Source: Planctomycetota bacterium
GTDB taxonomy: Bacteria; Planctomycetota; PLA2
Direction of reading: 5' to 3'
Assembly: GCA_036443405.1 (NCBI GenBank)
Contig: JAZFYD010000243.1
Coordinates: 2,908-66,907, forward strand
Length of the DNA stretch: 64,000 nt
The notes below the pieces were generated by a model. The model ran no database searches, had not been told where the DNA came from, and worked only from the letters and a program-made list of their open reading frames with translations. Made by a program: the position numbers and the translations under genes. Positions 1 to 64,000 of the stretch are shown here, one piece after another; within the stretch, counting starts at the first letter, position 1, and every line of letters begins with the position of its first letter.

Positions 1-1086
1 GGACCTCCCCCATCGAGTCCCCGCCGAACTTTTCCCGAAACGCCCGGGCCAAGACGAACGCCGTCACCGCCTCCGCGATGACCGAAGCCGCTGGCACCGC
101 CGTCACGTCTGAGCGCTCGAAATGGGCATCTTGGCGCCTCTTGGTTCGCAGATCGACGGACTCGAGCGGCTTTCTCAGGGTGCTCAGCGGCTTCATGGCG
201 ATCCGTGCGATCAGCGGCTGGCCGTTGCTCATTCCGCCCTCAAGGCCGCCTGCACGGTTGGTCGGCCGACAAAGGAGACCGTCGCGATTCTGGCGAATCC
301 GGTCGTGGACCTTGGAGCCACGGCGCGTCGCGGCGGAAAACCCGATGCCGAACTCGACCCCCTTCATCGCGGGAATCGCCATCAGCGCCGCGGCCCACTG
401 ACCGTCGAGGCGGCGGTCCACCTGGACGTTGGAGCCAAGTCCGGGCGGGACCCCCGTCGCGACGATTTCGATCAGCCCGCCGAGCGTGTCGCCGTCCTCG
501 GCCGCGGCGTCCACCGCCGCGCGCGCCTTTTTGTCGCGGGCGGGGTCGAGCGAGAAAAACGGCGAAGAGTCTCGCACGTTCGCCGAGAGTTTTCCAGGGC
601 CCAACTTCGCTGAACCGAATTTCACGGGGCCGAGTCGTACGACGTGGCCAAACACCTCGATACCGAACTCGGCGAGAAAGATCGCGGCGAGGGCGCCGAC
701 GCCGGTGCGCACCGCGGTCTCGCGCGCGGACGACCGCTCGAGCACGTCACGCGCGTCCGCATCGTGTCCGAACTTCAGCACGCCGGCGAGATCGGCATGG
801 CCTGGACGCGGCCGGTTCACGGGCGGCAGCTTCGAAAGCGTCTTTGCTTTGTTGGCGACACGTAGCGAGATCGGGTTGCCCGTCGTGACCCCCTTGCGAA
901 CGCCCGAGAGAAAGGTCGCGCGGTCCCTCTCCATCTTCTGCCGGACGGACCGGCCGTACCCGCCCTGGCGCCGGGCCATCAACCCATCGAGGCGCTGGCG
1001 ATCGATCTTCAACCCGGCCGGAAGCCCGGTCACGATCGCGACAAGGGAAGAACCGTGGGACTCGCCCGCCGTGACGTATTCCAACA
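1..1086 (-). CDS. aroC: chorismate synthase, partial (C-terminus beyond the window start)
   Basis: The minus-strand translation from about 1086 reads (M)LEYVTAGESHGSSLVAIVTGLPAGLKIDRQRLDGLMARRQGGYGRS. This matches the chorismate synthase N-terminus (B. subtilis MRYLTAGESHGPQL...ARRQKGHGRGRR). The ORF is absent from the track because it has no stop inside the window. The start is GTG at 1086 or TTG at 1083. Confidence 0.8.
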
Positions 1087-1290
1087 CCGCGTCGTTGTAG
1101 CAACGGCGCCTATCGCTGTCACGGCTCCTGTGCGAGTGTCACGGCACAGACGCGCGCCAAGCGCCCGCTGAGCCCCTCAGACGTACGCCGGCAAGAGATA
1201 GCAGTGCGTTGGATGAGTGCTGGGCAGGAGAGACGGAGAGATCGGAGCCGAGATCAGCTTCGAGATCCGCTCTGCCCGTCCAACGGACTG

Positions 1291-2777
<1,487 letters not shown>

Positions 2778-2781
<4 letters not shown>

Positions 2782-3881
2782 CGGCCCTTCCCCAGGAATG
2801 TGCGGATGGACTCCATGATCCCGTCCTTGTCCGGGATGTCGGACGTGATCACCTCGGGGTCCCCGCCGAACGAGTTGTCGAGGTCGTTCTTGAATTGGCC
2901 CGAGCCGTAGGTCGAACGCACCTGTCCGTAACAGAACACGTTGACCTTCGGCAGGACACGGCCTTTCAAAAGCGCAAGGCAGCGCGCGGTGTCGCCGCCG
3001 GACCAGTTGTCGCCGTCGCTGAAGTGGAACGGGTAGATGTTCCACTCGTCCACCGGGTAGTCGCGTTCGATGATCGAATCGCACAGCTCGTAGGCCGAGG
3101 AGATCTTCGTGCCGCCGGACTCGCGCAGGTGGAAAAACGTGTGGTGGTCGACCTCTTTGGCCTCGGCGTCGTGCACGATGTATCGCGTCTCGATGTGCTG
3201 ATACTGGCTCTTGAGCCAGGTGTCGATCCAGAACGCCTCGATGCGGACGATCTCTTTCTGCTCGTCGCCCATCGACCCCGAGACATCCATCATGTAGATG
3301 ATGACCGCGTTGCTCTGGGGGACGGTGCGCGGCTGCCAGGACCGGTAGCGCATGTCATCGCGGATCGGCACGATCCGGCCACCGCCTTTCCCGAAGTTGC
3401 CCAACGCGATCTCGCGTTTCAGAGCGCGCTTGAACGTGCGCTTCACGTGGCGAAGACTCTCGGGACCCACTCGGCGCAGCCCGCTGTATTTGCTGACCTC
3501 GGTACTGACCGCCTTCGCGCCCTTGGGCTCGATGTTGGGCAGTTCGAGTTCCTCGCCCAGGATGCGCGCGAGCTCCTCGAGGGTGACCTCGACTTCCAAT
3601 TCGTGCTCGCCCGCGCCCTCGCCGGCTTCGCCCTGGCCTTGCTGTTGCTCCGCCGGCACGGGCTCGCCGGGGTCGCCTTCGCCCTGACCGACGCCGCTCT
3701 GGTCCTGGTTTCCGAACATGAAGCGCGGGAGGCGAACCGACGGAAGCGGGATCGTGACCTTTTTCGCGCCGTGGTGCGCGATCATCGATCCGTTCGCGAT
3801 GTGCTTCTTCAGGTCGCGGCGGATCGCGCCACGCACGATCTGCTTGAAGCGGGTGTGGTCGAGTTCGATCCGGTTTACCAC
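2778..3881 (-). CDS. yeaH: YeaH/YhbH family protein (DUF444), PrkA partner
   Basis: 367 aa with an acidic/Gly-rich linker and a conserved C-terminal half ([13 protein letters not shown]...FHFSDGDNW). It sits in the typical position between prkA and spoVR. The start is GTG. Confidence 0.85.
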
Positions 3882-3893
3882 GATGGCCCTACG

Positions 3894-5948
3894 CTACGAC
3901 TTGTCCTGCTGTTTCACATCGCCACGCGCGAAGATGCTGGCCACGAAGTTGAGCGCGTCGGTCGCCGACTCCTCGTTGTAGCCGTAGTTCTTCACCAGGC
4001 GTGACTTGATGACGTCGATTTTCTCCTGCGTCTCGCGATCGACTACGGTGCTGACGAGGCTCGTGAGCTTGATCGAGTCCTTTTGGTCCTCGAACAGCTT
4101 CTTCTCGAGCGCGCGCTGCAGGCGCGGGTTTGCGCGGTAGTCGAACTTCTTGCCCTCGATCGCGAGCGCGCCGATGTAGTTCATGATCTCCCGGCGGAAG
4201 TCGTCCTTGGCGGACTCGCGCACGTCGATCTTCTCCTCGATCGACCGCATGAGCCGCTCGTCGGGCTCCTCCTCCTGGCCGGTGTACGGGTTGGTGACCC
4301 GCTCTTTTTGGGTGTACGCCTTCACGTTGTCGATGTAGTTCGCGCAGAGGCGCCCGATCTGCTCCTCGTCGGCGCTGATCGCACGCTGCACCTCGTTCTT
4401 CACGATCTCCGCGTACTCGTCCTTTACAACGGCGAGCAAGTCGCGGTAGTGCTTGCGCGTTTCCTCGAGCGTGATGAGCGAGTGGTGGTTCAGCCCCTCC
4501 TCGAGTTCGTTCAGCACCATGAACGGGTTGACGCACGTCTCCGAGTAGCTGCGGACGAGCGCGTTGCTGATCTTGTCCTGGATGTAACGCGGCGAAATGC
4601 CGTCCATCCCCTCGCGCGCGTTCTCCTCGCGCAACTCCTTGATGTTCTCCTCGGTGTAGCGCTCCAACGACTTGCCGTTGTAGAGCTTGAGTTTGTCCAT
4701 CAGGGACAGATCGCCCTTTTGGGAGATGCCGAGGCGCGTGAGCACCGCCCACATCGCGGCGATCTCGACGGTGTGCGGCGCAATGTGCTTCGCGACGCTC
4801 TCCTGAGTGAAGTCCTTCTGGTAGATCTGGATTTCGTTGTTGAGCCGCAGGTTGTAGGGCACGTCGATCTTGACCGTGCGGTCGCGGAACGCCTCCATCA
4901 GCTCGTTGTTCATGAGCTTTCTGTACTCGGGCTCGTTCGTGTGCCCGATGATCACCTCGTCGATGTATGTTTGCGCGAACTTCTTCGGCTTGATGCTGTG
5001 CTCCTGCGAGGCGCCCAGCAGGTCGTAGAGGAATGCGACATCCAACTTGAGGACCTCGATGAATTCGAGCACGCCGCGGTTCGCGACGTTGAATTCTCCG
5101 TCGAAGTTGAAAGCGCGCGGGTCGGAGTCGCTTCCGTACTCGGCGAGCTTTCTGTAGTTGACGTCGCCGGTCAGCTCCGTTGAGTCCTGGTTCTTTTCGT
5201 CCTTCGGCTGGAATGTGCCAATGCCGACGCGGTCCTTCTCCGACAATGCGATGCGGCGTACCACGATGTGGTCGAGGACCTTGGACAGGTTGCCGTCGTA
5301 CTGCGTCATCAACTGATCGAAGTAGTACCGGCTGACAGGACTCGGTTCGCCCTCGACACGGAGCTTGTATTCGCGGTCCCACGACGCGTTGATGCGCTCG
5401 ATGATCTGTTCGCGCGCGGCGTGCGGCAGAAGCAACAACGGCTCCTCGTGCATCGGCGACGGGACGAGGACCTCTTCGCCGTCCTCGTCGATACGCCAAC
5501 TGAAGGTGTACAGCGCGCCGTCGTCGGTGCGGCTGTACTCCTCGAGGCCCTTCTTGATGAGGCGGACGATCGTCGACTTGGACGAACCGACCGGTCCGTG
5601 CAGCAAGAGCACGCGCCGCTCGGAGCCGTATCCATGCGCGGCCGCCTTGAAGTGGTCGACCAGCGTTGCCAGAGACTTCTCGAGACCGAAGATCGCGTCC
5701 TTGCCCTTCCCCAGCGGGTCGGAGAAAAACGTGTAACGCGACATCTTCTCCTTGGCACTCGTGCCCACGTCGCTGCCGTGCGAGAGGATCATGTCGAAAA
5801 GCCGCTGGTGCGCGTTGCGCAACACGGCGGGTCTCTCGATGATCAGATCGAGGTACTGGCCGAAGGTGCCCGTCCAGTTCAACTCCCGAAACATCTCGGG
5901 ATCGCTGGCGGACTGAATGGCATCGATAATCTCGGATTTGGAAACCAT
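3894..5948 (-). CDS. prkA: PrkA-family serine protein kinase (AAA+)
   Basis: The 688-aa ORF has Walker [13 protein letters not shown] and PrkA-like domains. ATG at 5948 has GAGG about 8 nt upstream. The track ORF begins at a GTG at 5960. Confidence 0.9.
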
Positions 5949-5967
5949 AGGGGGCCTCACATCTTTA

Positions 5968-6030
5968 TTTGCCCAACGGCTTACCCCGTTGGAGCCACTT
6001 CTTGCTCAACGGCTTACGCCGCTAGAGGCT
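5968..6030 (+). repeat. two tandem degenerate copies of the dispersed palindromic unit TTGCCCAACGGCTGACGCCGTTGGAGCC, upstream of prkA
   Basis: Copy 1 is tttgcccaacggcttaccccgttggagcc and copy 2 is ttgctcaacggcttacgccgctagaggc. The consensus core CCAACGGC-TGAC-GCCGTTGG is a perfect 8-bp inverted repeat. Confidence 0.7.
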
Positions 6031-6315
6031 TCACGTGATCCCACGAAAAAACACCGGTCGGGTCGCTTGCGCGCCCACCCCGGCGTTTCCGCAGGTCGCT
6101 TGTTCTGAAAAGGATCCGGGCGGACCGGTGAACCGGCCCCCCGCTACCTCGAAGATAGCACAAATTGGTACTCGCAAAGGGGTTAGGTCAGACCGTACTC
6201 CCCAGAGCACGGTCTCCGATCAGTTTGCCAAACGCGTTTGTTCACACGTCCTTGATACGAATTCCATCGGCCCGATTGCCGTGCTTCGCCAGTCCGGGCC
6301 GGCGACAATTCTCCA

Positions 6316-7623
6316 CTACCGCCCCGGAGTGACGACCTGGCCGCCGGAGTCTTCGGCCAGCGTGCGCAGCCAAGGGGTGCCTTTTCGGCCGAGCGCCACG
6401 AGATGAACGGTCGCGCGATCCAACGGCAGCATGTCGAATTGCCGGCGCACGTGGCGTTGCGGCATCGACTTCGACGTCTCGTGACCGTCGGTGACCAAGA
6501 AGAGCTCGCCGGACATTTTCGGCTCTTTCGAGAGAGCCTCCTTGAGCATGGCGAGCCCACTCACGATGGACCGCGTCACGTCGGTCTGTTCCCCCGCCGG
6601 GAGATCGTTGATCCAGCGCTCCGCTTTCGCCTTCTGCCTTATCGTCGCGGGCTCGAGCGTCTTGGGCCCGCTGAAAAAGAACATCCGTTGATCGAAACAC
6701 AGGACGTTGAACTTCACGTCCGTGGATAGCCCGAACAACGCCCTTTTGAATTCCTGGAAGTGGAGAGAGCGTTTGCCGTCGCGCATGCTGCTCGACATGT
6801 CGATCACGAACACGACACGTTTGGCGCGGATCGGAATGCCGTAGAGCCGCGGCACAACACCACGAATCGGCCCCTCGTAGATCTTCACCTTGCGCGTGCT
6901 GTCCGCGACCGTCTTCGTCTCCTGGTTCGGATCGTTCTGCTCTCCGGCGGCTTTCTCCGCGGCCTTGGCGAGAAACTCGATCCACTTTTCCGAGTTGAGT
7001 CCGAACGCACGGCCGGTGAGCCGTTCCAGCGCCTCCGCCGCGCGCGCCCGCACACCGGGGTGTTTGTCACTGAGCGCCTTCACCAGCGGCAACCGGGCGT
7101 TTCGACGCGCGCCCGCCAACAACAGCTCGATCATGCCGGCCCGCATGCGCCACGACGCGTCCTCGGTGAGCGTGCGAACAATCGCCCGTTGCAATCGCGG
7201 ATCCGCATGATCGCGCACGATTTCCGAGATCCGTTGCTGCACCGCGGAATGGGGATCGAGCACGCCGACCACCAACCGGTCCAGCGCCCGATCCGTGCGC
7301 AGCATCAAAAGGAGGTCGAAGGCGGCGAGCCGCACGTTCGTGACCGGTTCGTTCTTCAGCCCTCTGGCGACACTCGAAGCCGCCTTGTTACGCGACTTGT
7401 CGTCGGCCTCCGCCACGAGACGGCCGGCATCCTGCAGCGCGCCCACCCGCACCGCGGGGTCTTTCTTGCGAAACGCCCGGGAGCACTCCTCGACCAGGCC
7501 CGCGTGCGCGTTGCCCGCCAGGAGCCCGATCACGCACCACACCGGGAGCCGGGCGGCAAACTGCGGCCATCGGGCCGCGGAAGAGGTCGGATCCGAGGAA
7601 GACAACGACGAAGGGACAGGCAT
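6316..7623 (-). CDS. secreted HEAT-repeat protein with C-terminal von Willebrand factor A domain
   Basis: The N-terminal half has PBS-lyase-type HEAT repeats. The C-terminal part is a VWA domain with the MIDAS motif VVFVIDMSSSM plus LCFD and LVTDGHET. The ATG is preceded by AAGGCAGG. Confidence 0.7.
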   Translation of the reverse strand: MPVPSSLSSSDPTSSAARWPQFAARLPVWCVIGLLAGNAHAGLVEECSRAFRKKDPAVRVGALQDAGRLVAEADDKSRNKAASSVARGLKNEPVTNVRLAAFDLLLMLRTDRALDRLVVGVLDPHSAVQQRISEIVRDHADPRLQRAIVRTLTEDASWRMRAGMIELLLAGARRNARLPLVKALSDKHPGVRARAAEALERLTGRAFGLNSEKWIEFLAKAAEKAAGEQNDPNQETKTVADSTRKVKIYEGPIRGVVPRLYGIPIRAKRVVFVIDMSSSMRDGKRSLHFQEFKRALFGLSTDVKFNVLCFDQRMFFFSGPKTLEPATIRQKAKAERWINDLPAGEQTDVTRSIVSGLAMLKEALSKEPKMSGELFLVTDGHETSKSMPQRHVRRQFDMLPLDRATVHLVALGRKGTPWLRTLAEDSGGQVVTPGR

Positions 7624-7634
7624 GCCTGCCTTAT

Positions 7635-9116
7635 TTAACGTTGCACGTGTCGGTTCAGGATACTTTCAAATTGGCGGCGCTGAATTCGCTGCTGACCGTC
7701 CGTCAGGGGCCCCAGCATTTCGAGGCCTTTTTCCGCGGCCTTGACCGTTCCGATGCGCTCCAGCGCTTTCAAGCCGGTCATCCGTTCGTTGTTGCGCGCG
7801 GCTTTTTCGATGAACCGGGTCAGGGCGTCGATGGACTCCTCCCGTCCGCGGCGTCCGAGCGCACCGGCGGCGGCACGGCGCACACTAACGTCGGCGTCGA
7901 CGAGCCCCTTGTGCGCCGTCGTGACCGCCGCTTCGTTGAGTCGCGGCTGACTGCGCAGCGCGAACATCAGACTTCGGCGCCCGTCCGCGGGCAGCGAGTC
8001 CCAACTCTTGGTGAACACGGCGAGCGACTTTGGATCCGAAACCCGTCCGATCTCGCGGAGCGCGCTCTTCGCCAGCGGGCCGCCGCCTTGACCAAGTGCC
8101 AGGAGGCGTTCCGCCGACTCCTCTCCTCCGATCTTTGCGAGAGCTCCGAGCGCGTTCCGCTGCACGCGCGGATCGGTTTCGGTTTCCAGGACATTCCAGA
8201 GCACGCGAGCGTGTTTGGGATTCCGCGAGTTGCCGAGGATCGCGACGAGCGACGCCAGCTTTCGTTTGTCCGTCGTCTCCCGCATCTCTCTGGCGGCGTC
8301 GTTGATGATCGAGGGAATACGCGTCTTCTTGAGGTGTTCCTCGATCGCCGCCCGCGTCTCCGGCCGCAGCGTGTCCGACAACTTCGCATAGAGCGCCTCG
8401 CTGGCTTCCAAACCGCCGATGCGGGAGATCGTCTGCACGATCTCCTTCTCGTCGTCCAGGCCGATTCCGATGCTGTCCACGAGTTTCGGCAAGACGGACG
8501 CAACCTTGATGGAACCGAGCGCGTCGAGAACGCCCATGCGCGTGTACGACCTCTTCGGGTGGTCGTGCAGCAGTTTGATCAGCCGTTCGGCGATCTTCTC
8601 GTGGCCGTGGATCGCGCCCAACGCCATGCCGGCGTAACGCCTGGATGTCGCCGGCTCCATCTCCTGCAACATCACGAAGAGCTTGTCGATCACCGCCGGA
8701 TGAACGCGGTAGCCGAGCTTGCGCAGGATGCTCTTGAGCTCGAGCGCCATCGGCCAGCTCTTGTTCACGTTTTTGGGATCAGCAATCAACTCGATCAGTT
8801 CGAGCACGCGTTTGGAGAGTTCGTCCGCGTTCGAGAGATCCCCCTCGGGCGTGCGCGCGGGCAATCCCGTTCTCGGATCCAGTGTTTGATACGCCAGGCG
8901 GTCGGACTGCGGCCGCCGCTTCGCCACGGTGTTCGACGATCCGGCGGTCCCCGTCGTCGAGCGCTCGCGGCGCTTACGTGCCACCGCGTCGCGGTCCGCT
9001 CGATCGAATGCATCGCCGTCGCCGTCGCCGTCCAGGATCTGCGTCAGGAGCACCGCCGTCAGGGCAATCCCCGTGACGACGCCCAAGAGCGGGAGGAGTT
9101 TCGATCGTTTCGGCAT
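7635..9116 (-). CDS. membrane-anchored HEAT-repeat protein
   Basis: Repeated HEAT-like units run through the body (VRRAAAGALGR, PRVQRNALGAL and others). The N-terminus has a TM segment (LLPLLGVVTGIALTAVLL). The start is ATG at 9116, or TTG at 9176 as in the track. Confidence 0.65.
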   Translation of the reverse strand: MPKRSKLLPLLGVVTGIALTAVLLTQILDGDGDGDAFDRADRDAVARKRRERSTTGTAGSSNTVAKRRPQSDRLAYQTLDPRTGLPARTPEGDLSNADELSKRVLELIELIADPKNVNKSWPMALELKSILRKLGYRVHPAVIDKLFVMLQEMEPATSRRYAGMALGAIHGHEKIAERLIKLLHDHPKRSYTRMGVLDALGSIKVASVLPKLVDSIGIGLDDEKEIVQTISRIGGLEASEALYAKLSDTLRPETRAAIEEHLKKTRIPSIINDAAREMRETTDKRKLASLVAILGNSRNPKHARVLWNVLETETDPRVQRNALGALAKIGGEESAERLLALGQGGGPLAKSALREIGRVSDPKSLAVFTKSWDSLPADGRRSLMFALRSQPRLNEAAVTTAHKGLVDADVSVRRAAAGALGRRGREESIDALTRFIEKAARNNERMTGLKALERIGTVKAAEKGLEMLGPLTDGQQRIQRRQFESILNRHVQR

Positions 9117-9185
9117 TCCTGTGGCGCGGCGTTCGGCGCCGCATCGGTCCTGGCCCAACCATTTGCGACTCAGCAATCATCATCG

Positions 9186-9315
9186 CCCCAACGGCGCCAG
9201 CCATTGGGCGAAAAACCAAGAGCACTGAGTCCATCTCAAACTGCTCGAACGCACTGGCTCCAACGGCGTCAGCCGTTGGGCAAACAACACCGCGGCGTCA
9301 GCCGTTGGGCAAACT
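9186..9315 (-). repeat. composite copy of the dispersed repeat: CCATCTCAAAC terminus, a full palindromic unit, a half unit, and an extra degenerate unit
   Basis: ccccaacggcgccagccattgggcg at 9186, then ccatctcaaac at 9231-9241. ctccaacggcgtcagccgttgggcaaac runs 9258-9285, and ggcgtcagccgttgggcaaac 9294-9313. It lies between puuD-like and the HEAT gene. Confidence 0.8.
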
Positions 9316-10092
9316 ACACTGGCGGGAATTGGACGCCACAGACCCCCGTGCGACTTCCGCCGCTTTGACAAATGCATCAAAAACCGCGCGGCTGGCGGAA
9401 TCTCCGGCCTGCGCCGAGATCTCGGGATGCCATTGGAGCGCGATGCAGAACGACGCGGCCGGGTCCTCGATCGACTCGATGAGGCCGTCCGTGACGGTCC
9501 GCGACGAAACGACCAGGCCTTCGCCCAACAACCGGCAGGCCTGGTGGTGAAACGAGTTCACCTCGAGCGGGCCGGCGCCGACGATGTCCGCGAGGCGGGT
9601 GTCCGGCGCCACATCGACGGTGTGCCAGGTCCGATCGCCCAGCGTCTTTTGTACGTGCGCCACGGTGGAGTCCGTTTGGCTGACGAGATCCTGATAGATG
9701 TCCCCGCCGAACGCGACGTTCAGGATCTGGATTCCGCGGCAGACCCCCAACATCGGCAAGTCGCACTCCCGGGCGGCCCGGGCCAGTTCGATCTCGAAGA
9801 GGTCCCGCCGTTCGTCCACCAAATCGACGCTCGCGTGGGGCTCCTCGCCGAAGAGCTGGGCCTTGGGATCGTCCCCGCCGCTCAGCAGCAGACCGTCGCA
9901 AAGCTCCACGTATTCCGCAGCCCGCGAAGGATCCTCGACGGTCGGCAGAATGACCGGCAGCGCGCCGGCCGCCTCCAGAACCTCGGTGTAGGCGCGCAAA
10001 AGCGTCTCGGCCTCGCGCAGCGCTTTGGAGCCCTGCATGAGGACGGTGCGGGCCGTGACACCCACGACGGGCCGTTTCCTGTCGGCGACCAT
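9298..10092 (-). CDS. gamma-glutamyl-GABA hydrolase family class I glutamine amidotransferase (peptidase C26, PuuD-like)
   Basis: Motifs RPVVGVTA, LLLSGGDDP, the catalytic Cys in GVCRGIQILNVAFGG, SFHHQA and WHPE are all present. The N-terminal 263 aa of track ORF 9298..10881 are antisense read-through of the GHMP kinase gene. The start is ATG at 10092. Confidence 0.75.
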   Translation of the reverse strand: MVADRKRPVVGVTARTVLMQGSKALREAETLLRAYTEVLEAAGALPVILPTVEDPSRAAEYVELCDGLLLSGGDDPKAQLFGEEPHASVDLVDERRDLFEIELARAARECDLPMLGVCRGIQILNVAFGGDIYQDLVSQTDSTVAHVQKTLGDRTWHTVDVAPDTRLADIVGAGPLEVNSFHHQACRLLGEGLVVSSRTVTDGLIESIEDPAASFCIALQWHPEISAQAGDSASRAVFDAFVKAAEVARGSVASNSRQCSLPNG

Positions 10093-10119
10093 GTACAAAG
10101 TATCGGTGGAAACCCCGAC

Positions 10120-11109
10120 ATGCGCACGATCAAGGCGAACGCCGCGACCCGAGTCGATCTCGCCGGAGGGACGGTGGACATCTGGCCGGTCTGCCATCTC
10201 TTGGACGAACCGGCGCACACCGTCAACGCCGCCGTGAACCTGCGCGCGCACGTCGTGGTGTCGGAAACCGAAGACGGCCTCGTCACGATCGACCCCGGTT
10301 TCGACGATGTGGTGGTCTATCCCGTCGGGGAGTTGAAACACGACCGCCTTGGGCTGGTCACGCGGCTGGTCCAGCACTTCGGCGCCCATGAAGGCCTCTC
10401 GATTCGTTTGAAGACCGAGGCGCCGCCCAAGTCGGGGCTGGGCGGATCGAGCGCGCTGTCGGTCGCGCTGGGCGGAGCGTTGTCGCGCCTTCGCGGCGGG
10501 CTGCCGAGCGCCACGGTGTTCATCCGCATGCTGCAAAACGTCGAAACGCGGCTCCTGGGCACCTCGACCGGGTATCAGGACTACGTGCCCGCCGTCGGCG
10601 GCGGCGTTCACACCATCGTCGCCCATCCCGAAGATCTCGAACTGCACAGTGAAGAGGGCGCCGTCGAATTCCTCGAGGACAAACTGCATCTGATCGACAC
10701 CGCGATCCCCCACCACAGCGGCATGAACAACTGGCAGGCAGTCCGGGCGTTTCTTGATGGAGACGCCGACGTCATCGCCCGTTTCAACGGAATCAACGCC
10801 GCGGCCATCGCGATGCGCGACGCTGTGCGCGCGCGGGACATGGACGCGGTCGCGGCCGCGCTCGACGCGGAGTGGCGCCACCGCCGGAAACTCTCCCCCG
10901 TGGTCAGCAACGAAAAGATCGAGAGCATCGTCGCGGCGGTCAAACGTGCGGGCGCCACGGCCGCGAAGGTGTGTGGCGCGGGCGGCGGAGGTTGCCTCGT
11001 CGCCGTCGGCGGCGAGAGCGAAGCGGTTTACGCGGCAGCCGAGTCGGCCGGTGGAAGTCGAATCGAGTTTCGCCTCGACCGCCGCGCGCTCGAAGTCGAG
11101 GAGGCCTAG
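10120..11109 (+). CDS. GHMP-family sugar kinase
   Basis: Contains the GHMP ATP-binding motif PPKSGLGGSSALSVAL and C-terminal KVCGAGGGGCLVAV. The ATG is preceded by GGTGGA at -9. The upstream part of ORF 9427..11109 is antisense to the PuuD-like gene. Confidence 0.75.
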   Translation: MRTIKANAATRVDLAGGTVDIWPVCHLLDEPAHTVNAAVNLRAHVVVSETEDGLVTIDPGFDDVVVYPVGELKHDRLGLVTRLVQHFGAHEGLSIRLKTEAPPKSGLGGSSALSVALGGALSRLRGGLPSATVFIRMLQNVETRLLGTSTGYQDYVPAVGGGVHTIVAHPEDLELHSEEGAVEFLEDKLHLIDTAIPHHSGMNNWQAVRAFLDGDADVIARFNGINAAAIAMRDAVRARDMDAVAAALDAEWRHRRKLSPVVSNEKIESIVAAVKRAGATAAKVCGAGGGGCLVAVGGESEAVYAAAESAGGSRIEFRLDRRALEVEEA

Positions 11110-11121
11110 CGACGCCCAGCG

Positions 11122-12438
11122 TCAGCGCCGGAGCGTGGCGAGCACCTCGAGGTGCGGCGTCTGCGGGAACATGTCCGCGGGGATGAGCGATTCGAGACGG
11201 AAGCCGCCACCGGCCATGCGTTCGATGTCGCGCGCGAGGGTCTCCGCGTTGCAGGACAGATAGAGCAGCGACGCGGCGCCCGAGTCGACGGCGCCCTTGC
11301 AGATGGCCTCCGAACAGCCGGCCCGGGGCGGATTGACCAGGAGCGTGTCCGCGCCGCTCAGATCGATCGTCGAGGCGTCAGCGGCCCGAAACTCGCAGCG
11401 CTGGGCCAGACCGTTGTGCTCGGCGTTTTGTTTTGCCGCAGCAACCGCGCGCGGAGCCAGGTCCACACCGAGCAGCGTGCGCGAGTCGTCCTCCACAAGC
11501 GCGAGCAGTCCGGCGACACCCGTGCCGCAGAAAAGTTCGACGACACGCGATCCGGTCACCCGTTCCGCGATCGCGCCGTAGAGCTTGTCGGCGACGCCGG
11601 GGTTCCCTTGGCAAAACGCGGTCGGCGGGACCACGACCTCGAGCCCCGAAAAGCGCTCGTGCAACGGACCCGAGCCGAATGCGAGCACCTCCTCCTCGTC
11701 CGACTGCACGCGATTGCCCGGCGCGGGGTGGTGCTGCACAAACGCCGCCTGCGCGCCGCCGCGCCGCGCGATCTCGCCGGCGAGTCCGACCCACCGCGTG
11801 GATTCGTCGCGATGCACCAGCGTGAATTGCGTCTCGCCCTGGCGATTGCCGCGCAGCAGGATCGAACGCAGCTCCTTGACGTCGCGGCCATCGGACAAAA
11901 ACGCGCGCGCGGCCTCCGCGATCCGCTCGAGTTCGGGGCGTAGGACTTCGCACCCGGTCGTGTCGACCAGTTTTTCACCGCGCGGGGGGCGCGCGCCAAA
12001 CACGAGCCGCCCTTTTTGCATCTGCGGCAACAGGAACGCCTTTGCTCGGTATGCGAACGCACGCGGCGACGTGATGCCTGCCTCGAACGCGGTTTCCGGA
12101 AACAGGCGCCCCGCCGCGTCGATCTTCATCTGGAACGCAGCGGTTTCGTGAACGTGCTGCCAACCGCAGCCACCGCACGGCCCGTGAATCGGACACGGGG
12201 GCGGGCGGCGCGCCGGATGCGCATCTCCCACCGGTTCCAAGAAACGCGCGACCGCCATCGGCCCGCCCTTGGAAACGTGCAAGACCCGCACGTGCGCCGC
12301 CTCTCCGGGAATCCCGCCCTGCACGCGCACACGCCAGCCTTCGTATTCGGCCAGCGCCTCGTCGCGCGACCCGAGCCGCGTAGGCGTGAGCGTGATGCGT
12401 TCGCCTTCCTGGAACGGACGGGGGTTTTTGGGACTCAT
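11122..12438 (-). CDS. RumA/RlmD-family 23S rRNA (uracil-C5)-methyltransferase (TRAM, Fe-S and SAM MTase domains)
   Basis: The TRAM region is followed by a Cys cluster CPIHGPCGGCGWQH. SAM-binding FCGTGV, LLVNPPRAG and YLSCN are present. The start is uncertain: ATG at 12438 or the earlier 12507. Confidence 0.85.
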   Translation of the reverse strand: MSPKNPRPFQEGERITLTPTRLGSRDEALAEYEGWRVRVQGGIPGEAAHVRVLHVSKGGPMAVARFLEPVGDAHPARRPPPCPIHGPCGGCGWQHVHETAAFQMKIDAAGRLFPETAFEAGITSPRAFAYRAKAFLLPQMQKGRLVFGARPPRGEKLVDTTGCEVLRPELERIAEAARAFLSDGRDVKELRSILLRGNRQGETQFTLVHRDESTRWVGLAGEIARRGGAQAAFVQHHPAPGNRVQSDEEEVLAFGSGPLHERFSGLEVVVPPTAFCQGNPGVADKLYGAIAERVTGSRVVELFCGTGVAGLLALVEDDSRTLLGVDLAPRAVAAAKQNAEHNGLAQRCEFRAADASTIDLSGADTLLVNPPRAGCSEAICKGAVDSGAASLLYLSCNAETLARDIERMAGGGFRLESLIPADMFPQTPHLEVLATLRR

Positions 12439-12605
12439 GCGGTTTGGGCTCGCTTGGATGGCCGGAAAGGAAGGCAACAGTATGGCGCGGCATCGGGTCC
12501 GAAGCACGTTTGTCGGCGGCGCAATTCCGAACAGTCCGGAAAAAGCCGCCAGGGATCGCCTTGACTGTCGCCACCCGTGAGGGAAGTTTGGGTTGGAGGG
12601 TCTAC

Positions 12606-13385
12606 ATGTCCGAACCGTCGAGCGTGAAAGCGCGGAGAGATCGATGGCTGCGGATCGCGGTGCGCCTCGTGCCCCGCCACATCCGCGACGAATTTCGAGC
12701 GAACCTGCTGGCTGACCGCAAACGGTCCATCGCCCGCGAGGGCACGACCGGCCCCGCGAACTGGATGTCGGCGCGCGAGCTGCTCAACGGCGTCGCGCAG
12801 CACTTCCCGTTGGAACCCGAAGCGATCGGCTCCCGCGCACCGTCGGCCGCCGTGCAGCGCGTCGGTCAGACGGGCTTTTGGCTATGGCGCCTCGCTGGGC
12901 CGCTCCTGTTCCTGGGGTACGTTCTCGGATCGGGCCCGCTCCTGCTCGGCGCCCTCACGGCGATTCTTGCCGCGTTTGCGTCCGCCACCGTGGTCATCCT
13001 GCGCGGCCCGGATCCGCTGTCGCCGGAGCAACACCGCACCGTCGTAGGTGTGCTCGTGGGCTCCGCCATGCTGGCCGGCGCCGCGTTCGTGGGTGCCGTT
13101 CCGACGCTCGTGTTGGTTGGGTTCAGCGCGGCCGTCGACTGGCCGGCCCTCGCGTCGTTTGCGTTTTCGGCGTTCGTCTTTTGCATGACCGGAGTCGTCG
13201 CGTGCTTCACGGCGACCGGTTGGGTGGCCAGCGTCTGGACTCAAACGCGCTTGATTCGCGTGAACGTACCGCCGCCCGCGTCTGGCCGGACGGTCGAACC
13301 GTTCGAACTCGTCGAGGACGAACTGCGCGAGCGTGAAAAAACACCGGAGCCCCAACCCGCCGGTGTGACCGTCGTGCCGCTTTGA
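12606..13385 (+). CDS. hypothetical polytopic membrane protein
   Basis: ATG at 12606 has GGAGGG 5 nt upstream. There is a basic N-terminal region and then about 4 predicted TM helices. Amino-acid composition looks coding-like. The first 54 codons of the track ORF are unlikely to be real. Confidence 0.5.
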   Translation: MSEPSSVKARRDRWLRIAVRLVPRHIRDEFRANLLADRKRSIAREGTTGPANWMSARELLNGVAQHFPLEPEAIGSRAPSAAVQRVGQTGFWLWRLAGPLLFLGYVLGSGPLLLGALTAILAAFASATVVILRGPDPLSPEQHRTVVGVLVGSAMLAGAAFVGAVPTLVLVGFSAAVDWPALASFAFSAFVFCMTGVVACFTATGWVASVWTQTRLIRVNVPPPASGRTVEPFELVEDELREREKTPEPQPAGVTVVPL

Positions 13386-13397
13386 GTGCGCCGGAGC

Positions 13398-13946
13398 CTA
13401 AAGGCGGACGACGACCTGCATCACGAGATTCGCGTAGATGCCGGCGATCACGTCGTCGAGCATGATGCCCGTGCCCGCGGGCGCGAACTCGGCCCTCCGG
13501 CACGGCGGCGGCTTGGTGATGTCGAACAACCGGAACGCGACAAACGCGCCGCCGAGCACCAACCAGGGTTTCTCGTGAAGCGGCAGGAGAAAAAGCGCCA
13601 CCAGATATCCCGCGACCTCGTCGATCACGAATCCGCCGGGGTCCTTGGTGCCCCAGTCAGTCGTCGCGCGGTTGCCCAGCACGATCCCGATGCCGAACAC
13701 AACGACGAACGCAACGCCCAGATAGGTCTGCGTGGGCGCGCCGGGTTCGATCTCGAGCGCCAGCCACCCCAGAAGAACGCCGCCGAGGGTGCCGAAAGTC
13801 CCCGGCGCAAACGGGGCAAGACCGAGCCCGAAGAAACTCCCGAGGAACTTCACGCCGACATCATGCGACACGAGGGCGCCCAACGCACGCGGTGCCGGTA
13901 TTCGAGGCTCCGACGGCGCCCGCAGTTGAGCCAGAAAACACGGCAC
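13398..13946 (-). CDS. pgpA: phosphatidylglycerophosphatase A
   Basis: Carries GLAPFAPGTFGTLGG and C-terminal GIMLDDVIAGIYANL, as in the PgpA family. The start is GTG but uncertain (13946 or an internal GTG at 13871). Confidence 0.8.
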   Translation of the reverse strand: MPCFLAQLRAPSEPRIPAPRALGALVSHDVGVKFLGSFFGLGLAPFAPGTFGTLGGVLLGWLALEIEPGAPTQTYLGVAFVVVFGIGIVLGNRATTDWGTKDPGGFVIDEVAGYLVALFLLPLHEKPWLVLGGAFVAFRLFDITKPPPCRRAEFAPAGTGIMLDDVIAGIYANLVMQVVVRL

Positions 13947-13992
13947 TCCAACTGCGTAGGCCGTCGGCCAAGGTAAACGCGCCCACCTGAAC

Positions 13993-14076
13993 CCATCTCA
14001 AACGCCACGATTGGACGGCTTCAACGGCGTCAGCCGTTGAGCCAGCATCACTGCAGCCGTTGGGCCAGAAACACTG
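13993..14076 (-). repeat. composite dispersed repeat copy between smc and pgpA
   Basis: ccatctcaaac...cttcaacggcgtcagccgttgagcc...gcagccgttgggccagaaac. The architecture and spacing match the 9.2 kb copy. Confidence 0.8.
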
Positions 14077-17000
14077 CTAGTTCAAACCGACCACACGGCC
14101 GGCTTCGATGTCGGCGAACTTCACGCTCACGCGGCGGCTGACCCCCGCCTCGGGCATCGTCACGCCGTAGAGCGTGTTGGCAACGGTCATCGTCGGCCGG
14201 GCGTGCGTGATCACGACGAACTGGCCGGAGACCGCGAAGTCCTTCAGCATCTCACACAGCCGCACGGTGTTGGATTCGTCCAGTGCGGCGTCCACCTCAT
14301 CGAGCAGGCAGAACGGCGGCGCCTTGGTCTGGTAGATCGAGAACAGCAGCGCAACCGTGGTCAGCGACTTCTCGCCACCGCTCAGAAGCGCCATGTTGCG
14401 CAGTTCCTTACCCGGAGGCCGCACCGCGATCTCGATGCCGGATCCGAGGACGTCCTCGGGATCCTGCAGCCGCAGCTCGGCCTTGCCGCCGCCGAAGAGC
14501 TTGCGGAAGACGACCTTGAAGTTCTCGCGCACCTCATCGAACGTCTTCTGGAAACGGGTCGTGCAGGTCTCGTCGATCTTCTCGATGGCGTCGCGCAGCT
14601 GCTTGTCGGCGGTGTTCAGGTCCGACTCCTCGCGGCGCATGAACGTAAGCTTCTCGTCGACGGACTCCAGCTCCTCCAACGCCGCGTGGTTGACGTTGCC
14701 CAGCCGTTCGAGTTTCGACCGGAGGTCCTCGATGCGTTGGTCGAGTTGCTCGGGATCGCCCTCGACCTCCTGGGCCGCGAGTTGCTCCTCGTCCCAGTCG
14801 ACGCCGTGGTCGCGCTTGACCTGCTCGAGCAGCGTCTCGATGCGCAACCGGTATTCGTTTTCCTTCAAGCGCTGCTGTTCGAGTTGCTCACGGCGTTTTT
14901 CGTGCAGATCGCGCAGCTGGTCCAGGTGGTCGCCGCTCGCCTTTAGGCGCGCCTCCATCTCCGCTGCAGACTGCCGGCGCTGCTCGATCTGTTTGGCCAA
15001 CGTGTCGACCGACCCGGCGCGCTCCGCTTCGAGGCGCTCGAGTGCCTCCACCTCGTTCTTGCACTCTGTCCCGCGCGCCCGGCAGCGCTCCGCCTCGACA
15101 CGACGGACCTCGGCCTCACGCTCGGCGGCGCCGATCGATTCCGTCAAAACACGGCACCGCTGCGCGGCCGCGCCGGCCTTCTCGGACCAGCGTGCGGCTT
15201 CGACCCGTGCATCGGTCTGGCGGGTCACCGCGTCGTGGCGCGCCAGCTCGGCGGTGGAAGTGCGGTCCTGCAGTCCCTTCGCTTCGTTTTCCAACACGTC
15301 GCGCTGCGACTCGGCCTTCGACCGGCGCTCACGCGCGACCTCGAGATCCGCTCCGTGCTCCTCGATGAGCCGCGCCACTTCGGAGCGCTCCGCATCCTCG
15401 AGCTCGCGTTCCTCGTTGCGCGATGCGACCGCCCGCTTCGCTGCCGCGACCTTTTCGGCCGCCACGCGCGTCTCGCTCGCGGTCTGCTTGATCGTGGGAC
15501 GCAACGCCGAAAGCGTGCGCTCCCACTCGACCGCCTTGCCGCGGGCTTGCTCCGCGCGGCCGCTGGCATCGGCGCGGGCTTCCGAGGTCTCGGCCAAACG
15601 CCGTTGGATCTGCGAGAGTTCCGTGTTTCTGGAAACCAAACCACCGCCCGCGCCGGCCCCGCCTGCGAGGGCGCCGTTGGCCGCCGCTTCCTCGCCGGTC
15701 CGGGCAATCGCGCGCCGGCCTTCCGCGAGCGCAATCTCCAGTGCGTCGTCGAGCGAATCCGCGATGCGGGTCGTCGCGAGCAGGGACGCGAGCAACGGAC
15801 GTGTCTCCGTGGCGATTGCGAGATCGTCGAACACGGGATCGAGCGGCGGCGCGTCATCCCGCAGACGGTCGAGGGGAATCAGCCGCGCGCGGCCGCGACG
15901 GTGCTCCTTGAGCCAAGCGATCGCAGCGCGAGCGTGCTCCGTCGTCTCAACGACCACGGCGCCGGCCAGATCACCCAAAGCGGAGTCCAAGAGCGCCGCC
16001 TGTTCGCCGACGTCCCCGAGGATGTCGGCCAACACGCCGCGCACACCGGCGATCCCACCGGCATCCGCCGCCTCGAGCAGCGCGCGCGTGCCGCCTCCGA
16101 GCCCCTCGCCTTCCTCGACGAGGCGTTGCAACAACTCGCGCCGTGCCTCGAGTCCCGCGGCCTCACCGGCGAGGTCGGCTGCATCGCCCGCAGCGCGATC
16201 CTTCTCGTCACGCGCCTCACGGGCCGCCTGTTCCGCCGCCGCGCTGCGCTCCTCGAGCGCGCGCAGCGTGTCCTCGGAACTCTTGAGCTCCAACTCCGCC
16301 TCGGCACACGCAACCTGAAGCTGCCGCAGCGATTCCGCGACGTCGGTCGCGCGCTGATCGAGACGGGCGCCGCGGCTCTGCAACGCGCGCAACTCGGCGT
16401 CGCTGTTCACCTCGGCGTTACGCGCTTCGGTCTCGACCGCGAAGGCCTCGGTGCGGCTCAGGCTGAGCGCCTCGATCTCCCGGCGCAGCACTTCGGCGCG
16501 CGCCTCGACCTCGCGGAGCAACGCGTCGGCGGCTTCGAGGCCGCGCGCGCGTTCGCCGCGCACCTCTTCGGCTTTCGCCTCTTCGTCTTGGGCCGTTTCC
16601 AACTCGGGTGTCAGGTCGTGCGCGCGACGCGAGGCCTCCGCGCCTTCGCTCTCCGCCTCCTGCGCACGCAACTCCAACTGCTCCGCCTCGCGCTCTCGGG
16701 CGTTGCGTTTTTCCGTCGAAGCCCGCTGCTCGCCGAGCAGCCTCGCCATCTCCGCCTCGCCCAGCGCGACGCTTTCGCGAAACTCGCTCTGCTGTTCGCG
16801 GTGGCCGGCCGTTTCCGCGACCGCTTCCTCGAGGTGGCGGCGCGCATCTTTTTCCGCGTCGTCCACCTGCGCCAGTGTTTCGGAAATGGTGTCGCGCTGC
16901 TTGGCCAGCACCGCGTAACGCGCGAGCGCACTCTGAACCCGCAGCGTGCGCAGCTCCTCGGTGAACTCCGTGAACCGCCGCGCCTTGCCAGCTTGGATCT

Positions 17001-17616
17001 TGAGACTGCGCTCGCGGGTTTCGAACTCGCCGAGCAGGTCACGCAGGCGTTCCAGGTTTTCCTGGGTACGTTCGAGCTTGCGCTGCGTCTCTTTGCGACG
17101 CGCTCGGTACTTCGCGATGCCCGCCGCTTCCTCGAAGACGGCGCGGCGCTCCACGGGATCGGCGCGCAGGAGCTGGTCGATGTTGCCCTGCTCCATGACC
17201 GCCATGGAACGGGAGCCGCCGCCGGAGTCCATCATCAACTCGCGCACGTCGCGCAGACGCACGGGGTTGCCATTGATCAGGTACTCGCTCTCGCCGGAGC
17301 GGTAGAGCCGGCGGCTGATCGCTACCTCTTCGTAGTCGATATCGAGGGTCGCGTCGGTGTTGTCGAAGACCAGCGAGACCTCCGCGAATCCAACGCCCTT
17401 GCGCCGGTCGGTGCCCGAGAAGATGACATCCTGCATGTCCTTGCCGCGCAGGCTCGTCGGCCGCTGTTCGCCCAGCACCCACTTGATCGCATCGACGACG
17501 TTGCTCTTGCCGCAGCCGTTGGGCCCGACGATGACGTTGATGCCGTCATCGAAGCTGAATTCCGTCCGGTCGGCGAAGCTCTTGAAGCCGTGCAGGATGA
17601 GTTTCTTGATCTTCAT
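14077..17616 (-). CDS. smc: chromosome segregation protein SMC
   Basis: 1179 aa. N-terminal MKIKKLILHGFKSFADRTEF...GPNGCGKSNVVDA and long coiled coils. The C-terminal signature is LSGGEKSLTTVALLFSI...LDEVDAALD. Confidence 0.95.
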   Translation of the reverse strand: MKIKKLILHGFKSFADRTEFSFDDGINVIVGPNGCGKSNVVDAIKWVLGEQRPTSLRGKDMQDVIFSGTDRRKGVGFAEVSLVFDNTDATLDIDYEEVAISRRLYRSGESEYLINGNPVRLRDVRELMMDSGGGSRSMAVMEQGNIDQLLRADPVERRAVFEEAAGIAKYRARRKETQRKLERTQENLERLRDLLGEFETRERSLKIQAGKARRFTEFTEELRTLRVQSALARYAVLAKQRDTISETLAQVDDAEKDARRHLEEAVAETAGHREQQSEFRESVALGEAEMARLLGEQRASTEKRNAREREAEQLELRAQEAESEGAEASRRAHDLTPELETAQDEEAKAEEVRGERARGLEAADALLREVEARAEVLRREIEALSLSRTEAFAVETEARNAEVNSDAELRALQSRGARLDQRATDVAESLRQLQVACAEAELELKSSEDTLRALEERSAAAEQAAREARDEKDRAAGDAADLAGEAAGLEARRELLQRLVEEGEGLGGGTRALLEAADAGGIAGVRGVLADILGDVGEQAALLDSALGDLAGAVVVETTEHARAAIAWLKEHRRGRARLIPLDRLRDDAPPLDPVFDDLAIATETRPLLASLLATTRIADSLDDALEIALAEGRRAIARTGEEAAANGALAGGAGAGGGLVSRNTELSQIQRRLAETSEARADASGRAEQARGKAVEWERTLSALRPTIKQTASETRVAAEKVAAAKRAVASRNEERELEDAERSEVARLIEEHGADLEVARERRSKAESQRDVLENEAKGLQDRTSTAELARHDAVTRQTDARVEAARWSEKAGAAAQRCRVLTESIGAAEREAEVRRVEAERCRARGTECKNEVEALERLEAERAGSVDTLAKQIEQRRQSAAEMEARLKASGDHLDQLRDLHEKRREQLEQQRLKENEYRLRIETLLEQVKRDHGVDWDEEQLAAQEVEGDPEQLDQRIEDLRSKLERLGNVNHAALEELESVDEKLTFMRREESDLNTADKQLRDAIEKIDETCTTRFQKTFDEVRENFKVVFRKLFGGGKAELRLQDPEDVLGSGIEIAVRPPGKELRNMALLSGGEKSLTTVALLFSIYQTKAPPFCLLDEVDAALDESNTVRLCEMLKDFAVSGQFVVITHARPTMTVANTLYGVTMPEAGVSRRVSVKFADIEAGRVVGLN

Positions 17617-17669
17617 GTGGATGCGGAGGATCGCGGCGAGCCGTCCTCCTCCGGTTGAGCCTTATCTTC

Positions 17670-19811
17670 TTAGATCGGCCGGGGTTTGTCGGCCGCCCTC
17701 ACGTATCGATCGGGCCAGGGCGCGAATTCGACGGCCCCCACCCGCAGGTCCCGCGCCAAGACTTCCAGCGCATCATAAAGGGCCTCCGGGCCCGGCGCGG
17801 TCTCGCGCGGGAAGCGCAATCCGAGCGTTGCCGACGAAGCGTCGAGCCACCCCTCGGCGGCAGCGAGCCCGGCGGACTGCAGGGTCGCCGAACAGTACCG
17901 GTCCGAGTCTCCAGGCAACTCCGATTCCGGCGGGAAAGCCCGGGCGATCCGGCGGTTTCGGATCCGGCCGGCGTCCAAAAACCGCCGCAGCGCCTCGCCG
18001 GCCCGATCCGACCCTGGGATGACCTTGAGGCGCATCTTGCGCGCCTCCTCCATCGCCCAAAGCGACACATACGACCGAATGCGTCCCGCCAAACGGAGAG
18101 CGTCCTCGCCGTCCGCCAGCAGCTCGGCCGCCGCGCGGACTCCGGACAGATGGAGAAGATCGAGCCCCGATCCGCCAGCGATACGCGGCCGTGCGCCCGC
18201 CGCGATGCGATAGAGCGGGCCGCTCGGGTCCGCCGCAAGTGCCGCGACGAAGCTCCGTTTCTGGCGCAGGGCCTTCAGCGCGAGGCCAACGCGGTGCTCC
18301 AGCGCCTCGAACAGGGCCGGCTCGTCCAGCCGGTCGAATCCGGCGGCGACATCGAGCACGTTGACGGCGACAAACCCGCAGAAACCGACGGCGGCCTCGC
18401 CGGCCGTCCTCAACTCCTCAGCCGCTTCCGCGCTCGAAAGCCGGTACGCCGAGGTCGATCGGGCGCCGTCGGAGCGATCGAACGCGATTCGGATGCGTCC
18501 CGTCTCGGAGGCGGCGGCAAGCAGCAGTAAAACCGCGGAGCGGTTCTTGTCGTCGGCCAACTGCTCGGGCGTCGCCTGGATCAGAAGGCGCGGAAGCGAC
18601 CGCATCCCTCCATCGCGGAAGAGCGCCCAGTGCTCGCGCACGAGACTCTCCGCGAGGCGAGTCTCGTCATTTGCGACCAGCGGGACGCGCAGACAGATCC
18701 GGAAACGGCCCCCGCGCGGGTCGATGGTTCGCAAAACGGGGTGCGCCAGAAGCCGCCGCGCCGCTTGCAGCGCGCGCTCGCCCCTCAACTGGCTCTCGGA
18801 AACGCGGTTCTCACTCTCGGGGGCCCCGTCGTTTAGCGACCCGGCGGCCGCGGCCCGCGCCACGCTCGACGGCGTGACCGGCTCTAGCCACGCGGGGCCA
18901 TCGGCGGGGCAAACGTCGAGGCAGACCTCGCGTGTCACCACCTCGCTCAACCGTCCGGCCGACAGCGCCGCGGTCTCCACCCAGGCATCGGGATCCGCCG
19001 CCGTACCTATGCGTCCCGCAGCGGCAATCCACTCGAACGGGCAACCCGCGTCGTAGACGTGAATGCGTGCGTCCAAGTGCGCGTTGACAACCTCCGCGCT
19101 GTAAACCTCCGCCAGCGCGTACTGCGTCAGCACGGTCTCCGCGACGGTTCGTTTGAGATCCTGCGGCCCGGTGGGACGCCAACCGCACTCTTTGTGGCCG
19201 CGTAACAGGCGGTCGATGTCGAAACGCGGAAGGCCTACGAGCGCCTGGCGCGCAACGCTTTCGCTGTAGCCCATCAGGAACAGCTCGGCCTCGACGAGTG
19301 AGCGGATCTGCGAGGTTGCGACGCGTTCCGGGCTGCTCTCGAAGATCTTGGCCTCGACGCGCGCGGCCACTTCGGCCGCCACATGTTCGTCGAGGTCCGC
19401 TTCGCGCACGAGCGCCTCCTGCACGCGCCGCTTGGACCACGGCGTGACGACGGCCCGCAAGGGGTTGCCCACCAGGGGCGCACCGCCGCCGCCTTCGGCG
19501 TGCACGGTCACGCGATCGCGTGCGCGCGCGCGGCGGTCCCGGTAGAGGATGTAGGCCTTGGCGGTGCTGGCGTGGCCGGTCTCGATGAGCACCTTCTCGA
19601 CCATGTCCTGGATCTCTTCGATCTGCGGAACACGGCCGGGGTACCGCTTTTCCAAAAACAGTGTGACGACACCGCTCAACTCCTCCGAGAGAAAGCGGTC
19701 CTCGCCTCCGACGGCGCAGGCGGCCTTGTAGATCGCGTCCGCGATCTTGCTCTCGTCGAAATCGACGAGACGGCCATCGCGTTTGCGGACTTTCGTGATG
19801 CGCCCGATCAC
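17670..19811 (-). CDS. NrdD-like (class III ribonucleotide reductase-like) protein with tandem N-terminal ATP-cones and no recognizable glycyl-radical C-terminus
   Basis: GTG at 19811 overlaps the nrdR stop (GTGA). ATP-cone 1 is VIGRITKVRKRDGRLVDFDESKIADAIYKA...AKAYILYR. A second cone-like segment is VATSQIRSLVEAELFLMGYSESVARQAL. AETVLTQYALAEVYSAEVVNAHLDARIHVYD resembles E. coli NrdD LLAGIVAKHYARQHLLPRDVVQAHERGDIHYHD. GFVAVNVLDVAAGFD...LFEALEHRVGLALKALRQKR resembles NrdD GVISLNLPRIALEAKG...FWKLLDERLVLARKALMTRIARL. No RVCGY-type glycyl radical motif or Cys-rich Zn ribbon is present at the C-terminus. Confidence 0.7.
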   Translation of the reverse strand: MIGRITKVRKRDGRLVDFDESKIADAIYKAACAVGGEDRFLSEELSGVVTLFLEKRYPGRVPQIEEIQDMVEKVLIETGHASTAKAYILYRDRRARARDRVTVHAEGGGGAPLVGNPLRAVVTPWSKRRVQEALVREADLDEHVAAEVAARVEAKIFESSPERVATSQIRSLVEAELFLMGYSESVARQALVGLPRFDIDRLLRGHKECGWRPTGPQDLKRTVAETVLTQYALAEVYSAEVVNAHLDARIHVYDAGCPFEWIAAAGRIGTAADPDAWVETAALSAGRLSEVVTREVCLDVCPADGPAWLEPVTPSSVARAAAAGSLNDGAPESENRVSESQLRGERALQAARRLLAHPVLRTIDPRGGRFRICLRVPLVANDETRLAESLVREHWALFRDGGMRSLPRLLIQATPEQLADDKNRSAVLLLLAAASETGRIRIAFDRSDGARSTSAYRLSSAEAAEELRTAGEAAVGFCGFVAVNVLDVAAGFDRLDEPALFEALEHRVGLALKALRQKRSFVAALAADPSGPLYRIAAGARPRIAGGSGLDLLHLSGVRAAAELLADGEDALRLAGRIRSYVSLWAMEEARKMRLKVIPGSDRAGEALRRFLDAGRIRNRRIARAFPPESELPGDSDRYCSATLQSAGLAAAEGWLDASSATLGLRFPRETAPGPEALYDALEVLARDLRVGAVEFAPWPDRYVRAADKPRPI

Positions 19812-20278
19812 GCTTTGCGCTTCTTCTTGGGCTTGAGCATGGGCTTGATCTCGTCCATGAACTCGTTCACGTCCTTGAAGTCGCGGTAGACCGAGGCGAA
19901 CCGGACATAGGCCACTTGGTCCACCTTCTTCAGCTCCCGCATCAGGAGCCGCCCCACGAACTTGCAGGGAACCTCCCGGTCGAACTGCTCGGTGACCTGA
20001 TGCTCGATGTGGTTGACGATGTCGTCGAGCACGGCCATGCTCACGGGGCGCTTCTCGCACGCCTTGATCAGGCCGGCGAGGATCTTGCGGCGCTCGAACG
20101 GCTCCCGGCGACCGTCCTTTTTGACCACCCGGATCGGGGACTCCTCGATCCGCTCGTATGTCGTGAATCGGCGGCTGCACGCCTCGCACTGGCGTCGGCG
20201 CCGGATGGCGAACCCGTCGGCGCTGGCGCGGGAATCGATGACTCGGTTGTCATCGGACTTGCAGAACGGGCATTTCAT
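19808..20278 (-). CDS. nrdR: transcriptional repressor NrdR (Zn-ribbon plus ATP-cone)
   Basis: N-terminal MKCPFCKSDDNRVIDSR...CEAC zinc ribbon and an ATP-cone (VVKKDGRREPFERRKILAGL...AYVRFASVYRDF). This is the canonical NrdR architecture. Confidence 0.9.
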   Translation of the reverse strand: MKCPFCKSDDNRVIDSRASADGFAIRRRRQCEACSRRFTTYERIEESPIRVVKKDGRREPFERRKILAGLIKACEKRPVSMAVLDDIVNHIEHQVTEQFDREVPCKFVGRLLMRELKKVDQVAYVRFASVYRDFKDVNEFMDEIKPMLKPKKKRKA

Positions 20279-20466
20279 CCGGTGGTGTCTTCGACGAGCC
20301 TGTCTTTGAGCCTGTTTTTTCTCGAACGAGCGTCATCCAGTCGTCGGGATCCCAGTCAGCCTTTGAAACTGGTTGAGGTCCCACTCTTTTGCAACCCACC
20401 GGGCCCGGCCAGCGGCCCGAACGACCGCCCCTTGCACGGGGCTGATATAGGGATCGAACCCGACAC

Positions 20467-20517
20467 CACACGATACATGGCTATAAGGACGCTAGCACAC
20501 TAGGTATTGTGCGTCAA
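20467..20517 (-). promoter_or_regulatory. candidate nrdR promoter (TTGACG-17-TAGCGT) with an NrdR-box-like palindrome in the spacer and a weaker second box about 30 bp away
   Basis: On the minus-strand sense: gcgTTGACGcacaatacctagtgtgcTAGCGT. The spacer (20495-20511) is exactly the palindrome CACACTAGGTATTGTG. It matches 13/16 to the NrdR box consensus acaCwAtATaTwGtgt. A second box-like sequence acacgatacatggcta (20467-20482) matches 10/16, with centres 30 bp apart. Confidence 0.45.
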
Positions 20518-20545
20518 CGCAGCCGGGGCCGGGCCCGGCGGCGGC

Positions 20546-20575
20546 TTGACTGGCACCTGACCATGCGCATACTGT
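20546..20575 (+). promoter_or_regulatory. sigma70-type promoter for the metallophosphoesterase gene
   Basis: TTGACT at 20546-20551, a 16-18 nt spacer, and CATACT/TACTGT at 20568-20575. It is about 40 nt upstream of the GTG start. Confidence 0.5.
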
Positions 20576-20612
20576 TCGTTTGCCCAAAGCCGACCCGCGG
20601 GATTGATAATCC

Positions 20613-21371
20613 GTGCCCCAAATCGCCATCGTCTCCGACATCCACGCCAACATCGAGGCCCTAGACGTCGTCCTCGCGGACATCAAACGCAAATTGATCA
20701 AGGACATCGTCTGCTTGGGCGACATCATCGGGTACGGCCCGAACCCCCGCGAGTGCCTGCAGGCCCTGATGGGCTGCAAGGCAGTCCTGATGGGCAACCA
20801 CGAGGAAGCGGTTCTCTACTACGGTGAGGACTTCAACCCGAAGGCCCGCGAGGCCATCGACTGGACCCGGGACCAGCTCAACCGCCCGGAGTTCCCCAAG
20901 GACGAGAACTACGACCTCTGGAACTTCCTCGGTGTCATGGAGCAGATCATCGTCACGGACGAAGCCATGTTCGTGCACGCCTCGCCGCGCGATCCGACCA
21001 AGGAGTACGTGACACCCGAGGACACCCGCAAGAACCAGGAGAAGCTGCGCGACATCTTCACGCGATTCGAGCGCATCTGCTTCATCGGGCATAGCCACAT
21101 CCCGGGTGTTTACACGCAGGAGCTGCGCTACATCGATCCGAAGACGATCGGTAGCGAATACAAGCTCGAGGATGGCCGCAAGGCGCTGGTCAACACCGGC
21201 GCGGTCGGACAGCCCCGCGATGGCGATCCCCGCGCGTCCTACGTGACATTCGACGGTCGGACCGTGCGGTTCCACCGTCTCGACTACGACTTCAACAAGA
21301 CGATGGACAAGATCTACAAGGAAGATCGACTCCCCAACTATTTGGCCGACCGTCTCGCCGTAGGCCGCTAA
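20613..21371 (+). CDS. calcineurin-like metallophosphoesterase
   Basis: Carries DIHAN, GDIIGYGPNP, GNHE and GHSH metal-binding motifs. The start is GTG. A sigma70-like promoter lies upstream. Confidence 0.8.
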   Translation: MPQIAIVSDIHANIEALDVVLADIKRKLIKDIVCLGDIIGYGPNPRECLQALMGCKAVLMGNHEEAVLYYGEDFNPKAREAIDWTRDQLNRPEFPKDENYDLWNFLGVMEQIIVTDEAMFVHASPRDPTKEYVTPEDTRKNQEKLRDIFTRFERICFIGHSHIPGVYTQELRYIDPKTIGSEYKLEDGRKALVNTGAVGQPRDGDPRASYVTFDGRTVRFHRLDYDFNKTMDKIYKEDRLPNYLADRLAVGR

Positions 21372-21426
21372 GCGGCACGGTGCGTTCCCTCTCTCCCGCC
21401 GACCGCCGCATTTTCATCGGAGTCCC

Positions 21427-23922
21427 ATGCCTCGCCTGCTCCTGATCGTGACCCTCGGACTCGTCCTCTTCATGGTGATGGGCAAGGGCTGCCAAAGCGG
21501 CCCCAAGCTCCCGCCTGCGCTCGGTCAGCGCAATCTGCAGCCCTGGGATCCGGCGACCGTTGTCGAACTGAGATCCGGCGACACCAAGCTGCAACTCGAC
21601 GCCGACGGCCGCATCCTGTCGCTTGTGGTGAACGGTAAGACCCTGATTCAGCCGGCACCGCTTCACAACCGGCCGCTCGCGATCGTCGAACGGCGGGCCA
21701 ACGGCGAGCTTGTTTTGCTGCCCGGCTTCGCACAGGACGAAGCGGCCGACGAAAAGAGCATCACGTACATCTCGAAGATCCGCAGCCAGCGGCTAGAGAA
21801 ACACATCGCGATCGATGACGACGGCAACGGAATCACCGTTTCGCTGAAGGCCCACGGGTTCGAGTTCGACAGCGGCGGATTCGAGCTGACCGCGCTGGGC
21901 GGCGTGCCCATGTCCCAGGACGAAGACGGGCCGGTCACGGGTCTTGTGGAATGGACGAAACAAAGGGCCCAGATCTACCCGTTTGCGCGGCTGGCCAAGG
22001 ATCAGGCCGAAAAGCGCATGGTGCAGGAGCGCCGGCTCAGGAACGAAAGGAAGGTCGAAGAGCCCGGCCCCGGCCGGTATCAGCGCATCAAGCGCGATCT
22101 CGACATGATCGGCGCCCTGGGCACCGGCGGTTTGCTGAAGTTCGAGGGCATCACCGGAGTTCGAGCCGTCAACACCCTCGCGTATCGCGCCGTGCGGGAC
22201 GGGTCGCCGGAACGGGACATGGAATCCTGGATCTCGCTCGACCACGAAGCGGGCAAACTCGAGGCGAGCTTCAGGATCACGTGGGCCTCGTACGAGTCCT
22301 TCGCGAACGAGCACGCCCATCTGCCCGCGTTCCGCAAAGGCAACTCCACGGAGCACGTCCTCGAAAACGGCACGATGCGCATCGTGTTTTCGGACCGCGG
22401 CGCCGGGATCGCGCGCGCACACCTGAAGAAGTACGCGCTGGGCGCGGACGACGAACTCTCGCCGGAAACGTGGATTCCAATCGTGCGCGAGGAGATCCCT
22501 GCGAGCGAACGCGCCCTCACGCTCAAGTTCCGCTCGATCAGCCTGGCCCAGTTCGGCGGCCTCGATTCGGTGACCTCGATTTGGAAGGTGGTCGAACAAA
22601 GCGCGAGGCACATCCGTTTCCGCTTGGAAGCCGATAACGGCTGGCGCGTCGAGAAGACCGTCACGCTGCCGGGCGAGGACGAATACGACCTGTGGGTTGA
22701 TATCGAAGCGCGCAAGCCGGACGGGGAGAGGGACGAGACGTTCAAGTTCACGCTCGTCGGCCCCTCGGGCATCTACATGACCGACGCGTACCGCGGCGTC
22801 TTCGGCGCGGACCCGCCGCAGGGGCTCTTGCTCGAGCGACCCGGCGAGACCGAAAACGAGTCGATCGACGACATCCTCGAGGAGCCCCTCGTGAGCGACT
22901 ACTCGACCGAGCAGCGCGGGCGCTGCGAAGCGGTCGCGATCGGCGGCGCGTACTTCCTTGGTGCGCTCATCACCGAAGCCACGTTCGACGCCAACGACCA
23001 GCCGCGCGGCGTCGTCACGCGCGCTGCGATCACCGACGTGGAACTCAGGAAACCGATCCCCCGCGTGAGCGAGGACGAGCCACTCAAATCGTCGCTTCGT
23101 GGCGAGGTCTCCTGCTTGCTCCGATTCGATCAGGGCCGCGCTGAGACGAGGTTCCAGCTCTATCTCGGGCCGCGGCGCGTGGAGAACCTCGATCCGCTCG
23201 GCATCCGCCGCGCCATCGACTTCGGATTCTTCTCAGCCATCGGCCGCGTTCTGTTGTGGCTGATGAAGTTCTTCGCGGGCATCTTCAACAGCTACGGCGT
23301 CGCGATCATCTGCATGACGCTGTTCATCCGTGCGCTGCTCTTCCCGGTGTCGTACAAGACGCAGCTGAGCATGCAGCGTTACTCGCGGCGCATGCAGAAG
23401 ATCAAGCCGATCCTGGAGAGGCTGCAGGAACAGTACAAGTCGAATCCGCAGCGCCTGAACCAGGAACGCATGAAGGTGATGCGCGAGCACAAGATCGGTC
23501 TGCCGCTCGGCTGCCTCACGCTGTTCCTGCAGATCCCGATCTGGATCGCACTCTTCTCGAGCCTGCGCGTCGAGTTCTCGCTGCGACACCAACCGTTTCT
23601 GTGGGCCAACGATCTGGCGATGCCCGACGCGTTGTTCCAACTCCCGTTCTGGCCGGGTTCGTTCAACGCGCTCCCGCTCCTGATGCTCGGCCTCTGGGTC
23701 TGGCAGCAGAAGGCGACGCCGACGCCGGCCAGCGACGATCCCCAAGTGCAGGCGCAGATGAAGATGTTGAAGTTCATGCCGTTCATGTTCTTCATCTTCC
23801 TCTACAAGTATGCGTGCGCGCTGAGTGTGTATATGTGCATCTCCAGCGCCTGGGGCATCGTCGAGGGCAAGATGGTCCGCCGAGCAATCAAGCGGTTGGA
23901 CGACGCACCAGCGGCCGGGTAG
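21427..23922 (+). CDS. yidC: membrane protein insertase YidC (long periplasmic domain)
   Basis: 831 aa with an N-terminal TM. The C-terminal 60 kDa insertase core is present (FIRALLFPVSYKTQLSMQRY...KMLKFMPFMFFIFLYKYACALSVYMCISSAWGI). GGAG lies 6 nt upstream of the ATG. Confidence 0.9.
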   Translation: MPRLLLIVTLGLVLFMVMGKGCQSGPKLPPALGQRNLQPWDPATVVELRSGDTKLQLDADGRILSLVVNGKTLIQPAPLHNRPLAIVERRANGELVLLPGFAQDEAADEKSITYISKIRSQRLEKHIAIDDDGNGITVSLKAHGFEFDSGGFELTALGGVPMSQDEDGPVTGLVEWTKQRAQIYPFARLAKDQAEKRMVQERRLRNERKVEEPGPGRYQRIKRDLDMIGALGTGGLLKFEGITGVRAVNTLAYRAVRDGSPERDMESWISLDHEAGKLEASFRITWASYESFANEHAHLPAFRKGNSTEHVLENGTMRIVFSDRGAGIARAHLKKYALGADDELSPETWIPIVREEIPASERALTLKFRSISLAQFGGLDSVTSIWKVVEQSARHIRFRLEADNGWRVEKTVTLPGEDEYDLWVDIEARKPDGERDETFKFTLVGPSGIYMTDAYRGVFGADPPQGLLLERPGETENESIDDILEEPLVSDYSTEQRGRCEAVAIGGAYFLGALITEATFDANDQPRGVVTRAAITDVELRKPIPRVSEDEPLKSSLRGEVSCLLRFDQGRAETRFQLYLGPRRVENLDPLGIRRAIDFGFFSAIGRVLLWLMKFFAGIFNSYGVAIICMTLFIRALLFPVSYKTQLSMQRYSRRMQKIKPILERLQEQYKSNPQRLNQERMKVMREHKIGLPLGCLTLFLQIPIWIALFSSLRVEFSLRHQPFLWANDLAMPDALFQLPFWPGSFNALPLLMLGLWVWQQKATPTPASDDPQVQAQMKMLKFMPFMFFIFLYKYACALSVYMCISSAWGIVEGKMVRRAIKRLDDAPAAG

Positions 23923-23932
23923 CGCGGGGATG

Positions 23933-24084
23933 CCCTTATCCTTACCCTTGTCCTAGACCCTCTACCCTTTTCCTTTTCCTGCTCCCTCCGCCCTTCCCCC
24001 AGGGCTAAGAACAAGGGGCACAGGAAAAGGGTCGAGTGCAAAGGGTCTAGGACAAGGACTAGGGCAAGGGCAGGGGGTGCGCCT
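23933..24084. other. long imperfect CT-rich/GA-rich inverted repeat (about 50-nt arms) between convergent yidC and radC; candidate bidirectional terminator or structured RNA
   Basis: The left arm is cccttatccttacccttgtcctagaccctctacccttttccttttcctg. The right arm is caggaaaagggtcgagtgcaaagggtctaggacaaggactagggcaagggcaggggg. The core cccttgtcctagaccct and agggtctaggacaaggg are perfect reverse complements (17 bp). Confidence 0.6.
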
Positions 24085-24742
24085 ACAGCATGCCCGACTC
24101 CTTGAAACTCGTGTACGCGCCATCCCCCACGATCACGTGGTCGAGGATGCGAATGCCGAGGAGGTCGCTGGCGGCCATCAGCCTGCGCGTAACCGCGAGG
24201 TCTTCGTCCGAGGGCGCGGGATCGCCCGACGGATGATTGTGGACGAGCACTACGGCGCCCGCCGACTCCCGTACCGCCGGACCGAACACCTCCCGCGGGT
24301 GCACAATCGAGTTGGTCAGAGAACCCTCGGAGACGATCTCCTCGCGCAGCACACGATGGCGCGCGTCGAGTAGCACGACCAGGAACACCTCGCGTTTCCA
24401 ATCCCGCAGCCGCGCGTGGTAGTGGTCAAAGATCTGGCGCGGGCTCACAAACGGATCGCCGGTGGTCATGCGTTCCGACATCACGCGGCGCGCGAGCGTG
24501 AACAGCGCCGCAAGGCGCGCCGCGCGCACGGAGCCCACCCCTGGAAGCGCGCGTAGTTCGCGCGGGGCCAGCCGGGACAACCGGCGCAGGCCCCCCGCGT
24601 CGTGAAGGAGCGAGCGAGCGCCCTCGGCCGCGCGCTGCGTGGTGGCGCCGGGGCCGAGCACGAGCGCGAGCAACTCCTCGTCGGCATGGTTTTCGAGGGC
24701 GGCGTTGGACCGCTGACCGGGTGATGCGAGATCGTTCGGCAC
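24083..24742 (-). CDS. radC: RadC-family JAB-domain protein
   Basis: The JAMM motif HNHPSGDPAPSDED and the UPF0758 N-terminal HhH-like region are present. Confidence 0.85.
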   Translation of the reverse strand: MPNDLASPGQRSNAALENHADEELLALVLGPGATTQRAAEGARSLLHDAGGLRRLSRLAPRELRALPGVGSVRAARLAALFTLARRVMSERMTTGDPFVSPRQIFDHYHARLRDWKREVFLVVLLDARHRVLREEIVSEGSLTNSIVHPREVFGPAVRESAGAVVLVHNHPSGDPAPSDEDLAVTRRLMAASDLLGIRILDHVIVGDGAYTSFKESGML

Positions 24743-24891
24743 ACAGATACCTCGCAGACGGTGTCAAAAGCGTTCGCCGCGATCGCGTCGCGAGGTGTGA
24801 TCCGGCCTGCCGGGCGGAAAACAAAACCGCGCCAAGAGCAAATCGGAAAACGGATGCCACCGCCCACGAGGTATAGGGGAAAGGAGTTCCC

Positions 24892-25602
24892 ATGCCCCGC
24901 TTCCAAGGCCGCCTCGCATCGGCTGCCCTCGTATTCCTGTTTCAACCGGCGCCCGCCAACGCCGACTGCCTGCTCATCACCGAACTCGTCACCGACCCGC
25001 AGGCGGATCACTCCGAAAACACCGGTGGCAACGGCGTCCCGTTCGACGACGTGCCCGGAACCGGAACCGTGTCGAGTCTCGACGAATACGTTGAGATCTT
25101 CAACGCGTCGGGCTATGTCGTCGATCTGACCGGGTTCCGTCTCGAGTTCTACGACGCGACCCCGAGTTCGTTCGTGTTCGGGACGAGCACGGGCGTCGTT
25201 CGCATCTCGCTCGGCAGCACGTTGGACTCGCTCTTACCCGGTGCGTTTGCGCTTGTCGGAAACCCGCCCGGCGCCCTCAATAACCGCATCACGGTGTTGC
25301 TTCGGGACCCAGGCGGGGGCGTGGTCGATTCGCTGATCGACGTCGACGGCAACGCGACGGGCGCGTCCGATGAAGCGCTCTACCGGCCATGGACGGGCGA
25401 CCGGTTTCTCGACGACCCGATTCTGGGCCCCATCACGCCGCTCGGCTTCCCGCCCGCCGTGAGACCGGTTCCCGAGCCCGCCACGCTCGTGATGGTCTGC
25501 GTCAGCGGCTTTTCAGCCGCGCTTGCCAGCGTGCGAAGAGCTCGCTGCGCCCGGCGCCGAAAACGGCACGCAGTGCCGCGGTCTCCGACTCCGACGACCT
25601 AG
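24892..25602 (+). CDS. secreted lamin-tail-domain (LTD) protein with PEP-CTERM sorting signal
   Basis: A signal peptide is followed by the LTD-like signature LLITELVTDP...DEYVEIFNASGYVVDLTGFRLEF. The C-terminus is VPEPATLVMVCVSGFSAALASVRRARCARRRKR, with PEP, a hydrophobic stretch and an Arg cluster. AAGGAG lies 5 nt upstream of the ATG. The tail after the Arg cluster is longer than usual. Confidence 0.6.
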   Translation: MPRFQGRLASAALVFLFQPAPANADCLLITELVTDPQADHSENTGGNGVPFDDVPGTGTVSSLDEYVEIFNASGYVVDLTGFRLEFYDATPSSFVFGTSTGVVRISLGSTLDSLLPGAFALVGNPPGALNNRITVLLRDPGGGVVDSLIDVDGNATGASDEALYRPWTGDRFLDDPILGPITPLGFPPAVRPVPEPATLVMVCVSGFSAALASVRRARCARRRKRHAVPRSPTPTT

Positions 25603-26806
25603 TACCGGCTTTTGCCTCCGCCAGCGCGTGTAACAACTTGAGTATGCCGGCCTCGCCGCCTTCCGCGGTTAGGAACGCGGTGAAAGCCAAGGCAAGGTCG
25701 TAAAAGCGACTGACGCGACGTGGATCGGGCTGGCGGAGGACTTCGCCGGACAGATCCCCCGCTTTCGCAGAGCGGCCACGACGCAATCGGTCCTCCGCGG
25801 GAGCGACATCCTTCCCTTCCGCCAATTGGGCGAGACCTTCGTGCAGCCAGCCCGGTGTGTTGGGCGCGATGCCGCGGATGAGTTGATGCGCGAACTCGTG
25901 GTGGATGGTCCGGCGCGCCGCAGCCAGCCGGTTGGGACCCGATGGCAGCGCAACGCGGATCGTCCCGTCGTTGACCCCGGCCACCCAGTGATGCAAGCGC
26001 GTCGCAGCCCGGAACTCCTTGGGCGTGTAGATCGTCACGACCGTCCGCGACCCCGGGAAGTGGCCGAATCGTCGGCACAAGACGCTGTACGCCTCCTGAC
26101 ACGCCGCGGCCACAGACGACGCGTCGGCAAACGGGATGGACTTTCCGAACCGCACCAAGAACTCGGGGCTCGGAATCTCCTCGAACGATGATTCGACCGC
26201 GAGCTCTCGGCGCGCGCGCTCGAGACGGTTTGCAATGTCCGGATCGCTTGGACGCAGATGCGCCGCCCGCGACCAGTGTTCGACCGCCTCAGAAAGCACC
26301 CGTTCGTCGTACGCAACCTGGCCGAGGTTCACACGCGCAGCAAGGTGGTTCGGTTCTCGCTCCAGCACCCACTCGAAGTCCTCGCGCGCGAACAGGCGGT
26401 CGGTATCGCTTTGCTGTTCGTAGCGTGCACGGCCCCGCTGGACACGGTACGCGATCCGCTCCGGATGCAATTCGATGGCTCGATCCAAGAGGAGAACCAC
26501 CTGATCGGCCCGTGGATCGGCCGCCGAATCCTTGCGCTCCCTCAAGAGGTCCGCGAGCTGCGAGAGCGCCGCAGCCAGATTGCGGCTCACGACCACCGAG
26601 TCGGGCGCGGCCTGAAGAGCCGACTCGAACGCCAACACCGCGGAAGCGGGGTCCCGCCCGCGCAGCGCGTCGAGCCCGGCATCGTTTTTTGAGATCGCCA
26701 GCGCCGAAGGCGCTGCGAACAGCACGGTGGCGCCAAGCAGCGCAAAGACAAGCAGAACGCGACATCCGGACACGAACGCGATCTTACCTGCGAAAAGACC
26801 GGCCAC
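25502..26806 (-). CDS. TPR-repeat protein with C-terminal HExxH putative zinc metallopeptidase domain
   Basis: A signal-like N-terminus precedes TPR-like repeats. HHEFAHQL plus a downstream HEGLAQL resemble an MA-clan peptidase. The start is GTG at 26806, or an internal GTG giving MSGCRVLLVFALL. The 3' end overlaps the convergent LTD/PEP-CTERM gene by about 100 nt. Confidence 0.6.
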   Translation of the reverse strand: MAGLFAGKIAFVSGCRVLLVFALLGATVLFAAPSALAISKNDAGLDALRGRDPASAVLAFESALQAAPDSVVVSRNLAAALSQLADLLRERKDSAADPRADQVVLLLDRAIELHPERIAYRVQRGRARYEQQSDTDRLFAREDFEWVLEREPNHLAARVNLGQVAYDERVLSEAVEHWSRAAHLRPSDPDIANRLERARRELAVESSFEEIPSPEFLVRFGKSIPFADASSVAAACQEAYSVLCRRFGHFPGSRTVVTIYTPKEFRAATRLHHWVAGVNDGTIRVALPSGPNRLAAARRTIHHEFAHQLIRGIAPNTPGWLHEGLAQLAEGKDVAPAEDRLRRGRSAKAGDLSGEVLRQPDPRRVSRFYDLALAFTAFLTAEGGEAGILKLLHALAEAKAGTRSSESETAALRAVFGAGRSELFARWQARLKSR

Positions 26807-26831
26807 AGAACGGGGACGGGCGGGCGCTGCC

Positions 26832-27374
26832 TCAGAACTCCTGCGCTTCGAACACCTCGATGCTCATGCCCGGTCGCGCGGTCTCGGGGATGCCGGCCTT
26901 CACGGCTGCTTCGCGAACCAGGCGGCGGCCGTCCCATCCCTTCTGCTTCGCCACCTGCGGCAGCAACACGCCGCACCGCTCGCCGTGGCGCACCACGACG
27001 CCGTGGCGCCCGCCTTCGACACCTCCGGCATCGTCGATGGCCCGGGGGGCGCTCAGCACACTCAGCTTGACGCTGAGCCTCGGCAGTTCATCCGGATGCA
27101 CCGGACGAAACCGATCGTCCCGAATCGCGGCTTCGGCAGCCAGCCGCTCGGTCGCGACCATCAATCCGTCCTCGCCGCGGACCGAACCGATGCAGCCGCG
27201 CAGCTCGCCGGCGACAAACACGGAAACGAACACACCATGTTTCGCCTCGAGAGCGACTGGAGTCCTAGGCAACGCCGGTACGGCGGGTCGGCCGCGAACC
27301 GCTGCAATCGCGCAGACGAGCGCGCGCTGGCGTAGGTACGCGCGCTCGTCCGGTGAGAGGGCTGCGCTCAATTT
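26832..27374 (-). CDS. AMMECR1-domain protein
   Basis: Has the AMMECR1 signature RGCIGS and a conserved C-terminal region. The TTG start at 27374 overlaps the stop of the upstream OmpA-like gene (TTGA). The track ORF N-terminus out to 27515 is out-of-frame overlap with ompA. Confidence 0.75.
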   Translation of the reverse strand, partial: KLSAALSPDERAYLRQRALVCAIAAVRGRPAVPALPRTPVALEAKHGVFVSVFVAGELRGCIGSVRGEDGLMVATERLAAEAAIRDDRFRPVHPDELPRLSVKLSVLSAPRAIDDAGGVEGGRHGVVVRHGERCGVLLPQVAKQKGWDGRRLVREAAVKAGIPETARPGMSIEVFEAQEF

Positions 27375-28099
27375 TCGGTGACGCGGATCTCGACGCGCCG
27401 GTTCCTCCACTGGTTCCGTTCGCTGTCGTTGGGAACACGCGGCTGATGCGGCCCGAAGCCGATGACAGCCAAGCGACCCGCATCCACACCTCCGTGGGTT
27501 GTCAGGTACTCCCAAACCGACAGGGCGCGGTGCGCGGACAGCTCGATGTTGCCGAGCGGATACTGCTTCAACGTCTCCGGCTTGGTGACTTTCACGTTGT
27601 CCGTGTGACCCTCGATGCTGACACGTCCCGTACCGCCCTTGAGCGCGGCCGCGACTTTGGCGAGCGCGTTGTTGCCCTCGGCGGACAGGACGGCGGAACC
27701 CTTGGCGAACAGAACCGCCTCGCGCAGAACGAGCCGGTACCCGTCAGGCGCACGCTCCACCTCCACGTCCGCGTCGCCCTGGAACTCAGCAAGGACCTTG
27801 CGCACGTGCGCGCTGATCTCGCCCTTGACCTCCTCGACAGTGGCTTTGGTTTTCTCGTGTTTCTCGACCTCGACCTTCAAGCGACCGACTTCCTGCTTCA
27901 ACGCGGCGCGATCGGTTGTCAAACGGTCCACGTGGAGACTCAACTCTTCGTTGGTCCCCTCGAGGTTTTCGATCGTCTGCTGAAGCGCCTCGTCGCTCGG
28001 AGTCGATATGCAGGCAGGTAGAACGGCCGCAACAAGCGCGGCGAGTAAAGGGCTCCAGCGGCGTGAGCCGTTGGGCCAGAAAAATCGGCGGCAGGACAC
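27368..28099 (-). CDS. OmpA/MotB-family lipoprotein (peptidoglycan-associated)
   Basis: The lipobox is LPACIS, followed by a coiled-coil segment. The OmpA C-terminal domain has SIEGHTDNV...SAHRALSV...NRRVEIRV. GTG at 28099 has AAGGAG 5 nt upstream. Codons 5-15 are encoded by a copy of the dispersed palindromic repeat. Confidence 0.8.
   Translation of the reverse strand: MSCRRFFWPNGSRRWSPLLAALVAAVLPACISTPSDEALQQTIENLEGTNEELSLHVDRLTTDRAALKQEVGRLKVEVEKHEKTKATVEEVKGEISAHVRKVLAEFQGDADVEVERAPDGYRLVLREAVLFAKGSAVLSAEGNNALAKVAAALKGGTGRVSIEGHTDNVKVTKPETLKQYPLGNIELSAHRALSVWEYLTTHGGVDAGRLAVIGFGPHQPRVPNDSERNQWRNRRVEIRVTEN
28053..28084 (-). repeat. single degenerate palindromic unit embedded in the 5' coding region of the OmpA-like gene
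   Basis: ctccagcggcgtgagccgttgggccagaaaaa. On the coding strand it encodes FWPNGSRRWS within the signal-peptide n-region. There is no alternative in-frame start downstream of it. Confidence 0.65.
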
Positions 28100-28119
28100 G
28101 TTGGCTCCTTCAGAAACGG

Positions 28120-28150
28120 AAAAATCCCCCCGGACCTAGGACCGGGGGGA
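28120..28150 (-). terminator. intrinsic terminator downstream of the HTH-protein gene
   Basis: The stem ccccccgg/ccgggggg (8 bp, loop acctagga) is followed on the minus-strand transcript by a UUUUU run (plus-strand aaaaa 28120-28124). It lies between the 28217 gene end and the ompA-like start. Confidence 0.75.
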
Positions 28151-28216
28151 TGAAATCGTAGCGTCTGGGACAAGGATCATGCAGCGGTTTTGACCGCCCC
28201 ATCTTCCCGGTCAGAT

Positions 28217-28987
28217 TTACTCTCCGCTGCCTTCCGACGGATCTTCCGCGTGCTGGGCGTGCTCGCTGTCGATGGCGCCACGCTGGGAATGGATGTGGGA
28301 GGTGATCGTTTTCTCATCGTGGAAGAAGCCCCAGCCCGCGATCTTCTTCGCCATGTCGCCCAACGGGGGCTCACCGGCCTCGTTGTTGGCTGTGTTCCAG
28401 GCGGCGTAAAGGCTGAGCATGCCGACGATGCACGCCACGACGAGCGCGAACGTGATGGCCGGGTTGCCCTGGGGCTCGGCCGCCACGGTGGCGCGGCGCT
28501 GGCGCGGCTGACGAGCTGCCGGCGAGTCGACCTCCTCGATCTCCTCCTCGTCCACCTCGTCCGTGAGGTCGGCGCTGAGGTCGATCGGCTCCGTGGTCAT
28601 GCCGACGTCGTCGGCACCCTTGTCCTCGATGAAAGTGTCCTGGCTGGAGATGGCTTCGGTCATACCACCGTCGTCGACGGCCAGGTCGATCTCATCTTTC
28701 TTGTCGGCACCCTCGAACACGAGGTCGTCGGTGAGCGTCTCACCAGACTCCTCGAACGCGGGGGTCTCGTCCTCGAGCGTGATCTCGCTCAAGACGGTTT
28801 CGGAAGTTTCGGAGCCCGGCGACTTGGACGCGATCTTGTCGATCTCCGTCTTCTTGAACTTCATCACGTCGCCTTCGCGGAAGGCGCTGATCTCGCCCTC
28901 GGAGACAAGCCGCTTCAGCTTGTTCTCGTCGATGTGAAGTTGCCGGACAACCTCGTCAAAGGTGTAGAACTCGCCACTTTTTGCCAT
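28217..28987 (-). CDS. hypothetical protein: N-terminal excisionase/MerR-like HTH, acidic linker, one TM helix
   Basis: FYTFDEVVRQLHIDENKLKRLVSEGEISAFREGDVMKF is HTH_17-like. An acidic low-complexity region follows, and there is a TM helix AITFALVVACIVGMLSLYAAW. An intrinsic terminator lies downstream. Confidence 0.55.
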   Translation of the reverse strand: MAKSGEFYTFDEVVRQLHIDENKLKRLVSEGEISAFREGDVMKFKKTEIDKIASKSPGSETSETVLSEITLEDETPAFEESGETLTDDLVFEGADKKDEIDLAVDDGGMTEAISSQDTFIEDKGADDVGMTTEPIDLSADLTDEVDEEEIEEVDSPAARQPRQRRATVAAEPQGNPAITFALVVACIVGMLSLYAAWNTANNEAGEPPLGDMAKKIAGWGFFHDEKTITSHIHSQRGAIDSEHAQHAEDPSEGSGE

Positions 28988-29031
28988 TTGTTCTCTCTAT
29001 CTGGTGAGACTGGACGCCGCGTCGACGCCCC

Positions 29032-29538
29032 CTATTTCCTGAGCTCCTTCGACCTCTGCTTGTTCCAGAGGCGCTTCATATCGTCTCGCGTGAACTCGGA
29101 GAGGTCCTTGTACGAGGAGATCTTCAAGTCGTAGTCGATCTTGCGCGCCGCCACAAACTGCAGACCCTTCCGGCGAAGGAAGCGATACGCGAGCAGTTGG
29201 TCGTGTTCAGAATCGATCAAAAACAAGATGGACTCGCCGCTGCCCACAGGGGACGTCACCGCGACGAATCGGTTGTTGCTGTTGGAGTCCGATGCCGTCG
29301 GCGGGACCGCCCGTCCGTCGAGGCCAGGCCGGTAATTCACCGTCGGCTCCTTGCCCGCCCCGGGGGGAACGGACGAGTCGCCGCCAGGATTGGCGATCGT
29401 GCCGCCATCTTGGGCCGACGCCGCCGGGAGTACGTCGACGTCGAACGCGTCCACGCCTTGCCCTCCGAGGACTAGCCCGAGACAGAAGACGAGTGCCGCG
29501 CCAAGCGCCGCAATGATGTAGTCGCGAGAGTCGCGCAT
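29032..29538 (-). CDS. hypothetical membrane-anchored protein
   Basis: ATG at 29538 (MRDSRDYIIAALGAALVFCLGLVLGG). It is co-directional with and 44 nt upstream of the HTH protein gene. The composition is coding-like. Confidence 0.45.
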   Translation of the reverse strand: MRDSRDYIIAALGAALVFCLGLVLGGQGVDAFDVDVLPAASAQDGGTIANPGGDSSVPPGAGKEPTVNYRPGLDGRAVPPTASDSNSNNRFVAVTSPVGSGESILFLIDSEHDQLLAYRFLRRKGLQFVAARKIDYDLKISSYKDLSEFTRDDMKRLWNKQRSKELRK

Positions 29539-29774
29539 CGCTACCTTTCTGCCTGAACCTCCCTGGGTTGCCTCGTACGTCACGCCCCGGCCCCCACGCG
29601 GGGTCCGGCGAGCGCGATATTGGACCAACTTCGATTCAGGCGATCAACCCCCATGCGGAGGACCCCGCAGAATGGGTCGGCGCGGTCACGTGCGGGTCAC
29701 CGAATCTGCCCGGCCGGCCGACAATTTCCGGACGATGGAAATCCCCGGACCAAATCGGGACCTCTGGAGCAAAA

Positions 29775-31205
<1,431 letters not shown>

Positions 31206-31227
31206 GTGCTGAGCCTACTCTGTTTTC

Positions 31228-31357
31228 TTGCCCAACGGCTGACGCCGTTGGAGCCTCTGGTCTGGACGTTTTGATGAGGCGGCGAGGGGTTCCGGGTTTG
31301 CGCTTTGCCCAACGGCTGACGCCGTTGGAAGCCACGCAGGCGCTGCCTTTGAGATGG
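31228..31357 (+). repeat. two full forward-orientation units plus a TTTGAGATGG terminus (mirror of the composite element)
   Basis: ttgcccaacggctgacgccgttggagcc runs 31228-31255, a perfect consensus. tttgcccaacggctgacgccgttggaagcc runs 31304-31333. tttgagatgg is at 31348-31357. Confidence 0.85.
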
Positions 31358-31514
31358 ATGCGTGCCTGCTTGCGCCGCGGGCGGCGCCGTACAACTCCGA
31401 CGAGGATCAAGTTCCGCGCCGGCGACTGGACAACGCCGGACGCTCGAACCCCATCGCTCCACGCTATATGCGGGGCCGGTCACCCGATCATTCCTCAGAC
31501 GCTGCGAACGCACC

Positions 31515-31580
31515 GCTCCAACGGCGTCAGCCGTTGGGCCAACAACACTGCGGCGTCAGCCGTTGGGCCAACCGCACTAC
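31515..31580 (-). repeat. reverse-orientation composite copy (full unit plus half unit) abutting the pilC stop codon
   Basis: gctccaacggcgtcagccgttgggccaacaacactgcggcgtcagccgttgggccaaccgcactac. It closely parallels the 9258-9315 copy. Together with 31228-31357 it forms an inverted pair flanking about 155 bp. Confidence 0.85.
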
Positions 31581-32710
31581 CCTCCGCTGAGCGAATCGAG
31601 GATGCTGAGCAGCGGCAGGAACAGCGCCAAGACGATGGCGAACACCGCGCCGCCCATCACAACGATCAGGAGCGGCTCGAGCAGCGACGTGAGGCTGTTG
31701 ACGGCGACGTCGACCTCCTCGTCGTAGTTGTCCGCGACCTTGATCAGCATCTTGTCGAGTTCACCGGTCTTCTCGCCGACGTCGATCATGTTCACGACCA
31801 GATCGTCGAAGATCTTGACCTTGGTGCTCGCGAGGGGCTCCGCGATGGATTCACCCTCCTTGATCGCCTCGTAGACCGCGTTGATCGCGCGCTCCATGAC
31901 CGCGTTGCCGACCGCGCCCTTGACGATGTCCAGGGCCTCGAGAATCGGAACACCTGAATTGATCAGGGTACCGAAGGTCCGCGTGAAGCGGGCGACAAGC
32001 ACCTTTTTGTAGAGCGTGCCGGCGATCGGCATGCGCATCTTCAATTCGTCGAGGAAGTAGCGCCCCCCGGCCGACATGCGGATCAGGCGCGGCAGACCCC
32101 AGATCACAAAGAACATGATCATCAGGAACGCCCACCAGTACTGCACGAGCCACCGGCTCAGGTTCATCATGAACTTCGTGATGCCGGGCAGGCCCTCCGC
32201 GCCGCTCGGGAGACTCTTGAACACCTCCTCGAACTTGGGCACGACGCTGGTCATGATGAACAGGAGGATCAGAACGATCACGATCATGACGGCGATCGGA
32301 TACATCGCCGCACCCTTCACGCGCCTCCGCAGTTTCTCGCTCTTCTCCTTGAAGAACGCGAGACGCGAGAGGATCACGTCCAAGACACCACCGGCCTCGC
32401 CGGCGCGCACCATGTTGACGTACAAGCCGTCGAACACGCGCGGGTGCTTGGCCAAGGCCTCCGAAAGCGAAGAGCCGGACTCGACATCGTCGGTCACGGC
32501 CACGAGCACGTTCTTGAAGTAGCCCTTGGGGAGCTGACCTTCGAGAATCTTCAGACAGGAGACGATCGGAAGACCCGCGTCCTGCAGGGTGGAGAGTTGG
32601 CTCGTAAACGTGGTGAGCTGCTTCTCCGAAACACCCAGGCCGAATCCACCTGCCTTGGCGGGTTTCGCGGCCACCGCAGTGGCGGACTTTTTGGTCATCT
32701 TCCCGGCCAT
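31577..32710 (-). CDS. pilC: type II secretion / type IV pilus platform protein (GspF/PilC family)
   Basis: Two T2SS-F repeats and 3 TM helices, with typical blocks (LSTLQDAGLPIV, GEKTGELDKML). The start is ATG at 32710. Confidence 0.85.
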   Translation of the reverse strand: MAGKMTKKSATAVAAKPAKAGGFGLGVSEKQLTTFTSQLSTLQDAGLPIVSCLKILEGQLPKGYFKNVLVAVTDDVESGSSLSEALAKHPRVFDGLYVNMVRAGEAGGVLDVILSRLAFFKEKSEKLRRRVKGAAMYPIAVMIVIVLILLFIMTSVVPKFEEVFKSLPSGAEGLPGITKFMMNLSRWLVQYWWAFLMIMFFVIWGLPRLIRMSAGGRYFLDELKMRMPIAGTLYKKVLVARFTRTFGTLINSGVPILEALDIVKGAVGNAVMERAINAVYEAIKEGESIAEPLASTKVKIFDDLVVNMIDVGEKTGELDKMLIKVADNYDEEVDVAVNSLTSLLEPLLIVVMGGAVFAIVLALFLPLLSILDSLSGG

Positions 32711-32771
32711 CGGTGCATTCCTTTCGCTGCCAAGGTCTTTAGTCCCAACTGATCTGGGTCTGGGACTACAG

Positions 32772-32816
32772 ACCCGAATCCGCCCGGAAACTTTCCGGTC
32801 CGCGGGTTCGGGCCAA
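32772..32816 (-). promoter_or_regulatory. structured element in the pilB-pilC intergenic region: 11-bp stem enclosing a perfect 15-bp palindrome CCGGAAACTTTCCGG
   Basis: cccgaatccgc-ccggaaactttccggtcc-gcgggttcggg. The palindrome lies at 32784-32798. It is about 100 nt upstream of the pilC ATG. Confidence 0.45.
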
Positions 32817-32927
32817 CATCTTTCCTGACACGACCGGGAAACGCAACACGGTTGTGAAGAGCCTGCGAATCCGTCTCCAGGACGGCCCGATTCGGCTCAG
32901 CCTAACGAATGCGCCTCGGCGGCCCTG

Positions 32928-34673
32928 TCAGAGCGTCTGCATGGTCTCCCGGAGGACCTCCTCAACGGTGGTCGACTGGTCGAAAATGGCCAACATGCCG
33001 CTCTCGCGGAGGGTGCGCATGCCTTGCTCACGGGCCCGCGTCCGAATCTGCGAGATCGGCGCGCCATCCATGATTTGGTCCTTGATCGCGTCGTTCACGA
33101 TCATGAACTCAAACAGCGCCAGACGGCCCTTGTAGCCCGTTCCATTGCATTTCTCGCACCCCTTGCCGTAGGCGAATTTCTTCCCGGCGGCCAGGTCCCG
33201 CTCGAGCTCCAACTCGCGCATGACCTCGAGGCTGGGCTCGTAAAGCTCCTTGCAGTCCGGGCAAATTCGGCGCACCAGGCGCTGGGCGATGACGGCTTCC
33301 AAGGTCGCGGCGATCAGAAACGGCTCGGCGCCGACGTCCACCAAACGGACGATCGCAAGCGGCGCGTCGTTGGTATGCAGGGTCGAAAACACGACGTGGC
33401 CGGTCAGTGACGCCTCGATGACGATCTGCGCCGTGTCCTTGTCGCGAATCTCGCCGACGAGGATCATGTCCGGGTCCTGGCGAAGGATCGAGCGCAGGCA
33501 CGCGGAGTAGGTGACCCCGATATCCTCGTTGATCTGCACCTGAACCACGCCCTCGAGGTCGTATTCGACCGGATCCTCGGTCGTGATGATCTTGACCGAG
33601 ACGTCGTTCGCGTGGTTGAGGCCGGCGTAGAGCGTCGTCGTCTTGCCCGAGCCTGTCGGGCCGGTCACCAGGATGACGCCGTGCGGAAGGTTGATGAGTT
33701 CCTTGAATTTTTTGACTTCGTCGTCGCGAAGGCCGATCTGGTCCAGCTCGAGGCTGACCACCGAGCGGTCGAGAACGCGCATCACGCATGATTCACCGAA
33801 CATCGTCGGTAGCGTGGAGACACGCATGTCGACCGGGCGGCCGCCGATCGCGAGGTCGATGCGGCCATCTTGCGGCACGCGGGTCTCGGAGATGTCGAGA
33901 CCGCTCATGACCTTTACGCGGCTGATCAACGCGGTCGCCAAGTGCAGCGGCGGCGCTTCGAGTTCGTAAAGCACGCCATCCACGCGGTAGCGGATCTTGA
34001 ACTCGTCCTCGAACGGCTCGAGGTGGATGTCCGACGCGCGGTCGCGGATCGCCTGGTAGAGGATGTAGTTGAGCAGCTTGCGGACCGGCGCCGAGTTCGC
34101 CATCTCCTCGGCGTCATCGAGGTCGGTCACGGCTCCGACGCCGATGCGCGTGGACTTGCGCTGCCGCGGCGCGGCGGCATCCTCCTCGATCTCCTTGAGA
34201 ATCGAGGACATCACCTGTTCCTCGCGGCCGTACGCCTTCTCGATGGCCGCCATGATCTGGTCCGCAGGCGCCACGACACCCTTCACCTCGCAGTTCGCGG
34301 TGAACCGGATGTCGTCGAGTGCGGACTTGTTCATCGGATCCGCCATCGCGACGGTGAGCGTGGTCCCGTCGAACAAAACGGGCATGAACTGGAACGGCCG
34401 CGCGATGGCCTCGTCAACCTTCGCGATGGCGTCTTTCTGCGGCTCTAACGTCGAAAGATCAATGACCTCCATGCCCGACTGCGTTCCGAGCGCCATCTGG
34501 AGTTGGGACTCGTCGATGTGGCCCTGACGAACGAGGATCTGGCCGATCTGGCCGCCGTCTTTTTTCTGCGTCTGCAGCGCTTCCTGAACCTGCCCCTCGT
34601 GGATGACACGCATGTCCTTGAGGACCTGGCCGAGCAGCTTCTTACGTACTGAGTGACGAGTGGGTGCAGCCAT
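32928..34673 (-). CDS. pilB: GspE/PilB-family secretion ATPase with N-terminal tandem MshEN-like (c-di-GMP-binding type) motifs
   Basis: Walker A GPTGSGKTT, Asp box, Walker B and the CxxC...CxxC tetracysteine are present. The N-terminus carries LLGQVLKDMRVIHEGQVQEALQTQ and QIGQILVRQGHIDESQLQMALGTQ, a tandem 24-aa MshEN-type motif. The ATG lies 2 nt after the pilT stop. Confidence 0.9.
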   Translation of the reverse strand: MAAPTRHSVRKKLLGQVLKDMRVIHEGQVQEALQTQKKDGGQIGQILVRQGHIDESQLQMALGTQSGMEVIDLSTLEPQKDAIAKVDEAIARPFQFMPVLFDGTTLTVAMADPMNKSALDDIRFTANCEVKGVVAPADQIMAAIEKAYGREEQVMSSILKEIEEDAAAPRQRKSTRIGVGAVTDLDDAEEMANSAPVRKLLNYILYQAIRDRASDIHLEPFEDEFKIRYRVDGVLYELEAPPLHLATALISRVKVMSGLDISETRVPQDGRIDLAIGGRPVDMRVSTLPTMFGESCVMRVLDRSVVSLELDQIGLRDDEVKKFKELINLPHGVILVTGPTGSGKTTTLYAGLNHANDVSVKIITTEDPVEYDLEGVVQVQINEDIGVTYSACLRSILRQDPDMILVGEIRDKDTAQIVIEASLTGHVVFSTLHTNDAPLAIVRLVDVGAEPFLIAATLEAVIAQRLVRRICPDCKELYEPSLEVMRELELERDLAAGKKFAYGKGCEKCNGTGYKGRLALFEFMIVNDAIKDQIMDGAPISQIRTRAREQGMRTLRESGMLAIFDQSTTVEEVLRETMQTL

Positions 34674-34675
34674 GA

Positions 34676-35740
34676 TTACAGCGCTTCGATCTTCTGGGCG
34701 AAGCTGCGCGGGTCCTGGCAGCGGATCTGCGCCGTTTCCTTGCTGATCTTTCCGGTCTTGACGTAATCCAAAAGCATGTCGTCCAGGAGGAACATGCCGA
34801 GGTTTTTGGAAGTCTGAATGGTGGACGGGATCTTGAACGTCTCCGCCTTGCGGATGTGGTTCTCGATCGCGGGACTCATGATCATGACCTCGAACGCGGC
34901 GATGACGCCGCTCTTGTCCTCGCGGGGCATCAGGACCTGTGAGATGACCGCGAGGATCGACACCGACAGCTGCACGCGGATCTGCTCCTGCTGGTCCGCG
35001 GGGAACTGATCGATGATGCGGTCCATCGTGCGGGCGGACCCCGTCGTGTGCAGAGTGCCGAACACCAAGTGACCGGTTTCCGCCGCGGTGATCGCGGTGG
35101 AGATCGTCTCCATGTCGCGCATCTCACCGAGCAGGATGACGTCCGGATCCTGACGAAGCGCGCGCCGCAGACCCTCGGCGAAAGTCGGCAGGTCGACACC
35201 GATTTCGCGCTGGTTCACGATCGATTTCTTGTGCTGGTGGTGGTACTCGATCGGGTCCTCGATCGTGATGATGTGGCGATCGAGGTTTTCGTTGACGTTG
35301 TCGATCATCGTCGCCAGCGTCGTCGTTTTGCCTGAGCCCGTGGGGCCGGTGACCAGAATCAGCCCGCGCGGGCGATCGCAAAGCGCCTGCACCTCGATCG
35401 GCAGGCCGATCTCTTCAAACGTCAGCAAACGGCTCGGGATCAAGCGGCAGACCATCGCCGCGTGACCGCGCTGGCGGAAGATCGCGACGCGGAAACGGGC
35501 CCGGGTGCCGTGGGCGTGGCCGAAGTCGGCGCTCCCCCGCTCCCGAAACTCGGTCATCATCCGCTCGGGCGCGATCTGTTCCACGAGTGTCATCGTGTCT
35601 TCGGACGTGAGCGCCGGATGCCGCACGTCCCGAAGGCGGCTGTGCTTGCGCACGACAGGCGGACGCCCAACGGTGATGTGAACGTCCGACGCGCCTTCCT
35701 CGACCATCAGGTCGAAGAGCTGATTCATTCCGATGAGCAC
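34676..35740 (-). CDS. pilT: twitching motility ATPase PilT
   Basis: PilT-size hexameric ATPase with GASDVHI, Walker A GPTGSGKTT and AIRHNLVFGTLHT-type motifs. The start is GTG at 35740 or ATG at 35728. Confidence 0.9.
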   Translation of the reverse strand: MLIGMNQLFDLMVEEGASDVHITVGRPPVVRKHSRLRDVRHPALTSEDTMTLVEQIAPERMMTEFRERGSADFGHAHGTRARFRVAIFRQRGHAAMVCRLIPSRLLTFEEIGLPIEVQALCDRPRGLILVTGPTGSGKTTTLATMIDNVNENLDRHIITIEDPIEYHHQHKKSIVNQREIGVDLPTFAEGLRRALRQDPDVILLGEMRDMETISTAITAAETGHLVFGTLHTTGSARTMDRIIDQFPADQQEQIRVQLSVSILAVISQVLMPREDKSGVIAAFEVMIMSPAIENHIRKAETFKIPSTIQTSKNLGMFLLDDMLLDYVKTGKISKETAQIRCQDPRSFAQKIEAL

Positions 35741-37419
35741 TAACTCGTCTCCAAAATAGCGCCGGCCACGCGCAGAATCTCGTCAACGGAGGTCTCTCCG
35801 GCCAGGATCTTCCGTACCCCGTCTTCGCGCAGCGTGATCATCCCGCATGACGCACGGGCTTGTTCGCGAAGCTCGATGGCCGATGCGCCGTTGAACGTCA
35901 GGTCGCGCATCCGGCTATCCATCTCGAAGAGTTCGAAGATGGCGCGCCGGCCGCGATACCCCTCGTGGCGGCACTCCGCGCACCCTACGGCTTTGTAGAG
36001 CGTCCGGTCGCCGATCATCTCGGACGTGAGTCCGAGCCCGCGCAGCTTGATCTTGTCGTGCTCCCACGGCGCCTTGCAGTTGTCACAGAGCATGCGGACG
36101 AGGCGCTGGGCCATCACCGCGAGCACCGCCGTGGACACCAGGAACGGTTTCACTCCGATGTCGATGAGGCGCGTGATCGCGGAGGTCGCATCATTGGTGT
36201 GAAGGGTGGAAAACACCAAGTGGCCCGTCAGCGCGGCCTGAATCGCGATCTCCGCCGTCTCCATGTCGCGGATCTCACCGACCAGGATGATGTTGGGCGC
36301 CTGGCGCAGCATCGAACGCAGAATGCGCGCGAAGGTGAGGCCGATGTTGTGGCGCACCTCACACTGGTTGATGCCCTTCAAGTGGTATTCCACCGGGTTT
36401 TCGGCGGTGATGATCTTGACGTTGGGCTTGTTGAGCATGCCCAGCGCGGCGTAGAGCGTCGTCGTCTTGCCCGAGCCGGTCGGCCCCGTGACCAGGAAAA
36501 CGCCGTTCGGCTTGCGGATGATGCGGTCGAAGCGTGCGTGATCCTCGGTGTGAAAACCGAGCTTTGCCAGCCCGACCAGGGCGGTCTCCTTGTCCAGGAG
36601 ACGCATGACGAGCGATTCGCCATGAGTCGCGGGCAGCGCCGAGACACGAACGTCGATGGGACGGCCCAGCAAATTCACGCCGATGCGGCCATCCTGCGGC
36701 TTGCGCTTTTCGGCGATGTCCATCCTCGCCATGATCTTCAATCGGCTGAGAACCGAGCCCTGGATGTCTTTCGGAAGCGATTTCGCCTCGTGACAGAGCC
36801 CGTCCACGCGGAATCGGATCCGCACGCGGTCCACCATTGGTTCGACGTGGATATCCGATGCCCGGGCCCGCAGGGCCTCCTCCAGCATCTGGTGCACGAG
36901 GCGGATGATCGGTGCGTCTTCGTCGTCGTCGTCCGACGGCGGGCCGCTGGCCACCGCTGCGGCACCCTTGGCTTCGACCTTCTCGCCGACGCCGTAGTAC
37001 TCGGCTTTGGCGTTGGTCTGGGCCGACGGGGTCGTCAGCGCGACGCGCACGTCCAGATTGAGGACGAATTGGAGCCCGTCGGCCTGATAAACGGCCGCGG
37101 GGTCTCGAATGGCGAGGATCAGCTGCTTAGCGCCCTGCTTCTTCACAGGGACGACGTCGTACTCCTCGACGGTGCTCTTTTCGACCAGTGCGATCGTCTC
37201 GGCGGGGAGTTTGACCTTGGAGAGGTCGATAAAGGGGAGCTTGTTCTGGCGGCAAAGGGCGCGCGCAACCTGCTCCTCGCTGAGCATGTTGAGTTCGACG
37301 AGCGCTTCCCCGATGCGGGATCCCGTGCGCTTGGCATGCACAAGGGCGTCGTCGATCTTGGCCTGCGTGACCAAGTTCATCTCGAGGAGGATCTCCCCGA
37401 GTCTCTTTCTCGGCTCCAC
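35740..37419 (-). CDS. second GspE/PilB-family secretion ATPase with MshEN-like N-terminal motifs
   Basis: Walker A GPTGSGKTT and the tetracysteine CDNC...CAEC are present. The N-terminus has RLGEILLEMNLVTQAKIDDALVHA and RIGEALVELNMLSEEQVARALCRQ. GTG at 37419 has GGAAGGAG 7 nt upstream. Confidence 0.9.
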   Translation of the reverse strand: MEPRKRLGEILLEMNLVTQAKIDDALVHAKRTGSRIGEALVELNMLSEEQVARALCRQNKLPFIDLSKVKLPAETIALVEKSTVEEYDVVPVKKQGAKQLILAIRDPAAVYQADGLQFVLNLDVRVALTTPSAQTNAKAEYYGVGEKVEAKGAAAVASGPPSDDDDEDAPIIRLVHQMLEEALRARASDIHVEPMVDRVRIRFRVDGLCHEAKSLPKDIQGSVLSRLKIMARMDIAEKRKPQDGRIGVNLLGRPIDVRVSALPATHGESLVMRLLDKETALVGLAKLGFHTEDHARFDRIIRKPNGVFLVTGPTGSGKTTTLYAALGMLNKPNVKIITAENPVEYHLKGINQCEVRHNIGLTFARILRSMLRQAPNIILVGEIRDMETAEIAIQAALTGHLVFSTLHTNDATSAITRLIDIGVKPFLVSTAVLAVMAQRLVRMLCDNCKAPWEHDKIKLRGLGLTSEMIGDRTLYKAVGCAECRHEGYRGRRAIFELFEMDSRMRDLTFNGASAIELREQARASCGMITLREDGVRKILAGETSVDEILRVAGAILETS

Positions 37420-37478
37420 TTATGCTCTCCTTCCTGCGCAAGCCCCGGACACAGACCCTGAGCCCGCGGAGCAGCCCC

Positions 37479-37508
37479 CTAGTATTGGCGTACTCGGATG
37501 TAAGTCAA
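37479..37508 (-). promoter_or_regulatory. candidate promoter of the gspE-pilT-pilB-pilC operon
   Basis: On the minus-strand sense: TTGACT (plus agtcaa 37503-37508), an 18-nt spacer, and TACTAG (plus ctagta 37479-37484), about 55 nt upstream of the GTG at 37419. Confidence 0.4.
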
Positions 37509-37583
37509 TCAAGGCCCTGAAGATGCGCGGGGGAACAGAGATACGAGCGGTGAGACCCCGTCTTTCCATAGAATGCGCGGACG

Positions 37584-38267
37584 ATGCGGATGGAACGGGC
37601 TTCGACGGCAATCTTGGCGGCGGCGCTCGCCTTTTCGGCGGCGGCATGTTGCGCGCCTCCCCGTATCGATGACCGCAGCACACCGGACAAGGCATATCTG
37701 ACGTTTCGAGACGCGGTCTCCCACGACGAGGTCCGGCGGGAGTACGAGTGCCTCAGCCCCCATCTGCGGCGCTCGCTGTCCGTCCGCAGTCCGGCGGATT
37801 GGTCGGATCTGCGCGCGATCGTGCTGACATCCGACCATCTGGTCATCCGTGGGATCAAGAGTTCGGATCCCGAGGGCGAACCGCGGGTGGAGGGAAAACG
37901 CGCCGAGTTGGACCTCAGTTTTCCGTTCGGGATCCGCGGAAGGGTCTGGCTGACGCAGAACGTGGTCGTGCAGGTCCGGTACGAGGGCTCCGACCACCCG
38001 CCGATCTACGGAACGCTGGAGACCCTGGATCTCGTGTTCAGTCCATCCGAGCAAGAGCGCGCCGGACCGGTGATCGGGGTCGCCGTTTCGCAGCGGCAGC
38101 TGGACGCATGGCGCGAGCAGCACGGGATCGAGATCGAAGAGGGCCGGAAGGTTCGTGCCGTCGAGATCAAGACGGAGTGGTTTTTGGACGGTTTCGAGAT
38201 CGGCGGCGAGACTCCCGAATCGGTGAGCGAGTCCCGAGATCAAAAGGCCGATCAGCAGAGCCCCTGA
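37584..38267 (+). CDS. hypothetical lipoprotein
   Basis: Signal peptide with a lipobox-like AFSAAAC. Composition is coding-like with Y, W, F, D, E and K. The opposite-strand ORF 37509..38285 is Arg/Pro/Gly-rich and was rejected. It sits immediately upstream of ppdK on the same strand. Confidence 0.5.
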   Translation: MRMERASTAILAAALAFSAAACCAPPRIDDRSTPDKAYLTFRDAVSHDEVRREYECLSPHLRRSLSVRSPADWSDLRAIVLTSDHLVIRGIKSSDPEGEPRVEGKRAELDLSFPFGIRGRVWLTQNVVVQVRYEGSDHPPIYGTLETLDLVFSPSEQERAGPVIGVAVSQRQLDAWREQHGIEIEEGRKVRAVEIKTEWFLDGFEIGGETPESVSESRDQKADQQSP

Positions 38268-38287
38268 GTTTGGAGTAGGAGGCACCG

Positions 38288-40912
<2,625 letters not shown>

Positions 40913-40962
40913 AAGGAGCCGCAAAGGCACGAAGGCTCGCGGGAACGCGAGGAGGTGGAGCC

Positions 40963-41538
40963 ATGGCCGAGACGATCTGGAAGTACATCGCGATCACGAG
41001 TGTTGCTGCGCTGGGCATCGTCCTGCTGGTCGGGCAGGCGGCACCCGCACAGAAAGTTCTCGAACTCAGGGAACTGAGGTTGGTCGACGAGGAAGGGAGA
41101 GTTCGTGCGCGGCTCTGGACGGGACTGGGCGCTACCAAATTCGAACTCACCGCTCCGCAAGGCAACAACTTGTTCTATTTGAGCGTCGGGAAGAATCAAT
41201 GCTCGATGAAGCTTGGCCCTCTAGGAGGTGGTCTAAAGGTGAGCACCATTGGGGAGAACGCGAGACTTCAGCTCCAGGGCGCCGGGGGGTTCGTGAATTT
41301 GGATGCCGACGAGGACAGCAAACTCACGGTGCAATCCAACAAGATGCGCGTGGCAATCAGCACTTCAAAGGAAGGTGGGGGGGTCGGCGCAATGAGATCC
41401 GACTTCGCGGTTGGACCGGGTGAGCTGGAACGTGCGTTGCTCTACGTCTGGGCCAAGGAACGGACCGCATCGATCGAACTCCAAGACAAGGAGGGCAAGA
41501 CGACTTGGGCCCAGGGACTGCCGGGAAGGGAGAAATGA
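40963..41538 (+). CDS. hypothetical secreted protein
   Basis: ATG at 40963 is preceded by GGAGGTGGAG. It has a signal peptide MAETIWKYIAITSVAALGIVLLVGQAAPAQ. The first 75 codons of track ORF 40738..41538 overlap the ppdK 3' end. Confidence 0.5.
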   Translation: MAETIWKYIAITSVAALGIVLLVGQAAPAQKVLELRELRLVDEEGRVRARLWTGLGATKFELTAPQGNNLFYLSVGKNQCSMKLGPLGGGLKVSTIGENARLQLQGAGGFVNLDADEDSKLTVQSNKMRVAISTSKEGGGVGAMRSDFAVGPGELERALLYVWAKERTASIELQDKEGKTTWAQGLPGREK

Positions 41539-41770
41539 GCACCGGCGCGGGGTTTGAACTCGGAGAGAACCGTTGGCTGCAAGTTCACCGTCACCGGAAG
41601 CTCGCCGCATCAGACCACGGACGGTTGCTGTTGCCGATGAGGTGCCAGGTGGCGCGGCGATCAGGCTGTGGTTGCCGCATTCCGTGGTCTGTGGCGCCGT
41701 CTTACCAGGCACCGCTGCTTTGCTGCCCGCACCGTTGTTTGTGTTACGAGCCGCGGAGGGGTCGCGCGGG

Positions 41771-41815
41771 TGTGGGATGTTCCCATTCGCAACACGACCA
41801 CCCGCGGTCGGTGCC
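41771..41815 (-). repeat. second repeat family, copy B (about 85% identical to 45941-45990)
   Basis: The reverse complement reads ggcaccgaccgcgggtggtcgtgttgcgaatgggaacatcccaca. The other locus reads accgatcgcgggtggtcgtgctgcggatgcgaaacacgcacaccacaccc. It can fold as CGCGGGTG(T)GG-loop-CCACCCGCG. Confidence 0.55.
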
Positions 41816-42084
41816 TGGTAAGCGGAGGGGACCGAGGCAAGTGAGCCCGAACGCGCGATAGCCGGAAAACGATCCAGCGAGTCGTTTTCCGGTGTGACCG
41901 AGTTCCCAACATCGCGTAGCACGCGCGCAGGAGAACCGAAACTGCGCACGACGTGCCACCTGGCACCTTGCACAACCAACGCGTCCGAAGTCCCGCGGGA
42001 CGGACAACCCGCCCCGGTGGGAGTCCCGAACTCGGAGAGAGCGGTTCCCGACGAGTTCCCGCGCCCAGTTGCGGGGGGCGCCCC

Positions 42085-42090
42085 TATAAT
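42085..42090 (+). promoter_or_regulatory. consensus -10 hexamer TATAAT 10 nt upstream of the yebC ATG (possible leaderless transcript)
   Basis: cccTATAATcccattcctATG. There is no SD and no -35 at canonical spacing. Confidence 0.35.
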
Positions 42091-42099
42091 CCCATTCCT

Positions 42100-42849
42100 A
42101 TGGCTGGACACTCACACTGGGCCGGGATCAAACACAAGAAGGCCGCGACGGACAAGAAGCGCGGCAAGATCTTCTCCAAGATCGCCAACCTGATCATCTC
42201 GGCCGCCCGAAACGGCGGCGGCGACCCGGAGACCAACCTCGCGCTGCGGTACGCGATCGAGAAGGGGCGCGCCGCGAACATGCCGCGCGACACGATTGCG
42301 CGCGCGGTCAAAAAAGGAACCGGCGAGCTGGCCGGCGAGGAGATCCACGAGCTCACCTACGAGGCGTACGCGCCGGGCGGCGCCGCGCTTCTGATCCACA
42401 CGATCACGGACAACGTGAACCGGACCGGCGCGGACGTGCGCAGCATGCTCGAAAAACGCGGCGGCACGCTCGGCAAGCAGGGCAGCGTCTCCTGGAACTT
42501 CGAGCGCAAGGCGCTGTTCACGGTCGCGACGAGCGCGATCGGCGAGGAAGAGCTGTTCGACCTCGCTCTGGAGGCCGGCGCCGAGGACGTCTCGGACGAA
42601 GGCGAGTTCTATTCCATCACCGCCCCGCCGGAGTCGTTCGCGACACTCGCGGCGGCGCTGGAAGCCAAGGGCCTCAAACCCGACGCGAGCGAGTTGACCG
42701 ACCTGCCCAAATCGCGGGTCATGCTGGAAGCGGACGCAGCGCGCAAGGTGCTCGCGCTCATCGAAACGCTCGAGGACCACGAGGATGTGCAGACGGCGAT
42801 CACGAACGCCGACCTGCCGGACGAGGTCCTGGCGGAACTCGGCTCTTGA
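42100..42849 (+). CDS. yebC: YebC/PmpR-family transcriptional regulator
   Basis: Starts MAGHSHWAGIKHKKAATDKKRGKIFSK, the canonical YebC N-terminus. A TATAAT lies 10 nt upstream of the ATG. Confidence 0.9.
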   Translation: MAGHSHWAGIKHKKAATDKKRGKIFSKIANLIISAARNGGGDPETNLALRYAIEKGRAANMPRDTIARAVKKGTGELAGEEIHELTYEAYAPGGAALLIHTITDNVNRTGADVRSMLEKRGGTLGKQGSVSWNFERKALFTVATSAIGEEELFDLALEAGAEDVSDEGEFYSITAPPESFATLAAALEAKGLKPDASELTDLPKSRVMLEADAARKVLALIETLEDHEDVQTAITNADLPDEVLAELGS

Positions 42850-43781
42850 TGCGCGAACAGATCGACCGGCTCGAAGAGACGATCAACGGCGTCTTCCTGG
42901 GCAAATCTTCCGTCGTGCGGCTTGTGCTCACGTCGTTTTTCGCGGGCGGCCACATCCTGCTTGAAGACGTTCCCGGGGTCGGCAAGACGATTCTCGCGCG
43001 AACGCTCGCCCGCTGCATCGACGGCCACTTCCGCCGCATCCAGTTCACGGCGGATCTGCTGCCCAGTGACATCGTCGGCACGTCGATCTTCAACCAACAA
43101 ACCAGTGCGTTCGAATTCCGGCCGGGTCCGGTGTTCGCGCAGGTCGTGCTCGGTGACGAGATCAACCGAACGACGCCGCGTACCCAGTCCGCGTTGCTCG
43201 AAGCGATGAACGAAGGCAGCATCAGCTTGGACGGCGTCACGCACGCGCTGCCGCAACCGTTCATCGTGATCGCCACGCAAAATCCGTACGAGTTCGAGGG
43301 CACCTACCCGCTGCCCGAGTCGCAACTCGACCGTTTCATGATGCGCATCGAGATCGGCTACCCCAACATGGACGCGGAACATCGCATGCTCGTGGCTCAA
43401 CAGGAGCGCCACCCGTTCCACGATGTTTCACCCGTCATGCACGCGCGCGATGTGGAGAAGATCCAACAGGCCGTCCGGCGTATCCGCGTGGACGAGTCGC
43501 TTCGTGGCTACCTCTTGGCGATCGTCGCCGCGACGCGCAAGGACAGCCGCATCCGCATCGGCATCTCGCCGCGCGGATCCGTCGCGCTGCAGCGCGCGGC
43601 GCAGTCCCGCGCCTTTCTCGATGGCCGCGAATTCGTCGTGCCCGACGACATCAAGGTCCTCGCAGGGCCGGTGCTCGGCCACCGGATGGTGCCGCGCGGC
43701 GCCATGCCCGACGAAGGCTCGTTCAAAGAGCGCGTCGCGCTGATGCAAGAGATCACGTCGTCCATCGAAGTCCCGATCTAG
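42849..43781 (+). CDS. MoxR-family AAA+ ATPase
   Basis: Walker A GVPGVGKT, Walker B VVLGDEINR and the sensor region are present. ATG at 42849 overlaps the yebC stop (TGATG). Confidence 0.9.
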   Translation: MREQIDRLEETINGVFLGKSSVVRLVLTSFFAGGHILLEDVPGVGKTILARTLARCIDGHFRRIQFTADLLPSDIVGTSIFNQQTSAFEFRPGPVFAQVVLGDEINRTTPRTQSALLEAMNEGSISLDGVTHALPQPFIVIATQNPYEFEGTYPLPESQLDRFMMRIEIGYPNMDAEHRMLVAQQERHPFHDVSPVMHARDVEKIQQAVRRIRVDESLRGYLLAIVAATRKDSRIRIGISPRGSVALQRAAQSRAFLDGREFVVPDDIKVLAGPVLGHRMVPRGAMPDEGSFKERVALMQEITSSIEVPI

Positions 43782-43928
43782 CCACCCCGAACGGTTCCTG
43801 GAACCACGCAGCCACGACGCAAACTGGGCGCCGCACACGGGTTACAGCGATCATCTGCGGGACACGCACCCGCACTCCAGGCTCATCGCGCGAGCAGAAC
43901 GCCTGGAAGGCGGATTTCACCTCCCAAA

Positions 43929-43948
43929 GTGCGGCAGCCGTGCCGCAC
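43929..43948 (-). terminator. GC hairpin between convergent moxR and hemD (weak terminator candidate)
   Basis: gtgcggc-agccgt-gccgcac (7-bp stem). On the minus-sense strand it is followed by TTTGGG. There is no strong U-tract. Confidence 0.35.
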
Positions 43949-44015
43949 CCGACTGTCATAAATTACTGCCTTGCAACGGATTGTGACGGCGACATGGGGA
44001 TCCTGGAACCGCCCG

Positions 44016-44645
44016 CTAGAGTTCGGCGTCCAACAGCGGCAACTCCCCCGCTTCGAGTGCCGCGGCCGTCGTCAGGCCGCGCGCCCAAAACCGGGCGTTG
44101 GTTTCGACGCCAAGCGCGCAATACGCCTCCACCGCGGACGGGGCGTGGAAGCAGATCACGTCGGCGTCGACGAACGCGTTGCGATCGACATTAGGCAACG
44201 CCACGGTCCGATACACGGCCGCGTGTACGACGTCGGCGCCCGCCGCGACGAGCGCGTGTCCCAGATCCAGATGGGCGGCCTCCGCGCGCGGCCACAACAG
44301 GCGTTGCCCCGAGCACCCGCCCCACGCTTTCGCCAACTCCGCGCCGCCGCCCGCGCCGATGACCTGCAACTCGATGCCGCGCACGCGCAGCGCGTCGGCC
44401 GTCGCGGGGCCGACCGCGCCCACCCGCGGCCAGGAACAACCCTCGGGCGCGCGCTCGACGGCGGATACGCTTGTGAACAACACACCGTCGAACTCCGACG
44501 GATCGGGAAAGGCCGCCACCGCCTCGATGCGTGTGAGCGGAACCTCTGACACCGTGTGGCCCGCCTGTTCCAGGTCGGCGCGTTGTTTCGCGTTGCGGCC
44601 CGCGGGCCTGGTCAACACGATGCGCAACCGGACATCGTTTGCCAT
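44016..44645 (-). CDS. hemD: uroporphyrinogen-III synthase
   Basis: 209 aa, MANDVRLRIVLTRPAGRNAKQRADLEQAGHTVSEVPLTRI...FTSVSAV. The two-lobed HemD pattern is present. The start overlaps the stop of the upstream FHA gene. Confidence 0.65.
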   Translation of the reverse strand: MANDVRLRIVLTRPAGRNAKQRADLEQAGHTVSEVPLTRIEAVAAFPDPSEFDGVLFTSVSAVERAPEGCSWPRVGAVGPATADALRVRGIELQVIGAGGGAELAKAWGGCSGQRLLWPRAEAAHLDLGHALVAAGADVVHAAVYRTVALPNVDRNAFVDADVICFHAPSAVEAYCALGVETNARFWARGLTTAAALEAGELPLLDAEL

Positions 44646-45805
44646 CAGCTGTCGCCGAGGCGGGATAACAGGTTCTTCGCGCGGGCGTGCCCCGGCTGCG
44701 CGCCCAACGCCTCCCCAAGCAACGCCTTGGCCTCGCGGTTCAGATACCGCGCGGCACACCAGTGCGCGAGATCGACCTGCGCGTCCACGTCCCCCTTCTT
44801 CAACGCCGCATGCGATTGCGCGGCGCTGCGCTCCAACGCCACCCGGTCGAACACGCCGCGCAGCTTGGCGCGCCCGATTTCATACAAGAGACCATCGGGT
44901 GCCGTTCCTTCGACGACGATCCTGTCCCAGCGCGTCACCTTGAGCGGAAAGAACAGGCCGCTTCTCAGTTCCAAGAGCTGGGGAAACTCAGCGACGCTCG
45001 CGAACATGGCCGGCGGCAGCGCGCCGACCTCCGCGCGTTCGGTTTTCTTGGGTCTTATCGATGCCGTCTCCGCGGACCCCGTCTCGGGCGCAGACATACC
45101 GCCCCCCATGGGATCGTCCATCCCGCCCCCGCGCGACGGGTCGCCGGCCGAATCCGGAGCGTCGAGACCCGTTGCTGTGTCCTTCGCCCCCATCGCGTTC
45201 TCGGCCTCTTCGTGCGTCGACGAACTTCCGCCGTCTTCTTGAGAACCGCCAGGCCGTCCGACCAAAACGCCCACCAAGACACCAACGGTCAGAAGCAACA
45301 GCCCACCAACACCGACCGCGATCCACTTCCACTTCGCCGCATCGCCGCCCGACGGCGCGGACGGCGCGGATGCGTGCGTCACCGGGCGCGCCACGCGGGC
45401 GGGCGGGTGAGGTTCGCTCGCGGGCTTTTGTTCAACGGCGGGCGGCGGCAGGGGCGGCAGAGCCGTCGCGGGCGCCGCTGCCGCGGGAGCCCCCACGGGT
45501 GCGGGCGGCGGCGTGTGATGGAACGTAACCACCGCCTGGCCGAAGTGGACAAAGTCCCCGGCCTCGACCGTGCTCGGCATCTGCGCCGTCAGCGCCGCAC
45601 CGTTGATCCGAGTTCCGGTGGTGGAGCCGAGGTCCGTGATCTTGACGAGGTCCCCATCCACCTCGACAAGCGCATGCCGTCGCGAAACGGTGGAGTGCTC
45701 GAGCAGCAAATCACTGACGGCCGCGTCGCGCCCCACGACGGTAATCCGCCGCTCGAGCTCGAGCACGAGCCGCCCTTGAGGTCCATCCCAAACGAGAACC
45801 GCCAT
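44645..45805 (-). CDS. FHA-domain membrane protein
   Basis: The N-terminal FHA domain is MAVLVWDGPQGRLVLELERRITVVGR...VSRRHALVEVDGDLVKITDLGSTTGTRING. A Pro-rich linker, a TM helix and a C-terminal domain follow. The start could alternatively be ATG at 45835. Confidence 0.7.
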   Translation of the reverse strand: MAVLVWDGPQGRLVLELERRITVVGRDAAVSDLLLEHSTVSRRHALVEVDGDLVKITDLGSTTGTRINGAALTAQMPSTVEAGDFVHFGQAVVTFHHTPPPAPVGAPAAAAPATALPPLPPPAVEQKPASEPHPPARVARPVTHASAPSAPSGGDAAKWKWIAVGVGGLLLLTVGVLVGVLVGRPGGSQEDGGSSSTHEEAENAMGAKDTATGLDAPDSAGDPSRGGGMDDPMGGGMSAPETGSAETASIRPKKTERAEVGALPPAMFASVAEFPQLLELRSGLFFPLKVTRWDRIVVEGTAPDGLLYEIGRAKLRGVFDRVALERSAAQSHAALKKGDVDAQVDLAHWCAARYLNREAKALLGEALGAQPGHARAKNLLSRLGDS

Positions 45806-45940
45806 TGGATGACAAGGATAATAGATCCTTGGCATCCACCTCGGCCTTGGCCTCGGCCTCGTGCGCCGGACCCCGCCTCTCTCGGTCCCCCGGCCGCTCC
45901 CCTCGCCCCTAATCGACGCGACCGCGCACCCAGCCCGCGG

Positions 45941-45990
45941 ACCGATCGCGGGTGGTCGTGCTGCGGATGCGAAACACGCACACCACACCC
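45941..45990 (+). repeat. second repeat family, copy A, just downstream of rpsI
   Basis: accgatcgcgggtggtcgtgctgcggatgcgaaacacgcacaccacaccc. This is homologous to the 41.8 kb copy in opposite orientation. Confidence 0.55.
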
Positions 45991-46027
45991 ACGGACGAAG
46001 ATCGAATTGGAAACGGACGCTCGCCGA

Positions 46028-46441
46028 CTAACGCTTGCTGAACTGGAAGCGACGTCGCGCACCGCGCTGGCCGTACTTCTTGCGCTCTTTCATGCGGGCA
46101 TCGCGGGTCAGGAACCCGCCATCTCGCAGCGTCGGCTCGGTCTCGGCGTCGATGCGCAGTAGCGCGCGGGCGATGCCAAGGCGGACGGCACCGGACTGAC
46201 CGAGCGGGCCACCACCGTTGACGTTGACCTTGACGTCGTACTTGCTCTCGGCTTCGGTCGCGCGCAGCGGGCCGAGAACCTGGTTCTGCATGTCGACGGT
46301 CGGGAAGAACTCTTTGAACGCCTTGCCGTTGAGCGTGATCTCGCCGGTGCCGGGGAACAGACGGACCCGGGCGACCGCGGTCTTGCGGCGGCCGGTGCCC
46401 CAAACGAAGTTCGCTTTGTCGTTAGTCTTCTGCTCGCTCAT
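46028..46441 (-). CDS. rpsI: 30S ribosomal protein S9
   Basis: 137 aa ending KKYGQRGARRRFQFSKR, a diagnostic S9 C-terminus. The start overlaps the rplM stop. Confidence 0.95.
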   Translation of the reverse strand: MSEQKTNDKANFVWGTGRRKTAVARVRLFPGTGEITLNGKAFKEFFPTVDMQNQVLGPLRATEAESKYDVKVNVNGGGPLGQSGAVRLGIARALLRIDAETEPTLRDGGFLTRDARMKERKKYGQRGARRRFQFSKR

Positions 46442-46887
46442 CAGGCGTTCCTTCCGGTGCCGAGGTTGAGCGGCTCCGGCTTCTGCGCGGCGTGACGATG
46501 CTCACTGCCGGCGTAGATCTTGAGTTTCTTCAGCATGTGACGGCCCATGCGCGACTTCGGCAGCATGCGGCGAACGGCCAACCGAACGATGTCCTCCGGG
46601 CGGCTGTCGCGCATCTGCTCCAGCGTGCGGGTCTTACGGCCGCTCGGCCAACCCGTGTACCACTGGTAGATCTTCTTTTCGTCCTTCGCGCCCGTCGCCT
46701 GGACCTCCGCCGCGTTGATCACCACGACAAAATCGCCGGTGTCGATGTGGGCGGTGTAGGTCGGCCGGTGCTTGCCCATCAGGATCATGGCAATGCGCAC
46801 GGCGGCGCGGCCGAGCACCTCATTCTTGGCGTCGATCAAATACCAGTGGGGAGTAATCTCCCCCGCTTTGGCCATCGGAGTCTTCAC
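46441..46887 (-). CDS. rplM: 50S ribosomal protein L13
   Basis: (M)KTPMAKAGEITPHWYLIDAKNEVLGRAAV matches the L13 N-terminus (E. coli [20 protein letters not shown]). The start is GTG at 46887. Confidence 0.95.
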   Translation of the reverse strand: MKTPMAKAGEITPHWYLIDAKNEVLGRAAVRIAMILMGKHRPTYTAHIDTGDFVVVINAAEVQATGAKDEKKIYQWYTGWPSGRKTRTLEQMRDSRPEDIVRLAVRRMLPKSRMGRHMLKKLKIYAGSEHRHAAQKPEPLNLGTGRNA

Positions 46888-46970
46888 GGGCGTTTTTCTC
46901 GTGCTAGCGGCCCCCGAATCCCCGCTAGGAAAGCTGGGAAGGCTGGGGGCCTCGCTGAATGGAAACGGAG

Positions 46971-46999
46971 AACGTAAGCGCGATTCCGTGGCCTGTCAA
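46971..46999 (-). promoter_or_regulatory. sigma70-type promoter of the rplM-rpsI operon
   Basis: On the minus-strand sense: TTGACA (plus tgtcaa 46994-46999), a 17-nt spacer, and TACGTT (plus aacgta 46971-46976). The leader of about 80 nt contains a GGCCCCC...GGGGGCC stem. Confidence 0.6.
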
Positions 47000-48108
47000 T
47001 CTTGGAGCGCGACCGCGCTGCGCCGGCACAGCCGGATCTCCCCGGGCGCGTTCGTCGGCGGCCTGAACTCCCCCGTCGGATCCACGGGCCCTCCGGCCGG
47101 CTCGACGTGCTCCGTCACAAAGATCCGGGTCATACCCGGCTCCGCCGACCCCGCCGTACCCGGACTCTCCCACCACGCACCGCCGCGTTCCAAAAACGGA
47201 ACCGGCTGCTCGCCCGGCCCCGGCATCGGGGCCAACCCGGGCCTCAGCGTGACCGCGACCCGGTAAATCCGGCGGCGAACGTGCCCGTCCAGCACGAAGA
47301 CCTCCTCGATCCGGCCGGCGGCCACGGGGCGATCGACCCGCTCGGGCAAGACGGCGCCCAAACCGGCTCCCGCGATCCCGACGAGCGCTCCCATGCCGAG
47401 CAGCAGGCGACGGTCGACGCGGAACAGAGCTCCGCCGAGAATCAGGAGCCCAAACGCGATGCCGGATCCCAAGACGACGAGGCGGGCTTGATCCAGCGCA
47501 TCCGGAGCCACCTCCGCGGGCGGGAGATCCTTGTAGAGATCGGGCCGCGCGGACGCAGCTCGCGCCACACGCAGCGGGCGCACCGGCCCAGCGCGCGCGA
47601 GCACCTCCTTGGGATCGCCGCCGCCGCCGGCAACGTCGCCGCCACCGCGTCCCCACTTCTCGAGCGCGCGATCGCGCCGCGACTCCTGAAGCAGGTAAAC
47701 CCGGTCGAACAGATCCAAGGAGTTCCAAAGCCCTGGAACGTCGCCCTCGCGGACGTGTACGGCTTTCACGGGTTCACCGTCGGCTCCTTTGAGCCCGGCG
47801 GCCAGGTTGTCGGGACCGGCGCCGAGCAATAGCACCAGCCGCGTGTTCTCCGGCACCGCGTCGAGTTCCAACAAGACCGCGCCGGACGCATCGACGACCG
47901 CACACGGCGTCCGCGAAACGCGCACGTATGTCATCTCGCCGTCTCTCAAACGGTAGGTCCACCCGTCGATGGAGACCGTTACGTCGATGGTCGATCGCAG
48001 CGCGAGCGGAACGCCGGGGCGCGCATAGGGGCCGAGCGGCGCTTCGACGGTGATGCCGGCGTCCGCCAGCGCGACCGTCGACAGCCAGAGAACAAGGAGC
48101 GCTCTCAC
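46996..48108 (-). CDS. hypothetical secreted/membrane protein, last gene of the dcw-linked operon
   Basis: GTG at 48108 overlaps the upstream stop (GTGA) and has GGGAGG 4 nt upstream. It has a signal peptide MRALLVLWLSTVALADA and two predicted TM helices in the middle. Composition is coding-like. Confidence 0.5.
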   Translation of the reverse strand: MRALLVLWLSTVALADAGITVEAPLGPYARPGVPLALRSTIDVTVSIDGWTYRLRDGEMTYVRVSRTPCAVVDASGAVLLELDAVPENTRLVLLLGAGPDNLAAGLKGADGEPVKAVHVREGDVPGLWNSLDLFDRVYLLQESRRDRALEKWGRGGGDVAGGGGDPKEVLARAGPVRPLRVARAASARPDLYKDLPPAEVAPDALDQARLVVLGSGIAFGLLILGGALFRVDRRLLLGMGALVGIAGAGLGAVLPERVDRPVAAGRIEEVFVLDGHVRRRIYRVAVTLRPGLAPMPGPGEQPVPFLERGGAWWESPGTAGSAEPGMTRIFVTEHVEPAGGPVDPTGEFRPPTNAPGEIRLCRRSAVALQD

Positions 48109-48668
48109 TTGGCCTCCCGCGGGCGAACCAACGCAACAACGGGCCAGGCCATGAGCGCCAGGACGCCGGGCATCGACAACGGACCTCCCGACTCGATGCG
48201 CACCGCGGCACCCCACGGCGAGAGCGGTCGCCACGCCGCGGCATCGCCACCGCCGAACTCGGCGACCAGGTACGCCAGCGCAAAGGGCGCAACCAGGAGC
48301 AGGACCATCGTCGGGAGATACAGCGCGCCGACACGGCGCCCAACGAGAGCGCGACCGGCCGATCCCGCCACCGCGCACAACGCGAGCAGTCCGAACGAGC
48401 GCAAGAGCACGTCGGCGCCCCCACGACCGTACGAGGCCGCGGCGACCGCAGGTCCCGCGAGAAGCCAGGGCAGAAACCCGAGGCCCCAACCCGGCGTATC
48501 CACGAGCGCGGGCGAAATCAGGAGCGCATGCACCGCGGCGAGGCCAAGGACGAGACCGAGCGGCCCGCCGCCCCTTTTCGGCTCCACGATGTAGAGCGCC
48601 GCCACCAGCAGCAAGAGGAGAATCAGGGCCGAGGCCGCCTCTTTGGGCGGCACGGCTTTCCGGATCAT
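48105..48668 (-). CDS. hypothetical polytopic membrane protein translationally coupled to ftsQ
   Basis: ATG at 48668 overlaps the ftsQ stop (ATGA). 187 aa with 4-5 hydrophobic helices. The track ORF N-terminus out to 49526 overlaps ftsQ out of frame. Confidence 0.5.
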   Translation of the reverse strand: MIRKAVPPKEAASALILLLLLVAALYIVEPKRGGGPLGLVLGLAAVHALLISPALVDTPGWGLGFLPWLLAGPAVAAASYGRGGADVLLRSFGLLALCAVAGSAGRALVGRRVGALYLPTMVLLLVAPFALAYLVAEFGGGDAAAWRPLSPWGAAVRIESGGPLSMPGVLALMAWPVVALVRPREAK

Positions 48669-49615
48669 AGGTCCGTCGATTTTCGCAGATAGAGCGTGCC
48701 GTACCGGACGTCGATTTCGCGGCCCCGCACGCGTTCGAGATCTTCCGCCACCTCGATCAGGTACGCGATCTTCTTGGCGACGGAGTTTTCGCGCACGCCC
48801 GGCCCGGGCCGGCCCCAGCGAACCCGGATGCCGTCGCTCCCCAGGAGGACGACCCCCTGCCGCTGATCGCGCGCACCCGAAACGTCGATGCGGTACAAAC
48901 CGAGCGGCGCCAAATCCGCGAGGTGCGGTGCGATCTCCGCCAGCGTATCGAGACCGATGCGCACTGCGCCGTGCCGCCAGCGTTCGCCCGCGACCGGCGC
49001 GTCGCCGGGAACCGGTCCGATGCGAAACAGGCCGCTGCTGATTCCGGCGTAGGCCTTTGCCGGAAGCACGATCTGATCGAATGTGACCGGGTGGCTCGCG
49101 TCGGCGGTCGCCAGCACGGCATAGGGCCGGCGCAACTCGACCTCCAACGAATAACGGCGCGGCCAATGGCGTCGGACGCGATGCACGCGCTCGACACCGG
49201 GCAGCACTTCGAGGGCGCGGCGGATCTTCTGATCGAATCGCGAGTCGAAGAGGCTGATCGGCCCCAGCGCGCGCAGTTGGTCTTCGAGCGGTGCCACGAC
49301 CGCGATGTCCCCCCATGCGGGCGCAGCCAGGGAGACCTCGGTCGGGAATGCCAGGAATCGGGTGTCGTGCAGGAGGCCGCGTTGCAGAGCGCGCATTCCG
49401 AAAAACGAACCGACGACGATCAACGCGATCCAAGTCGCGCGCGAGTTGGCCAACACCGCGCCGATCTCGCGCGTCTCCGCGCCCCACGAGGCGATTCGCT
49501 CCCCCGCGGATGCGAACCTGGTCCACACCTTGTCCAGCGCCACCGCGATCGGCGAGCGACCCAACGACTTGGACCGCGAGCGCTTCTTCTTGCTCTTTTT
49601 CTTCTTGCCGCTCAT
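48665..49615 (-). CDS. ftsQ: cell division protein FtsQ/DivIB-like (POTRA)
   Basis: Lys-rich cytoplasmic N-terminus MSGKKKKSKKKRSRSK, a single TM, and a POTRA-like domain (LPGVERVHRVRRHWPRRYSLEVELRRPYAVL). ATG at 49615 overlaps the murB stop (ATGA). Confidence 0.7.
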   Translation of the reverse strand: MSGKKKKSKKKRSRSKSLGRSPIAVALDKVWTRFASAGERIASWGAETREIGAVLANSRATWIALIVVGSFFGMRALQRGLLHDTRFLAFPTEVSLAAPAWGDIAVVAPLEDQLRALGPISLFDSRFDQKIRRALEVLPGVERVHRVRRHWPRRYSLEVELRRPYAVLATADASHPVTFDQIVLPAKAYAGISSGLFRIGPVPGDAPVAGERWRHGAVRIGLDTLAEIAPHLADLAPLGLYRIDVSGARDQRQGVVLLGSDGIRVRWGRPGPGVRENSVAKKIAYLIEVAEDLERVRGREIDVRYGTLYLRKSTDL

Positions 49616-50499
49616 GTCAGCCACCGCCGCACTTCGATTTCGAGATCCACGTGATGGACCTGGGACACCTTCGTCCGCACCCGGTCGATCAGCGCCAGCA
49701 CGTCGGCTGCCGACGCCCCGCCATCGTTTTCGATGAAGTTGGCGTGTATGTCCGAGACGCGCGCCGCGCCCACCATGTTGTTTCTGCACCCCGCCGTGTC
49801 GATGAGACGCCCGGCCGAATCTCCGGCAGGGTTCCTAAACACGCAACCCGCGTTGCCGACCCACCCGGGTTGGGTTTGCCGCCGCTCCTTGACGATGGCG
49901 CGAGCAAAGCCGCGCACGACGGACGGCTCGCTCGGGTCGAGTCGCAACCAGGCGCGCAAGACGATGCGATCGCCCACCGCGCTCTTCCGATAACGGAAGA
50001 AACTCGCGGGCGGTTCGAACGACTCCAAATCGCCATCGCGCGTCAGCAGTTCGAGAAAGACCACGCGGCTGCCGATGGCGCCGTGCTTCCCTCCCGCGTT
50101 GCCGAAGATCGCGCCGCCGATGCGGCCGGGAATGCCCGCGAGGCACTCGGTGCCGCTCAGCCCCGCCGAACCGGCCGCGCGCACCGCGGCGATCAAACGC
50201 GCTCCGGCCTCTGCGACGAGCACCGGCCCGTTCGTGCCGACCGCGTTCAAACGGTTCAAGCTGATGACCGCGCCTTCAATCGGTTCGTCGCCGACGAGCA
50301 GGTTGCTGCCCCCGCCGAGGATGCGAAACGGCATTCCGATCCGGCGCAGCATCGCGACGGACTCAAGGAGTTCCTCGGTGTCCGCGGGTTCGAGATAGAC
50401 GCGTGCGTCGCCGCCGATGCGCCACGTCGTCAGCGGCGCCAACGAGTGGTCGGTCGCGACGAGGCCTCTAAAGCGCCTGTGCCAGTCGACCGGCAACAT
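49612..50499 (-). CDS. murB: UDP-N-acetylenolpyruvoylglucosamine reductase
   Basis: FAD-binding N-terminus (TTWRIGG...ILGGGSNLLV) and the MurB C-terminal domain. The ATG overlaps the murC 3' end by 32 nt. Confidence 0.9.
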   Translation of the reverse strand: MLPVDWHRRFRGLVATDHSLAPLTTWRIGGDARVYLEPADTEELLESVAMLRRIGMPFRILGGGSNLLVGDEPIEGAVISLNRLNAVGTNGPVLVAEAGARLIAAVRAAGSAGLSGTECLAGIPGRIGGAIFGNAGGKHGAIGSRVVFLELLTRDGDLESFEPPASFFRYRKSAVGDRIVLRAWLRLDPSEPSVVRGFARAIVKERRQTQPGWVGNAGCVFRNPAGDSAGRLIDTAGCRNNMVGAARVSDIHANFIENDGGASAADVLALIDRVRTKVSQVHHVDLEIEVRRWLT

Positions 50500-51841
50500 C
50501 GCCGATGTCTCCCGCCCCCATCGTCACGACCACATCGCCGGCGCGCACCTGCGCGCTCATGAAGTCCACGATCGAGGAAAAGTCCGGAATGTGAACGGCG
50601 TCGCCACCGAGCGAGCACACCTCGCGCACCAGATCGCTCGACGAAACGCGCCACGATGCCGTGTCGCCATCGCGCGCGGCGAAGATGTCCGGGATCACCA
50701 CCCGGTCGGCGCCGCGCAATACGTGTGCAAACTCGGAGAGAAAGCGCTTCGTGCGCGAATACTGGTGCGGTTGGAACACGCACCACAAACGCCGCGGCGA
50801 GTACTCCTCGCGCAGCGCCTGCAACCCGGCGGCAACCTCCGTCGGGTGGTGCGCGTAGTCATCGATCACCGCGACGCCGCGTGCACGGCCGACCACCTGG
50901 AGCCGCCGGCCCACGCCGCTGAACTCCTCGAGCGCGTCGCCGATCGCATCCATGTCGGCGCCGAGTTCGTGCGCGAGCGTCACCACGGCGCCCGCGTTGA
51001 GCAGGTTGTGCCGGCCCGGCAGGCGAAGCCGGAACTTGCGGTTCAACGCGCGAAACTCCGTGAGGCCGTCCTTGCGTCCGAGCGGCTCCAGGCGCACCTG
51101 CGCGCCGTGTGAGAAACCGTACGTGCGAACGCGCGCCCGAACTCCGCCGGCGCGGCCAAGCGTTTCGTAGAGACTGTCGTGCAACACGAGCAGGTCGCCG
51201 ACAAGCGTGACAAAACTCCGGAACGCAGCCACGATCTCGACGAGGTCGCGGTAGTAATCGAGATGATCCGCCTCGACGTTGGTGACGATCGCGGCCTCGG
51301 GCTGAAAGTGCAGGAAGCTGCGGTCGTACTCGCAAGCCTCCGCGACAAACAGGTCGCCGCGCCCGAGACCGGCGCCGCCGCCGAGCTGGGGCGCCACGCC
51401 GCCAAGAACAAAGCTCGGATCGGCGCCCGCCTCACGAAGCGCGTACGCCAACAACGCAGTCGTTGTCGTCTTGCCGTGCGTGCCGGCCACCGCGCACATG
51501 CGCCGCGTCGCGCCGAACCGCGCGAGCGCCTGGGCGTATTTGAGCACCGGCAACTCCAGGGATCGCGCCAGCCGCAGCGCGGGAGAGCGGCGCGGGAGAG
51601 CCGCCGAGTGAATCACGGCCTCGGTTCCGGTCGGAATGACGTCCGACTCGTCTCCGGTCGAGATCAGGAATCCATCGAAGCGCAGCGACGCGGTGCCCTC
51701 GCTCTCGCGCAGATCCGCGCCGGTCACGGTGTGGCCCGCGTCACGCAGCAGACGAGCGAGCGAACCCATCCCGGTTCCGCCGATGCCGAGCAGATGCAGC
51801 AAGCGCGGCTCGGAGAGATCCAGTCCTCTGGGTGCAATCAT
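50468..51841 (-). CDS. murC: UDP-N-acetylmuramate--L-alanine ligase
   Basis: MIAPRGLDLSEPRLLHLLGIGGTGMGSLA is the MurC N-terminus. The Mur ligase Walker motif is GTHGKTTTTALL. ATG at 51841 overlaps the murG stop (ATGA). Confidence 0.9.
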   Translation of the reverse strand: MIAPRGLDLSEPRLLHLLGIGGTGMGSLARLLRDAGHTVTGADLRESEGTASLRFDGFLISTGDESDVIPTGTEAVIHSAALPRRSPALRLARSLELPVLKYAQALARFGATRRMCAVAGTHGKTTTTALLAYALREAGADPSFVLGGVAPQLGGGAGLGRGDLFVAEACEYDRSFLHFQPEAAIVTNVEADHLDYYRDLVEIVAAFRSFVTLVGDLLVLHDSLYETLGRAGGVRARVRTYGFSHGAQVRLEPLGRKDGLTEFRALNRKFRLRLPGRHNLLNAGAVVTLAHELGADMDAIGDALEEFSGVGRRLQVVGRARGVAVIDDYAHHPTEVAAGLQALREEYSPRRLWCVFQPHQYSRTKRFLSEFAHVLRGADRVVIPDIFAARDGDTASWRVSSSDLVREVCSLGGDAVHIPDFSSIVDFMSAQVRAGDVVVTMGAGDIGDVAGRLAQAL

Positions 51842-52953
51842 CCGCCCAACTCCGCGACCCAGCTCCGTTCGGCCAGGGCGTGTCCCAACGTCTCCAGAAG
51901 ATGTCCCGCCATGTCCTCTGCGGCGGCCGGACGCGCAAGCGCATGCGCGCGGACCGCCATCGACTCGCGCTCGGCGAGATCGACGAGGAGCGGCGCGACG
52001 ATTCGGCGGAACGCCGGCGGCGTGAGTTCTTCCTCGCGCACCAACCGCGCCGCGTCCGCCGCCACCGCGGCCTGCGCGTTCTTGTGCTGCTGCTGATCGC
52101 GGTGATGCGGGTAGGGGACAAACACGGTCGGCTTGCCGCGAGCGAGGCACTCGGCCACCGTCGAGGCGCCCGCGCGGGCGATCACGACGTCGGCGACGGA
52201 GTACGCGCTCCCGATCTCATCGAGATAATCCAAAACGACCGCGTGTCTCGCGAGCGGCCGATACGCGGCTCGCACGCGCTCCGCGTCCGCCGATCCCGCG
52301 CAGTGCAATACCTGAAACCGAAGGTCCTCACACGGACGCATCGCTTCGATGATCCGCGTGTTCAGCCCGCGCGCGCCCTGGCTGCCGCCAAGCACCAACA
52401 GCGTCGGCAGATCGGGGCTCAAACCGAATGTGTCGTGGGATGCCTCGAGATGCGCTTCCGTGCGCAACGGGGTTCCCGTCACGCGACAAGGCGCGTGGCG
52501 CTGAAACGTGTCGAGCGGCGCGGCGTCGCCCAGGCCCACACCCGATGCCAGCCGCGCCAGCGCGCGTGTCGCTTTGCCCGCGACCGCGTTCAACTCGACG
52601 AGATAGAACGGCTTGCGCATCGTTTTCGCCGCGATGCAAACCGGCACGGCCGAGTAGCCGCCCATTCCGGCGACCGCCGCGACATCGCGCTCACGGAGCA
52701 GCTGTCGCGCTTCGACCACCGATCGCAAGAACCGCACGGGGAAGCGCAAGCGCTCGCGGTCCACGCGCGGCGCATCCATCTCGACGGTCTCGAACTCGCC
52801 GCGGATGCGGTCGGTGTCGCCGCGCCCTTTCGGCACGACGAACAGAACCTCGAACATCGGCAGCGCGCGCGCGAGCGCCAACGCCGGATAGACGTGTCCC
52901 CCGGTGCCGCCGCCGGCGAACAGGAGGACCGGTTTTTTGACGGGCGCGATCAT
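51838..52953 (-). CDS. murG: undecaprenyldiphospho-muramoylpentapeptide beta-N-acetylglucosaminyltransferase
   Basis: MIAPVKKPVLLFAGGGTGGHVYPALALA, the MurG G-loop motif. ATG at 52953 overlaps the ftsW stop (ATGA). Confidence 0.9.
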   Translation of the reverse strand: MIAPVKKPVLLFAGGGTGGHVYPALALARALPMFEVLFVVPKGRGDTDRIRGEFETVEMDAPRVDRERLRFPVRFLRSVVEARQLLRERDVAAVAGMGGYSAVPVCIAAKTMRKPFYLVELNAVAGKATRALARLASGVGLGDAAPLDTFQRHAPCRVTGTPLRTEAHLEASHDTFGLSPDLPTLLVLGGSQGARGLNTRIIEAMRPCEDLRFQVLHCAGSADAERVRAAYRPLARHAVVLDYLDEIGSAYSVADVVIARAGASTVAECLARGKPTVFVPYPHHRDQQQHKNAQAAVAADAARLVREEELTPPAFRRIVAPLLVDLAERESMAVRAHALARPAAAEDMAGHLLETLGHALAERSWVAELGG

Positions 52954-54053
52954 GCCTGTGCGAACTCCGTTCCGGCCAAACCGCCCGGTGAACTCTCCAG
53001 GTTGCGTCCCACGTTCACGATCAATCCGACGGCCAGGAGCGAGATCACCATGTTGCTGCCGCCTTGGGAGAGAAACGGCAGCGAGATGCCCTTGGTCGGC
53101 GCGGCTCCGGTCGCGACGGCGATGTTCAGGAGCGCCTGGAAGACGATCACGAACGTCGCACCCGCGGCGAGATGGAATCCGAACCGGTTCTTGCGCGCGG
53201 CCGCCAACGCGACCCGCACGCCGTGGATCAGGATCAGGAGGAACAGCGCGATGATGATGCAGACGCCGAGGAACCCGAGCTCCTCGCCGATGTTGGCCAG
53301 GATGAAATCGGTGTGTCCCGCAGGCAGGTAGTGGTGCTTCTGCCACCCGGCGCCGAGGCCGCTGCCGAACAGACCGCCGCTGCCGAGCGCGATCTCGGCT
53401 TGGAGCTGCTGATAGCTCTTCTCGCCGTGGAAGAACCGGAGGCGCTCCTGGATGTACGGGAACCGCGAGGCGACGAGAAACAGGAGCGGGGCCGCGACGA
53501 ACGAGATGCCGAGCAGGCGGCCCACGCGCACGCCGGCGATCAACATCATCGTGCCCGCGACGGTCGCGAGGAAAATCGTCGTCCCAAAATCGGGCGCGGG
53601 AAGAACAAGCAGGCAGAGCAACCAAACGGGCCAGGAGAGTTGCACCGGGTTCTCGATGCGGCCGCGCGTGAGCGAGAGCCGGTGCGCGAGGAAGATCACG
53701 ATGGCGAGTTTGGCGAGTTCCGACGGCTGGAAGCGGCCCAGAAACGGCACCGGGAACCAGCGTTTCGTATTCGCGACCGGCGTCGCGAACAAAAGGCAAC
53801 CGAGCAGCAACGCCCCTGTGAGCACAACCAGCGGGACCGCCGCCTTCTGCAGCGTCTCGGACGGAACGCGAATGACGGCCATGCAGCACAACACCGCAAA
53901 CGCGGCGCAGAGGGCCTGACGCACCAACAGGTGCTCCCCGAGGCTGTAGAGGCAGATCAACCCGAACGCAACCAGGCCCAGCGCGGCGGCGAGTACCACG
54001 TAGGCGTCGTCGCGCGCGCTGCGCGGCTGGAAAATGCGCGTCCAGTGTTTCAT
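52950..54053 (-). CDS. ftsW: SEDS-family peptidoglycan glycosyltransferase FtsW
   Basis: 367 aa, polytopic, with FtsW/RodA blocks (PSELAKLAIVIFLA, GTTIFLA). ATG at 54053 overlaps the mraY stop (ATGA). murD is therefore absent from its canonical position between mraY and ftsW. Confidence 0.85.
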   Translation of the reverse strand: MKHWTRIFQPRSARDDAYVVLAAALGLVAFGLICLYSLGEHLLVRQALCAAFAVLCCMAVIRVPSETLQKAAVPLVVLTGALLLGCLLFATPVANTKRWFPVPFLGRFQPSELAKLAIVIFLAHRLSLTRGRIENPVQLSWPVWLLCLLVLPAPDFGTTIFLATVAGTMMLIAGVRVGRLLGISFVAAPLLFLVASRFPYIQERLRFFHGEKSYQQLQAEIALGSGGLFGSGLGAGWQKHHYLPAGHTDFILANIGEELGFLGVCIIIALFLLILIHGVRVALAAARKNRFGFHLAAGATFVIVFQALLNIAVATGAAPTKGISLPFLSQGGSNMVISLLAVGLIVNVGRNLESSPGGLAGTEFAQA

Positions 54054-55339
54054 CGCAGCTTCAGGAGACTCAGGGACACCAGCGAGAGGATGACCGCGAC
54101 GATCCAGAACCGGACCGTGATCTTCGCCTCGTGGATGCGGTTGAATTGGAAGTGGTGATGCAGTGGCGCGCACTTGAACAGGCGCTTGCCGCCGGTGAAC
54201 TTGAACCAACGGCGCTGCAGGATGACGGAGACCGCCTCGGCGACGAACACGCCGCCCGCGACGAACAGCGTCAGCTCCTGGCGGGCCGCGACCGCGATGA
54301 GGCCGAGCGCGCCGCCGAGCGCGAGCGAACCGGTGTCGCCCATGAAGACGGTTGCGGGGAACCCGTTGAACCACAGGAACCCGAGTCCGGCGCCGCCGAG
54401 CGCAGCGCACACGACGGCGAGCTCCTCGATGCCGGGCACGTGGAACACGTAGAGGTGGGCGGAGATGTCCGCGCGTCCGACGATGTAGGTGATCGCGGCG
54501 AACGTGCCCGCCGCAATCACGATGCACCCGACGGCCAGGCCGTCCATCCCGTCGGTCAGGTTGACGGCGTTGGACGTGCCAACGATGACAAGCGCGCCGA
54601 ACACGAGGAAAAACGCGCCGAGGTCCAAACAGAAGTGTTTGAAGAACGGCACCTGCAAGTCGGTGCGGTGGTCGGCGGTCGGATGGGCATCCGTCGGCCC
54701 GATGCTGCTGCGGGTCGGCGGAGCCTCGCGCCGGGCATCGGGTGTCGTTTCCGGCAGATCGCTCGGCACGCCGACCAGGGCCGCGGGCATCTCCGCGACG
54801 TCATAGGGCGCAGGCCGATACGGGGACGGCTTCATCGACGGAAGCCGCATCGCGTCCTCCACGCCGCCGTGTTGCGCGGGCACGTAGAGCGCGATGAGCG
54901 CGGCCGCGGCAATCCCGAACTGCGCGAGCAGTTTCTTGCGTTCGCTGAGTCCGCCGGCCTTCGGCTGTGTGAGTTTGATCCAATCGTCCACGGCGCCGAG
55001 GCAGCCGAACGCGAGAAAACCGAGAAAGACCACGATGACGTAGATCGTGTCGAGGCGCGCGAGCAGCAACACGGAAACGGAGACCGAGAGCAGGATCAAG
55101 AGGCCGCCCATCGTGGGCACACTCTGTTTCTCCTGTCGCATTTCGATCAGCGTTTGCGAATCGTGCCCCACGCAGCCCGCGAGTTTCTTGTCGCGCAGCC
55201 ACGCCACGACCCCGGGGCCGCAGACCAAGACGATGGAGAACGAGAGGATCGCGGCAAACGCGGCGCGGAAGGTGACGTAATGAAAGAGGTTGAACGCCTG
55301 GAAGTACTCCACGAGCGGAGTGAAAAGCGAATACAACAT
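54050..55339 (-). CDS. mraY: phospho-N-acetylmuramoyl-pentapeptide transferase, with a Pro-rich ~80-aa insertion
   Basis: MLYSLFTPLVEYFQAFNLFHYVTFRAAFA...NAVNLTDGMDGLA...GDTGSLALGGALG...HHHF are MraY signatures. An extra segment YVPAQHGG...PSPYRPAPYDVAEMP...TADHRTDLQVPFF is absent from E. coli MraY. Confidence 0.9.
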   Translation of the reverse strand: MLYSLFTPLVEYFQAFNLFHYVTFRAAFAAILSFSIVLVCGPGVVAWLRDKKLAGCVGHDSQTLIEMRQEKQSVPTMGGLLILLSVSVSVLLLARLDTIYVIVVFLGFLAFGCLGAVDDWIKLTQPKAGGLSERKKLLAQFGIAAAALIALYVPAQHGGVEDAMRLPSMKPSPYRPAPYDVAEMPAALVGVPSDLPETTPDARREAPPTRSSIGPTDAHPTADHRTDLQVPFFKHFCLDLGAFFLVFGALVIVGTSNAVNLTDGMDGLAVGCIVIAAGTFAAITYIVGRADISAHLYVFHVPGIEELAVVCAALGGAGLGFLWFNGFPATVFMGDTGSLALGGALGLIAVAARQELTLFVAGGVFVAEAVSVILQRRWFKFTGGKRLFKCAPLHHHFQFNRIHEAKITVRFWIVAVILSLVSLSLLKLR

Positions 55340-55364
55340 CTTCGTTCGTCGTTCGTTTCGTTCG

Positions 55365-56786
55365 TTAGGTCTTCGCCGACTCGCGTCTCCGCGCCGCACG
55401 GAGTGCGCGGGCCCGGCGACGCTCCAGAAGTTCCTGTTTCACCGCCTCATGCACGCGCTCGAGGCGCACGCCACGCGACGCCTTGAACAACAAGACATCG
55501 CGGGCCCGGGGCTTGAACGGCGGCTGTTCCATCGCGGTCTTCACGTCCGGGGTCCAGTGCACGTCCTTCAGGCCCGCCGCGCGGGCGGCGCGGGCCGTCG
55601 CCTCACTCAGAGGGCCGATCGCCCAAAGGAGGTCGATGCGCGAGCGCCCCGCGAGGGTCCCGATGCGTGTGTGCAACTCCTCGGTGCGATCACCGAGTTC
55701 GAGCATGTCGCCGAGCACGAGCACGCGCCGGCCGCTGCCTCCGCGGTAGCTCATCTCGAGAATCGCCGACTCCATCGATCGCGGGTTCGCGTTGTACGCG
55801 TCGTTCACCAATCGGACGTCCGCGATTTCCTCAACCACCATGCGCATCGGCGCGGGCTTGTATTGTTCCAGGCGGTCGGCAATGTCCGTCGGTTCGTACC
55901 CGAGCCAGAGCGCGACACCAGCGGCTGCGAGGGCGTCGTGCACGTGGTGCACACCGAGCACGTTCATTTTCACGCGCCGTTTGTTCAGCAACTGGAACGA
56001 CACCAGGCGGCGCGACGCGCGCACCTCGCCAGCATAGACGTCGGCATCCGGCCACGTCCCGAACGACAGCACGAACCCCGGCGCTTTCGGAATCATCTTG
56101 CGCGTGATCTCGTCGTCGTAGTTCAAGACGGCGCATCCGTCGGGCCCGAGAGCCTCGACCAGCGCGAACTTCTCGCGCGCGACACCGTCCAGGTCGCCCA
56201 AGCCCGCGAGGTGGGACTCGCTGACGTTGAGCACCACCCCAATGTTGGGACGCGCAAGCTCCGCAAGGCGCGCGATCTCCCCCGACGCGCTGGTGCCCAT
56301 CTCGACAACGCACACGGAGTGGTGGCGCTTGGCCTGCAAGAGGCTGAGCGGCACCCCGAGATCGTTGTTGTAGGACGCGGGCGAAACCACGGCACGCCCG
56401 CCGAGGATCAACCGCAGCATCTCCTTCGTCGTGGTCTTGCCGTTGCTGCCGGTGACGCCGACGACGGTGATGTCGAGGGAGTCCCGATAGGCCCGGCCCA
56501 TCGCGCCCAAGGCCGCCAGTGCGTCCTTGACCTCGATGACCGCTCGGCCCATAGCGCGATGCTCGGCGGCCGTTTCCGGCCGCTCTACTAGTGCAGCCGC
56601 TGCACCGGACGCGAACGCCTCTCCGAGGAACGCGTGGCCGTCGGCCGACGCACCCCGAAGCGGCACAAAGAGTTCACCGGGCCTGATTTTCCGGCTGTCG
56701 ATCCCGACACCCGAGATAGGCAGGCCGGGACCGGCGTAACTCCCTCCCGTCCAGGCAGCGACCTCGTGGATGGATACCTGCTCCAT
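55365..56786 (-). CDS. murF: UDP-N-acetylmuramoyl-tripeptide--D-alanyl-D-alanine ligase
   Basis: The MurF N-terminus is ISGVGIDSRKIRPGELFVPLRG...DGHAF. The Mur ligase P-loop is GVTGSNGKTTTKEM. Confidence 0.85.
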   Translation of the reverse strand: MEQVSIHEVAAWTGGSYAGPGLPISGVGIDSRKIRPGELFVPLRGASADGHAFLGEAFASGAAAALVERPETAAEHRAMGRAVIEVKDALAALGAMGRAYRDSLDITVVGVTGSNGKTTTKEMLRLILGGRAVVSPASYNNDLGVPLSLLQAKRHHSVCVVEMGTSASGEIARLAELARPNIGVVLNVSESHLAGLGDLDGVAREKFALVEALGPDGCAVLNYDDEITRKMIPKAPGFVLSFGTWPDADVYAGEVRASRRLVSFQLLNKRRVKMNVLGVHHVHDALAAAGVALWLGYEPTDIADRLEQYKPAPMRMVVEEIADVRLVNDAYNANPRSMESAILEMSYRGGSGRRVLVLGDMLELGDRTEELHTRIGTLAGRSRIDLLWAIGPLSEATARAARAAGLKDVHWTPDVKTAMEQPPFKPRARDVLLFKASRGVRLERVHEAVKQELLERRRARALRAARRRESAKT

Positions 56787-56837
56787 CAGGTCGCCTCCGG
56801 TCCACTCTTACTACATGTAGTGGACCTATGTCAATAA

Positions 56838-58280
<1,443 letters not shown>

Positions 58281-58437
58281 GACCGCGGGCTCCGACAGCC
58301 CCGCCCCATCCGCCGACTCGGACAGGGTGCGTGCGTGTCGCACCCCGTCCCCACTATCTACTCGCGCCAAGGAGGCGCCCGCCAAATCCGGGTTCCGGCC
58401 CAAGGCCAGGGTCCGCACCCCAGCCCGCGCAATTGAC

Positions 58438-60237
58438 CTATTTGACCGCCGCAACACGCACCAATTCCGCATGATTTGTTACATGCCGGACCCCGGACCT
58501 GGAAAGCGCCTCCTCGTGTTTGGATTCAAGTAGCGGGCGTGCGCGACGCAGGAACCGTCCTGCGGCCCGCATGGCCACCACGCGGCCATAGGGAATGCCT
58601 CCGTCTTTGCGGGTGGGCTCATCCGCCGCGACCAGTACGAGGATTTGCGGATCCTCGACCGGCGCGAAACCCACAAAGGAGGCGACGTAACGCTTCAAGT
58701 GAAGCGGGTACTTCTTGCTGGTGCCGGTCTTCCCGCCGACGGGCCAATCCGGAATGCGCGCGAGGGTGTCGGTGCCCTCCGCGACGACCCGGCCCATCGC
58801 GCGCCGAACGAAGTCGCGTTCGACGCGGGAGAGGTCGAGCGGGCGCCCCGGTCCGTGATCCGTGCTGCAGTCGGCATCGCGAATCAGGCGCGGCTTGCGC
58901 AGCACGCCGTCGGTGATCACGGCCGCATAGGCCGAAAGCAGTTGCACGGGGGTGACGGCGACGCCGTACCCGATGCCGGCGGACACGTCCTCGTAGTTGG
59001 TTTTCCAACGCTCGAGTTTCAACACGACGCCGGCGCTTTCGCCCGAAAGCGGGAGGCCGATGCGCGAGCCGAAACCATAGGCACGCAACCAGCGGTGCAA
59101 ACGCGCGCTGCCCATCGCCTGGGCGACCTGCCCCATGCCGATGTTGCTCGACTTGACGAGGAGGTCGGCGAGTTCCAGCACACCGTTGGGGTGCGTGTCC
59201 TGCAGCAGCCGCCGGCCGAACCGATGCCGCCCCGACGTGCCGCAGTCGATCTGCTGGCCCGGGCGCACGACGCCTTCGGACAACGCGGCGGCGAGAATGA
59301 GCGGCTTGATCGTCGAGCCAGGCTCGTAGCACCACTCGATCGCCTGCACCTTCAAGCTCTCCCGGTCGACCCTGGGCCAATCCGCGAGCTTGAACGTTGG
59401 GCGGCTCGCGATCGCGAGAATCTCGCCGGTGCGCGGATCCATCGCGACCGCGCAGGAGCGCTTGGGTGAGTGGCGCTCGTGCATCTCGTCGAGCGCTTCC
59501 TCGGCGATCTGCTGCAGCGTGACATCGATCGTCGTGTGCAGATCGAGTCCGCCGCGCGCCGGGCGGCAACGCTCCGGGTAGAGCAGGTGCTCCTCGCGCT
59601 TCACGCGGCCGTCGGAACGACGCAGCAGCATGAGCGCGTCCCGGCTGCCGTCCAAACCGCGAAGCCGGGAATCGAAATGCGCTTCGAGACCGCCAAGCCC
59701 CGCGCGCTGTTTCGGATCCCCCGCGCCGCCGAACAGGCCGAGCAATTGGATCGCTGCGTTCTGGTGCGGGTAGACGCGCCGCGCCTCCTCGCGCAGGTCG
59801 AGACCCGCAAGGCGCGCGGCCGCCAGCCGCTCCGCGACGTCGCGATCCAATCCCCGGTGCAGTACCGCGTAACGGGACCCCGCAGCCTTCCGGGATCGAA
59901 TCCGCTTCGCAAATCCCGGCGCCGCGTCGACGTCACCTATCACGAGCGCCAACCGCGTCGCAAACAGATCGGCGTCCTCGACACGCTGCGGGTCCACCGC
60001 GACGGTGATGCCGTAATACGACCCCGCGAGGATGCGACCGTTCCGGTCGAAGACCCGTCCGCGCGTCGCATCGAGTTCCACGAGATCGAAATGCTGGTCG
60101 TGCGCCCGCAGCGCGATGTTCTCGGCGCCGAACACCTGCATGTAGCCGGTGCGGACCAGCAGAACCAGGAGCCCGACGACCAAGACGGCGAACGCCACCT
60201 GCAGTCGGTGCTCCATTCCTTTGGTGTGCCGGCTCAT
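58438..60237 (-). CDS. ftsI: peptidoglycan D,D-transpeptidase FtsI (class B PBP)
   Basis: An N-terminal TM and PBP dimerization domain are followed by a transpeptidase with the SxxK, SxN and KTG-type motif KTGT (GGKTGTSKK). ATG at 60237 overlaps the ftsL stop (ATGA). Confidence 0.85.
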   Translation of the reverse strand: MSRHTKGMEHRLQVAFAVLVVGLLVLLVRTGYMQVFGAENIALRAHDQHFDLVELDATRGRVFDRNGRILAGSYYGITVAVDPQRVEDADLFATRLALVIGDVDAAPGFAKRIRSRKAAGSRYAVLHRGLDRDVAERLAAARLAGLDLREEARRVYPHQNAAIQLLGLFGGAGDPKQRAGLGGLEAHFDSRLRGLDGSRDALMLLRRSDGRVKREEHLLYPERCRPARGGLDLHTTIDVTLQQIAEEALDEMHERHSPKRSCAVAMDPRTGEILAIASRPTFKLADWPRVDRESLKVQAIEWCYEPGSTIKPLILAAALSEGVVRPGQQIDCGTSGRHRFGRRLLQDTHPNGVLELADLLVKSSNIGMGQVAQAMGSARLHRWLRAYGFGSRIGLPLSGESAGVVLKLERWKTNYEDVSAGIGYGVAVTPVQLLSAYAAVITDGVLRKPRLIRDADCSTDHGPGRPLDLSRVERDFVRRAMGRVVAEGTDTLARIPDWPVGGKTGTSKKYPLHLKRYVASFVGFAPVEDPQILVLVAADEPTRKDGGIPYGRVVAMRAAGRFLRRARPLLESKHEEALSRSGVRHVTNHAELVRVAAVK

Positions 60238-60482
60238 TTCGGGGCCTCCCCATCGGTGTCCAACAACCCGACGGTCCGGCCACGCTCCAAGAGCAACACG
60301 GGCGAGCTCTGCTCCTGCAGGCTCAGTTCCAGGTTGGCGTTGCGTCGCTCGCGCTCGAGGAGCTCACGTTCCAGGCGGCCGATATCGTGCGCGAGTTCGA
60401 CGACGCGGGCCCTCGTCCGGACCGTGTGAAGCGCGCCGAGCAGCAACAGGAACGCGGTGACCCACAAGGCGCTCTTACGCAT
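60234..60482 (-). CDS. ftsL: FtsL-like cell division protein (TM plus coiled coil)
   Basis: 82 aa, MRKSALWVTAFLLLLGALHTV followed by a coiled-coil segment. It is positioned between rsmH and ftsI. The start overlaps the rsmH 3' end by 8 nt. Confidence 0.55.
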   Translation of the reverse strand: MRKSALWVTAFLLLLGALHTVRTRARVVELAHDIGRLERELLERERRNANLELSLQEQSSPVLLLERGRTVGLLDTDGEAPK

Positions 60483-61425
60483 CCTGGGCCTCCTCAACGT
60501 CCTTCCGCTTACACACACGAAGCTTGGCCGAACGTGCTCTCGGATTGCCGCGCGCTTCTTCCCATGCCGCGCGCACGCATTTCTTCGTGAGCACCTCGAG
60601 AGCTTCGTGATCCTTGAAGTAGTGCTTCACGATCCGGTCTTCGCCGGAGTGAAACGAAATCACGGCGACCAGGCCACCTGAGCGCACGCGCCTGGCCGCG
60701 GCATCCAGCCCGCGGCGCAATTCTCCCAACTCGTCGTTGACAGCCATGCGCAGGGCCTGAAACGTGCGGGTGGCGTTGTCGATCTTGCTGCGGCCCCTCA
60801 CGGCCCGACGCACAATGCTCGCCAACCGCCCGGTCGTCGTAATCGGTTCTTCGCGCTGCTCCGCCGCGATCGCCGCCGCGACGCGGCGCGAGGAACGCTC
60901 GCCGCCGAGTTCGAAGATCACGTTCCCAAGGTCCTTTTCATCCAAGCGCGCGATCAACTCCGCGGCGGACTCGCCTTGGGACTGATCCATGCGCATGTCG
61001 AGCGGACCGTCGTGCCGGAAACTGAATCCGCGCTCGCCGCGATCCAACTGCGGACTCGAAACACCAAGATCGAACAGGATCGCGTCGGGGGTCGCGTCTT
61101 CGGCATCGAGGACCGCGTCGATCTTCGAGAAACGCGCGTGGTGCAACGACACGCGGGAGCCGTACTCCGCCAGGTTGCGTTCGGCGCTCTCAAGACTGTC
61201 GCGATCCCGGTCGATGCCAATCACCCGCGCGTCCTCCGTTCGCTCCAACGCCGTCAGTCGTTGGGCCGACTCTTCCGAACCTGATTCCGAACCCGTACCG
61301 CCTTGGCTCTTCAGGAACGCGCCCGCATGCCCTCCGGCGCCGACCGTGCAGTCGACCAGCAGTGAAATGCCCGGCACGGCAAGGAACCCCAGCACCTCCG
61401 CAAGAAGGACCGGTTTGTGTTCCAA
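60475..61425 (-). CDS. rsmH: 16S rRNA (cytosine1402-N4)-methyltransferase RsmH (MraW)
   Basis: (M)EHKPVLLAEVL...LVDCTVGAGGHA...FDLGVSSPQLD...ISFHSGEDRIV are conserved RsmH blocks. The start is TTG. Confidence 0.9.
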   Translation of the reverse strand: MEHKPVLLAEVLGFLAVPGISLLVDCTVGAGGHAGAFLKSQGGTGSESGSEESAQRLTALERTEDARVIGIDRDRDSLESAERNLAEYGSRVSLHHARFSKIDAVLDAEDATPDAILFDLGVSSPQLDRGERGFSFRHDGPLDMRMDQSQGESAAELIARLDEKDLGNVIFELGGERSSRRVAAAIAAEQREEPITTTGRLASIVRRAVRGRSKIDNATRTFQALRMAVNDELGELRRGLDAAARRVRSGGLVAVISFHSGEDRIVKHYFKDHEALEVLTKKCVRAAWEEARGNPRARSAKLRVCKRKDVEEAQDA

Positions 61426-61429
61426 ACCG

Positions 61430-61825
61430 CTACTCGACGTCGAGCTCGCCGACCTGCTCGTTCCACGCCGCGGGCACCCACGCCTCCATGGAGAGGCCAG
61501 TGCCGACGATCAGGATTTCACGCTCCAGAAAGCGCTCAGCGAGCTTAGGCGGGAGAACGATGCGCCCCGTTCCGTCAAAAGCCTTAAAGATCGCTCGCGA
61601 GTAGAAGCTCCGGTTGAATTCCAGGTTTCCGAAGGGGTCCGAAGCCTTGCCGCTCGCGTACTGGAGCAGGAAGGACTTCGGCCAGAGGAAGAGGCACTTT
61701 TTCCCCGGGATGAGGTAAATCCCCGCACGGTCGTTCGCATCCATGAGGTCCCGCAGTTCAGAGGGGACAAGGACGCGATTCTTACCGTCGAGATTTCGAT
61801 GAAACGTACCCGTGAAAATTGCCAC
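61430..61825 (-). CDS. mraZ: transcriptional regulator MraZ
   Basis: 131 aa with two MraZ repeats (FHRNLDGKNRVLVP... and ...GTGRIVLPPKL). The start is GTG. It is the first gene of the dcw cluster. Confidence 0.9.
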   Translation of the reverse strand: MAIFTGTFHRNLDGKNRVLVPSELRDLMDANDRAGIYLIPGKKCLFLWPKSFLLQYASGKASDPFGNLEFNRSFYSRAIFKAFDGTGRIVLPPKLAERFLEREILIVGTGLSMEAWVPAAWNEQVGELDVE

Positions 61826-61885
61826 TGCCGTCGAAGCCTAGCACACACCCGAACACTTCGTCCCACAAGTTGACACATACTAACA

Positions 61886-61913
61886 CCTTGACCCATCGCT
61901 TCAAGAGGCATCT
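61886..61913 (-). promoter_or_regulatory. candidate dcw (mraZ) promoter
   Basis: On the minus-strand sense: TTGAAG, a 16-nt spacer, and TAGTAT, about 55 nt upstream of the mraZ GTG. TGGGN-like motifs (tgggt, tggga) lie nearby. Confidence 0.4.
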
Positions 61914-62258
61914 AGGAATTTGTTGCGGCTCTCCCCTATCGCTCTAACTCGTTTCGCACATGCCGGTTAGGTTGCGAGAATCCCCCTCGATTCGTTCCCG
62001 ATCCAGGGGGATTTGACCACGATCCTGCCCCGGGCAAATCTGGGCGCGCCTCCCACCTGGACGACTCCCCACGACCGCGGCGACGATCTAACTAACTGTG
62101 CTACAGGTACTTAGGAAGAACCTGCGCCCGAACGGCAGGCGCGCCGGCCTCGCTCTGTCTCAGGAGGGATCGGGCAAAAGCGCCCGGAAGGCTGGGCCAG
62201 CACGACGCTAGACGACCTAAGTCATGCTCCAGAAACGTCTTAGGAAACGAAAGCCGGG

Positions 62259-62762
62259 CTAGTTGGTGGTTGGATCAGCCGCGAGGCTGCCCTCGAGCAG
62301 GAGTGTCAACTCGTCCTGGATTCGGACGACCTCTTCCTCCTCGAGACGCGGGACACGGAGTTCGAATTGCTCGTCCTCTTCGTCGCCCGGCATCTGGATG
62401 GTCAGGACCTCGCCGGCCGCGGTACGCCGCGAATCGGTCTTCACCCGGCGCTTGCGTGCCAGGAGGAGCGTGAGGGCATAGGCCAGCCCCTCGCGCTTGG
62501 GGTCTTGCTCGCGCAGCACGGCTCGCAGGAACTCCCGGGCCAGGGCAAGATCGAGCTTGCGCTGCCCTTTGGCCTCCGGCACGGTCGAGACCCAATACGA
62601 ATAGATGTCTTCGGACGCTTCGAAGTGGTCCTCCAGAAGATCCCGGCGCACGAACTCGTCGCCGTTGAGCGAGATCACCGAAACAACGCGCTGCCCCGCC
62701 TCGAACGGTTTTCCGCTGACGGCGCACTCACGCGAACGGCCCGTGATCTTGTACTGGCTCAA
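62259..62762 (-). CDS. hypothetical protein
   Basis: 167 aa with coding-like composition. The TTG start has a strong SD, AGGAGAGG, 7 nt upstream. No recognizable domain. Confidence 0.5.
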   Translation of the reverse strand: MSQYKITGRSRECAVSGKPFEAGQRVVSVISLNGDEFVRRDLLEDHFEASEDIYSYWVSTVPEAKGQRKLDLALAREFLRAVLREQDPKREGLAYALTLLLARKRRVKTDSRRTAAGEVLTIQMPGDEEDEQFELRVPRLEEEEVVRIQDELTLLLEGSLAADPTTN

Positions 62763-62852
62763 GCTCTTTCCTCTCCTGCCGGGCCTTGGCGCTCCCGGCT
62801 CTTGGTCATCCTAGCTCGATTATTCACGAGGCGAGTGACGACAAGACGGGAC

Positions 62853-63686
62853 TCAACGCCCTGCGGCCATCAGCTGGCGCCGGGCCTTACCCGCCCGTTT
62901 CTGCACCGCCGGGTCCTCGTCTCTTAACAGCGCGTCCTGCAGGGGGCCGAGCCCGCGCGCGTCGCCCAACATGCCGAGGCCGGTCGCCGCGTCCGCCCGG
63001 ACCTGCCAGGACTTGTCCGTTCGAAGTAGCTTCACCAGCGTGGGCAGCGCCTCGCGTGAGCGGGTTTCGCCAAGCGTCAGGGCCACGAACCGGCGGGCCT
63101 TGGGGCCAAGGTCGTCCCGCTCGAGCGCCTTGAGCAGATAGGGCACCGACGGCTCGCCGATCTGGCCCAGCATGTAGATGCAGTCCTGCCGCGTCACGTC
63201 GTCGGTAATGAAGCGGCCGGTCCCGGTCGCGCTCTCGAGACCCTTGGACTGGATGGAATCGAGGATCATCAGATCCACCAACGGCTGCAGGATCGGTTCG
63301 GAGACGTGGCTTCCCACGGCGATGATGTTTTTTTGGACCCCGGCCAGTTCGCGGCCGTTCTTGGCGCGCCGGGCGTTGATCTGCATGTAGTAACGCATCA
63401 GCTCGCCGAAGAGCAGGAGCCCGGCCCCGGGGCTTCGCTTCGCGAAACTGTCGCGCTGTCTCGGCCAGCTAGGCGCGTTCTTTCGGTAGAGCTCCCAAAT
63501 CGCGGCGACATCGCGGCGGTCCGCTTCGGTGATTCGGATCTCACGGCTGCGGGTCGTTTTGGTCGCCGAGCGCTCCTGAGTCAGGCCCTTTTCCTGCTCC
63601 TTGATGCGGTCGGGGAGATCGGGTTCGCCGTCGGGGGTCGAGGAACACCCAACGAGCGCCAACAGGACGGCACAGATGGTTCGCAT
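62853..63686 (-). CDS. HEAT-repeat lipoprotein
   Basis: Lipobox LVGCSS. C-terminal PBS-lyase-type HEAT repeats (ARRFVALTLGE, WQVRADAATGLG, PAVQKRAG). Confidence 0.6.
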   Translation of the reverse strand: MRTICAVLLALVGCSSTPDGEPDLPDRIKEQEKGLTQERSATKTTRSREIRITEADRRDVAAIWELYRKNAPSWPRQRDSFAKRSPGAGLLLFGELMRYYMQINARRAKNGRELAGVQKNIIAVGSHVSEPILQPLVDLMILDSIQSKGLESATGTGRFITDDVTRQDCIYMLGQIGEPSVPYLLKALERDDLGPKARRFVALTLGETRSREALPTLVKLLRTDKSWQVRADAATGLGMLGDARGLGPLQDALLRDEDPAVQKRAGKARRQLMAAGR

Positions 63687-63809
63687 CCCGCTATTGTCAC
63701 CGTCGTTGCGTCACGCTTCCATCATCCGATCGCGGTCTGCCATCCGCCGCGGGATACGGGCCGGGCCGAGGCCATGTCGGCCGGGGTTGTGGTGCGCTAA
63801 ACTCCGCGC

Positions 63810-64000
63810 GTGGCCGGCTTCGTACACCTCCATGGACACTCCACCTACAGCCTTCTGGACGGCGCGTGCCGGATCGACAGTCTCGCCAAACGCGCCGCCG
63901 AGCACGGTGCGCCCGCGGTCGCGCTCACGGACCACGGCAACCTCTTCGGCGCGATCGAGTTCTACCAATCGTGCCGCAAGGTGGGCGTCAAACCGATCCT
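63810..64000 (+). CDS. dnaE: DNA polymerase III subunit alpha, partial (N-terminal PHP domain; continues beyond the window)
   Basis: The plus-strand translation from GTG at 63810 is (M)[62 protein letters not shown]. This is the DnaE PHP N-terminus. The ORF is not in the track because it has no stop within the window. Confidence 0.8.

Follow-up and report, generated by a model that had tools for sequence, protein, structure and literature searches.

Short hairpin repeats resembling bacterial REP elements in uncultured marine Planctomycetota

What kind of element is a short hairpin that recurs between, and occasionally within, the genes of a planctomycete, and how might it have come to be there? 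The question is raised by a 64,000-nt stretch of a Planctomycetota genome, referred to here as the window, in which an earlier examination of the letters alone (the sequence-only reading) had recognised composite palindromic repeats at six loci, likened them to REP or MITE elements and suggested a terminator or mRNA-stabilising role or a small-RNA family. The analysis described here shows that the repeats are a real and hitherto undescribed family, and indicates that they resemble a further kind of bacterial REP element and not terminators or a classical transposon.

The repeat unit and its copies in the window

Each unit is assigned to the strand that reads TGGCCCAAC..GTTGGAGC, termed RNA-sense. 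On this strand it consists of a T/G-rich leader followed by TGGC-CCAACNNC-TGAC-GNNGTTGG-AGC, about 33-39 nt in all, with CCAACNNC and GNNGTTGG forming an 8-bp stem around the TGAC tetraloop, and TGGC and AGC remaining unpaired. By position matrix the conserved block spans 27 to ~33 nt and includes TGGC and AGC; sequence further out is unconserved. The core unit proposed earlier is real, since TTGCCCAACGGCTGACGCCGTTGGAGCC with at most 3 mismatches occurs at 7 sites in the window and at none in shuffled sequence (n=100). The palindrome CCAACGGC-N4-GCCGTTGG with at most 2 mismatches is found at 10 sites against 0.03 expected, and a covariance model (R1), run with filters off, recovers 10 full units at E <= 2e-8 and none in shuffles. 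Beyond the full units the window holds 3 half units and 2 decayed ones (Table 1).

Table 1. Repeat units and associated boxes in the window, with covariance-model (CM) scores
Feature	Position	Strand	Remarks
Full unit, loop variant TTAC	5963-6001	+	CM 39.8 bits, E 6.5e-10; antisense to both flanking minus-strand genes; 20 nt upstream of prkA start codon (5948)
Decayed unit	6002-6034	+	6 mismatches to core; CM 11.2 bits; head-to-tail with 5963-6001
Diverged unit CGCCCAATGGCTGGCGCCGTTGGGGC, distal member of composite A	9179-9217	-	CM 40.8 bits
TTTGAGATGG box, lineage-specific 3' extension, composite A	9231-9240	-	15 nt past full unit
Full consensus unit, composite A	9251-9289	-	Exact core match; CM 52.2 bits
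Half unit, composite A	9286-9312	-	5' arm and loop, without 3' arm
Diverged unit, distal member of composite B	13901-13939	-	CM 35 bits, E 2e-8
Decayed unit, composite B	13945-13971	-	7 mismatches to core; aligns with distal unit of composite A
TTTGAGATGG box, composite B	13993-14002	-	Same box as at 9231-9240
Full unit, composite B	14012-14050	-	CM 46.9 bits
Half unit, composite B	14046-14076	-	Starts directly past smc stop codon (TAG, 14077-14079)
Unit in coding region of OmpA-family lipoprotein	28046-28084	-	CM 45.5 bits
Full consensus unit	31222-31260	+	Exact core match; CM 52.3 bits; antisense to flanking genes; 22 nt upstream of histidine-kinase start codon (31205)
Full unit, then TTTGAGATGG box (31348-31357)	31299-31337	+	CM 37.7 bits
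Full consensus unit 3' of pilC	31509-31547	-	CM 56.2 bits
Half unit	31544-31570	-	6 nt past pilC stop codon (TAG, 31577-31579)
Unit in rsmH	61236-61274	-	In frame as SAQRLTALE; CM 38.4 bits

The 8-bp inverted repeat with a 4-nt loop, as originally described, is borne out by the predicted fold of the unit at 9251-9289, a tetraloop on a stem of 8 bp, and by covariation of the pairing across the family. Pattern matches from 86 metagenome contigs have complementary bases at both variable stem pairs (NN/NN) in ~106 of 116 cases, with 6 pair combinations in use. Stem cells are paired at 97.1%, compared with 86.5% in shuffles and at most 55% in slid controls, and the stem covariation score of 0.256 (0.071 shuffled) was matched by 0 of 500 shuffles. 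A compensatory change can be seen in the window itself, where the outermost stem pair of the unit at 14012-14050 has gone from C-G to T-A. On these sequence comparisons the 8-bp stem is evidently kept by selection for pairing, and the loop and unpaired flanks are kept in sequence. The mispairs that do occur in the stem are G-T (10) and A-C (9) in equal measure, so the data are silent on which strand folds. Stem variants cluster by contig, 61% of pairs having a common variant as against 26% by permutation, and the GG/CC variant is carried by all window units except two.

Spread involves single units as well as lineage-specific composites. The fixed composite architecture reported by the sequence-only reading is present at 9231-9321, where it runs CCATCTCAAAC, 15-nt spacer, full unit, half unit and TACACTG; it is recognisable at 13993-14076 and 31489-31580, partial at 31299-31357, and found also in metagenome contigs L092 and L066. 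In outline, the window composite is a half unit and a full unit, then ~15 nt, TYTGAGATGG and decayed units. Besides its place in composite A, the TTTGAGATGG box comes after units at 13993-14002, at 31348-31357 and in both of these contigs. A different extension, TTCGAACGGGTCGGA, which follows units in L034, L054 and L087, has no copy in the window and is thus a feature of other lineages.

All six loci noted earlier are genuine, and copies at 13901-13971 (in the composite after smc) and 61236-61274 had been missed. The accompanying statement that most copies lie 3' of minus-strand genes in the same sense holds for the puuD-like C26 peptidase gene, smc and pilC, each of which is immediately followed by a copy in sense. 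It does not hold for 5963-6034 and 31222-31337, which have the opposite orientation and precede the prkA and histidine-kinase starts by ~20 nt, and for the copies within the lipoprotein coding region and rsmH. At the puuD-like gene (Peptidase_C26 at 1.8e-57) the loop TGA of the half unit (9298-9300) is itself the stop codon, the translation ending ...QCSLPNG. An alternative placement of composite A in a divergent promoter region was rejected by the positions of Pfam domains; both the public gene call and a codon-based finder run a GHMP-kinase ORF across the C26 peptidase gene. The lipoprotein starts at a GTG (28099) preceded by a Shine-Dalgarno sequence, AAGGAG, and the unit occupies codons 8-16, the n-region of its signal peptide; it reads TGG CCC AAC GGC TCA, so that the loop TGA has become TCA. 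The density of copies is uneven, with 9 of the 10 full units between 5.9 and 31.6 kb, and the 9.7 kb of the same genome past the window end contain no further unit.

Distribution, polarity and turnover

The family extends to 86 metagenome contigs and 3 Planctomycetota MAGs and is therefore no local duplication artefact, the outcome that would have undone the earlier description. Its hosts are a patchy set of uncultured marine Planctomycetota, mostly from sediment-type metagenomes, and the unit sequence is near-identical in contigs that range from 53 to 72% G+C. Units occur about once per 6-9 kb. Clusters of units are intergenic in 98 of 102 cases and lie in genes in the other 4. Four matches in viral contigs have a non-complementary inner stem, are without the conserved flanks and lie mostly inside genes, and are accordingly regarded as chance.

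Placement is strongly polar. Neighbouring units within 300 nt are arranged head-to-tail in 45 pairs and inverted in 2 (p = 1.6e-11), and in tandem stacks they stand 1-8 nt apart. The gene upstream is co-oriented in 57 of 78 clusters, at a median of 32 nt past its stop codon; of the clusters no more than 60 nt from a stop codon, 37 share the orientation of the gene and 4 oppose it (p = 1e-7). Convergent spacers hold 26% of clusters as compared with 14% of all spacers, and in 11 of 14 such cases the unit is sense to whichever gene lies nearer. The sense orientation is likewise seen beside a tRNA gene and at a site upstream of a gene for 23S rRNA. It is the leader side that abuts the nearest gene end, usually 0-60 nt past a co-oriented stop codon or straight after the gene's own intrinsic terminator. 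By GC skew, the sense strand is probably the leading-strand sequence. The adjoining genes are housekeeping ones (lexA, scpB, efp, smc, pilC, tRNA, 23S rRNA), and a Pfam scan of the small genes beside units returned LexA, ScpB, EF-P and methyltransferases.

Comparison of relatives shows gain and loss of units at the DNA level over short evolutionary distances. A unit occupies the same site 3' of pilC as 31509-31547 in L092, whose PilC is 97% identical to that of the window. Contigs with 87% identical PilC (L099, L100) have no unit, and their pilC-kinase spacer measures ~70-80 nt as against 371 nt in the window; syntenic 21-kb loci with PilC 79-81% identical (L093-L098) are likewise free of units. 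Close relatives that are without the unit at the same genes have ordinary terminators. Units are also occasionally fixed in frame inside genes. The rsmH of the window is separated from that of its closest relative, L107, by a 30-nt indel that takes out the 5' arm and loop of the unit; its polarity, insertion or deletion, is read by parsimony. The rsmH unit lies within a 22-residue segment, the whole of which is missing from homologues 55-67% identical.

Alternative explanations for a conserved hairpin

The position of G+C-rich hairpins just past stop codons is what would be expected if the units were the intrinsic (Rho-independent) terminators of the organism, but the details do not agree with the terminator role first suggested. 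A T-run follows the cluster in only 1 of 102 cases, T is not enriched 3' of the unit (23-41% at +28 to +31), and the T-rich tract lies on the 5' side instead. A terminator scan of the window flags none of its units, and canonical terminators are found right beside units, at 28124-28151 (-) next to the lipoprotein copy and, as hairpins with T-runs, in L054, L087 and L048. By a strict definition a hairpin with a T-run stands just before the cluster in 13 of 99 cases and on the antisense side in 0 of 97; this recount is the figure relied on, a loose hairpin criterion having given 32 of 102. Some units are also located in 5' leaders and inside genes. The units are thus evidently not terminators themselves. 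Descent from a DDE transposon, as a deletion derivative with terminal inverted repeats and target-site duplications in the manner of a classical MITE, would fit the composite copies of 90-170 nt common to several loci and the longer repeated modules of 250-300 nt, each carrying a unit, in some contigs. It is nonetheless highly improbable, because no target-site duplication of 3-5 nt is found at any boundary offset (the best 3-, 4- and 5-mers recur in 10, 5 and 3 of 105 copies), the ends of composites are not inverted repeats, the composites being built of head-to-tail units and a unique box, and the conserved block is merely ~33 nt long. The MITE half of the original label thus falls for want of terminal repeats and duplications; the REP half stands, with interspersed palindromic repeats, a hairpin under selection and a family that reaches beyond the window.

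An RNA element selected by the host is a more serious candidate, if still an unlikely one. Such a 3'-UTR (sometimes 5'-UTR) stem-loop, with its UGAC loop and single-stranded flanks conserved, would be bound by a specific RNA-binding protein or nuclease that stabilises or processes the upstream transcript, and its spread would be secondary. The upstream-sense bias (37 against 4 clusters, 11 of 14 convergent spacers), extending to the tRNA gene and the 23S rRNA gene, favours it, as do the helix kept by covariation, the fixed loop and flanks, and the one consensus across contigs of 53-72% G+C. A terminator lies within 110 nt downstream in 21 of 102 clusters, so those units are transcribed. Yet 13-31% of clusters lie just past the gene's own T-run, where transcript should be scarce; close relatives manage at the same genes with ordinary terminators; G-U wobble is not favoured over A-C (10 and 9); and half and decayed units, stacks 1-8 nt apart and in-gene copies resemble the turnover of junk. 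Nor does any Rfam family match: a scan of the window against Rfam 15 gave 0 matches at the gathering score, an E-value scan of 31190-31600 returned noise only (E about 5), and eight unit-bearing loci gave no relevant match. A suhB/mmgR match at a unit in L087 was weak, below the gathering score, and was rejected. Integron attC sites, which are thought to act as folded single strands, also lie 3' of ORFs in sense and co-oriented, with conserved AAC...GTT ends and a conserved structure around an inner stem that varies and covaries. It is for all that very unlikely that the units are miniature attC-like or dif-like sites which a tyrosine recombinase recognises in folded, single-stranded form. The sense-strand start GCCCAAC does fit RYYYAAC, but the end GTTGGAG, though close, departs from GTTRRRY at the final position (the opposite strand shows the converse fit); the unit of 27 nt is far shorter than the 57-141 nt of attC and has a single box pair, with no second (L) pair and no extrahelical bases; and its flanks are core housekeeping genes, syntenic in relatives free of units, and not cassettes, there being no cassette between units 1-8 nt apart and no integrase seen nearby. 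As for a DNA uptake sequence, made frequent through the bias of a type IV pilus or competence machinery, the short, over-represented motif keeps its sequence among related genomes, pilB/T paralogues and pilC are encoded in the window, and the uptake sequences of Neisseria often occur in terminator-like inverted pairs. Here too the odds are minimal: covariation implies that pairing is selected and not sequence alone, units are missing from close relatives that possess these pilus genes, and where present they are nearly absent from coding sequence and, at ~1 per 6-9 kb, sparser than known uptake sequences.

A REP-like family and its possible mode of spread

The properties that remain are those of REP elements. 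The unit is a dispersed imperfect palindrome of 20-40 nt with a stem-loop, present in many, mostly extragenic copies that are over-represented past the 3' ends of ORFs and in tandem or convergent spacers, with occasional copies in genes; it belongs to a lineage-specific family and leaves no target duplications. In these respects it resembles the REP and BIME elements of Enterobacteria and Pseudomonas, which comprise species-specific families and the GTAG- and CGTC-tagged REP superfamilies (Di Nocera et al., 2013; PMC3733652), and which also occur inside genes (PMC3733652). Unlike these tagged REPs, the window units have no unpaired GTAG or CGTC at the end but TGGC on the 5' side and AGC on the 3' side, CGTC appearing in the position matrix only across the loop of the complementary strand; they also follow one another head-to-tail in nearly every case, instead of alternating or forming inverted pairs, and their loop sequence is conserved. 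REPIN-RAYT systems (Bertels and Rainey, 2011; PMC3116915) and the class 3 TnpA-Y1 'REPtron-like' systems, reported chiefly from Planctomycetes and Acidobacteria (Quentin et al., 2018; PMC6006769), share with the present family a conserved hairpin, turnover at the DNA level and amplification of sub-families within genomes, and the class 3 systems share its host phylum. The inverted doublet that defines a REPIN is, however, limited to 2 of 47 neighbour pairs, the window hairpin does not have at its foot the CnGA described for class 3, and no Y1 gene is linked to the units in ~0.5 Mb screened.

The subterminal hairpins of IS200/IS605 elements offer a further parallel, in that a hairpin with short single-stranded flanks would serve as the recognition unit, orientation is tied to one DNA strand and no target duplication is made, but the present units are identical, not separate left and right ends, and no transposase lies between two distinct ends. 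Rickettsia palindromic elements (RPE) are 100-150 nt long and lie mostly inside genes. The in-frame copies in rsmH and in the signal peptide of the OmpA-family lipoprotein, the latter with the stop codon of its loop mutated away, show a similar tolerance of a palindrome within coding sequence, although in-gene copies are exceptional here (4 of 102 clusters). A literature search with the exact unit sequence gave no match, and one for palindromic repeats in Planctomycetes found only general REP papers.

The explanation that we favour, with a probability of roughly 0.6, is that the units are REP-like interspersed hairpin repeats, non-autonomous and copied through a single-stranded hairpin intermediate by an enzyme acting in trans. 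This sequence-specific enzyme would read the loop and the unpaired flanks, and a HUH tyrosine transposase of the RAYT/IS200 type is the obvious candidate because those elements leave no target duplication. The polarity of the units could stem from preferential insertion at the 3' side of sense-strand T-rich tracts, or else from purifying selection against other placements. E. coli REPs protect mRNA 3' ends, and by analogy a unit transcribed as a stable hairpin in a 3' UTR may secondarily do the same. Several observations count against this explanation. The missing GTAG/CGTC end tag and the near absence of inverted doublets set the family apart from the best-studied REP systems, and near-identical sequence at 53-72% G+C together with the upstream-sense bias would also suit a host-selected element. 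A motif screen for HUH-Y1 among the ORFs of ~0.5 Mb of sequence gave no match, and the genes beside units include no transposase, RAYT or other partner.

A strand-specific mobile hairpin of a new class, outside the RAYT/REPIN route, is an unlikely variant. Four features point towards it: insertion head-to-tail and on the 3' side of terminator tails or other T-rich tracts; truncated copies that always keep the leader-side end (the 3' end of the complementary strand, ...GTTGGGCCA); a complementary strand that resembles a tRNA acceptor end, with GCCA and often an A-run after its minihelix; and the units that in some contigs lie among tRNA 3'-end fragments. Copying of such an element would begin at one fixed end, for example by a one-ended rolling-circle or HUH process, or even by an RNA-templated process with a novel enzyme.

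The repeats also have practical consequences. They yield spurious short ORFs and recurrent pseudo-peptides, one of them supplies the stop codon of the C26 peptidase gene, and they probably break metagenome assemblies; for these reasons the repeats may serve as a lineage marker. Among the non-coding features of bacterial genomes, REP-like elements rank with the commonest, and their mode of spread and their use to the host are still argued. Nearly all of the work on them has been carried out in Proteobacteria, and the present family extends the phenomenon to uncultured Planctomycetota. It also provides handles on the REP question in the form of very clear covariation, unusually strict polarity, contrasts of gain and loss between close relatives, and in-frame coding copies, one of which has had the stop codon in its loop edited out.

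Repeat units, their fold and their distribution

It is clear that the window carries a repeat family: a 28-nt core recurs at seven sites with at most three mismatches, vs none in 100 dinucleotide-preserving shuffles, and the 8-4-8 palindrome occurs at 10 window sites where 0.03 would be expected. A covariance model (R1; 39 positions, 8 base pairs) built from 60 distinct units of the window and other sequences recovered 10 full units in the window with filters off (E <= 2e-8), and tells the two unit orientations apart (about 50 vs 11 bits). All six loci named in a sequence-only reading of this DNA are unit sites, and the composite architecture described there was found at 9231-9321, again at 13993-14076 and 31489-31580, and in part at 31299-31357. 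The same reading had placed most copies 3' of genes in the same sense, which holds at the puuD-like gene, smc and pilC but fails at two clusters that lie antisense and upstream of start codons (see table). In composite A the stop codon of the puuD-like C26 peptidase gene is the loop TGA (9298-9300) of the half unit, a form with the 5' arm and loop and without the 3' arm.

Repeat units and neighboring features of the window
Feature	Position	Remarks
Half units	9286-9312, 14046-14076, 31544-31570	
Decayed units	6002-6034, 13945-13971	
Composite A	9179-9312	directly 3' of puuD-like C26 peptidase gene, sense
Composite B	13901-14076	first base is the next after the smc stop
Cluster	31509-31570	begins 6 nt past pilC stop
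Clusters	5963-6034, 31222-31337	antisense to neighbors; some 20 nt 5' of the start codons of prkA and the histidine-kinase gene
Three T2SSE/PilB-PilT-type ATPase paralogues in a row	32928-37419	upstream of pilC; kept in all relatives compared
Long imperfect hairpin	23931-24072	47-nt arms, 74% complementary, one C/T-rich (TGCCCTTATCCTTACCCTTGTCC...), other G/A-rich; between yidC and a radC-like gene, which converge and end at 23922 and 24083; possibly a terminator working in both directions, or a repeat of another type
44-nt sequence GGTGTGGGATGTTCCCATTCGCAACACGACCACCCGCGGTCGGT, 82% conserved	41769-41812, 45941-45984	precedes two gene groups that converge (42100-43781, plus strand; 45805-44016, minus strand); orientation equal relative to both, so possibly a leader or operator in common

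In RNA sense the unit reads TGGCCCAAC-NN-CTGACG-NN-GTTGGAGC. The 143 non-redundant units, summarized in a position matrix, share a T/G-rich leader of ~6-8 nt, an unpaired TGGC, the 8-bp stem with its loop (TGAC in 126 of the 143) and an unpaired AGC, with no sequence conservation beyond these parts. The information content of the central positions is inflated because they were fixed by the search pattern behind most loci; that pattern placed no constraint on outer positions or leader. RNA folding gave the expected hairpin in every full unit, and the larger composites are unremarkable in stability (z about -1.4 to -1.7). In alignment A3 the share of paired stem cells is 97.1%, vs 86.5% in shuffles, and covariation scores 0.256 vs 0.071 (0 of 500 shuffles as high); sliding the partner by 1-3 columns leaves at most 55% of stem cells paired. 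The hairpin is kept by selection for pairing, and the loop and single-stranded flanks are conserved in sequence.

The family is not confined to this region, as units occur in three Planctomycetota MAGs and 86 metagenome contigs. An exact 22-mer was found in only four stretches of a 185,579-species genome collection, all within those MAGs, and one of them (L003) holds four tandem units, one with a compensated stem. The metagenome contigs were matched by a pattern that left both inner stem pairs free, and in about 106 of the 116 matches these positions complement one another (GG/CC 54, CG/CG 17, AC/GT 12, AT/AT 11, GC/GC 10, AG/CT 2). Four viral-contig matches were set aside as of the chance type, with non-complementary inner pairs and missing flanks. 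Most loci came through one search pattern, and the related sequence covered amounts to about 0.5 Mb. The G+C content of contigs with units spans 53-72%; the window's proteins have exact matches in assembly GCA_044232445.1, and their homologues carry the Planctomycetota label. Rfam holds no family matching the units, and their sequence was not found in the searchable literature.

Placement, polarity and terminators

The 143 units group into 102 clusters. They were placed against gene calls from a codon-usage finder trained on the Pfam-confirmed window genes; on metagenome contigs this simple tool misplaces some start codons and once takes the wrong strand. A co-oriented gene lies upstream, in RNA sense, in 57 of the 78 clusters having a called upstream gene, with the cluster at a median of 32 nt past its stop; the next gene downstream is at a median distance of 160-245 nt. 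Of the clusters no more than 60 nt from a stop codon, 37 are sense and 4 antisense (p = 1e-7). Among 14 cases in convergent spacers, 11 have the unit in sense with the nearer gene, and of 47 pairs of adjacent units 45 run head-to-tail, often with just 1-8 nt between them. The polarity of the units is strict. Stop codons beside them (TAG 17, TGA 15, TAA 5) resemble the background. The + strand of the window has negative GC skew, by which most window units probably have leading-strand sequence as their sense strand, a placement that agrees with insertion into the lagging-strand template and equally with a transcription-linked bias.

Three further observations concern gene context. An exception to polarity is contig L016 (557-1518), where two antisense units lie within 8 nt past a PilC-like gene whose product is 43% identical to the window's. 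On L078 a sense unit (1-36) lies ~230 nt ahead of a gene for 23S rRNA (261-2929), and therefore probably within the pre-rRNA leader. Two long ORFs on opposite strands overlap at window 9298-11109: the one on the minus strand has an entire Peptidase_C26 domain (1.8e-57, nt ~9420-10071), the one on the plus strand GHMP-kinase domains only in nt ~10360-11041; most likely these are two divergent genes meeting near 10100, and the public call of a 560-aa GHMP kinase (L005/L106) therefore appears over-extended, hiding the peptidase gene.

The terminator role proposed from sequence did not hold: a T-run follows the hairpin in only 1 of 102 clusters, the position matrix has no T enrichment 3' of the unit, and a terminator scan of the window flagged none of the units. 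The unit is without a terminator signature. Strictly defined, a canonical hairpin with T-run in the same orientation stands immediately before 13 of 99 clusters (examples are L054, L087, L048 and L009), vs 0 of 97 on the antisense side; within the window, the unit at 28046-28084 comes after a canonical terminator (28124-28151, minus strand). In another 21 of 102 clusters a terminator follows at no more than 110 nt, so that a unit may precede or follow a real terminator. A second short repeat, GGGTCGGACTGRAAC, stands in three tandem copies after pilC in a unit-free relative (L093 11126-11175); as TTCGAACGGGTCGGA it is part of a terminator-like hairpin immediately 3' of units (L034 2833-2847, L054 1571-1585, L087 2526-2540 and 2625-2639), and a similar GGTTCGGAA duplication lies upstream of the unit in the window's rsmH.

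Gain, loss and copying of units

Units are gained and lost as DNA. Among PilC orthologues with conserved synteny, the 371-nt pilC-kinase spacer of the window holds four full units and one half unit; L092 (PilC 97% identical) has one unit in the same place 3' of pilC, on a contig that stops before the kinase gene; L099 and L100 (87%) have no units and a spacer of about 70-80 nt; and L093-L098 (79-81%; about 100 kb in total) have none in spacers of 43-169 nt, with an ordinary terminator after pilC in L097. The rsmH unit is read in frame as SAQRLTALE. In its closest relative (P0121/L107, 88-91% identical and from the same sample as L092) exactly 30 nt, TTCGGAAGAGTCGGCCCAACGACTGACGGC, are missing and GTTGGCG is retained, and homologues of 55-67% identity lack the entire 22-residue segment. 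The simplest history is a ~66-nt insertion in a common ancestor and a later 30-nt deletion in the line of L107; the reverse order is possible. In an OmpA-family lipoprotein gene the unit lies in codons 8-16, after a strong SD and GTG start, in a frame that would make the loop TGA a stop; the loop there is TCA.

Derived composites also propagate. Half units retain the leader, the 5' arm and a varying share of the loop and adjoin an intact next unit, an arrangement shared by three window composites, L066, L075 and L039, and derived forms are therefore copied. Stem variants cluster by contig, being shared in 61% of pairs vs 26% by permutation. Target-site duplications were sought and none was detectable.

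Larger assemblies were also seen. In L086 1380-2100 (-) and L023 1-780 (-) units lie inside tandem arrays (periods 142 nt and 511 nt) built of tRNA 3'-end fragments (…CCCCGCTACCA) and that tRNA's terminator hairpin; the L086 array also holds an inverted tRNA T-arm fragment, and two of its tRNA fragments are able to pair with the unit in the loop. Unit-carrying modules of 250-300 nt recur in L013, L023, L037 and L049. A ~1.4-kb stretch (L028 1-1474, also in L019 and L079) has no convincing ORF, finds no counterpart in Rfam and combines many GNRA-like loops and helices with 5-6 interspersed units; a large structured non-coding RNA is one possible reading, a repeat-rich spacer another.

Mechanism and affinities

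Copying of the units probably proceeds via a folded single strand and would need a trans-acting enzyme that is sequence-specific. The precedent comes from HUH enzymes of the IS200/RAYT type, since these recognize a hairpin together with a few bases beside it and leave no duplication behind. Class 3 Y1 proteins are reported chiefly in Planctomycetes and Acidobacteria (PMC6006769); within the roughly 0.5 Mb of related sequence no HUH/Y1-type gene linked to the units was found. Ranked second to such copying is an RNA-level role, possible for units upstream of a terminator, in which the 3' hairpin would protect the transcript. The sequence-only reading had offered an mRNA-stabilizing role or a small-RNA family.

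The closest kind of element is the REP/BIME-type interspersed palindrome, although the units are without the GTAG/CGTC end tag (defined in PMC3733652) and almost without the inverted doublets of the best-known REP systems. Copies within genes resemble Rickettsia palindromic elements. Integron attC sites are resembled in the AAC...GTT ends, sense placement and co-orientation; identity with them is ruled out by unit length, box structure and gene context. The units are a new family of a known, REP-like kind, unusual in its strict polarity; the observation is solid and undescribed, but in its biology the family is probably one more REP-like element of uncultured organisms.

Follow-up and report, generated by a model that had tools for sequence, protein, structure and literature searches.

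A predicted catalytically dead homologue of class III ribonucleotide reductase with a conserved ATP-cone overlaps nrdR in uncultured Planctomycetota

Introduction

Few allosteric systems have been studied as thoroughly as ribonucleotide reductases (RNRs) and the repressor NrdR, which have the ATP-cone as a common switch. The cones of NrdR drive nucleotide-dependent oligomer switching (PMC9110341), and cone dimerisation in the class III enzyme NrdD is controlled by ATP versus dATP (PMC12662201). NrdD proteins with an N-terminal ATP-cone are represented by those from S. thermophilus (9D3X), P. copri (8P23), T. maritima (4U3E) and phage T4 (1H79). A partner protein of NrdR is not described in the literature (PMC9110341, PMC12176259).

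A precedent for an RNR catalytic subunit turned non-catalytic is provided by the inactive R1 homologues of betaherpesviruses (HCMV UL45, MCMV M45, HHV-6B), which lost activity and kept a non-catalytic role (PMC5469499, PMC11772975). These proteins are viral, derive from class I and act on host immune signalling, and they are not known to depend on an ATP-cone. Another related case is NrdB of Leeuwenhoekiella blandensis (5OLK), in which the cone is reported to give ATP/dATP control outside the catalytic subunit via nucleotide-driven oligomerisation (PMC5794259).

The protein described here is encoded in the window, i.e. the whole 64-kb stretch of planctomycetal DNA that was analysed. In contrast to the NrdDs listed above, it misses the catalytic hallmarks and the activase. 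Its nearest relatives are functional two-cone planctomycetal NrdDs of ~800 aa (Candidatus Brocadia P0083 and P0099), with 45–53% identity over aa 1–260. They share with it the cone pair, the nrdR-(nrdD)-...-smc array and the NrdR boxes upstream, but differ from it in having the complete set of catalytic motifs and nrdG next to the gene. It differs from NrdR by the lack of a Zn-ribbon DNA-binding domain and the presence of a 450-aa barrel scaffold, and from the Leeuwenhoekiella NrdB, an active radical-generating subunit, by having no known catalytic role. With the betaherpesvirus R1 it has no evolutionary relation beyond the RNR superfamily. No description of a dead NrdD beside NrdR was found in the literature, in agreement with the initial impression that the arrangement is undescribed.

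Results and Discussion

Organization of the locus

The array consists of three genes on the minus strand:
19808..20278, minus strand: nrdR, 156 aa, transcriptional repressor of ribonucleotide reductase genes (TIGR00244, domains)
19808..19811, minus strand: GTGA, TGA stop of nrdR over the GTG start of the next gene (read directly)
17670..19811, minus strand: predicted dead NrdD homologue, 713 aa and stop (ORF, profiles, alignments, structure comparison)
17617..17669, minus strand: spacer of 53 nt between this gene and smc (read directly)
14077..17616, minus strand: smc, 1179 aa, third gene of the array (SMC_N 234.8 bits and SMC_hinge)

The first gene was assigned to NrdR by profile search (TIGR00244, 209.8 bits versus a cut-off of 124.65). 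Its product contains the Zn_ribbon_NrdR domain with two CxxC pairs and an ATP-cone, and its promoter carries a cognate box (see below). The translation also has D15, R17 and RRRR26-29, the residues that contact DNA in NrdR (PMC9110341). The dN/dS ratio of nrdR versus the closest relative, L081, is 0.01.

The TGA of nrdR (19810–19808) and the GTG of the next frame (19811–19809) share nucleotides exactly as originally predicted. The open frame of the second gene reaches upstream to 839 aa because no stop intervenes; the only in-frame start in relatives is, as a rule, the GTG of the overlap. The start of smc at 17616, 53 nt past the stop of this gene and on the same strand, was likewise read correctly. 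The corresponding spacer is 29–58 nt long in the close clade, and a consensus scan of the 53-nt spacer found no terminator-like or promoter-like site.

Homology and fold of the 713-aa protein

The domains of the protein are as follows:
19527..19793, minus strand: ATP-cone 1, aa 7–95, canonical, two-nucleotide type (PF03477, 83 bits)
19245..19445, minus strand: ATP-cone 2, aa ~123–189, degenerate (PF03477, 25.1 bits versus cut-off 25.8)
19047..19166, minus strand: first core helix and vestigial HxHD (IHVYD), aa 216–255, the only stretch matching Pfam NRDD (28.6–29.9 bits)
17724..19031, minus strand: NrdD-type alpha/beta-barrel core without catalytic residues, aa 261–696

The 713-aa protein is genuinely homologous to the class III ribonucleotide reductase NrdD. 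The similarity was initially seen in two blocks, namely VVNAHLDARIHVYD, the region of the HxHD substrate-triphosphate motif, and GFVAVNV...KALRQKR, which aligns with GFQNITINLPQA...KAHLQKK of real NrdDs. Both blocks are real and correctly placed, and the homology reaches well beyond them: hhalign of the core alone against NrdD gave a probability of 99.1% (E=1.5e-18, 293 columns), and real planctomycetal NrdDs match the protein at E ~1e-86.

Profile searches gave ATP-cone matches and a marginal pass of Pfam NRDD (PF13597, 28.6 versus 26.2) via the 40 residues of aa 216–255. The curated NrdD equivalog models failed: TIGR02487 scored 13.5 bits versus a cut-off of 326.35, and the scores of NF006126 (90.6 versus 548), NF005497 (77.4 versus 764) and NF006732 (53.5 versus 657), all below cut-off, come from the cone.

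The core is a ten-stranded alpha/beta barrel of the RNR / glycyl-radical-enzyme type, nearest to NrdD. AF2 was confident in its predicted model even with an alignment of the dead family only, and the Foldseek outcome for that model was unchanged. The structural matches include 5olk.

Loss of the catalytic elements

Two further elements are located in the core and at its end:
18435..18479, minus strand: vestigial finger loop DRSDGARSTSAYRLS, aa 445–459; real enzymes have DRDEVTLSACCRLRT (alignments)
17706..17720, minus strand: C-terminal PWPDR motif in place of the Zn ribbon and glycyl-radical domain (alignment)

None of the 26 full-length homologues of this type (dead forms below) has the NxN flap, the CC finger loop, ESPAES, either CxxC pair or RIVGY, and 25 of them lack the second His of HxHD, HxHD being kept in one. 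These motifs are defined as hallmarks of the NrdD family (PMC11226230). Just upstream of the vestigial HxHD, the ENSNI of the flap in real enzymes is changed to ECGWRPTGP here and to ECG--W or DR--- across the dead forms. The HxHD itself reads HVYD, with Tyr in place of the second His, and the dead-family pattern is H-x-[YLF]-D. The substrate-triphosphate loop EESPAES is replaced by GSDRAGE. The thiyl-radical cysteine (Cys416 in PcNrdD) is lost together with its surroundings, planctomycetal SACCRLRT being RSTSAYRL in the window's protein; it is substituted in all 26 forms, and there is no conserved Cys in the family core. The segment NLDTxSAPAKHARTLTGHLN, strongly conserved in real enzymes, corresponds to PcNrdD ~185–205 including the hairpin of the s-site, the allosteric specificity site at the dimer interface; in the dead protein its place is occupied by unrelated sequence.

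The C-terminus reads ...PWPDRYVRAADKPRPI. The RVxGY motif (Gly711-Tyr712 in PcNrdD) is absent because the protein ends ~90 residues earlier, and both CxxC pairs of the Zn ribbon are deleted in all 26 dead forms. When the whole window was searched by tblastn with C-termini of real NrdDs, no glycyl-radical domain emerged that was hidden or displaced by a frameshift, and the claim that RVxGY and CxxC...CxxC are lacking holds. In this place the close clade has W699, P700, D701 and R702 without exception, and the motif reads PWPRR in the distant dead clade. As was also noticed earlier, the window contains no nrdG (best tblastn E-value 0.18), and no second RNR was found in its 64 kb.

On these alignments the 713-aa protein is predicted to be a catalytically dead NrdD homologue, i.e. 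a pseudoenzyme, and the original prediction of a dead NrdD with conserved cone(s), overlapping nrdR and without an activase nearby, is supported.

The dead core has several invariant Arg, Lys and Glu residues. Together with an NrdG-like radical-SAM gene that adjoins the dead gene in a basal dead subclade, they could hint at an enzyme of different chemistry, possibly radical-based with a partner in trans. Such an enzyme seems extremely unlikely with no conserved Cys, no glycyl-radical domain, no substrate-phosphate motifs and no activase in the window's clade.

Phylogeny and selection

About 115 homologue clusters (about 47 + 70 at 90% identity) were found, all of 640–790 aa and all from uncultured Planctomycetota. 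In a neighbour-joining tree the dead forms are monophyletic and sister to real planctomycetal NrdDs. The core of the window's protein retains 11–19% identity to real NrdDs and evolves much faster than that of real enzymes; a search with the core alone among 1.84 billion representative proteins returned 20 matches, all from the dead family. The Smc proteins across the dead clade have diverged to about 39% identity.

Versus a relative at 90% nucleotide identity, dN/dS of the dead-NrdD gene is 0.092 overall, 0.067 (cone 1) and 0.053 for the cones and 0.106 for the core. Catalytic residues are lost, while purifying selection and phylogenetic persistence are retained, a combination that characterizes a pseudoenzyme. 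The gene is not a decaying relic. That it might be a non-functional, slowly decaying pseudogene is strongly disfavoured, in spite of the loss of all catalytic elements and the much faster evolution of the core. The high G+C content (68%) speaks in favour of a relic as well: stop codons are rare at such a composition, spurious long ORFs are many in the window, and the long open frame would profit from this; also, one close relative has a 70-nt frameshifting deletion. Against it stand a dN/dS of 0.09–0.11 with the core included, more than 100 clusters of conserved length and sequence in a clade as deep as indicated by the Smc divergence, a cone 1 conserved as in active enzymes, and the confident AF2 prediction from the dead family only.

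The deletion mentioned belongs to L081, where it splits the gene into parts of 412 and 253 aa. It could be an assembly error, or the gene could be dispensable there; the latter would count against the sensor model discussed below.

ATP-cones

The N-terminus was originally described as carrying two ATP-cones. This applies fully to the first, canonical cone; the second is degenerate, with a score just under the PF03477 cut-off. Cone 2 matches only positions 11–78 of the profile and thus misses the N-terminal K-R hairpin signature. The same pair of a canonical and a degenerate cone is present in real planctomycetal NrdDs.

Besides the profile match, cone 1 has the K-R of the hairpin, the K-I of helix 1, the Q/H of helix 3 and the Y/R of helix 4. 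Its residues K10, R11, K22, I23, K29, Q68, Y87, Y90, R94 and R98 are equivalent to ten nucleotide contacts of S. thermophilus NrdD, where these positions form sites 1 and 2 (PMC12662201). All ten are invariant or nearly so in the close clade. The identity of cone 1 to a clostridial outgroup is 54%, versus 53% for real enzymes. Judged from the alignments, the conservation of the ATP/dATP-contact residues of cone 1 equals that in active enzymes.

Synteny and the overlap with nrdR

The nrdR-nrdD-nrdG-smc array is conserved across Planctomycetota, and the dead gene sits in the place of nrdD. The nrdR-(dead) nrdD-smc order was also found to be conserved in relatives. The protein had been regarded as a paralogue of NrdD. 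It is, however, no extra copy next to a working enzyme: the position of the gene and the single dead clade, sister to real NrdDs, indicate that it is best read as a positional orthologue that probably lost catalysis once.

Real loci have an adjacent nrdG, and no nrdG lies between the dead gene and smc in the close clade. In the basal dead subclade (L049, L051, L054, L055) the adjoining NrdG-like gene has CxxxCxxC and GGEP. The activase gene was lost later than catalysis, in the window's sublineage. The NrdG-like gene kept in the basal subclade is left unexplained by the sensor model, and this speaks against the model.

In nearly all planctomycetal loci retrieved, smc is found downstream of nrdD or dead nrdD, and at most dead loci it lies within 19–180 nt of the dead gene. 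This closeness, the phylum-wide conserved synteny and the lack of a predicted terminator between the genes might suggest that dead NrdD works with Smc, so that chromosome condensation or segregation would respond to the dNTP or ATP status. However, anammox and other planctomycetes have smc behind a functional nrdD-nrdG as well; the adjacency thus predates the dead protein, and no feature of the protein points to Smc. Cooperation with Smc is accordingly regarded as very unlikely, and the smc link is inherited synteny. For the same reason the adjacency lends no support to the idea of a dNTP-status regulation shared with chromosome segregation.

The 4-nt overlap of nrdR with the dead gene occurs at 29–30 of 35 dead loci (13/13 in the close clade, 16–17/22 at distant or basal dead loci) versus 1 of 34 real-NrdD loci. 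It is fixed specifically in the dead lineage. Many real-NrdD loci also have short overlaps or gaps between nrdR and nrdD, from -26 to +28 nt. With such ancestral adjacency, linkage alone could be a matter of inheritance and not of a new partnership.

Promoter of the operon and NrdR boxes

Upstream of nrdR the following elements were located:
20512..20517, minus strand: -35-like hexamer TTGACG of the nrdR operon promoter (conserved position upstream of nrdR)
20497..20512, minus strand: NrdR box 1, GCACAATACCTAGTGT, filling the -35/-10 spacer (consensus match, conservation)
20489..20494, minus strand: -10-like hexamer TAGCGT, weak (conservation)
20466..20483, minus strand: second, weaker NrdR-box-like element, ..ATGTATCGTGTGG, 29–31 bp past box 1
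20279..20488, minus strand: long 5' leader from the promoter to the ATG of nrdR (position of box 1)

Box 1 is the sole match to ACACWATATATWGTGT with at most 3 mismatches in the 64-kb window; 0.02 matches would be expected by chance, and shuffling gave a match in 2 of 100 cases. The palindrome is also present in L003, L004, L005, L008, L009, L021, L056 and L081. It has both the C and the G, 9 bp apart, which are highly conserved in NrdR boxes (PMC9110341). In front of nrdR, 11 close-clade loci and L081 have TTGAC(G/A) at the corresponding position, and the distance from TTGACG to TAGCGT is 17 nt. GCTAGCGT is present in every close-clade upstream region and lies below the threshold of the consensus scan. 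The second element is tentative because it matches the consensus at only 9–10 of 16 positions; its right half, TATC[CG]TGTG[GT], is conserved in close-clade loci. The box is at -234 here and in L081 and at about -66 in other clade members. The 5' leader has no Rfam match and no unusual folding (z = -1.46). It is possible that smc is transcribed jointly from the NrdR-box promoter.

An operon under an NrdR box resembles RNR genes. With the intact cone sites and the scaffold under selection, this would be compatible with dead NrdD being a trans-acting allosteric subunit of a working class II or class I reductase encoded elsewhere, where the cone would give ATP/dATP on/off control to a cone-less enzyme or the scaffold would form hetero-oligomers. 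ATP-cones are evolutionarily mobile, and the Leeuwenhoekiella NrdB is reported to regulate from the other subunit (PMC5794259). But the conserved 4-nt overlap points to NrdR and not to an unlinked gene. The two variants taken together are judged rather improbable. We know of no class III scaffold that binds class I or II enzymes, which also speaks against them.

Another explanation is that dead NrdD binds ATP/dATP and serves a function unrelated to NrdR or RNR, as some other regulator or a structural protein, with the linkage simply inherited. The ancestral gene order, present with real NrdDs, would fit this, and a core so diverged that it finds only the dead family is compatible with neofunctionalisation. 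Nevertheless, the exact overlap is a fixed trait of the dead lineage specifically, the promoter has kept its NrdR box, and the most conserved part of the protein is a regulatory cone of the RNR type. An unrelated function is therefore considered unlikely.

Possible role of the dead NrdD

The best-supported explanation of these data is a sensor role alongside NrdR. With a probability of roughly one half, dead NrdD would be a pseudoenzyme acting as a nucleotide-sensing partner or modulator in NrdR-dependent dNTP control. The conservation of the cone residues, the fixed 4-nt overlap and the NrdR box in the promoter strengthen the idea of an NrdR partner.

The following course of events may be proposed. 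The 713-aa gene would descend from planctomycetal nrdD and stay in its ancestral place between nrdR and smc. The ancestor of a large uncultured planctomycetal clade would have lost the substrate-binding motifs, the thiyl-radical cysteine, the Zn ribbon and the glycyl-radical domain, and in the sublineage of the window the activase gene nrdG would also have disappeared. Purifying selection would act on the NrdD barrel, which would serve as a scaffold, and most of all on the N-terminal ATP-cone and the two ATP/dATP sites in it. Made from the NrdR-box promoter, with translation coupled one-to-one with that of NrdR, the pseudoenzyme would bind ATP or dATP and thereby change its cone arrangement or oligomeric state, as active NrdDs and NrdR do. 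Cone-cone contacts, for example, might then alter how much NrdR occupies its boxes. The more specific proposal, that dead NrdD is the first known partner of NrdR and that cone-cone assembly adjusts how strongly the RNR regulon, and possibly smc, is repressed, should be taken as tentative and is rather doubtful.

To our knowledge, NrdR acts alone in every organism studied so far, which argues against a partner. The cone of real NrdDs exerts its effect on the NxN flap within the same polypeptide. This target is gone from the dead protein, an observation that does not favour the sensor model.

A whole bacterial clade has evidently discarded class III RNR chemistry, and the cone and scaffold, the promoter with its NrdR box and the fixed overlap with nrdR have persisted in it over deep evolutionary time. 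If the protein works with NrdR or a resident RNR, it would represent a new layer of dNTP homeostasis, a trans-acting cone module, and a natural “cone-only” system for discrimination of ATP and dATP without catalysis. If it is indeed a partner of NrdR, the protein would rank as the first RNR pseudoenzyme of bacteria, and the first of class III, to serve in regulation; it would have evolved as a planctomycetal lineage gave up anaerobic ribonucleotide reduction.

Public records annotate the dead-NrdD gene as “ATP cone domain-containing protein”. Some pipelines label such proteins “ribonucleoside-triphosphate reductase”, and due to this label anaerobic dNTP synthesis would be wrongly credited to these uncultured planctomycetes in metabolic reconstructions.

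Gene array and homology to NrdD

Re-reading of the minus strand bears out the coordinates and sequence statements of the original prediction for the array. All three genes lie on this strand:

20278-19808, minus strand: nrdR, 156 aa (TIGR00244, 209.8 bits versus a cut-off of 124.65)
19811-19808, minus strand: GTGA overlap of the nrdR stop codon (TGA) and the dead NrdD start codon (GTG)
19811-17670, minus strand: gene of the catalysis-less NrdD homologue (dead NrdD), 713 aa, TAA stop at 17670-17672
from 17616, minus strand: smc, beginning 53 nt past the dead NrdD stop, 1179 aa, SMC_N and hinge domains

The nrdR product contains the Zn_ribbon_NrdR and ATP-cone domains. The dead NrdD product (MEE8107363.1) is recovered as the same 713 aa from three independent assemblies. 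A consensus scan, which sees canonical signals only, found neither a terminator nor a promoter in the gap between the dead gene and smc.

The 713-aa protein is a homologue of NrdD and this homology is firm. Two-cone planctomycetal NrdDs of functional type (~800 aa, referred to as real NrdDs) match it at E ~1e-86. Similarity beyond the cones, predicted earlier, is confirmed by a profile-profile comparison restricted to the core (aa 261-713; 35 sequences of the dead family), which matches the cores of real NrdDs over 293 columns at a probability of 99.1% (E=1.5e-18). The Pfam NRDD match is confined to 40 residues (aa 216-255), every NrdD equivalog model stays far below its cut-off (TIGR02487, 13.5 versus 326 bits), and the phmmer alignment to the P. 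copri NrdD structure 8P23 covers only part of the core, which allows no more than a partial mapping of the specificity site. The possibility that the AF2 fold is an artefact of real NrdDs in the alignment was rejected: the alignment of dead-family sequences alone, with no real NrdD, results in an identical fold with unchanged secondary structure and top hits.

Of the two ATP-cones originally proposed, the first (aa 7-95) is canonical, with a Pfam score of 83 bits; the second (aa ~123-189) is degenerate: it falls short of its cut-off (25.1 versus 25.8 bits), and its match leaves out the N-terminal hairpin of the profile. The core harbors a low-complexity, lineage-specific insertion of ~35 aa, VTPSSVARAAAAGSLNDGAPESENRVSESQLRGE (window 18777-18890, aa ~308-345), which is missing in every other family member including L081, the nearest relative. 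Its column conservation is 0.08-0.22 and its pLDDT is lower (65-74).

Loss of the catalytic elements

The hallmarks of the NrdD family have been named by Bimaï et al. (PMC11226230). As judged from the alignment, all catalytic elements are absent from the window protein.

Catalytic elements of real planctomycetal NrdDs and the corresponding segments of the window protein
NxN flap: real, ENSNI; window protein, ECGW
HxHD: real, H-x-H-D; window protein, IHVYD
Finger-loop thiyl Cys: real, SACCRLRT; window protein, RSTSAYRL
Phosphate loop: real, EESPAES; window protein, GSDRAGE
Zn ribbon: real, two CxxC pairs; window protein, deleted
Glycyl-radical motif: real, RIVGY; window protein, deleted

The window protein resembles NrdD but has none of the catalytic features that mark a member of this family. 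An invariant PWPDR closes its C-terminus in place of the Zn ribbon and glycyl-radical region, and the dead-family core contains no conserved Cys. The reported lack of a glycyl-radical motif, a Zn ribbon and an nrdG activase is upheld by the alignment and by tblastn of the whole window with real NrdDs and six NrdG sequences, which detected no hidden glycyl-radical domain, second nrdD or nrdG. A C-terminus hidden by a frameshift was rejected as well, because full-length real NrdDs match nothing past the equivalents of aa ~640 anywhere in the window (tblastn) and the three assemblies agree.

Nucleotide sites of the ATP-cone

The cone contacts were mapped by HMMER alignment to S. thermophilus NrdD (StNrdD), with the contact residues listed by Andree et al. 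(PMC12662201) as reference. Site 1 of StNrdD (K19, R20, I32, Q79, Y98) corresponds to K10, R11, I23, Q68 and Y87 of the window protein, and site 2 (K31, K38, Y101, R105, R109) to K22, K29, Y90, R94 and R98. All ten contact residues are kept in the close clade, i.e. the nearest dead-NrdD loci including the window, and dead forms of the distant and basal clades keep nearly all of them, on par with 27 real NrdDs. Judging by these residues, cone 1 looks fully functional, and in our view the protein would work in the manner of known ATP-cone regulatory modules. In active NrdDs the cones dimerise with dATP and the dimer is undone by ATP (PMC12662201), the position of the NxN flap being the output of the cone state (PMC12662201, PMC11226230). 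As the flap motif is absent here, the signal has to be received by something other than the flap.

The nrdR overlap and the NrdR-box promoter

The 4-nt stop/start overlap, GTGA or rarely TTGA in sequence, is present in 13/13 loci of the close clade (window and L081 included), in 16-17 of the 22 distant and basal dead loci, and in one of 34 real-NrdD loci, where the nrdR-nrdD spacing ranges from -26 to +544 nt. With up to 3 mismatches allowed, the NrdR-box consensus ACACWATATATWGTGT has its sole match in the 64-kb window at 20497-20512 (0.02 expected). This box occupies the 17-nt spacer between TTGACG and TAGCGT hexamers upstream of nrdR; the box-within-promoter arrangement is kept across the close clade, and a weaker second box-like element lies 29-31 bp downstream of the first. 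Real anammox loci have paired boxes upstream of nrdR as well, which argues that nrdR autoregulation is ancestral. In the distant dead loci a diverged palindrome is found upstream, e.g. CCACAAGGGATTGTGG. The window NrdR carries D15, R17 and RRRR, the box-recognition residues of NrdR (PMC9110341).

The distance from the NrdR-box promoter to the nrdR ATG is ~234 nt in the window (20279-20488) and L081 (290-522) and ~66 nt in other clade members, i.e. the two have ~170 nt of extra leader. A riboswitch or structured leader was considered and rejected (no Rfam match, folding z = -1.46). A divergent sigma-70-like promoter, TTGACT-16-CATACT (window 20546-20573, plus strand), points toward a metallophosphoesterase gene (20613-21371); its GTCAAG and AGTATG elements are kept upstream of nrdR in the relatives.

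Positional orthology and the smc neighborhood

The synteny check proposed with the original prediction gave the order nrdR, NrdD (real or dead alike), smc in 71 planctomycetal-type loci (L001-L071), which span Planctomycetota including anammox bacteria, with Smc identity dropping to 32-36%. In real loci nrdG (CxxxCxxC, ~245-260 aa) sits between nrdD and smc; in the window's clade no gene separates dead NrdD from smc and the gap is 29-58 nt. The identities of NrdR and Smc decrease from close dead through distant dead to real loci, the same ranking as in the NrdD tree, and this concordance fits vertical descent. Shared position and concordant identities indicate that the gene is the old nrdD itself and no extra copy, so the earlier designation "NrdD paralogue" gives way to positional orthologue.

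The short distance to smc had been taken as a sign of dNTP-status control shared with chromosome segregation, and a role of the protein tied to Smc is a related alternative. By comparison of the loci, the smc adjacency is older than the catalytic loss, which removes the spacing as a sign of such control. It is possible that throughout the phylum smc lies within, or is read through from, an NrdR-controlled operon.

Five loci with a real NrdD (L010, L011, L014, L015, L030) have a second radical-SAM-like ORF of ~328 aa after nrdG and before smc, beginning MKEA.FYE...C.LCPH.C and containing CxxxCxxC. Seven others (L004, L013, L017, L019, L025, L035, L060) come from MAGs titled Chloroflexota, Nitrospirota, Anaerolineales or Parcubacteria; they group with planctomycetal relatives by sequence and synteny and are probably mis-binned.

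Family and selection

The first search returned ~47 clusters (90% identity) of 650-705 aa at 50-63% identity, and a profile of more distant forms added ~70 clusters of 700-790 aa. All originate from uncultured Planctomycetota (MAGs and metagenomes). Records name them "ATP cone domain-containing protein" or "hypothetical protein", and some carry the wrong name "ribonucleoside-triphosphate reductase". The core alone has 20 matches among 1.84 billion representative proteins, all of the dead family. Neighbour-joining places the dead forms in one monophyletic group with long branches, and the real planctomycetal NrdDs are its sister.

The dN/dS ratio (Nei-Gojobori, the single pair of window and L081, 90% nucleotide identity) is 0.01 for nrdR, 0.067 for cone 1, 0.053 for cone 2, 0.106 for the core and 0.092 for the whole dead NrdD. 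A spurious ORF of high-G+C DNA is rejected by these ratios and by more than 100 homologues. Compared with a clostridial outgroup, cone 1 shows 54% identity for dead forms and 53% for real enzymes. In the core, real NrdDs share 74-84% identity with one another and members of the close dead clade 44-51%; dead and real cores are 11-19% identical. The cone is thus under full constraint, and the barrel evolves faster yet is still constrained. An unrelated new function would be one reading of so diverged a core; the cone contacts are conserved to the level of real NrdDs.

A relic of nrdD is a further alternative, for which the L081 gene is of interest. In L081:990-2968 (JGI 3300033147), 90% identical in nucleotides to window 17670-19811, a 70-nt deletion corresponding to aa ~433-461, the vestigial finger loop, shifts the frame and breaks the gene into ORFs of 412 and 253 aa. 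Either an assembly artefact or a genuine disruption could explain it; dN/dS downstream of the break is still 0.07. We consider it apt, with a probability of about 0.9, to describe the window protein as an nrdD-derived ATP-cone pseudoenzyme under selection.

Possible function

Comparative evidence at the sequence level establishes a dead, selected, NrdD-derived protein with a predicted intact two-site ATP-cone; its gene and nrdR are putatively expressed together from the NrdR-box promoter and coupled in translation. Such a protein would bind ATP or dATP, its cone arrangement or oligomeric state would then switch, and the switched state would be relayed to a partner protein. Three points make NrdR the best candidate: the overlap is fixed, the two proteins share the cone chemistry, and NrdR itself changes oligomer through its cone. 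A specific partnership of the two is nonetheless a tentative proposal that we regard as less likely than not. Alternatively, the protein may regulate a resident class I or II RNR in trans; none was found among the ten largest other ORFs of the window. The inactive R1 of betaherpesviruses is the nearest conceptual precedent for a pseudoenzyme of this kind (PMC5469499, PMC11772975).

The protein might also have acquired a new enzymatic chemistry. The one observation in favor of this is that a basal dead subclade retains an NrdG-like radical-SAM gene between dead NrdD and smc (L049:4681-5340, L054:12261-13037, also L051, L055 and L070). Its products (220-258 aa) carry CxxxCxxC and GGEP and match Pfam Radical_SAM at E=2e-14 and 6e-12. 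The adjoining dead NrdDs are without a glycyl-radical domain and without the radical Cys.

In line with the original prediction, searches of the literature open without subscription turned up no account of an NrdD homologue lacking the glycyl-radical domain and none of a protein partner of NrdR. The arrangement should interest RNR and NrdR specialists, and the function that we infer for the dead NrdD is open to direct test.

Additional observations

Many anammox (Scalindua/Brocadiia) NrdDs have no canonical glycyl-radical motif in their C-terminal ~40 aa. These proteins (L016, L020; also L014, L018, L023, L024, L027, L029, L031-L036, L046, L063, L068), whose genes start near locus position 10001, still have CCRLRT in the finger loop, EESPAES and the two CxxC pairs of the Zn ribbon, and nrdG lies next to their genes. 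The C-terminal segment reads YGITRIVGYYSRVDNW in L010, as against SGLERVDDYNERLSNW in L016 and YSVRR-NATSDRVNNW in L020; the functional Candidatus Brocadia NrdD (P0083) retains RIVGYFS. Consistency across ~17 loci indicates that the missing motif is no sequencing error.

Elsewhere the window contains a PrkA/SpoVR stress-kinase cluster (1291-5960, minus strand), a YidC of 831 aa with a long N-terminal extension (21427-23922, plus), a RadC-like JAB protein (24083-24742, minus), a Lamin-tail-domain protein whose C-terminus, VPEPATL..., is PEP-CTERM-like (24892-25602, plus), and a cell-wall (dcw) cluster (50000-60300) that includes MurG, a Mur ligase and a PBP transpeptidase.

Follow-up and report, generated by a model that had tools for sequence, protein, structure and literature searches.

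The region analyzed belongs to a 64,000-nucleotide stretch of DNA from an uncultured Planctomycetota bacterium (the window, to which all coordinates refer). Genes for pyruvate phosphate dikinase (PPDK, 38288-40912) and for a protein of 191 aa (40963-41538) are followed by a gene-free region, which ends at the ATG of the YebC/TACO1 gene at 42100. All three genes reside on the + strand, as does the MoxR gene downstream of YebC, while the HemD, FHA protein and rpsI genes found further on are all on the minus strand. A 46-kb contig of GCA_044232445.1 is 99.94% identical to the window over 6.75 kb, and does not differ from it at any position of the gene-free region. The 191-aa gene (+ strand) is preceded by a GGAGGTG ribosome-binding site and encodes a protein with an N-terminal hydrophobic segment. 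Present in the window and missing in lineages B and C, this gene is part of the same variable PPDK-YebC spacer, which measures 1187 bp in the window. In a homologue search its own sequence was the only identical match, and a full HMMER scan with the protein gave weak distant matches only (E 1e-4 to 1e-7), to proteins of about 185-219 aa and to one repeat protein of 1060 aa. The GC content of the gene (0.57-0.60) is lower than that of its surroundings. The dip attributed by the earlier note to the gene-free region sits here, the region itself having the same GC content as its flanks (0.63-0.67).

That the region is free of genes holds true. No coding signal was detected, GC being flat over the three codon phases (0.62-0.70, vs. 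a GC3 of ~0.9 in YebC); no gene is called there in the NCBI record, none of the six ORFs of the region has a Pfam match, and a scan for tRNA and tmRNA genes gave nothing. A 248-aa ORF spanning the region on the minus strand could mark a frameshifted or decayed protein-coding gene. Yet none of 2302 word-sharing candidates from a collection of 5.8 billion proteins matched this ORF at E <= 0.01; the search was aimed also at spurious ORFs called over other copies of the element, and none was found. A decayed gene, which would have to do without a period-3 GC signal, a Pfam match or a homologue at that threshold, and in which indels relative to the homologous sequence L163 are not multiples of three, is scarcely credible.

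The interval 41519-42065 is overall one large imperfect palindrome, a rod-like structure of ~520 bp in which a direct repeat of ~77 nt (U_L and U_R) flanks a core of ~390 bp. The core contains imperfect outer arms of ~36 nt, an inner pair of 14 bp, and a number of hairpin modules that are complete in themselves. As described in the earlier note, four copies of the motif GGTGCCWGGT alternate in orientation, namely A (GGTGCCAGGT, 41641-50, +), B (41704-13, -), C (41810-19, +) and D (41958-67, -). Copies A and D are carried by the left (41618-41659) and right (41949-41987) arms of the outer inverted repeat, which is longer than the 12 bp originally claimed, 14 bp being perfectly paired (41640-53 / 41955-68) and 20 nt matching at 90%. 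The alignment of the left 120 nt (41539-41660), which include the left arm, to the reverse complement of the right 120 nt (41949-42070) scores 67, vs. 18.9 ± 4.9 for shuffles. Copies B and C lie in the arms of the inner inverted repeat (41701-41714 / 41809-41822), also real, with 14 perfect base pairs and 94 nt between the arms; the arm carrying copy B is kept in L163 and L166.

Smaller features are interspersed with these. A local inverted repeat of 19 nt (41603-21 / 41681-99, 84%) encloses copy A, so that it is in competition with the outer helix; in L163 it is degraded, 8 of 11 core pairs being left as read from the alignment. The small hairpin GCGGCGATCA / TGGTTGCCGC (41654-41678) is an MFE helix in both lineages, and is kept in L163, where 9 of 10 pairs are invariant. 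A 45-nt module (41769-41812, + strand) is the reverse complement, at 84% over 45 nt, of 45941-45984 (minus strand) in the FHA-rpsI spacer, so that the copy of a second repeat family reported previously at this site is genuine. An insert of ~100 nt (41846-41947), found in the window clade only and missing in lineage B, holds two hairpins: GCGCAG / CTGCGC (41925-41947), and a perfect 11-bp stem with a 9-nt loop. The latter exists as the earlier note had it, but 2 nt to the right of the position given there, at 41862-41892. U_L (41519-41595, + strand) overlaps by its 5' end the last codons of the 191-aa gene. U_R (41986-42065, + strand) includes the palindrome GTCCCGCGGGAC (41990-42001) and the 7-bp pair GAACTCG / CGAGTTC (42028-34 / 42053-59). 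The exact 13-mer GAACTCGGAGAGA is present twice, at 41556-41568 in U_L and 42028-40 in U_R. U_L is matched by an nhmmer profile built on the copies of the repeat (E 1.9e-15); the two copies found within L163 are 89% identical over 55 nt.

Perfect inverted 10-mer pairs number 14 in the 561 nt of the region, vs. 0.39 ± 0.86 in 1000 dinucleotide shuffles, and a perfect inverted repeat of at least 14 bp arises in 0.2% of dinucleotide shuffles. In the window this density of inverted repeats is surpassed only by an unrelated repeat-family cluster at about 31.0-31.6 kb. GGTGCCWGGT has four exact matches in 64 kb, all in the gene-free region, 0.13 being expected; at least four matches were obtained in none of 100 shuffles, and the rest of the window is at the chance count when one mismatch is allowed. 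GGTGCCWGGT, the A-B segment and the U repeat have no further copy in the remaining 63 kb of the window or in 1.1 Mb of other Planctomycetota loci; profile searches (nhmmer) with the latter two and with the 45-nt module revealed no additional copies in the window and all the loci fetched. The centre-to-centre spacings of the motif copies (41641-41967) are 63, 106 and 148 bp, those measured in L163 62 and 107 bp. Each is near a whole number of 10.5-bp helical turns, maybe by coincidence, yet as expected of protein sites on the same face of the DNA.

Other repeats reside in the window. A dispersed REP-like family, CCAACGGC-N4-GCCGTTGG with GTCA or TGAC as loop, unrelated in sequence to the element, counts about 10 copies in 64 kb, at 5968-5997, 9188-9325, 13948-14054, 28051-28083, 31228-31572 and 61245-61264. 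Its copies are often arranged as tandem or inverted doublets (see the 25-nt perfect inverted pair 31230-54 / 31515-39), and the whole has the look of a true REP/REPIN-type family in this genome. A long imperfect hairpin (23931-24072; arms of 47 nt, 74% complementary, separated by a 48-nt spacer) is found just past an ORF ending at 23922, one arm being pyrimidine-rich (CCCTT/CCTT runs). Two segments of ~340 nt each (33351-33686 and 36175-36510), 74% identical and lying 2.8 kb apart as direct repeats, are probably paralogous coding sequences in neighbouring minus-strand genes.

The right-hand boundary of the palindromic element is set by the YebC core promoter (42069-42099, + strand), which lies outside the element and consists of TTGCGG... 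followed by TATAAT (42085-42090), with the ATG 9 nt further on. All relatives examined (L082, L163, L165-L173) have a -10-like box, reading TATAAT or TAGAAT, at 6-9 nt upstream of the YebC start codon, and it is kept even where the PPDK-YebC spacer is reduced to 21-51 bp. A ribosome-binding site is absent. The conserved arrangement suggests that the YebC mRNA may be leaderless or near-leaderless across the clade, with a putative start at ~42097-42100. Because the -10 box adjoins the ATG, the palindromic block would lie upstream of the YebC transcription start, and on this ground a 5' leader or riboswitch of YebC was rejected.

YebC-anchored scans of GTDB genomes and JGI metagenomes yielded best relatives with 56-65% identity and no usable comparison; in L082, the closest of them, a divergent gene is found about 65 bp upstream of YebC. 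Closer contigs, and a 90%-identity cluster, came from a protein search. The length of the PPDK-YebC spacer varies widely among relatives. It measures 21 bp in L169 (YebC 75% identity), 51 bp in L171 and L172 (70%), 460 bp in L168 (71%), where the sequence is unrelated, and 176 bp in L165 (94%), unrelated as well except for the ~30-bp core promoter, the only stretch common to L165 and the window. In the three contigs of lineage B (L162, L163 and L164; YebC 95% identity) the spacer is 523 bp, homologous to the element and devoid of the 191-aa gene. L166 (spacer DNA 98% identical) and L167 (YebC 98% identical) are of the window type, their contigs beginning inside the element. The element is missing in L165, L168, L169, L171, L172 and L082 (YebC 65-94% identical), and is confined to strains with a YebC identity of about 95% or higher. 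At 4-fold degenerate sites of YebC, L163 and L165 are identical at 0.86 and either of them is identical to the window at 0.76-0.80; the element resides in L163, and not in L165. As judged from spacer lengths and from presence and absence across these relatives, the element, polymorphic and restricted to its lineage, has recently come to occupy a spacer which was ancestrally very short.

Where the element is present, its parts are conserved to different degrees. The window and L163 are 80% identical over 41586-41818, about 87% in the A-B segment (read from the alignment), and 90% over 41962-42099, vs. 70-80% at 4-fold degenerate sites of the flanking genes. The right-hand block 41962-42099, which holds U_R, is above neutral-site identity, and L163 has copies A and B, as well as the core of copy C, unaltered. 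Conservation of some parts above the neutral level suggests either some constraint or a recent exchange between strains. L166 is a mosaic, with 10 mismatches to the window in the first 45 nt (window 41596-41640), where it is similar to lineage B, and 1 mismatch in the following ~480 nt. The contigs of L162, L166 and L167, from three independent assemblies, all end inside the element. The mismatch cluster and the assembly breaks point to recombination between strains, or to assembly chimeras formed at the repeat.

The same comparisons bear on a role of the region as cis-regulatory DNA, in which the GGTGCCWGGT boxes and the U repeat would be putative sites for a protein that controls YebC or its upstream neighbour, perhaps through a DNA loop. 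In 64 kb the motif is restricted to the region, L163 has copies A, B and C without any change, the spacings of 63, 106 and 148 bp are near whole helical turns, and U_R, located beside the promoter, is conserved above the neutral level. Copy D, however, is split by a 30-nt hairpin insertion in L163 and altered in L167, where its centre reads CCGGG; moreover, L165 and the distant relatives keep the -10 box, and L165 also the ~30-bp core promoter, all without boxes, so that the element cannot be required for YebC expression. A known candidate regulator is also wanting, and a regulatory function of the boxes is deemed improbable. A sigma-54 promoter at copy D was discarded upon inspection, the GG-GC spacing being wrong.

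Differences between the window and L163 are modular. Besides the ~100-nt hairpin-bearing insert present in the window and missing in L163, two 30-nt hairpins are found in L163, one located after GGTGCCTGG of copy C, the other splitting copy D. The two are ~77% reverse-complement copies of each other, and differ by a compensating change from T/A to A/T in the stem (read by eye); a third, diverged copy resides in the FHA-rpsI spacer of lineage B. This spacer hosts also the second of the just two copies of the 45-nt module detected by nhmmer, 4 kb away from the first; the segment of L163 corresponding to the module is strongly diverged. The L165 spacer, unrelated to the element, is in turn 74% similar over 84 nt to 45822-45904, within the FHA-rpsI spacer of the window. 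The FHA-rpsI spacer (window 45767-46028, L162 4200-4359, L165 4822-4901) is also variable among lineages (262 bp vs. 160 bp). Since a different module is common to the same two spacers in each of three lineages, the simplest reading, with a few kb seen per genome, is that the modules are small dispersed repeats.

The window sequence folds into a single rod closed end to end on both strands, with z-scores of -4.3 (+ strand) and -4.6 (- strand). The z-score of the L163 version is -4.9, those of the unrelated L165 and L168 spacers +0.2 and -0.3, respectively; foldability is therefore a property of the element. The nested topology, with A paired to D and B to C, is found in the L163 fold although copy D is split. 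Such data may fit a lineage-specific, rod-like structured RNA of about 400-520 nt, either transcribed independently or forming the 3' end of the transcript of PPDK or the 191-aa gene, and functioning via the A:D and B:C helices. Strong folds are formed in two lineages ~25% apart at neutral sites, the nested topology has survived the splitting of copy D, 4-fold sites are somewhat less conserved than the A-B segment and the right-hand block, and a few one-sided changes from G-C to G-U pairs fit the + strand.

The changes accumulated between the two lineages argue otherwise. When L163 is placed on the MFE structure of the window, 96 pairs are kept, 11 are changed on one side, 4 on both sides, and 37 are broken. 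Paired and unpaired residues change at similar rates (0.231 and 0.269), and the 4 double changes, counted among only 3-4 sequences, three of them distinct, are within the range of controls (2.0 ± 1.1 in shuffled, up to 5 in slid ones). The antisense strand folds equally well. The Rfam comparison proposed in the earlier note, run with Rfam 15 at gathering thresholds, gave nothing, and at E <= 10 returned two chance matches only, both to eukaryotic families. The scan for sigma-70 promoters and terminators detected nothing promoter-like in the region; its one terminator-like match falls inside YebC, on the minus strand. The element is moreover missing in L165, at about 94% YebC identity, and in all more distant relatives. 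The large structured RNA suggested by the earlier note has no test in its favour among Rfam, strand bias, pair breakage, covariation and distribution, the test being a weak one with three distinct sequences; we consider an RNA of this kind unlikely. The element resembles the large non-coding RNAs of Rfam in its length of several hundred nt, its nested long-range helices and its strong folding z-score, and differs from them in lacking an Rfam match, covariation and strand bias, and in being narrowly conserved. Because it is found in a few close relatives only, and hairpin modules are gained and lost, the region looks like palindromic repeat-element DNA rather than a conserved structured RNA.

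Repeat elements of various types were considered for comparison. A REPIN consists of two inverted copies of a conserved motif, separated by a looser spacer; REPINs form hairpins in single-stranded DNA or mRNA, and are sometimes arranged in higher-order clusters (PMC3116915). REP and REPIN families number tens to hundreds of copies and are associated with a RAYT transposase (PMC3116915; PMC3733652). The element is reminiscent of REPINs and BIMEs in its alternating short motifs, its inverted doublets (A-B, 73 nt; B-C, 122 nt), and the doublet of 30-nt hairpins of lineage B (PMC3116915; PMC3733652). Like them, it is located between genes, is hypervariable among strains, and forms higher-order clusters. 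Unlike them, its motif is found at a single locus in 64 kb, no RAYT is seen among the annotated neighbours, and a REPIN is far smaller than the block of ~520 bp. Among bacterial MITEs (for instance ERIC, Correia, Chunjie and QMITE elements), size variants are generated by internal indels, and copies decay toward REP-like sequences (PMC10969869; PMC3184786). The element is likewise small, non-coding and intergenic (~370 bp between the outer arms, ~520 bp with the U repeats), differs in presence among strains, and has imperfect terminal inverted repeats (41618-53 / 41955-87) with a 14-bp perfect core. In contrast to MITEs, it has neither a short target-site duplication nor an identifiable parent IS, and no other full copy is found in the window or in related loci; its arms are best conserved at the inner and not at the outer end, and the flanking direct repeat of 77 nt is atypical.

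A short target-site duplication was looked for beside either arm pair by reading the flanks, and none was seen; the ~77-nt direct repeat is found further out instead. No transposase remnant, RAYT, integrase, recombinase or other mobility gene is evident among the annotated neighbours. Blastn searches against plasmid and phage collections gave no match, and exact-motif scans of viral contigs only single chance matches without extended similarity. The alternative raised in the earlier note, that the inverted repeats are those of decayed mobile elements, fits better than a structured RNA. It is in line with the presence and absence of the element among strains, the gain and loss of modules, and the occurrence of module copies nearby, though in the 64 kb a short target duplication, a transposase remnant and further copies of the main motifs were not seen. 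Specific candidates were rejected. An IS66-type GTAAGCG end at copy C has, upon inspection, an inconsistent orientation, and an IS200/IS605-type insertion beside TTAC at copy B lacks a supporting subterminal hairpin. An integron attC site or gene cassette does not fit either, the size being far above 57-141 bp and a homologous element without the gene being found in L163.

The direct repeats call to mind a small integrated element in a remnant state, with U_L and U_R corresponding to attL/attR-like repeats and the core to what was left after an internal deletion, as in a cis-mobilisable element without integrase. The ~77-nt repeat flanks the core in both lineages, close strains differ in the presence of the element, and a lineage-specific gene of lower GC content lies alongside. 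Against this, no integrase or mobility gene is found in the neighbourhood, no empty site with a single U was encountered, L165 being entirely without U, the core is just ~390 bp, and the 191-aa gene falls outside the repeats; a remnant of this type is quite unlikely.

On balance, and with modest confidence, we lean towards the view that the region is non-coding DNA, assembled from small modules of palindromic repeats which built up between PPDK and YebC in a single narrow lineage. The closest likeness appears to be to MITE, REPIN/BIME or ERIC elements, as a best reading in which membership of any of these classes is not established. Small palindromic repeats are active in this genome, since a second dispersed palindromic family, with about 10 copies in 64 kb, is present. 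As units able to form hairpins, the modules would spread, or come and go, at the level of DNA; the routes could be transposition in trans (as for MITEs and REPINs), template switching, or recombination between strains. They may be tolerated because the spacer sits upstream of YebC's own promoter, itself placed against the start codon. REP and ERIC elements serve elsewhere as 3' barriers, terminators or insulators. Upon read-through from PPDK or from the 191-aa gene, the long hairpin would, as a likely but putative side effect, act similarly as a 3' barrier, terminator or insulator before the YebC promoter. The 77-nt flanking direct repeat and the U_R block, conserved above the neutral level, leave room for an att-like remnant, a regulatory region or a long-hairpin RNA. 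There is also a slim chance that the ~520-nt rod is itself the functional unit, foldability being kept while modules turn over, either as a new long-hairpin RNA or as a new non-autonomous fold-back element with ~77-nt direct repeats.

For the study of similar loci the region provides a caution, folding energy and nested repeats alone being insufficient to call a structured RNA. The element marks a strain-variable hotspot that breaks metagenome assemblies. To our knowledge, such palindromic elements are little described in uncultured Planctomycetota lineages. If the favoured reading, that of accumulated palindromic repeat modules, is correct, the PPDK-YebC spacer would be a further case of small palindromic repeat DNA reshaping intergenic spacers, at a locus which lets strains with and without the element be compared for the insulation of the downstream promoter.

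Follow-up and report, generated by a model that had tools for sequence, protein, structure and literature searches.

A candidate pair of co-translated membrane proteins at the distal end of an FtsZ-less dcw operon in an uncultured Planctomycetota lineage

Which proteins follow FtsQ in a dcw operon that lacks both ftsA and ftsZ, and could they belong to the division machinery? To our knowledge, no divisome protein particular to a lineage is yet established among free-living planctomycetes. The locus described here lies in a 64-kb stretch of DNA, analysed as a whole (the window), and offers a concrete, conserved candidate pair, co-translated with FtsQ, for FtsZ-less planctomycete division in a host lineage that still keeps a largely intact peptidoglycan and division operon. 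A first-pass annotation had described a dcw cluster running from mraZ to ftsQ, followed by two extra reading frames (X1 and X2) in the ftsA/ftsZ slot. The gene absences, the reality of X1 and X2 and their co-translation stand up to our analysis, while the slot proves to be positional only and the lineage narrow.

An ordered operon without murD, ddl, ftsA and ftsZ

Pfam and NCBIfam assignments reproduce the claimed gene order on the minus strand, mraZ-rsmH-ftsL-ftsI-murE-murF-mraY-ftsW-murG-murC-murB-ftsQ(like)-X1-X2, followed by rplM-rpsI (Table 1). The 12 dcw genes keep their canonical relative order when compared to the E. coli reference, mraZ-rsmH-ftsL-ftsI-murE-murF-mraY-murD-ftsW-murG-murC-(murB)-ddl-ftsQ-ftsA-ftsZ. 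The ftsL-like protein matches NCBIfam FtsL_Actino below cutoff (E = 0.004). The GTGK-box pattern upstream of mraZ is unique in the window and was equalled in 0/100 shuffles; by analogy with E. coli MraZ, from whose biology we presume its function, it is likely an MraZ operator. Searched against Rfam and scanned for tRNA genes, the window gave no match. Databases contain proteins identical to those of the locus, derived from MAGs under the name 'Planctomycetota bacterium', and these NCBI source names, from which we take the phylum label, agree with the origin first assigned.

Table 1 Features of the locus, with coordinates counted from the first letter of the window.
Feature	Position	Strand	Basis or remark
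Putative MraZ operator, dcw promoter region	61843..61886	-	Five GTGK boxes, spaced by exactly 10 bp; mraZ starts 18 bp downstream
mraZ	61430..61825	-	Pfam MraZ, E = 2.4e-16
rsmH (mraW)	60475..61425	-	Pfam Methyltransf_5, E = 2.9e-89
ftsL-like, 82 aa	60234..60482	-	Position and architecture; one TM helix and coiled coil
ftsI (class B PBP)	58438..60237	-	Pfam PBP_dimer and Transpeptidase
murE	56838..58280	-	NCBIfam TIGR01085, 447 bits (cutoff 257)
murF	55365..56786	-	NCBIfam TIGR01143, 379 bits (cutoff 289)
mraY, 429 aa	54050..55339	-	NCBIfam TIGR00445, 305 bits in two stretches
ftsW (SEDS family)	52950..54053	-	Pfam FTSW_RODA_SPOVE, E = 1.3e-69; adjoins mraY, no murD between
murG	51838..52953	-	Pfam Glyco_transf_28 and Glyco_tran_28_C
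murC, 457 aa	50468..51841	-	NCBIfam TIGR01082, 423 bits (cutoff 335); without Ddl fusion
murB	49612..50499	-	Pfam FAD_binding_4 and MurB_C
ftsQ-like, divergent, 316 aa	48665..49615	-	Lys-rich N-terminal tail, one TM helix, POTRA-like motif, beta domain
X1, 187 aa, six TM helices	48105..48668	-	Type-V (ABC-2) ABC-exporter membrane-domain fold; no ATPase-docking feature
X2, 370 aa	46996..48108	-	Signal peptide, N-terminal beta region, alpha/beta domain, TM hairpin, C-terminal beta domain
rplM-rpsI	46028..46887	-	Pfam Ribosomal_L13 and Ribosomal_S9; synteny; always immediately downstream of X2

Searches by tblastn with E. coli MurD, DdlB, FtsA and FtsZ found none of the four genes, either in the window or across some 208 kb of related loci, where the sequence covered amounts to flanks of about 20 kb or less; the only matches were to the MurC, MurE and MurF paralogues. 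These results bear out the reported absence of murD from its usual position, of ddl between murB and ftsQ, and of ftsA and ftsZ after ftsQ; all four genes are likewise missing from the cluster in every related locus. The mraY gene directly adjoins ftsW in all relatives. A murD hidden, fused or mis-called within the cluster is ruled out because the three Mur ligases present, and no others, are MurE, MurF and MurC of standard length and mraY overlaps ftsW by 4 bp; the insertion that splits the MraY match is Pro/Ala-rich and low in complexity (roughly 70-90 aa), and is not a ligase domain. A MurC-Ddl fusion of the Chlamydia type is likewise ruled out, since MurC contains Mur ligase domains only. 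We presume that murD and ddl have left the cluster and lie elsewhere in the genome.

Part of this picture is textbook for the phylum. The loss of ftsZ and ftsA and the break-up of the dcw cluster are documented for Planctomycetota (PMC12673574, PMC12283558, PMC8871954), and FtsZ loss is phylum-wide (PMC12673574); the first-pass annotation, too, had named FtsZ-less dcw clusters as known from this phylum, and the missing ftsA and ftsZ, the headline feature of the locus, are therefore not new. The locus also shares with Phycisphaerae, Brocadiia and Planctomycetales the retention of the peptidoglycan gene set (PMC12673574, PMC12283558, PMC8871954). It differs from the eroded or fragmented FtsZ-, FtsA- and FtsB-less clusters of other Planctomycetota in holding its 12 genes in canonical order as one tightly overlapped operon, from which murD and ddl are cleanly excised and to whose end two lineage-specific genes are added. 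The X1/X2 pair may be the new element here. For the dcw cluster, a history of loss and delocalisation that involved 'likely no gene gain' has been described (PMC8871954); against the general view that the cluster evolves by loss alone, X1 and X2 would be a case of genes gained.

The junctions read as previously claimed: ATGA for mraY/ftsW and for ftsQ/X1, and GTGA for X1/X2, with a GGGAGG Shine-Dalgarno sequence four bases upstream. All eight genes from mraY through X2 are linked by overlapping stop and start codons, so that X1 and X2 are produced jointly with FtsQ and with the enzymes of lipid II and peptidoglycan synthesis. An end of the operon at an rplM promoter, as proposed before, is not shown: a consensus scan of the X2-rplM gap detects nothing resembling a promoter or terminator, and in relatives public gene calls leave only about 25-52 bp between the two genes.

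The gene upstream of X1 encodes a TM helix, and its sequence gives weak support to an assignment as ftsQ. FtsQ_DivIB_C falls below its 21-bit cutoff in three of four orthologues (E = 7e-4 to 4e-3), and E. coli FtsQ matches one orthologue (L010) by tblastn at E = 1e-4. By hhalign, the motif 'RRHWPRRY...RP.AV' falls weakly (E = 0.06) on the E. coli POTRA region, and a PDB profile search with the FtsQ-like protein gave no match.

X1 has an ABC-2 exporter fold and X2 an exported, hairpin-anchored layout

Neither X1 nor X2 matches a Pfam or NCBIfam family above threshold, in line with the earlier statement that both are without a recognisable domain; for X1 this statement fails at the level of fold. 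The AF2 model of X1 (pLDDT 91) shows six TM helices, TM5 and TM6 being joined through a short helix, a fold that it shares with the membrane domains of type-V ABC exporters (ABCG2, PmtD, NosY, CcmB, KpsM, Wzm) and that is superposable on solved members. Identity to these proteins is however only 5-17%, and profile methods give no signal: ABC2 family matches, ABC2_membrane included, occur in 0/54 X1 family members at E <= 1, aligning the X1 family to E. coli CcmB and YadH by hhalign yields probabilities below 1%, and the X1 PDB profile search was empty.

With such a fold, X1 might serve as permease in a true ABC-2 transporter that has its ATPase gene at another place in the genome, X2 being the GldG-like accessory and the exported substrate an envelope precursor for wall synthesis. 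We consider this improbable. X1 measures 187 aa against 220-270 in type-V members, has only 7 residues before TM1 and no N-terminal amphipathic (interface) helix, and carries a TM2-TM3 loop of 6 residues where the coupling helix belongs; neither the window nor the gene calls of related loci contain an ABC ATPase motif or a Pfam ABC_tran match. Because the cytoplasmic loops are only 5-6 residues long, the N-terminal amphipathic helix is missing and no ATPase gene lies nearby, the model points to a passive membrane platform rather than an ATP-driven pump. X1 would then exemplify an ABC-2-fold membrane domain apparently stripped of its ATPase. Its most conserved residues cluster at the end of TM5 (Y133, E137-F138-G139) and in the TM5-TM6 short helix (S150-P151, A154), positions that would face the periplasm if the N-terminus is inside, a topology to which the charge distribution lends weak support.

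X2 consists of a signal peptide, an N-terminal beta region, a beta-alpha-beta domain (about aa 86-180), a TM helical hairpin (aa 202-258) and a C-terminal beta domain with an invariant ...LQD strand; its AF2 pLDDT is 63 overall and 70-86 in the alpha/beta domain. Since a signal peptide precedes the two soluble parts and these flank the hairpin, we predict that both lie in the periplasm. PDB profile searches gave no match above threshold, and fold searches with the whole model returned no informative match. Below threshold, DUF4350 is matched by 8/39 X2 members, with a best E of 0.003; two of them, looked at individually, score 14.6-17.7 bits where the cutoff is 30.4. ABC_transp_aux is matched by 1/39, likewise below the Pfam cutoff.

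DUF4350 is GldG-like by HHpred (PMC5898192). Like the GldG, ABC_transp_aux and DUF4350 proteins of GldA-GldF-GldG systems, X2 is exported, membrane-anchored and encoded next to an ABC-2-fold membrane protein, but it is anchored by a central TM hairpin between periplasmic parts instead of terminal helices, and a GldA-type ATPase is absent here. A remote match of X2, P0113 (836 aa), for which no PDB relative was found, reads in sequence as the same succession of signal peptide, beta region, alpha/beta domain, TM hairpin and C-terminal part.

FtsA and FtsZ are cytoplasmic proteins, actin-like and tubulin-like respectively. The first-pass annotation had placed X1 and X2 in their slot, and direct co-translation after ftsQ in a phylum without FtsZ (PMC12673574) could be taken to mean that the pair functionally replaces them as membrane anchor and division-site organiser. 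We regard such a replacement as very unlikely. The coupling is real, but what X1 and X2 share with FtsA and FtsZ is only the position after ftsQ: X1 is polytopic and nearly all membrane-embedded, with cytoplasmic loops of at most 7 residues, and the soluble parts of X2 lie behind a signal peptide and face the periplasm, so that neither has the sizeable cytoplasmic part that a substitute would need. Pfam, NCBIfam and fold searches of X1 and X2 detect no actin-like or tubulin-like domain. The candidates are best described as periplasm-facing membrane proteins of transporter ancestry, not as cytoskeletal substitutes.

Distribution and gene neighbourhood of the X1/X2 families

The X1 family comprises about 55 proteins and the X2 family about 50 (50 matches in an exhaustive HMMER search), seen only in metagenomes and MAGs, and every member with a named source is labelled Planctomycetota/Planctomycetes. 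Pattern-dependent scans for further loci returned six from metagenomes and four from genomes. Limited as they are to one narrow uncultured lineage, X1 and X2 cannot be counted as general parts of the planctomycete divisome, and this narrow spread, set against a phylum-wide loss of FtsZ, further argues against the replacement of FtsA and FtsZ.

A GC content of about 67% yields many long reading frames on both strands, and X1 and X2 could in principle be spurious. This is refuted by their conservation, with orthologues carrying invariant motifs across >14 loci, and its probability is negligible: the codon-position GC pattern of both genes resembles that of their neighbours, the X1 model is of high confidence, and independent gene calls in public records of identical contigs also yield proteins of 187 aa and 370 aa. 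The X1 stop and X2 start overlap (NTGA) in 9/9 loci; the pair is real, conserved and co-translated.

The first-pass annotation had asked whether orthologues always follow ftsQ. This is the usual arrangement, found in 11/14 loci, and not an invariable one. In two of the 14 an insertion separates ftsQ from X1 (L009 and L012, where a HEAT-repeat ORF, and an ECF sigma factor with a CarboxypepD_reg protein, occupy the gap), and in one ftsQ is missing: L014 keeps the X1-X2-rplM block with no dcw genes upstream, where genes on the opposite strand include one for a DnaB-like helicase. The only invariant neighbours are X1-X2-rplM-rpsI.

These exceptions give substance to a reading of X1-X2 as a passenger module of the envelope with no bearing on division, placed between the dcw cluster and rplM by inherited gene order: a transporter-like pair, now degenerate, that handles lipids, polysaccharides or lipoproteins, or a GldF/GldG remnant with its ATPase elsewhere. 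The fold and domain likenesses are indeed to transporter accessories and not to known divisome parts, and other dcw clusters carry non-division genes at their distal ends, for example lpxC in E. coli. Against it, the ftsQ-stop/X1-start overlap is kept in most loci although identity among them has fallen to 45-50% for X1 and 34-40% for X2, and X1 lacks the cytoplasmic ATPase-coupling elements, with no ABC ATPase in the 64 kb. We hold the passenger reading to be quite possible, if short of probable.

A possible periplasm-side role next to FtsQ

Our own preference, which is tentative and held with less than even confidence, is for a periplasm-side membrane module acting with FtsQ, FtsL, FtsW and FtsI, not for a replacement of FtsA and FtsZ. 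In this model, the dcw operon of an uncultured Planctomycetota lineage, without ftsA and ftsZ as is usual for the phylum, would have received two genes of the lineage's own at its distal end. X1 would be the inner-membrane platform, and X2 would be exported and held by its helical hairpin; the two would form a 1:1 membrane complex laid out like the permease-plus-accessory pairs GldF-GldG or NosY-NosD, and this complex would work on the periplasmic side with FtsQ-FtsL-FtsW-FtsI as a scaffold or regulator. An accessory role of this kind in the FtsQ/peptidoglycan machinery is plausible. The analysis establishes gene content, coupling and conservation, together with the fold of X1 and the topology of X2; the complex itself, the lack of an ATPase partner and any part in division are what we infer.

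FtsEX provides a conceptual precedent, as a transporter-derived membrane complex that signals across the membrane in division without transporting a substrate. FtsX depends on the FtsE ATPase and combines four TM helices with a large domain in the periplasm; X1 and X2 differ from it in fold class and have no ATPase in common with it.

A more specific form of the periplasm-side model, which we think rather unlikely, is that X1-X2 descends from an ABC-2 permease/GldG-type pair that lost its ATPase and was recruited to a divisome without FtsZ, FtsA and FtsB, where its periplasmic domains, including the ...LQD strand of X2, would bind FtsQ/FtsL and regulate FtsW-FtsI. If this were true, positioning or activation would come from X1-X2 on the periplasmic side instead of being passed on, as is normal, from FtsA/FtsZ through FtsB/FtsN or FtsEX. 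The value of the locus is bounded by a narrow, uncultured lineage and by a link to division that consists of gene order alone, broken in at least one genome.

One ATPase gene of another type lies in the vicinity. Compared with archaeal DUF4350-MoxR-vWA systems, the MoxR-type ATPase gene of this locus (42846-43781) belongs to a separate, convergent unit with no vWA partner; it is conserved, about 3 kb from X1/X2.

Gene content and borders of the dcw cluster

[quoted passage not shown] Pfam and NCBIfam matches give the order MraZ, RsmH, FtsL-like (small; TM helix and coiled coil), FtsI, MurE, MurF, MraY, FtsW, MurG, MurC and MurB, followed by a 316-aa FtsQ-like protein, X1 (187 aa), X2 (370 aa), rplM-rpsI and a membrane FHA protein. 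From mraZ to X2 this is the gene order proposed in the first-pass annotation, and the couplings it described are read identically in the sequence: ATGA at mraY/ftsW and at ftsQ/X1, and GTGA at X1/X2 with GGGAGG before it. All junctions from mraY to X2 overlap and the eight genes therefore form one translationally chained unit.

The E. coli MurD, DdlB, FtsA and FtsZ queries (tblastn) returned only MurC/E/F paralogues from the window and from ~208 kb of related loci, none of which carries murD or ddl. A misannotated murD was not found either: the three Mur ligases exceed the curated NCBIfam cutoffs for MurE, MurF and MurC and remain far below that for MurD. These results confirm that the initial observation of a cluster without murD, ddl, ftsA and ftsZ is correct. 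A cluster without FtsZ, murD and ddl is ordinary for Planctomycetota; in Planctopirus limnophila the mur genes are spread over several loci, judging by locus tags. For this genome, the placement of murD and ddl elsewhere and the genome-wide lack of ftsZ are presumed from the phylum literature.

The operon had also been proposed to end at an rplM promoter. This was not borne out, as a consensus scan of the X2-rplM interval gave no site resembling a promoter or terminator. In relatives the interval is only about 25–52 bp long by public gene calls, so read-through of the dcw operon may extend into rplM-rpsI. At the opposite end, five regularly spaced GTGK boxes precede the GTG start of mraZ by 18 bp and form a pattern that is unique in the 64-kb window and is reached by none of 100 shuffles, which fits a putative MraZ operator.

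Two genes within the cluster deserve a remark. The ftsI stop and the called murE start are separated by 157 nt, as opposed to a 4-bp overlap of both genes in relatives; the murE frame can be extended in the 5' direction as far as an ATG at 58472, and translation may in fact begin upstream of the called start. MraY is 429 aa long versus 360 aa in E. coli, and its relatives are likewise long (404–429 aa). The extra length comes from an insertion of roughly 70–90 aa between conserved blocks, which is rich in Pro/Ala and apparently disordered, and the NCBIfam match to MraY is split into two stretches.

Coordinates of features in the window
Feature	Position	Strand	Remarks
PrkA-DUF444-SpoVR gene trio	1291-6005	-	yeaG-yeaH-ycgB type stress module
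Three consecutive T2SSE/PilB-type ATPase genes and T2SSF platform gene	31577-37419	-	two ATPases with MshEN domains
Solitary MoxR-type AAA_3 ATPase gene	42846-43781	+	about 3 kb from X2, convergent
Membrane-anchored FHA-domain protein	44645-45805	-	FHA/Yop-YscD_cpl, Pro/Ala linker, TM helix, C-terminal part
dcw region	46996-61825	-	
FtsQ-like N-terminal tail	49565-49615	-	
MraY insertion	about 54635-54892	-	
ftsI-murE gap	58281-58437	-	
Five GTGK boxes	61843-61886	-	GTGT, GTGT, GTGG, GTGT, GTGT; exact 10-bp spacing

Conservation of X1 and X2 and their tie to ftsQ

X1 and X2 share the codon-position GC pattern of the neighbouring genes, and public gene calls on identical contigs yield the same products, which are annotated as hypothetical and deposited under a "Planctomycetota bacterium" MAG. 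An artefact is excluded. A word-indexed search gave 10 relatives of X2, and an exhaustive HMMER search over 1.84 billion cluster representatives gave only 50 (35 of them at E < 1e-30), while an X1 profile recovered 55 relatives, every one of 132–190 aa. All relatives derive from metagenomes or MAGs, and every one with a named source is labelled Planctomycetota or Planctomycetes; the MAGs of the related loci are likewise labelled Planctomycetota bacterium. X1 and X2 are a real, narrow and uncharacterised pair.

The order murE-murF-mraY-ftsW-murG-murC-murB-ftsQ-like-X1-X2-rplM-rpsI-FHA recurs among 14 informative, non-redundant loci. Identities across these loci are 53–72% for the enzymes, 42–51% for FtsQ (full-length matches), ~45–50% for X1 and 28–40% for X2. 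The X2 start codon overlaps the X1 stop as NTGA in 9 of 9 loci examined, and ftsQ lies directly 5' of X1 in 11 of the 14. In locus L009 a 324-aa ORF with weak HEAT-repeat matches (8888-9862) intervenes, and in L012 a 3.3-kb stretch (6310-9366) holding an ECF sigma factor region and a CarboxypepD_reg-repeat protein. L014 (CAZMXP010000023.1, 1-9995) keeps the whole X1-X2-rplM-rpsI-FHA block, but its 9.5 kb upstream contains no dcw genes; the genes there, including a DnaB-like helicase, lie on the opposite strand. X1 and X2 are thus an obligate pair whose tie to ftsQ is strong, not absolute, with rplM as the sole invariant neighbour; orthologues do not always follow ftsQ.

The FtsQ-like protein has one TM helix. 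Three of four orthologues give below-threshold matches to FtsQ_DivIB_C, in hhalign the motif VRRHWPRRY..V.L.RP.AV falls on the E. coli POTRA strand (E = 0.06), and the orthologue in locus L010 is matched directly by E. coli FtsQ (E = 1e-4). With moderate confidence, these similarities point to a divergent FtsQ. The window protein carries an N-terminal tail rich in Lys/Arg/Ser (MSGKKKKSKKKRSRSKS...), which is missing from the orthologues (265–278 aa); it may be either a lineage-specific cytoplasmic extension or the result of a start codon placed too far upstream.

Predicted structures and possible roles of X1-X2

The first-pass annotation saw no recognisable domain in X1. This holds at the sequence level, where no support for membership in the ABC-2 class was found, but not for the AlphaFold2 model (54 family sequences; pLDDT 91, pTM 0.87), which adopts the ABC-2 fold with six TM helices, TM5 and TM6 being separated by a short helix (151–159). 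X1 is a short protein. Only 7 residues precede TM1 and the cytoplasmic loops have 5–6 residues, therefore the ATPase-docking interface and coupling helices of this class are missing; neither the window nor the related loci hold ABC ATPase genes. We infer that X1 is an ABC-2-fold membrane protein that has lost ATP-driven pump function. Its family-invariant residues, at the TM5 end (Y133, E137-F138-G139) and in the short helix (S150, P151, A154), would lie on the periplasmic side with the N-terminus in the cytoplasm, an orientation that the K/R count (7 in cytoplasmic versus 4 in periplasmic loops) favours only weakly.

X2 begins with a typical signal peptide (…STVALA/DAG). Its AlphaFold2 model (10 sequences; pLDDT 63) has four parts: a low-confidence beta region, a beta-alpha-beta domain (about 86–180, pLDDT 70–86), two long helices (202–229 and 233–258) forming a membrane hairpin around an Arg-rich turn, and a C-terminal beta domain (262–337). 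As the signal peptide precedes the hairpin, both soluble parts are predicted to be periplasmic. Conserved motifs include APLGPYARPG immediately past the signal peptide, W..LDLFD, W...GG, RPD.Y, GRIE, PWW and G.TRIF; the C-terminal QD is invariant (LQD in most members). The sequence of a remote match of 836 aa, P0113 (E = 6e-4), appears on reading to be laid out likewise, with a TM hairpin and a C-terminal part behind a signal peptide, a beta region and an alpha/beta domain that carries D..vvL...W...GG. Its layout hints that X2 might belong to a wider uncharacterised superfamily.

X1-X2 resembles in layout the ABC-2 permease and periplasmic accessory pairs GldF-GldG and NosY-NosD, but differs in having no ATPase. 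A transporter-like ancestry is recognisable; a genuine transporter served by a remote ATPase seems unlikely. Since co-translation is fixed with FtsQ and the lipid II/peptidoglycan enzymes, our best single hypothesis, held tentatively, is that X1-X2 would act on the periplasmic side alongside FtsQ-FtsL-FtsW-FtsI. Nearly as plausible is a passenger envelope module held in place by inherited synteny, a reading favoured by the L014 block without dcw genes and by the insertions in L009 and L012. The pair occupies the ftsA/ftsZ slot in position only; X1 and X2 both lack a meaningful cytoplasmic part and so the jobs of FtsA and FtsZ are beyond them, making replacement of these proteins highly improbable. 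The link of X1 and X2 to division is hypothetical and only partly consistent.

Other neighbours in the window

Both the window and all related loci of sufficient length have the FHA protein gene 3' of rplM-rpsI, and the next gene encodes uroporphyrinogen-III synthase (HEM4). In other phyla, FHA proteins act as regulators of cell-wall synthesis. The MoxR-type gene of the window recurs, in convergent orientation, in all five relatives with loci that extend to it, and no vWA or DUF58 partner adjoins it in the window; operons that combine DUF4350 proteins with MoxR and vWA proteins have been reported (PMC5898192). The T2SSE genes are found again in relatives, in the same neighbourhood.
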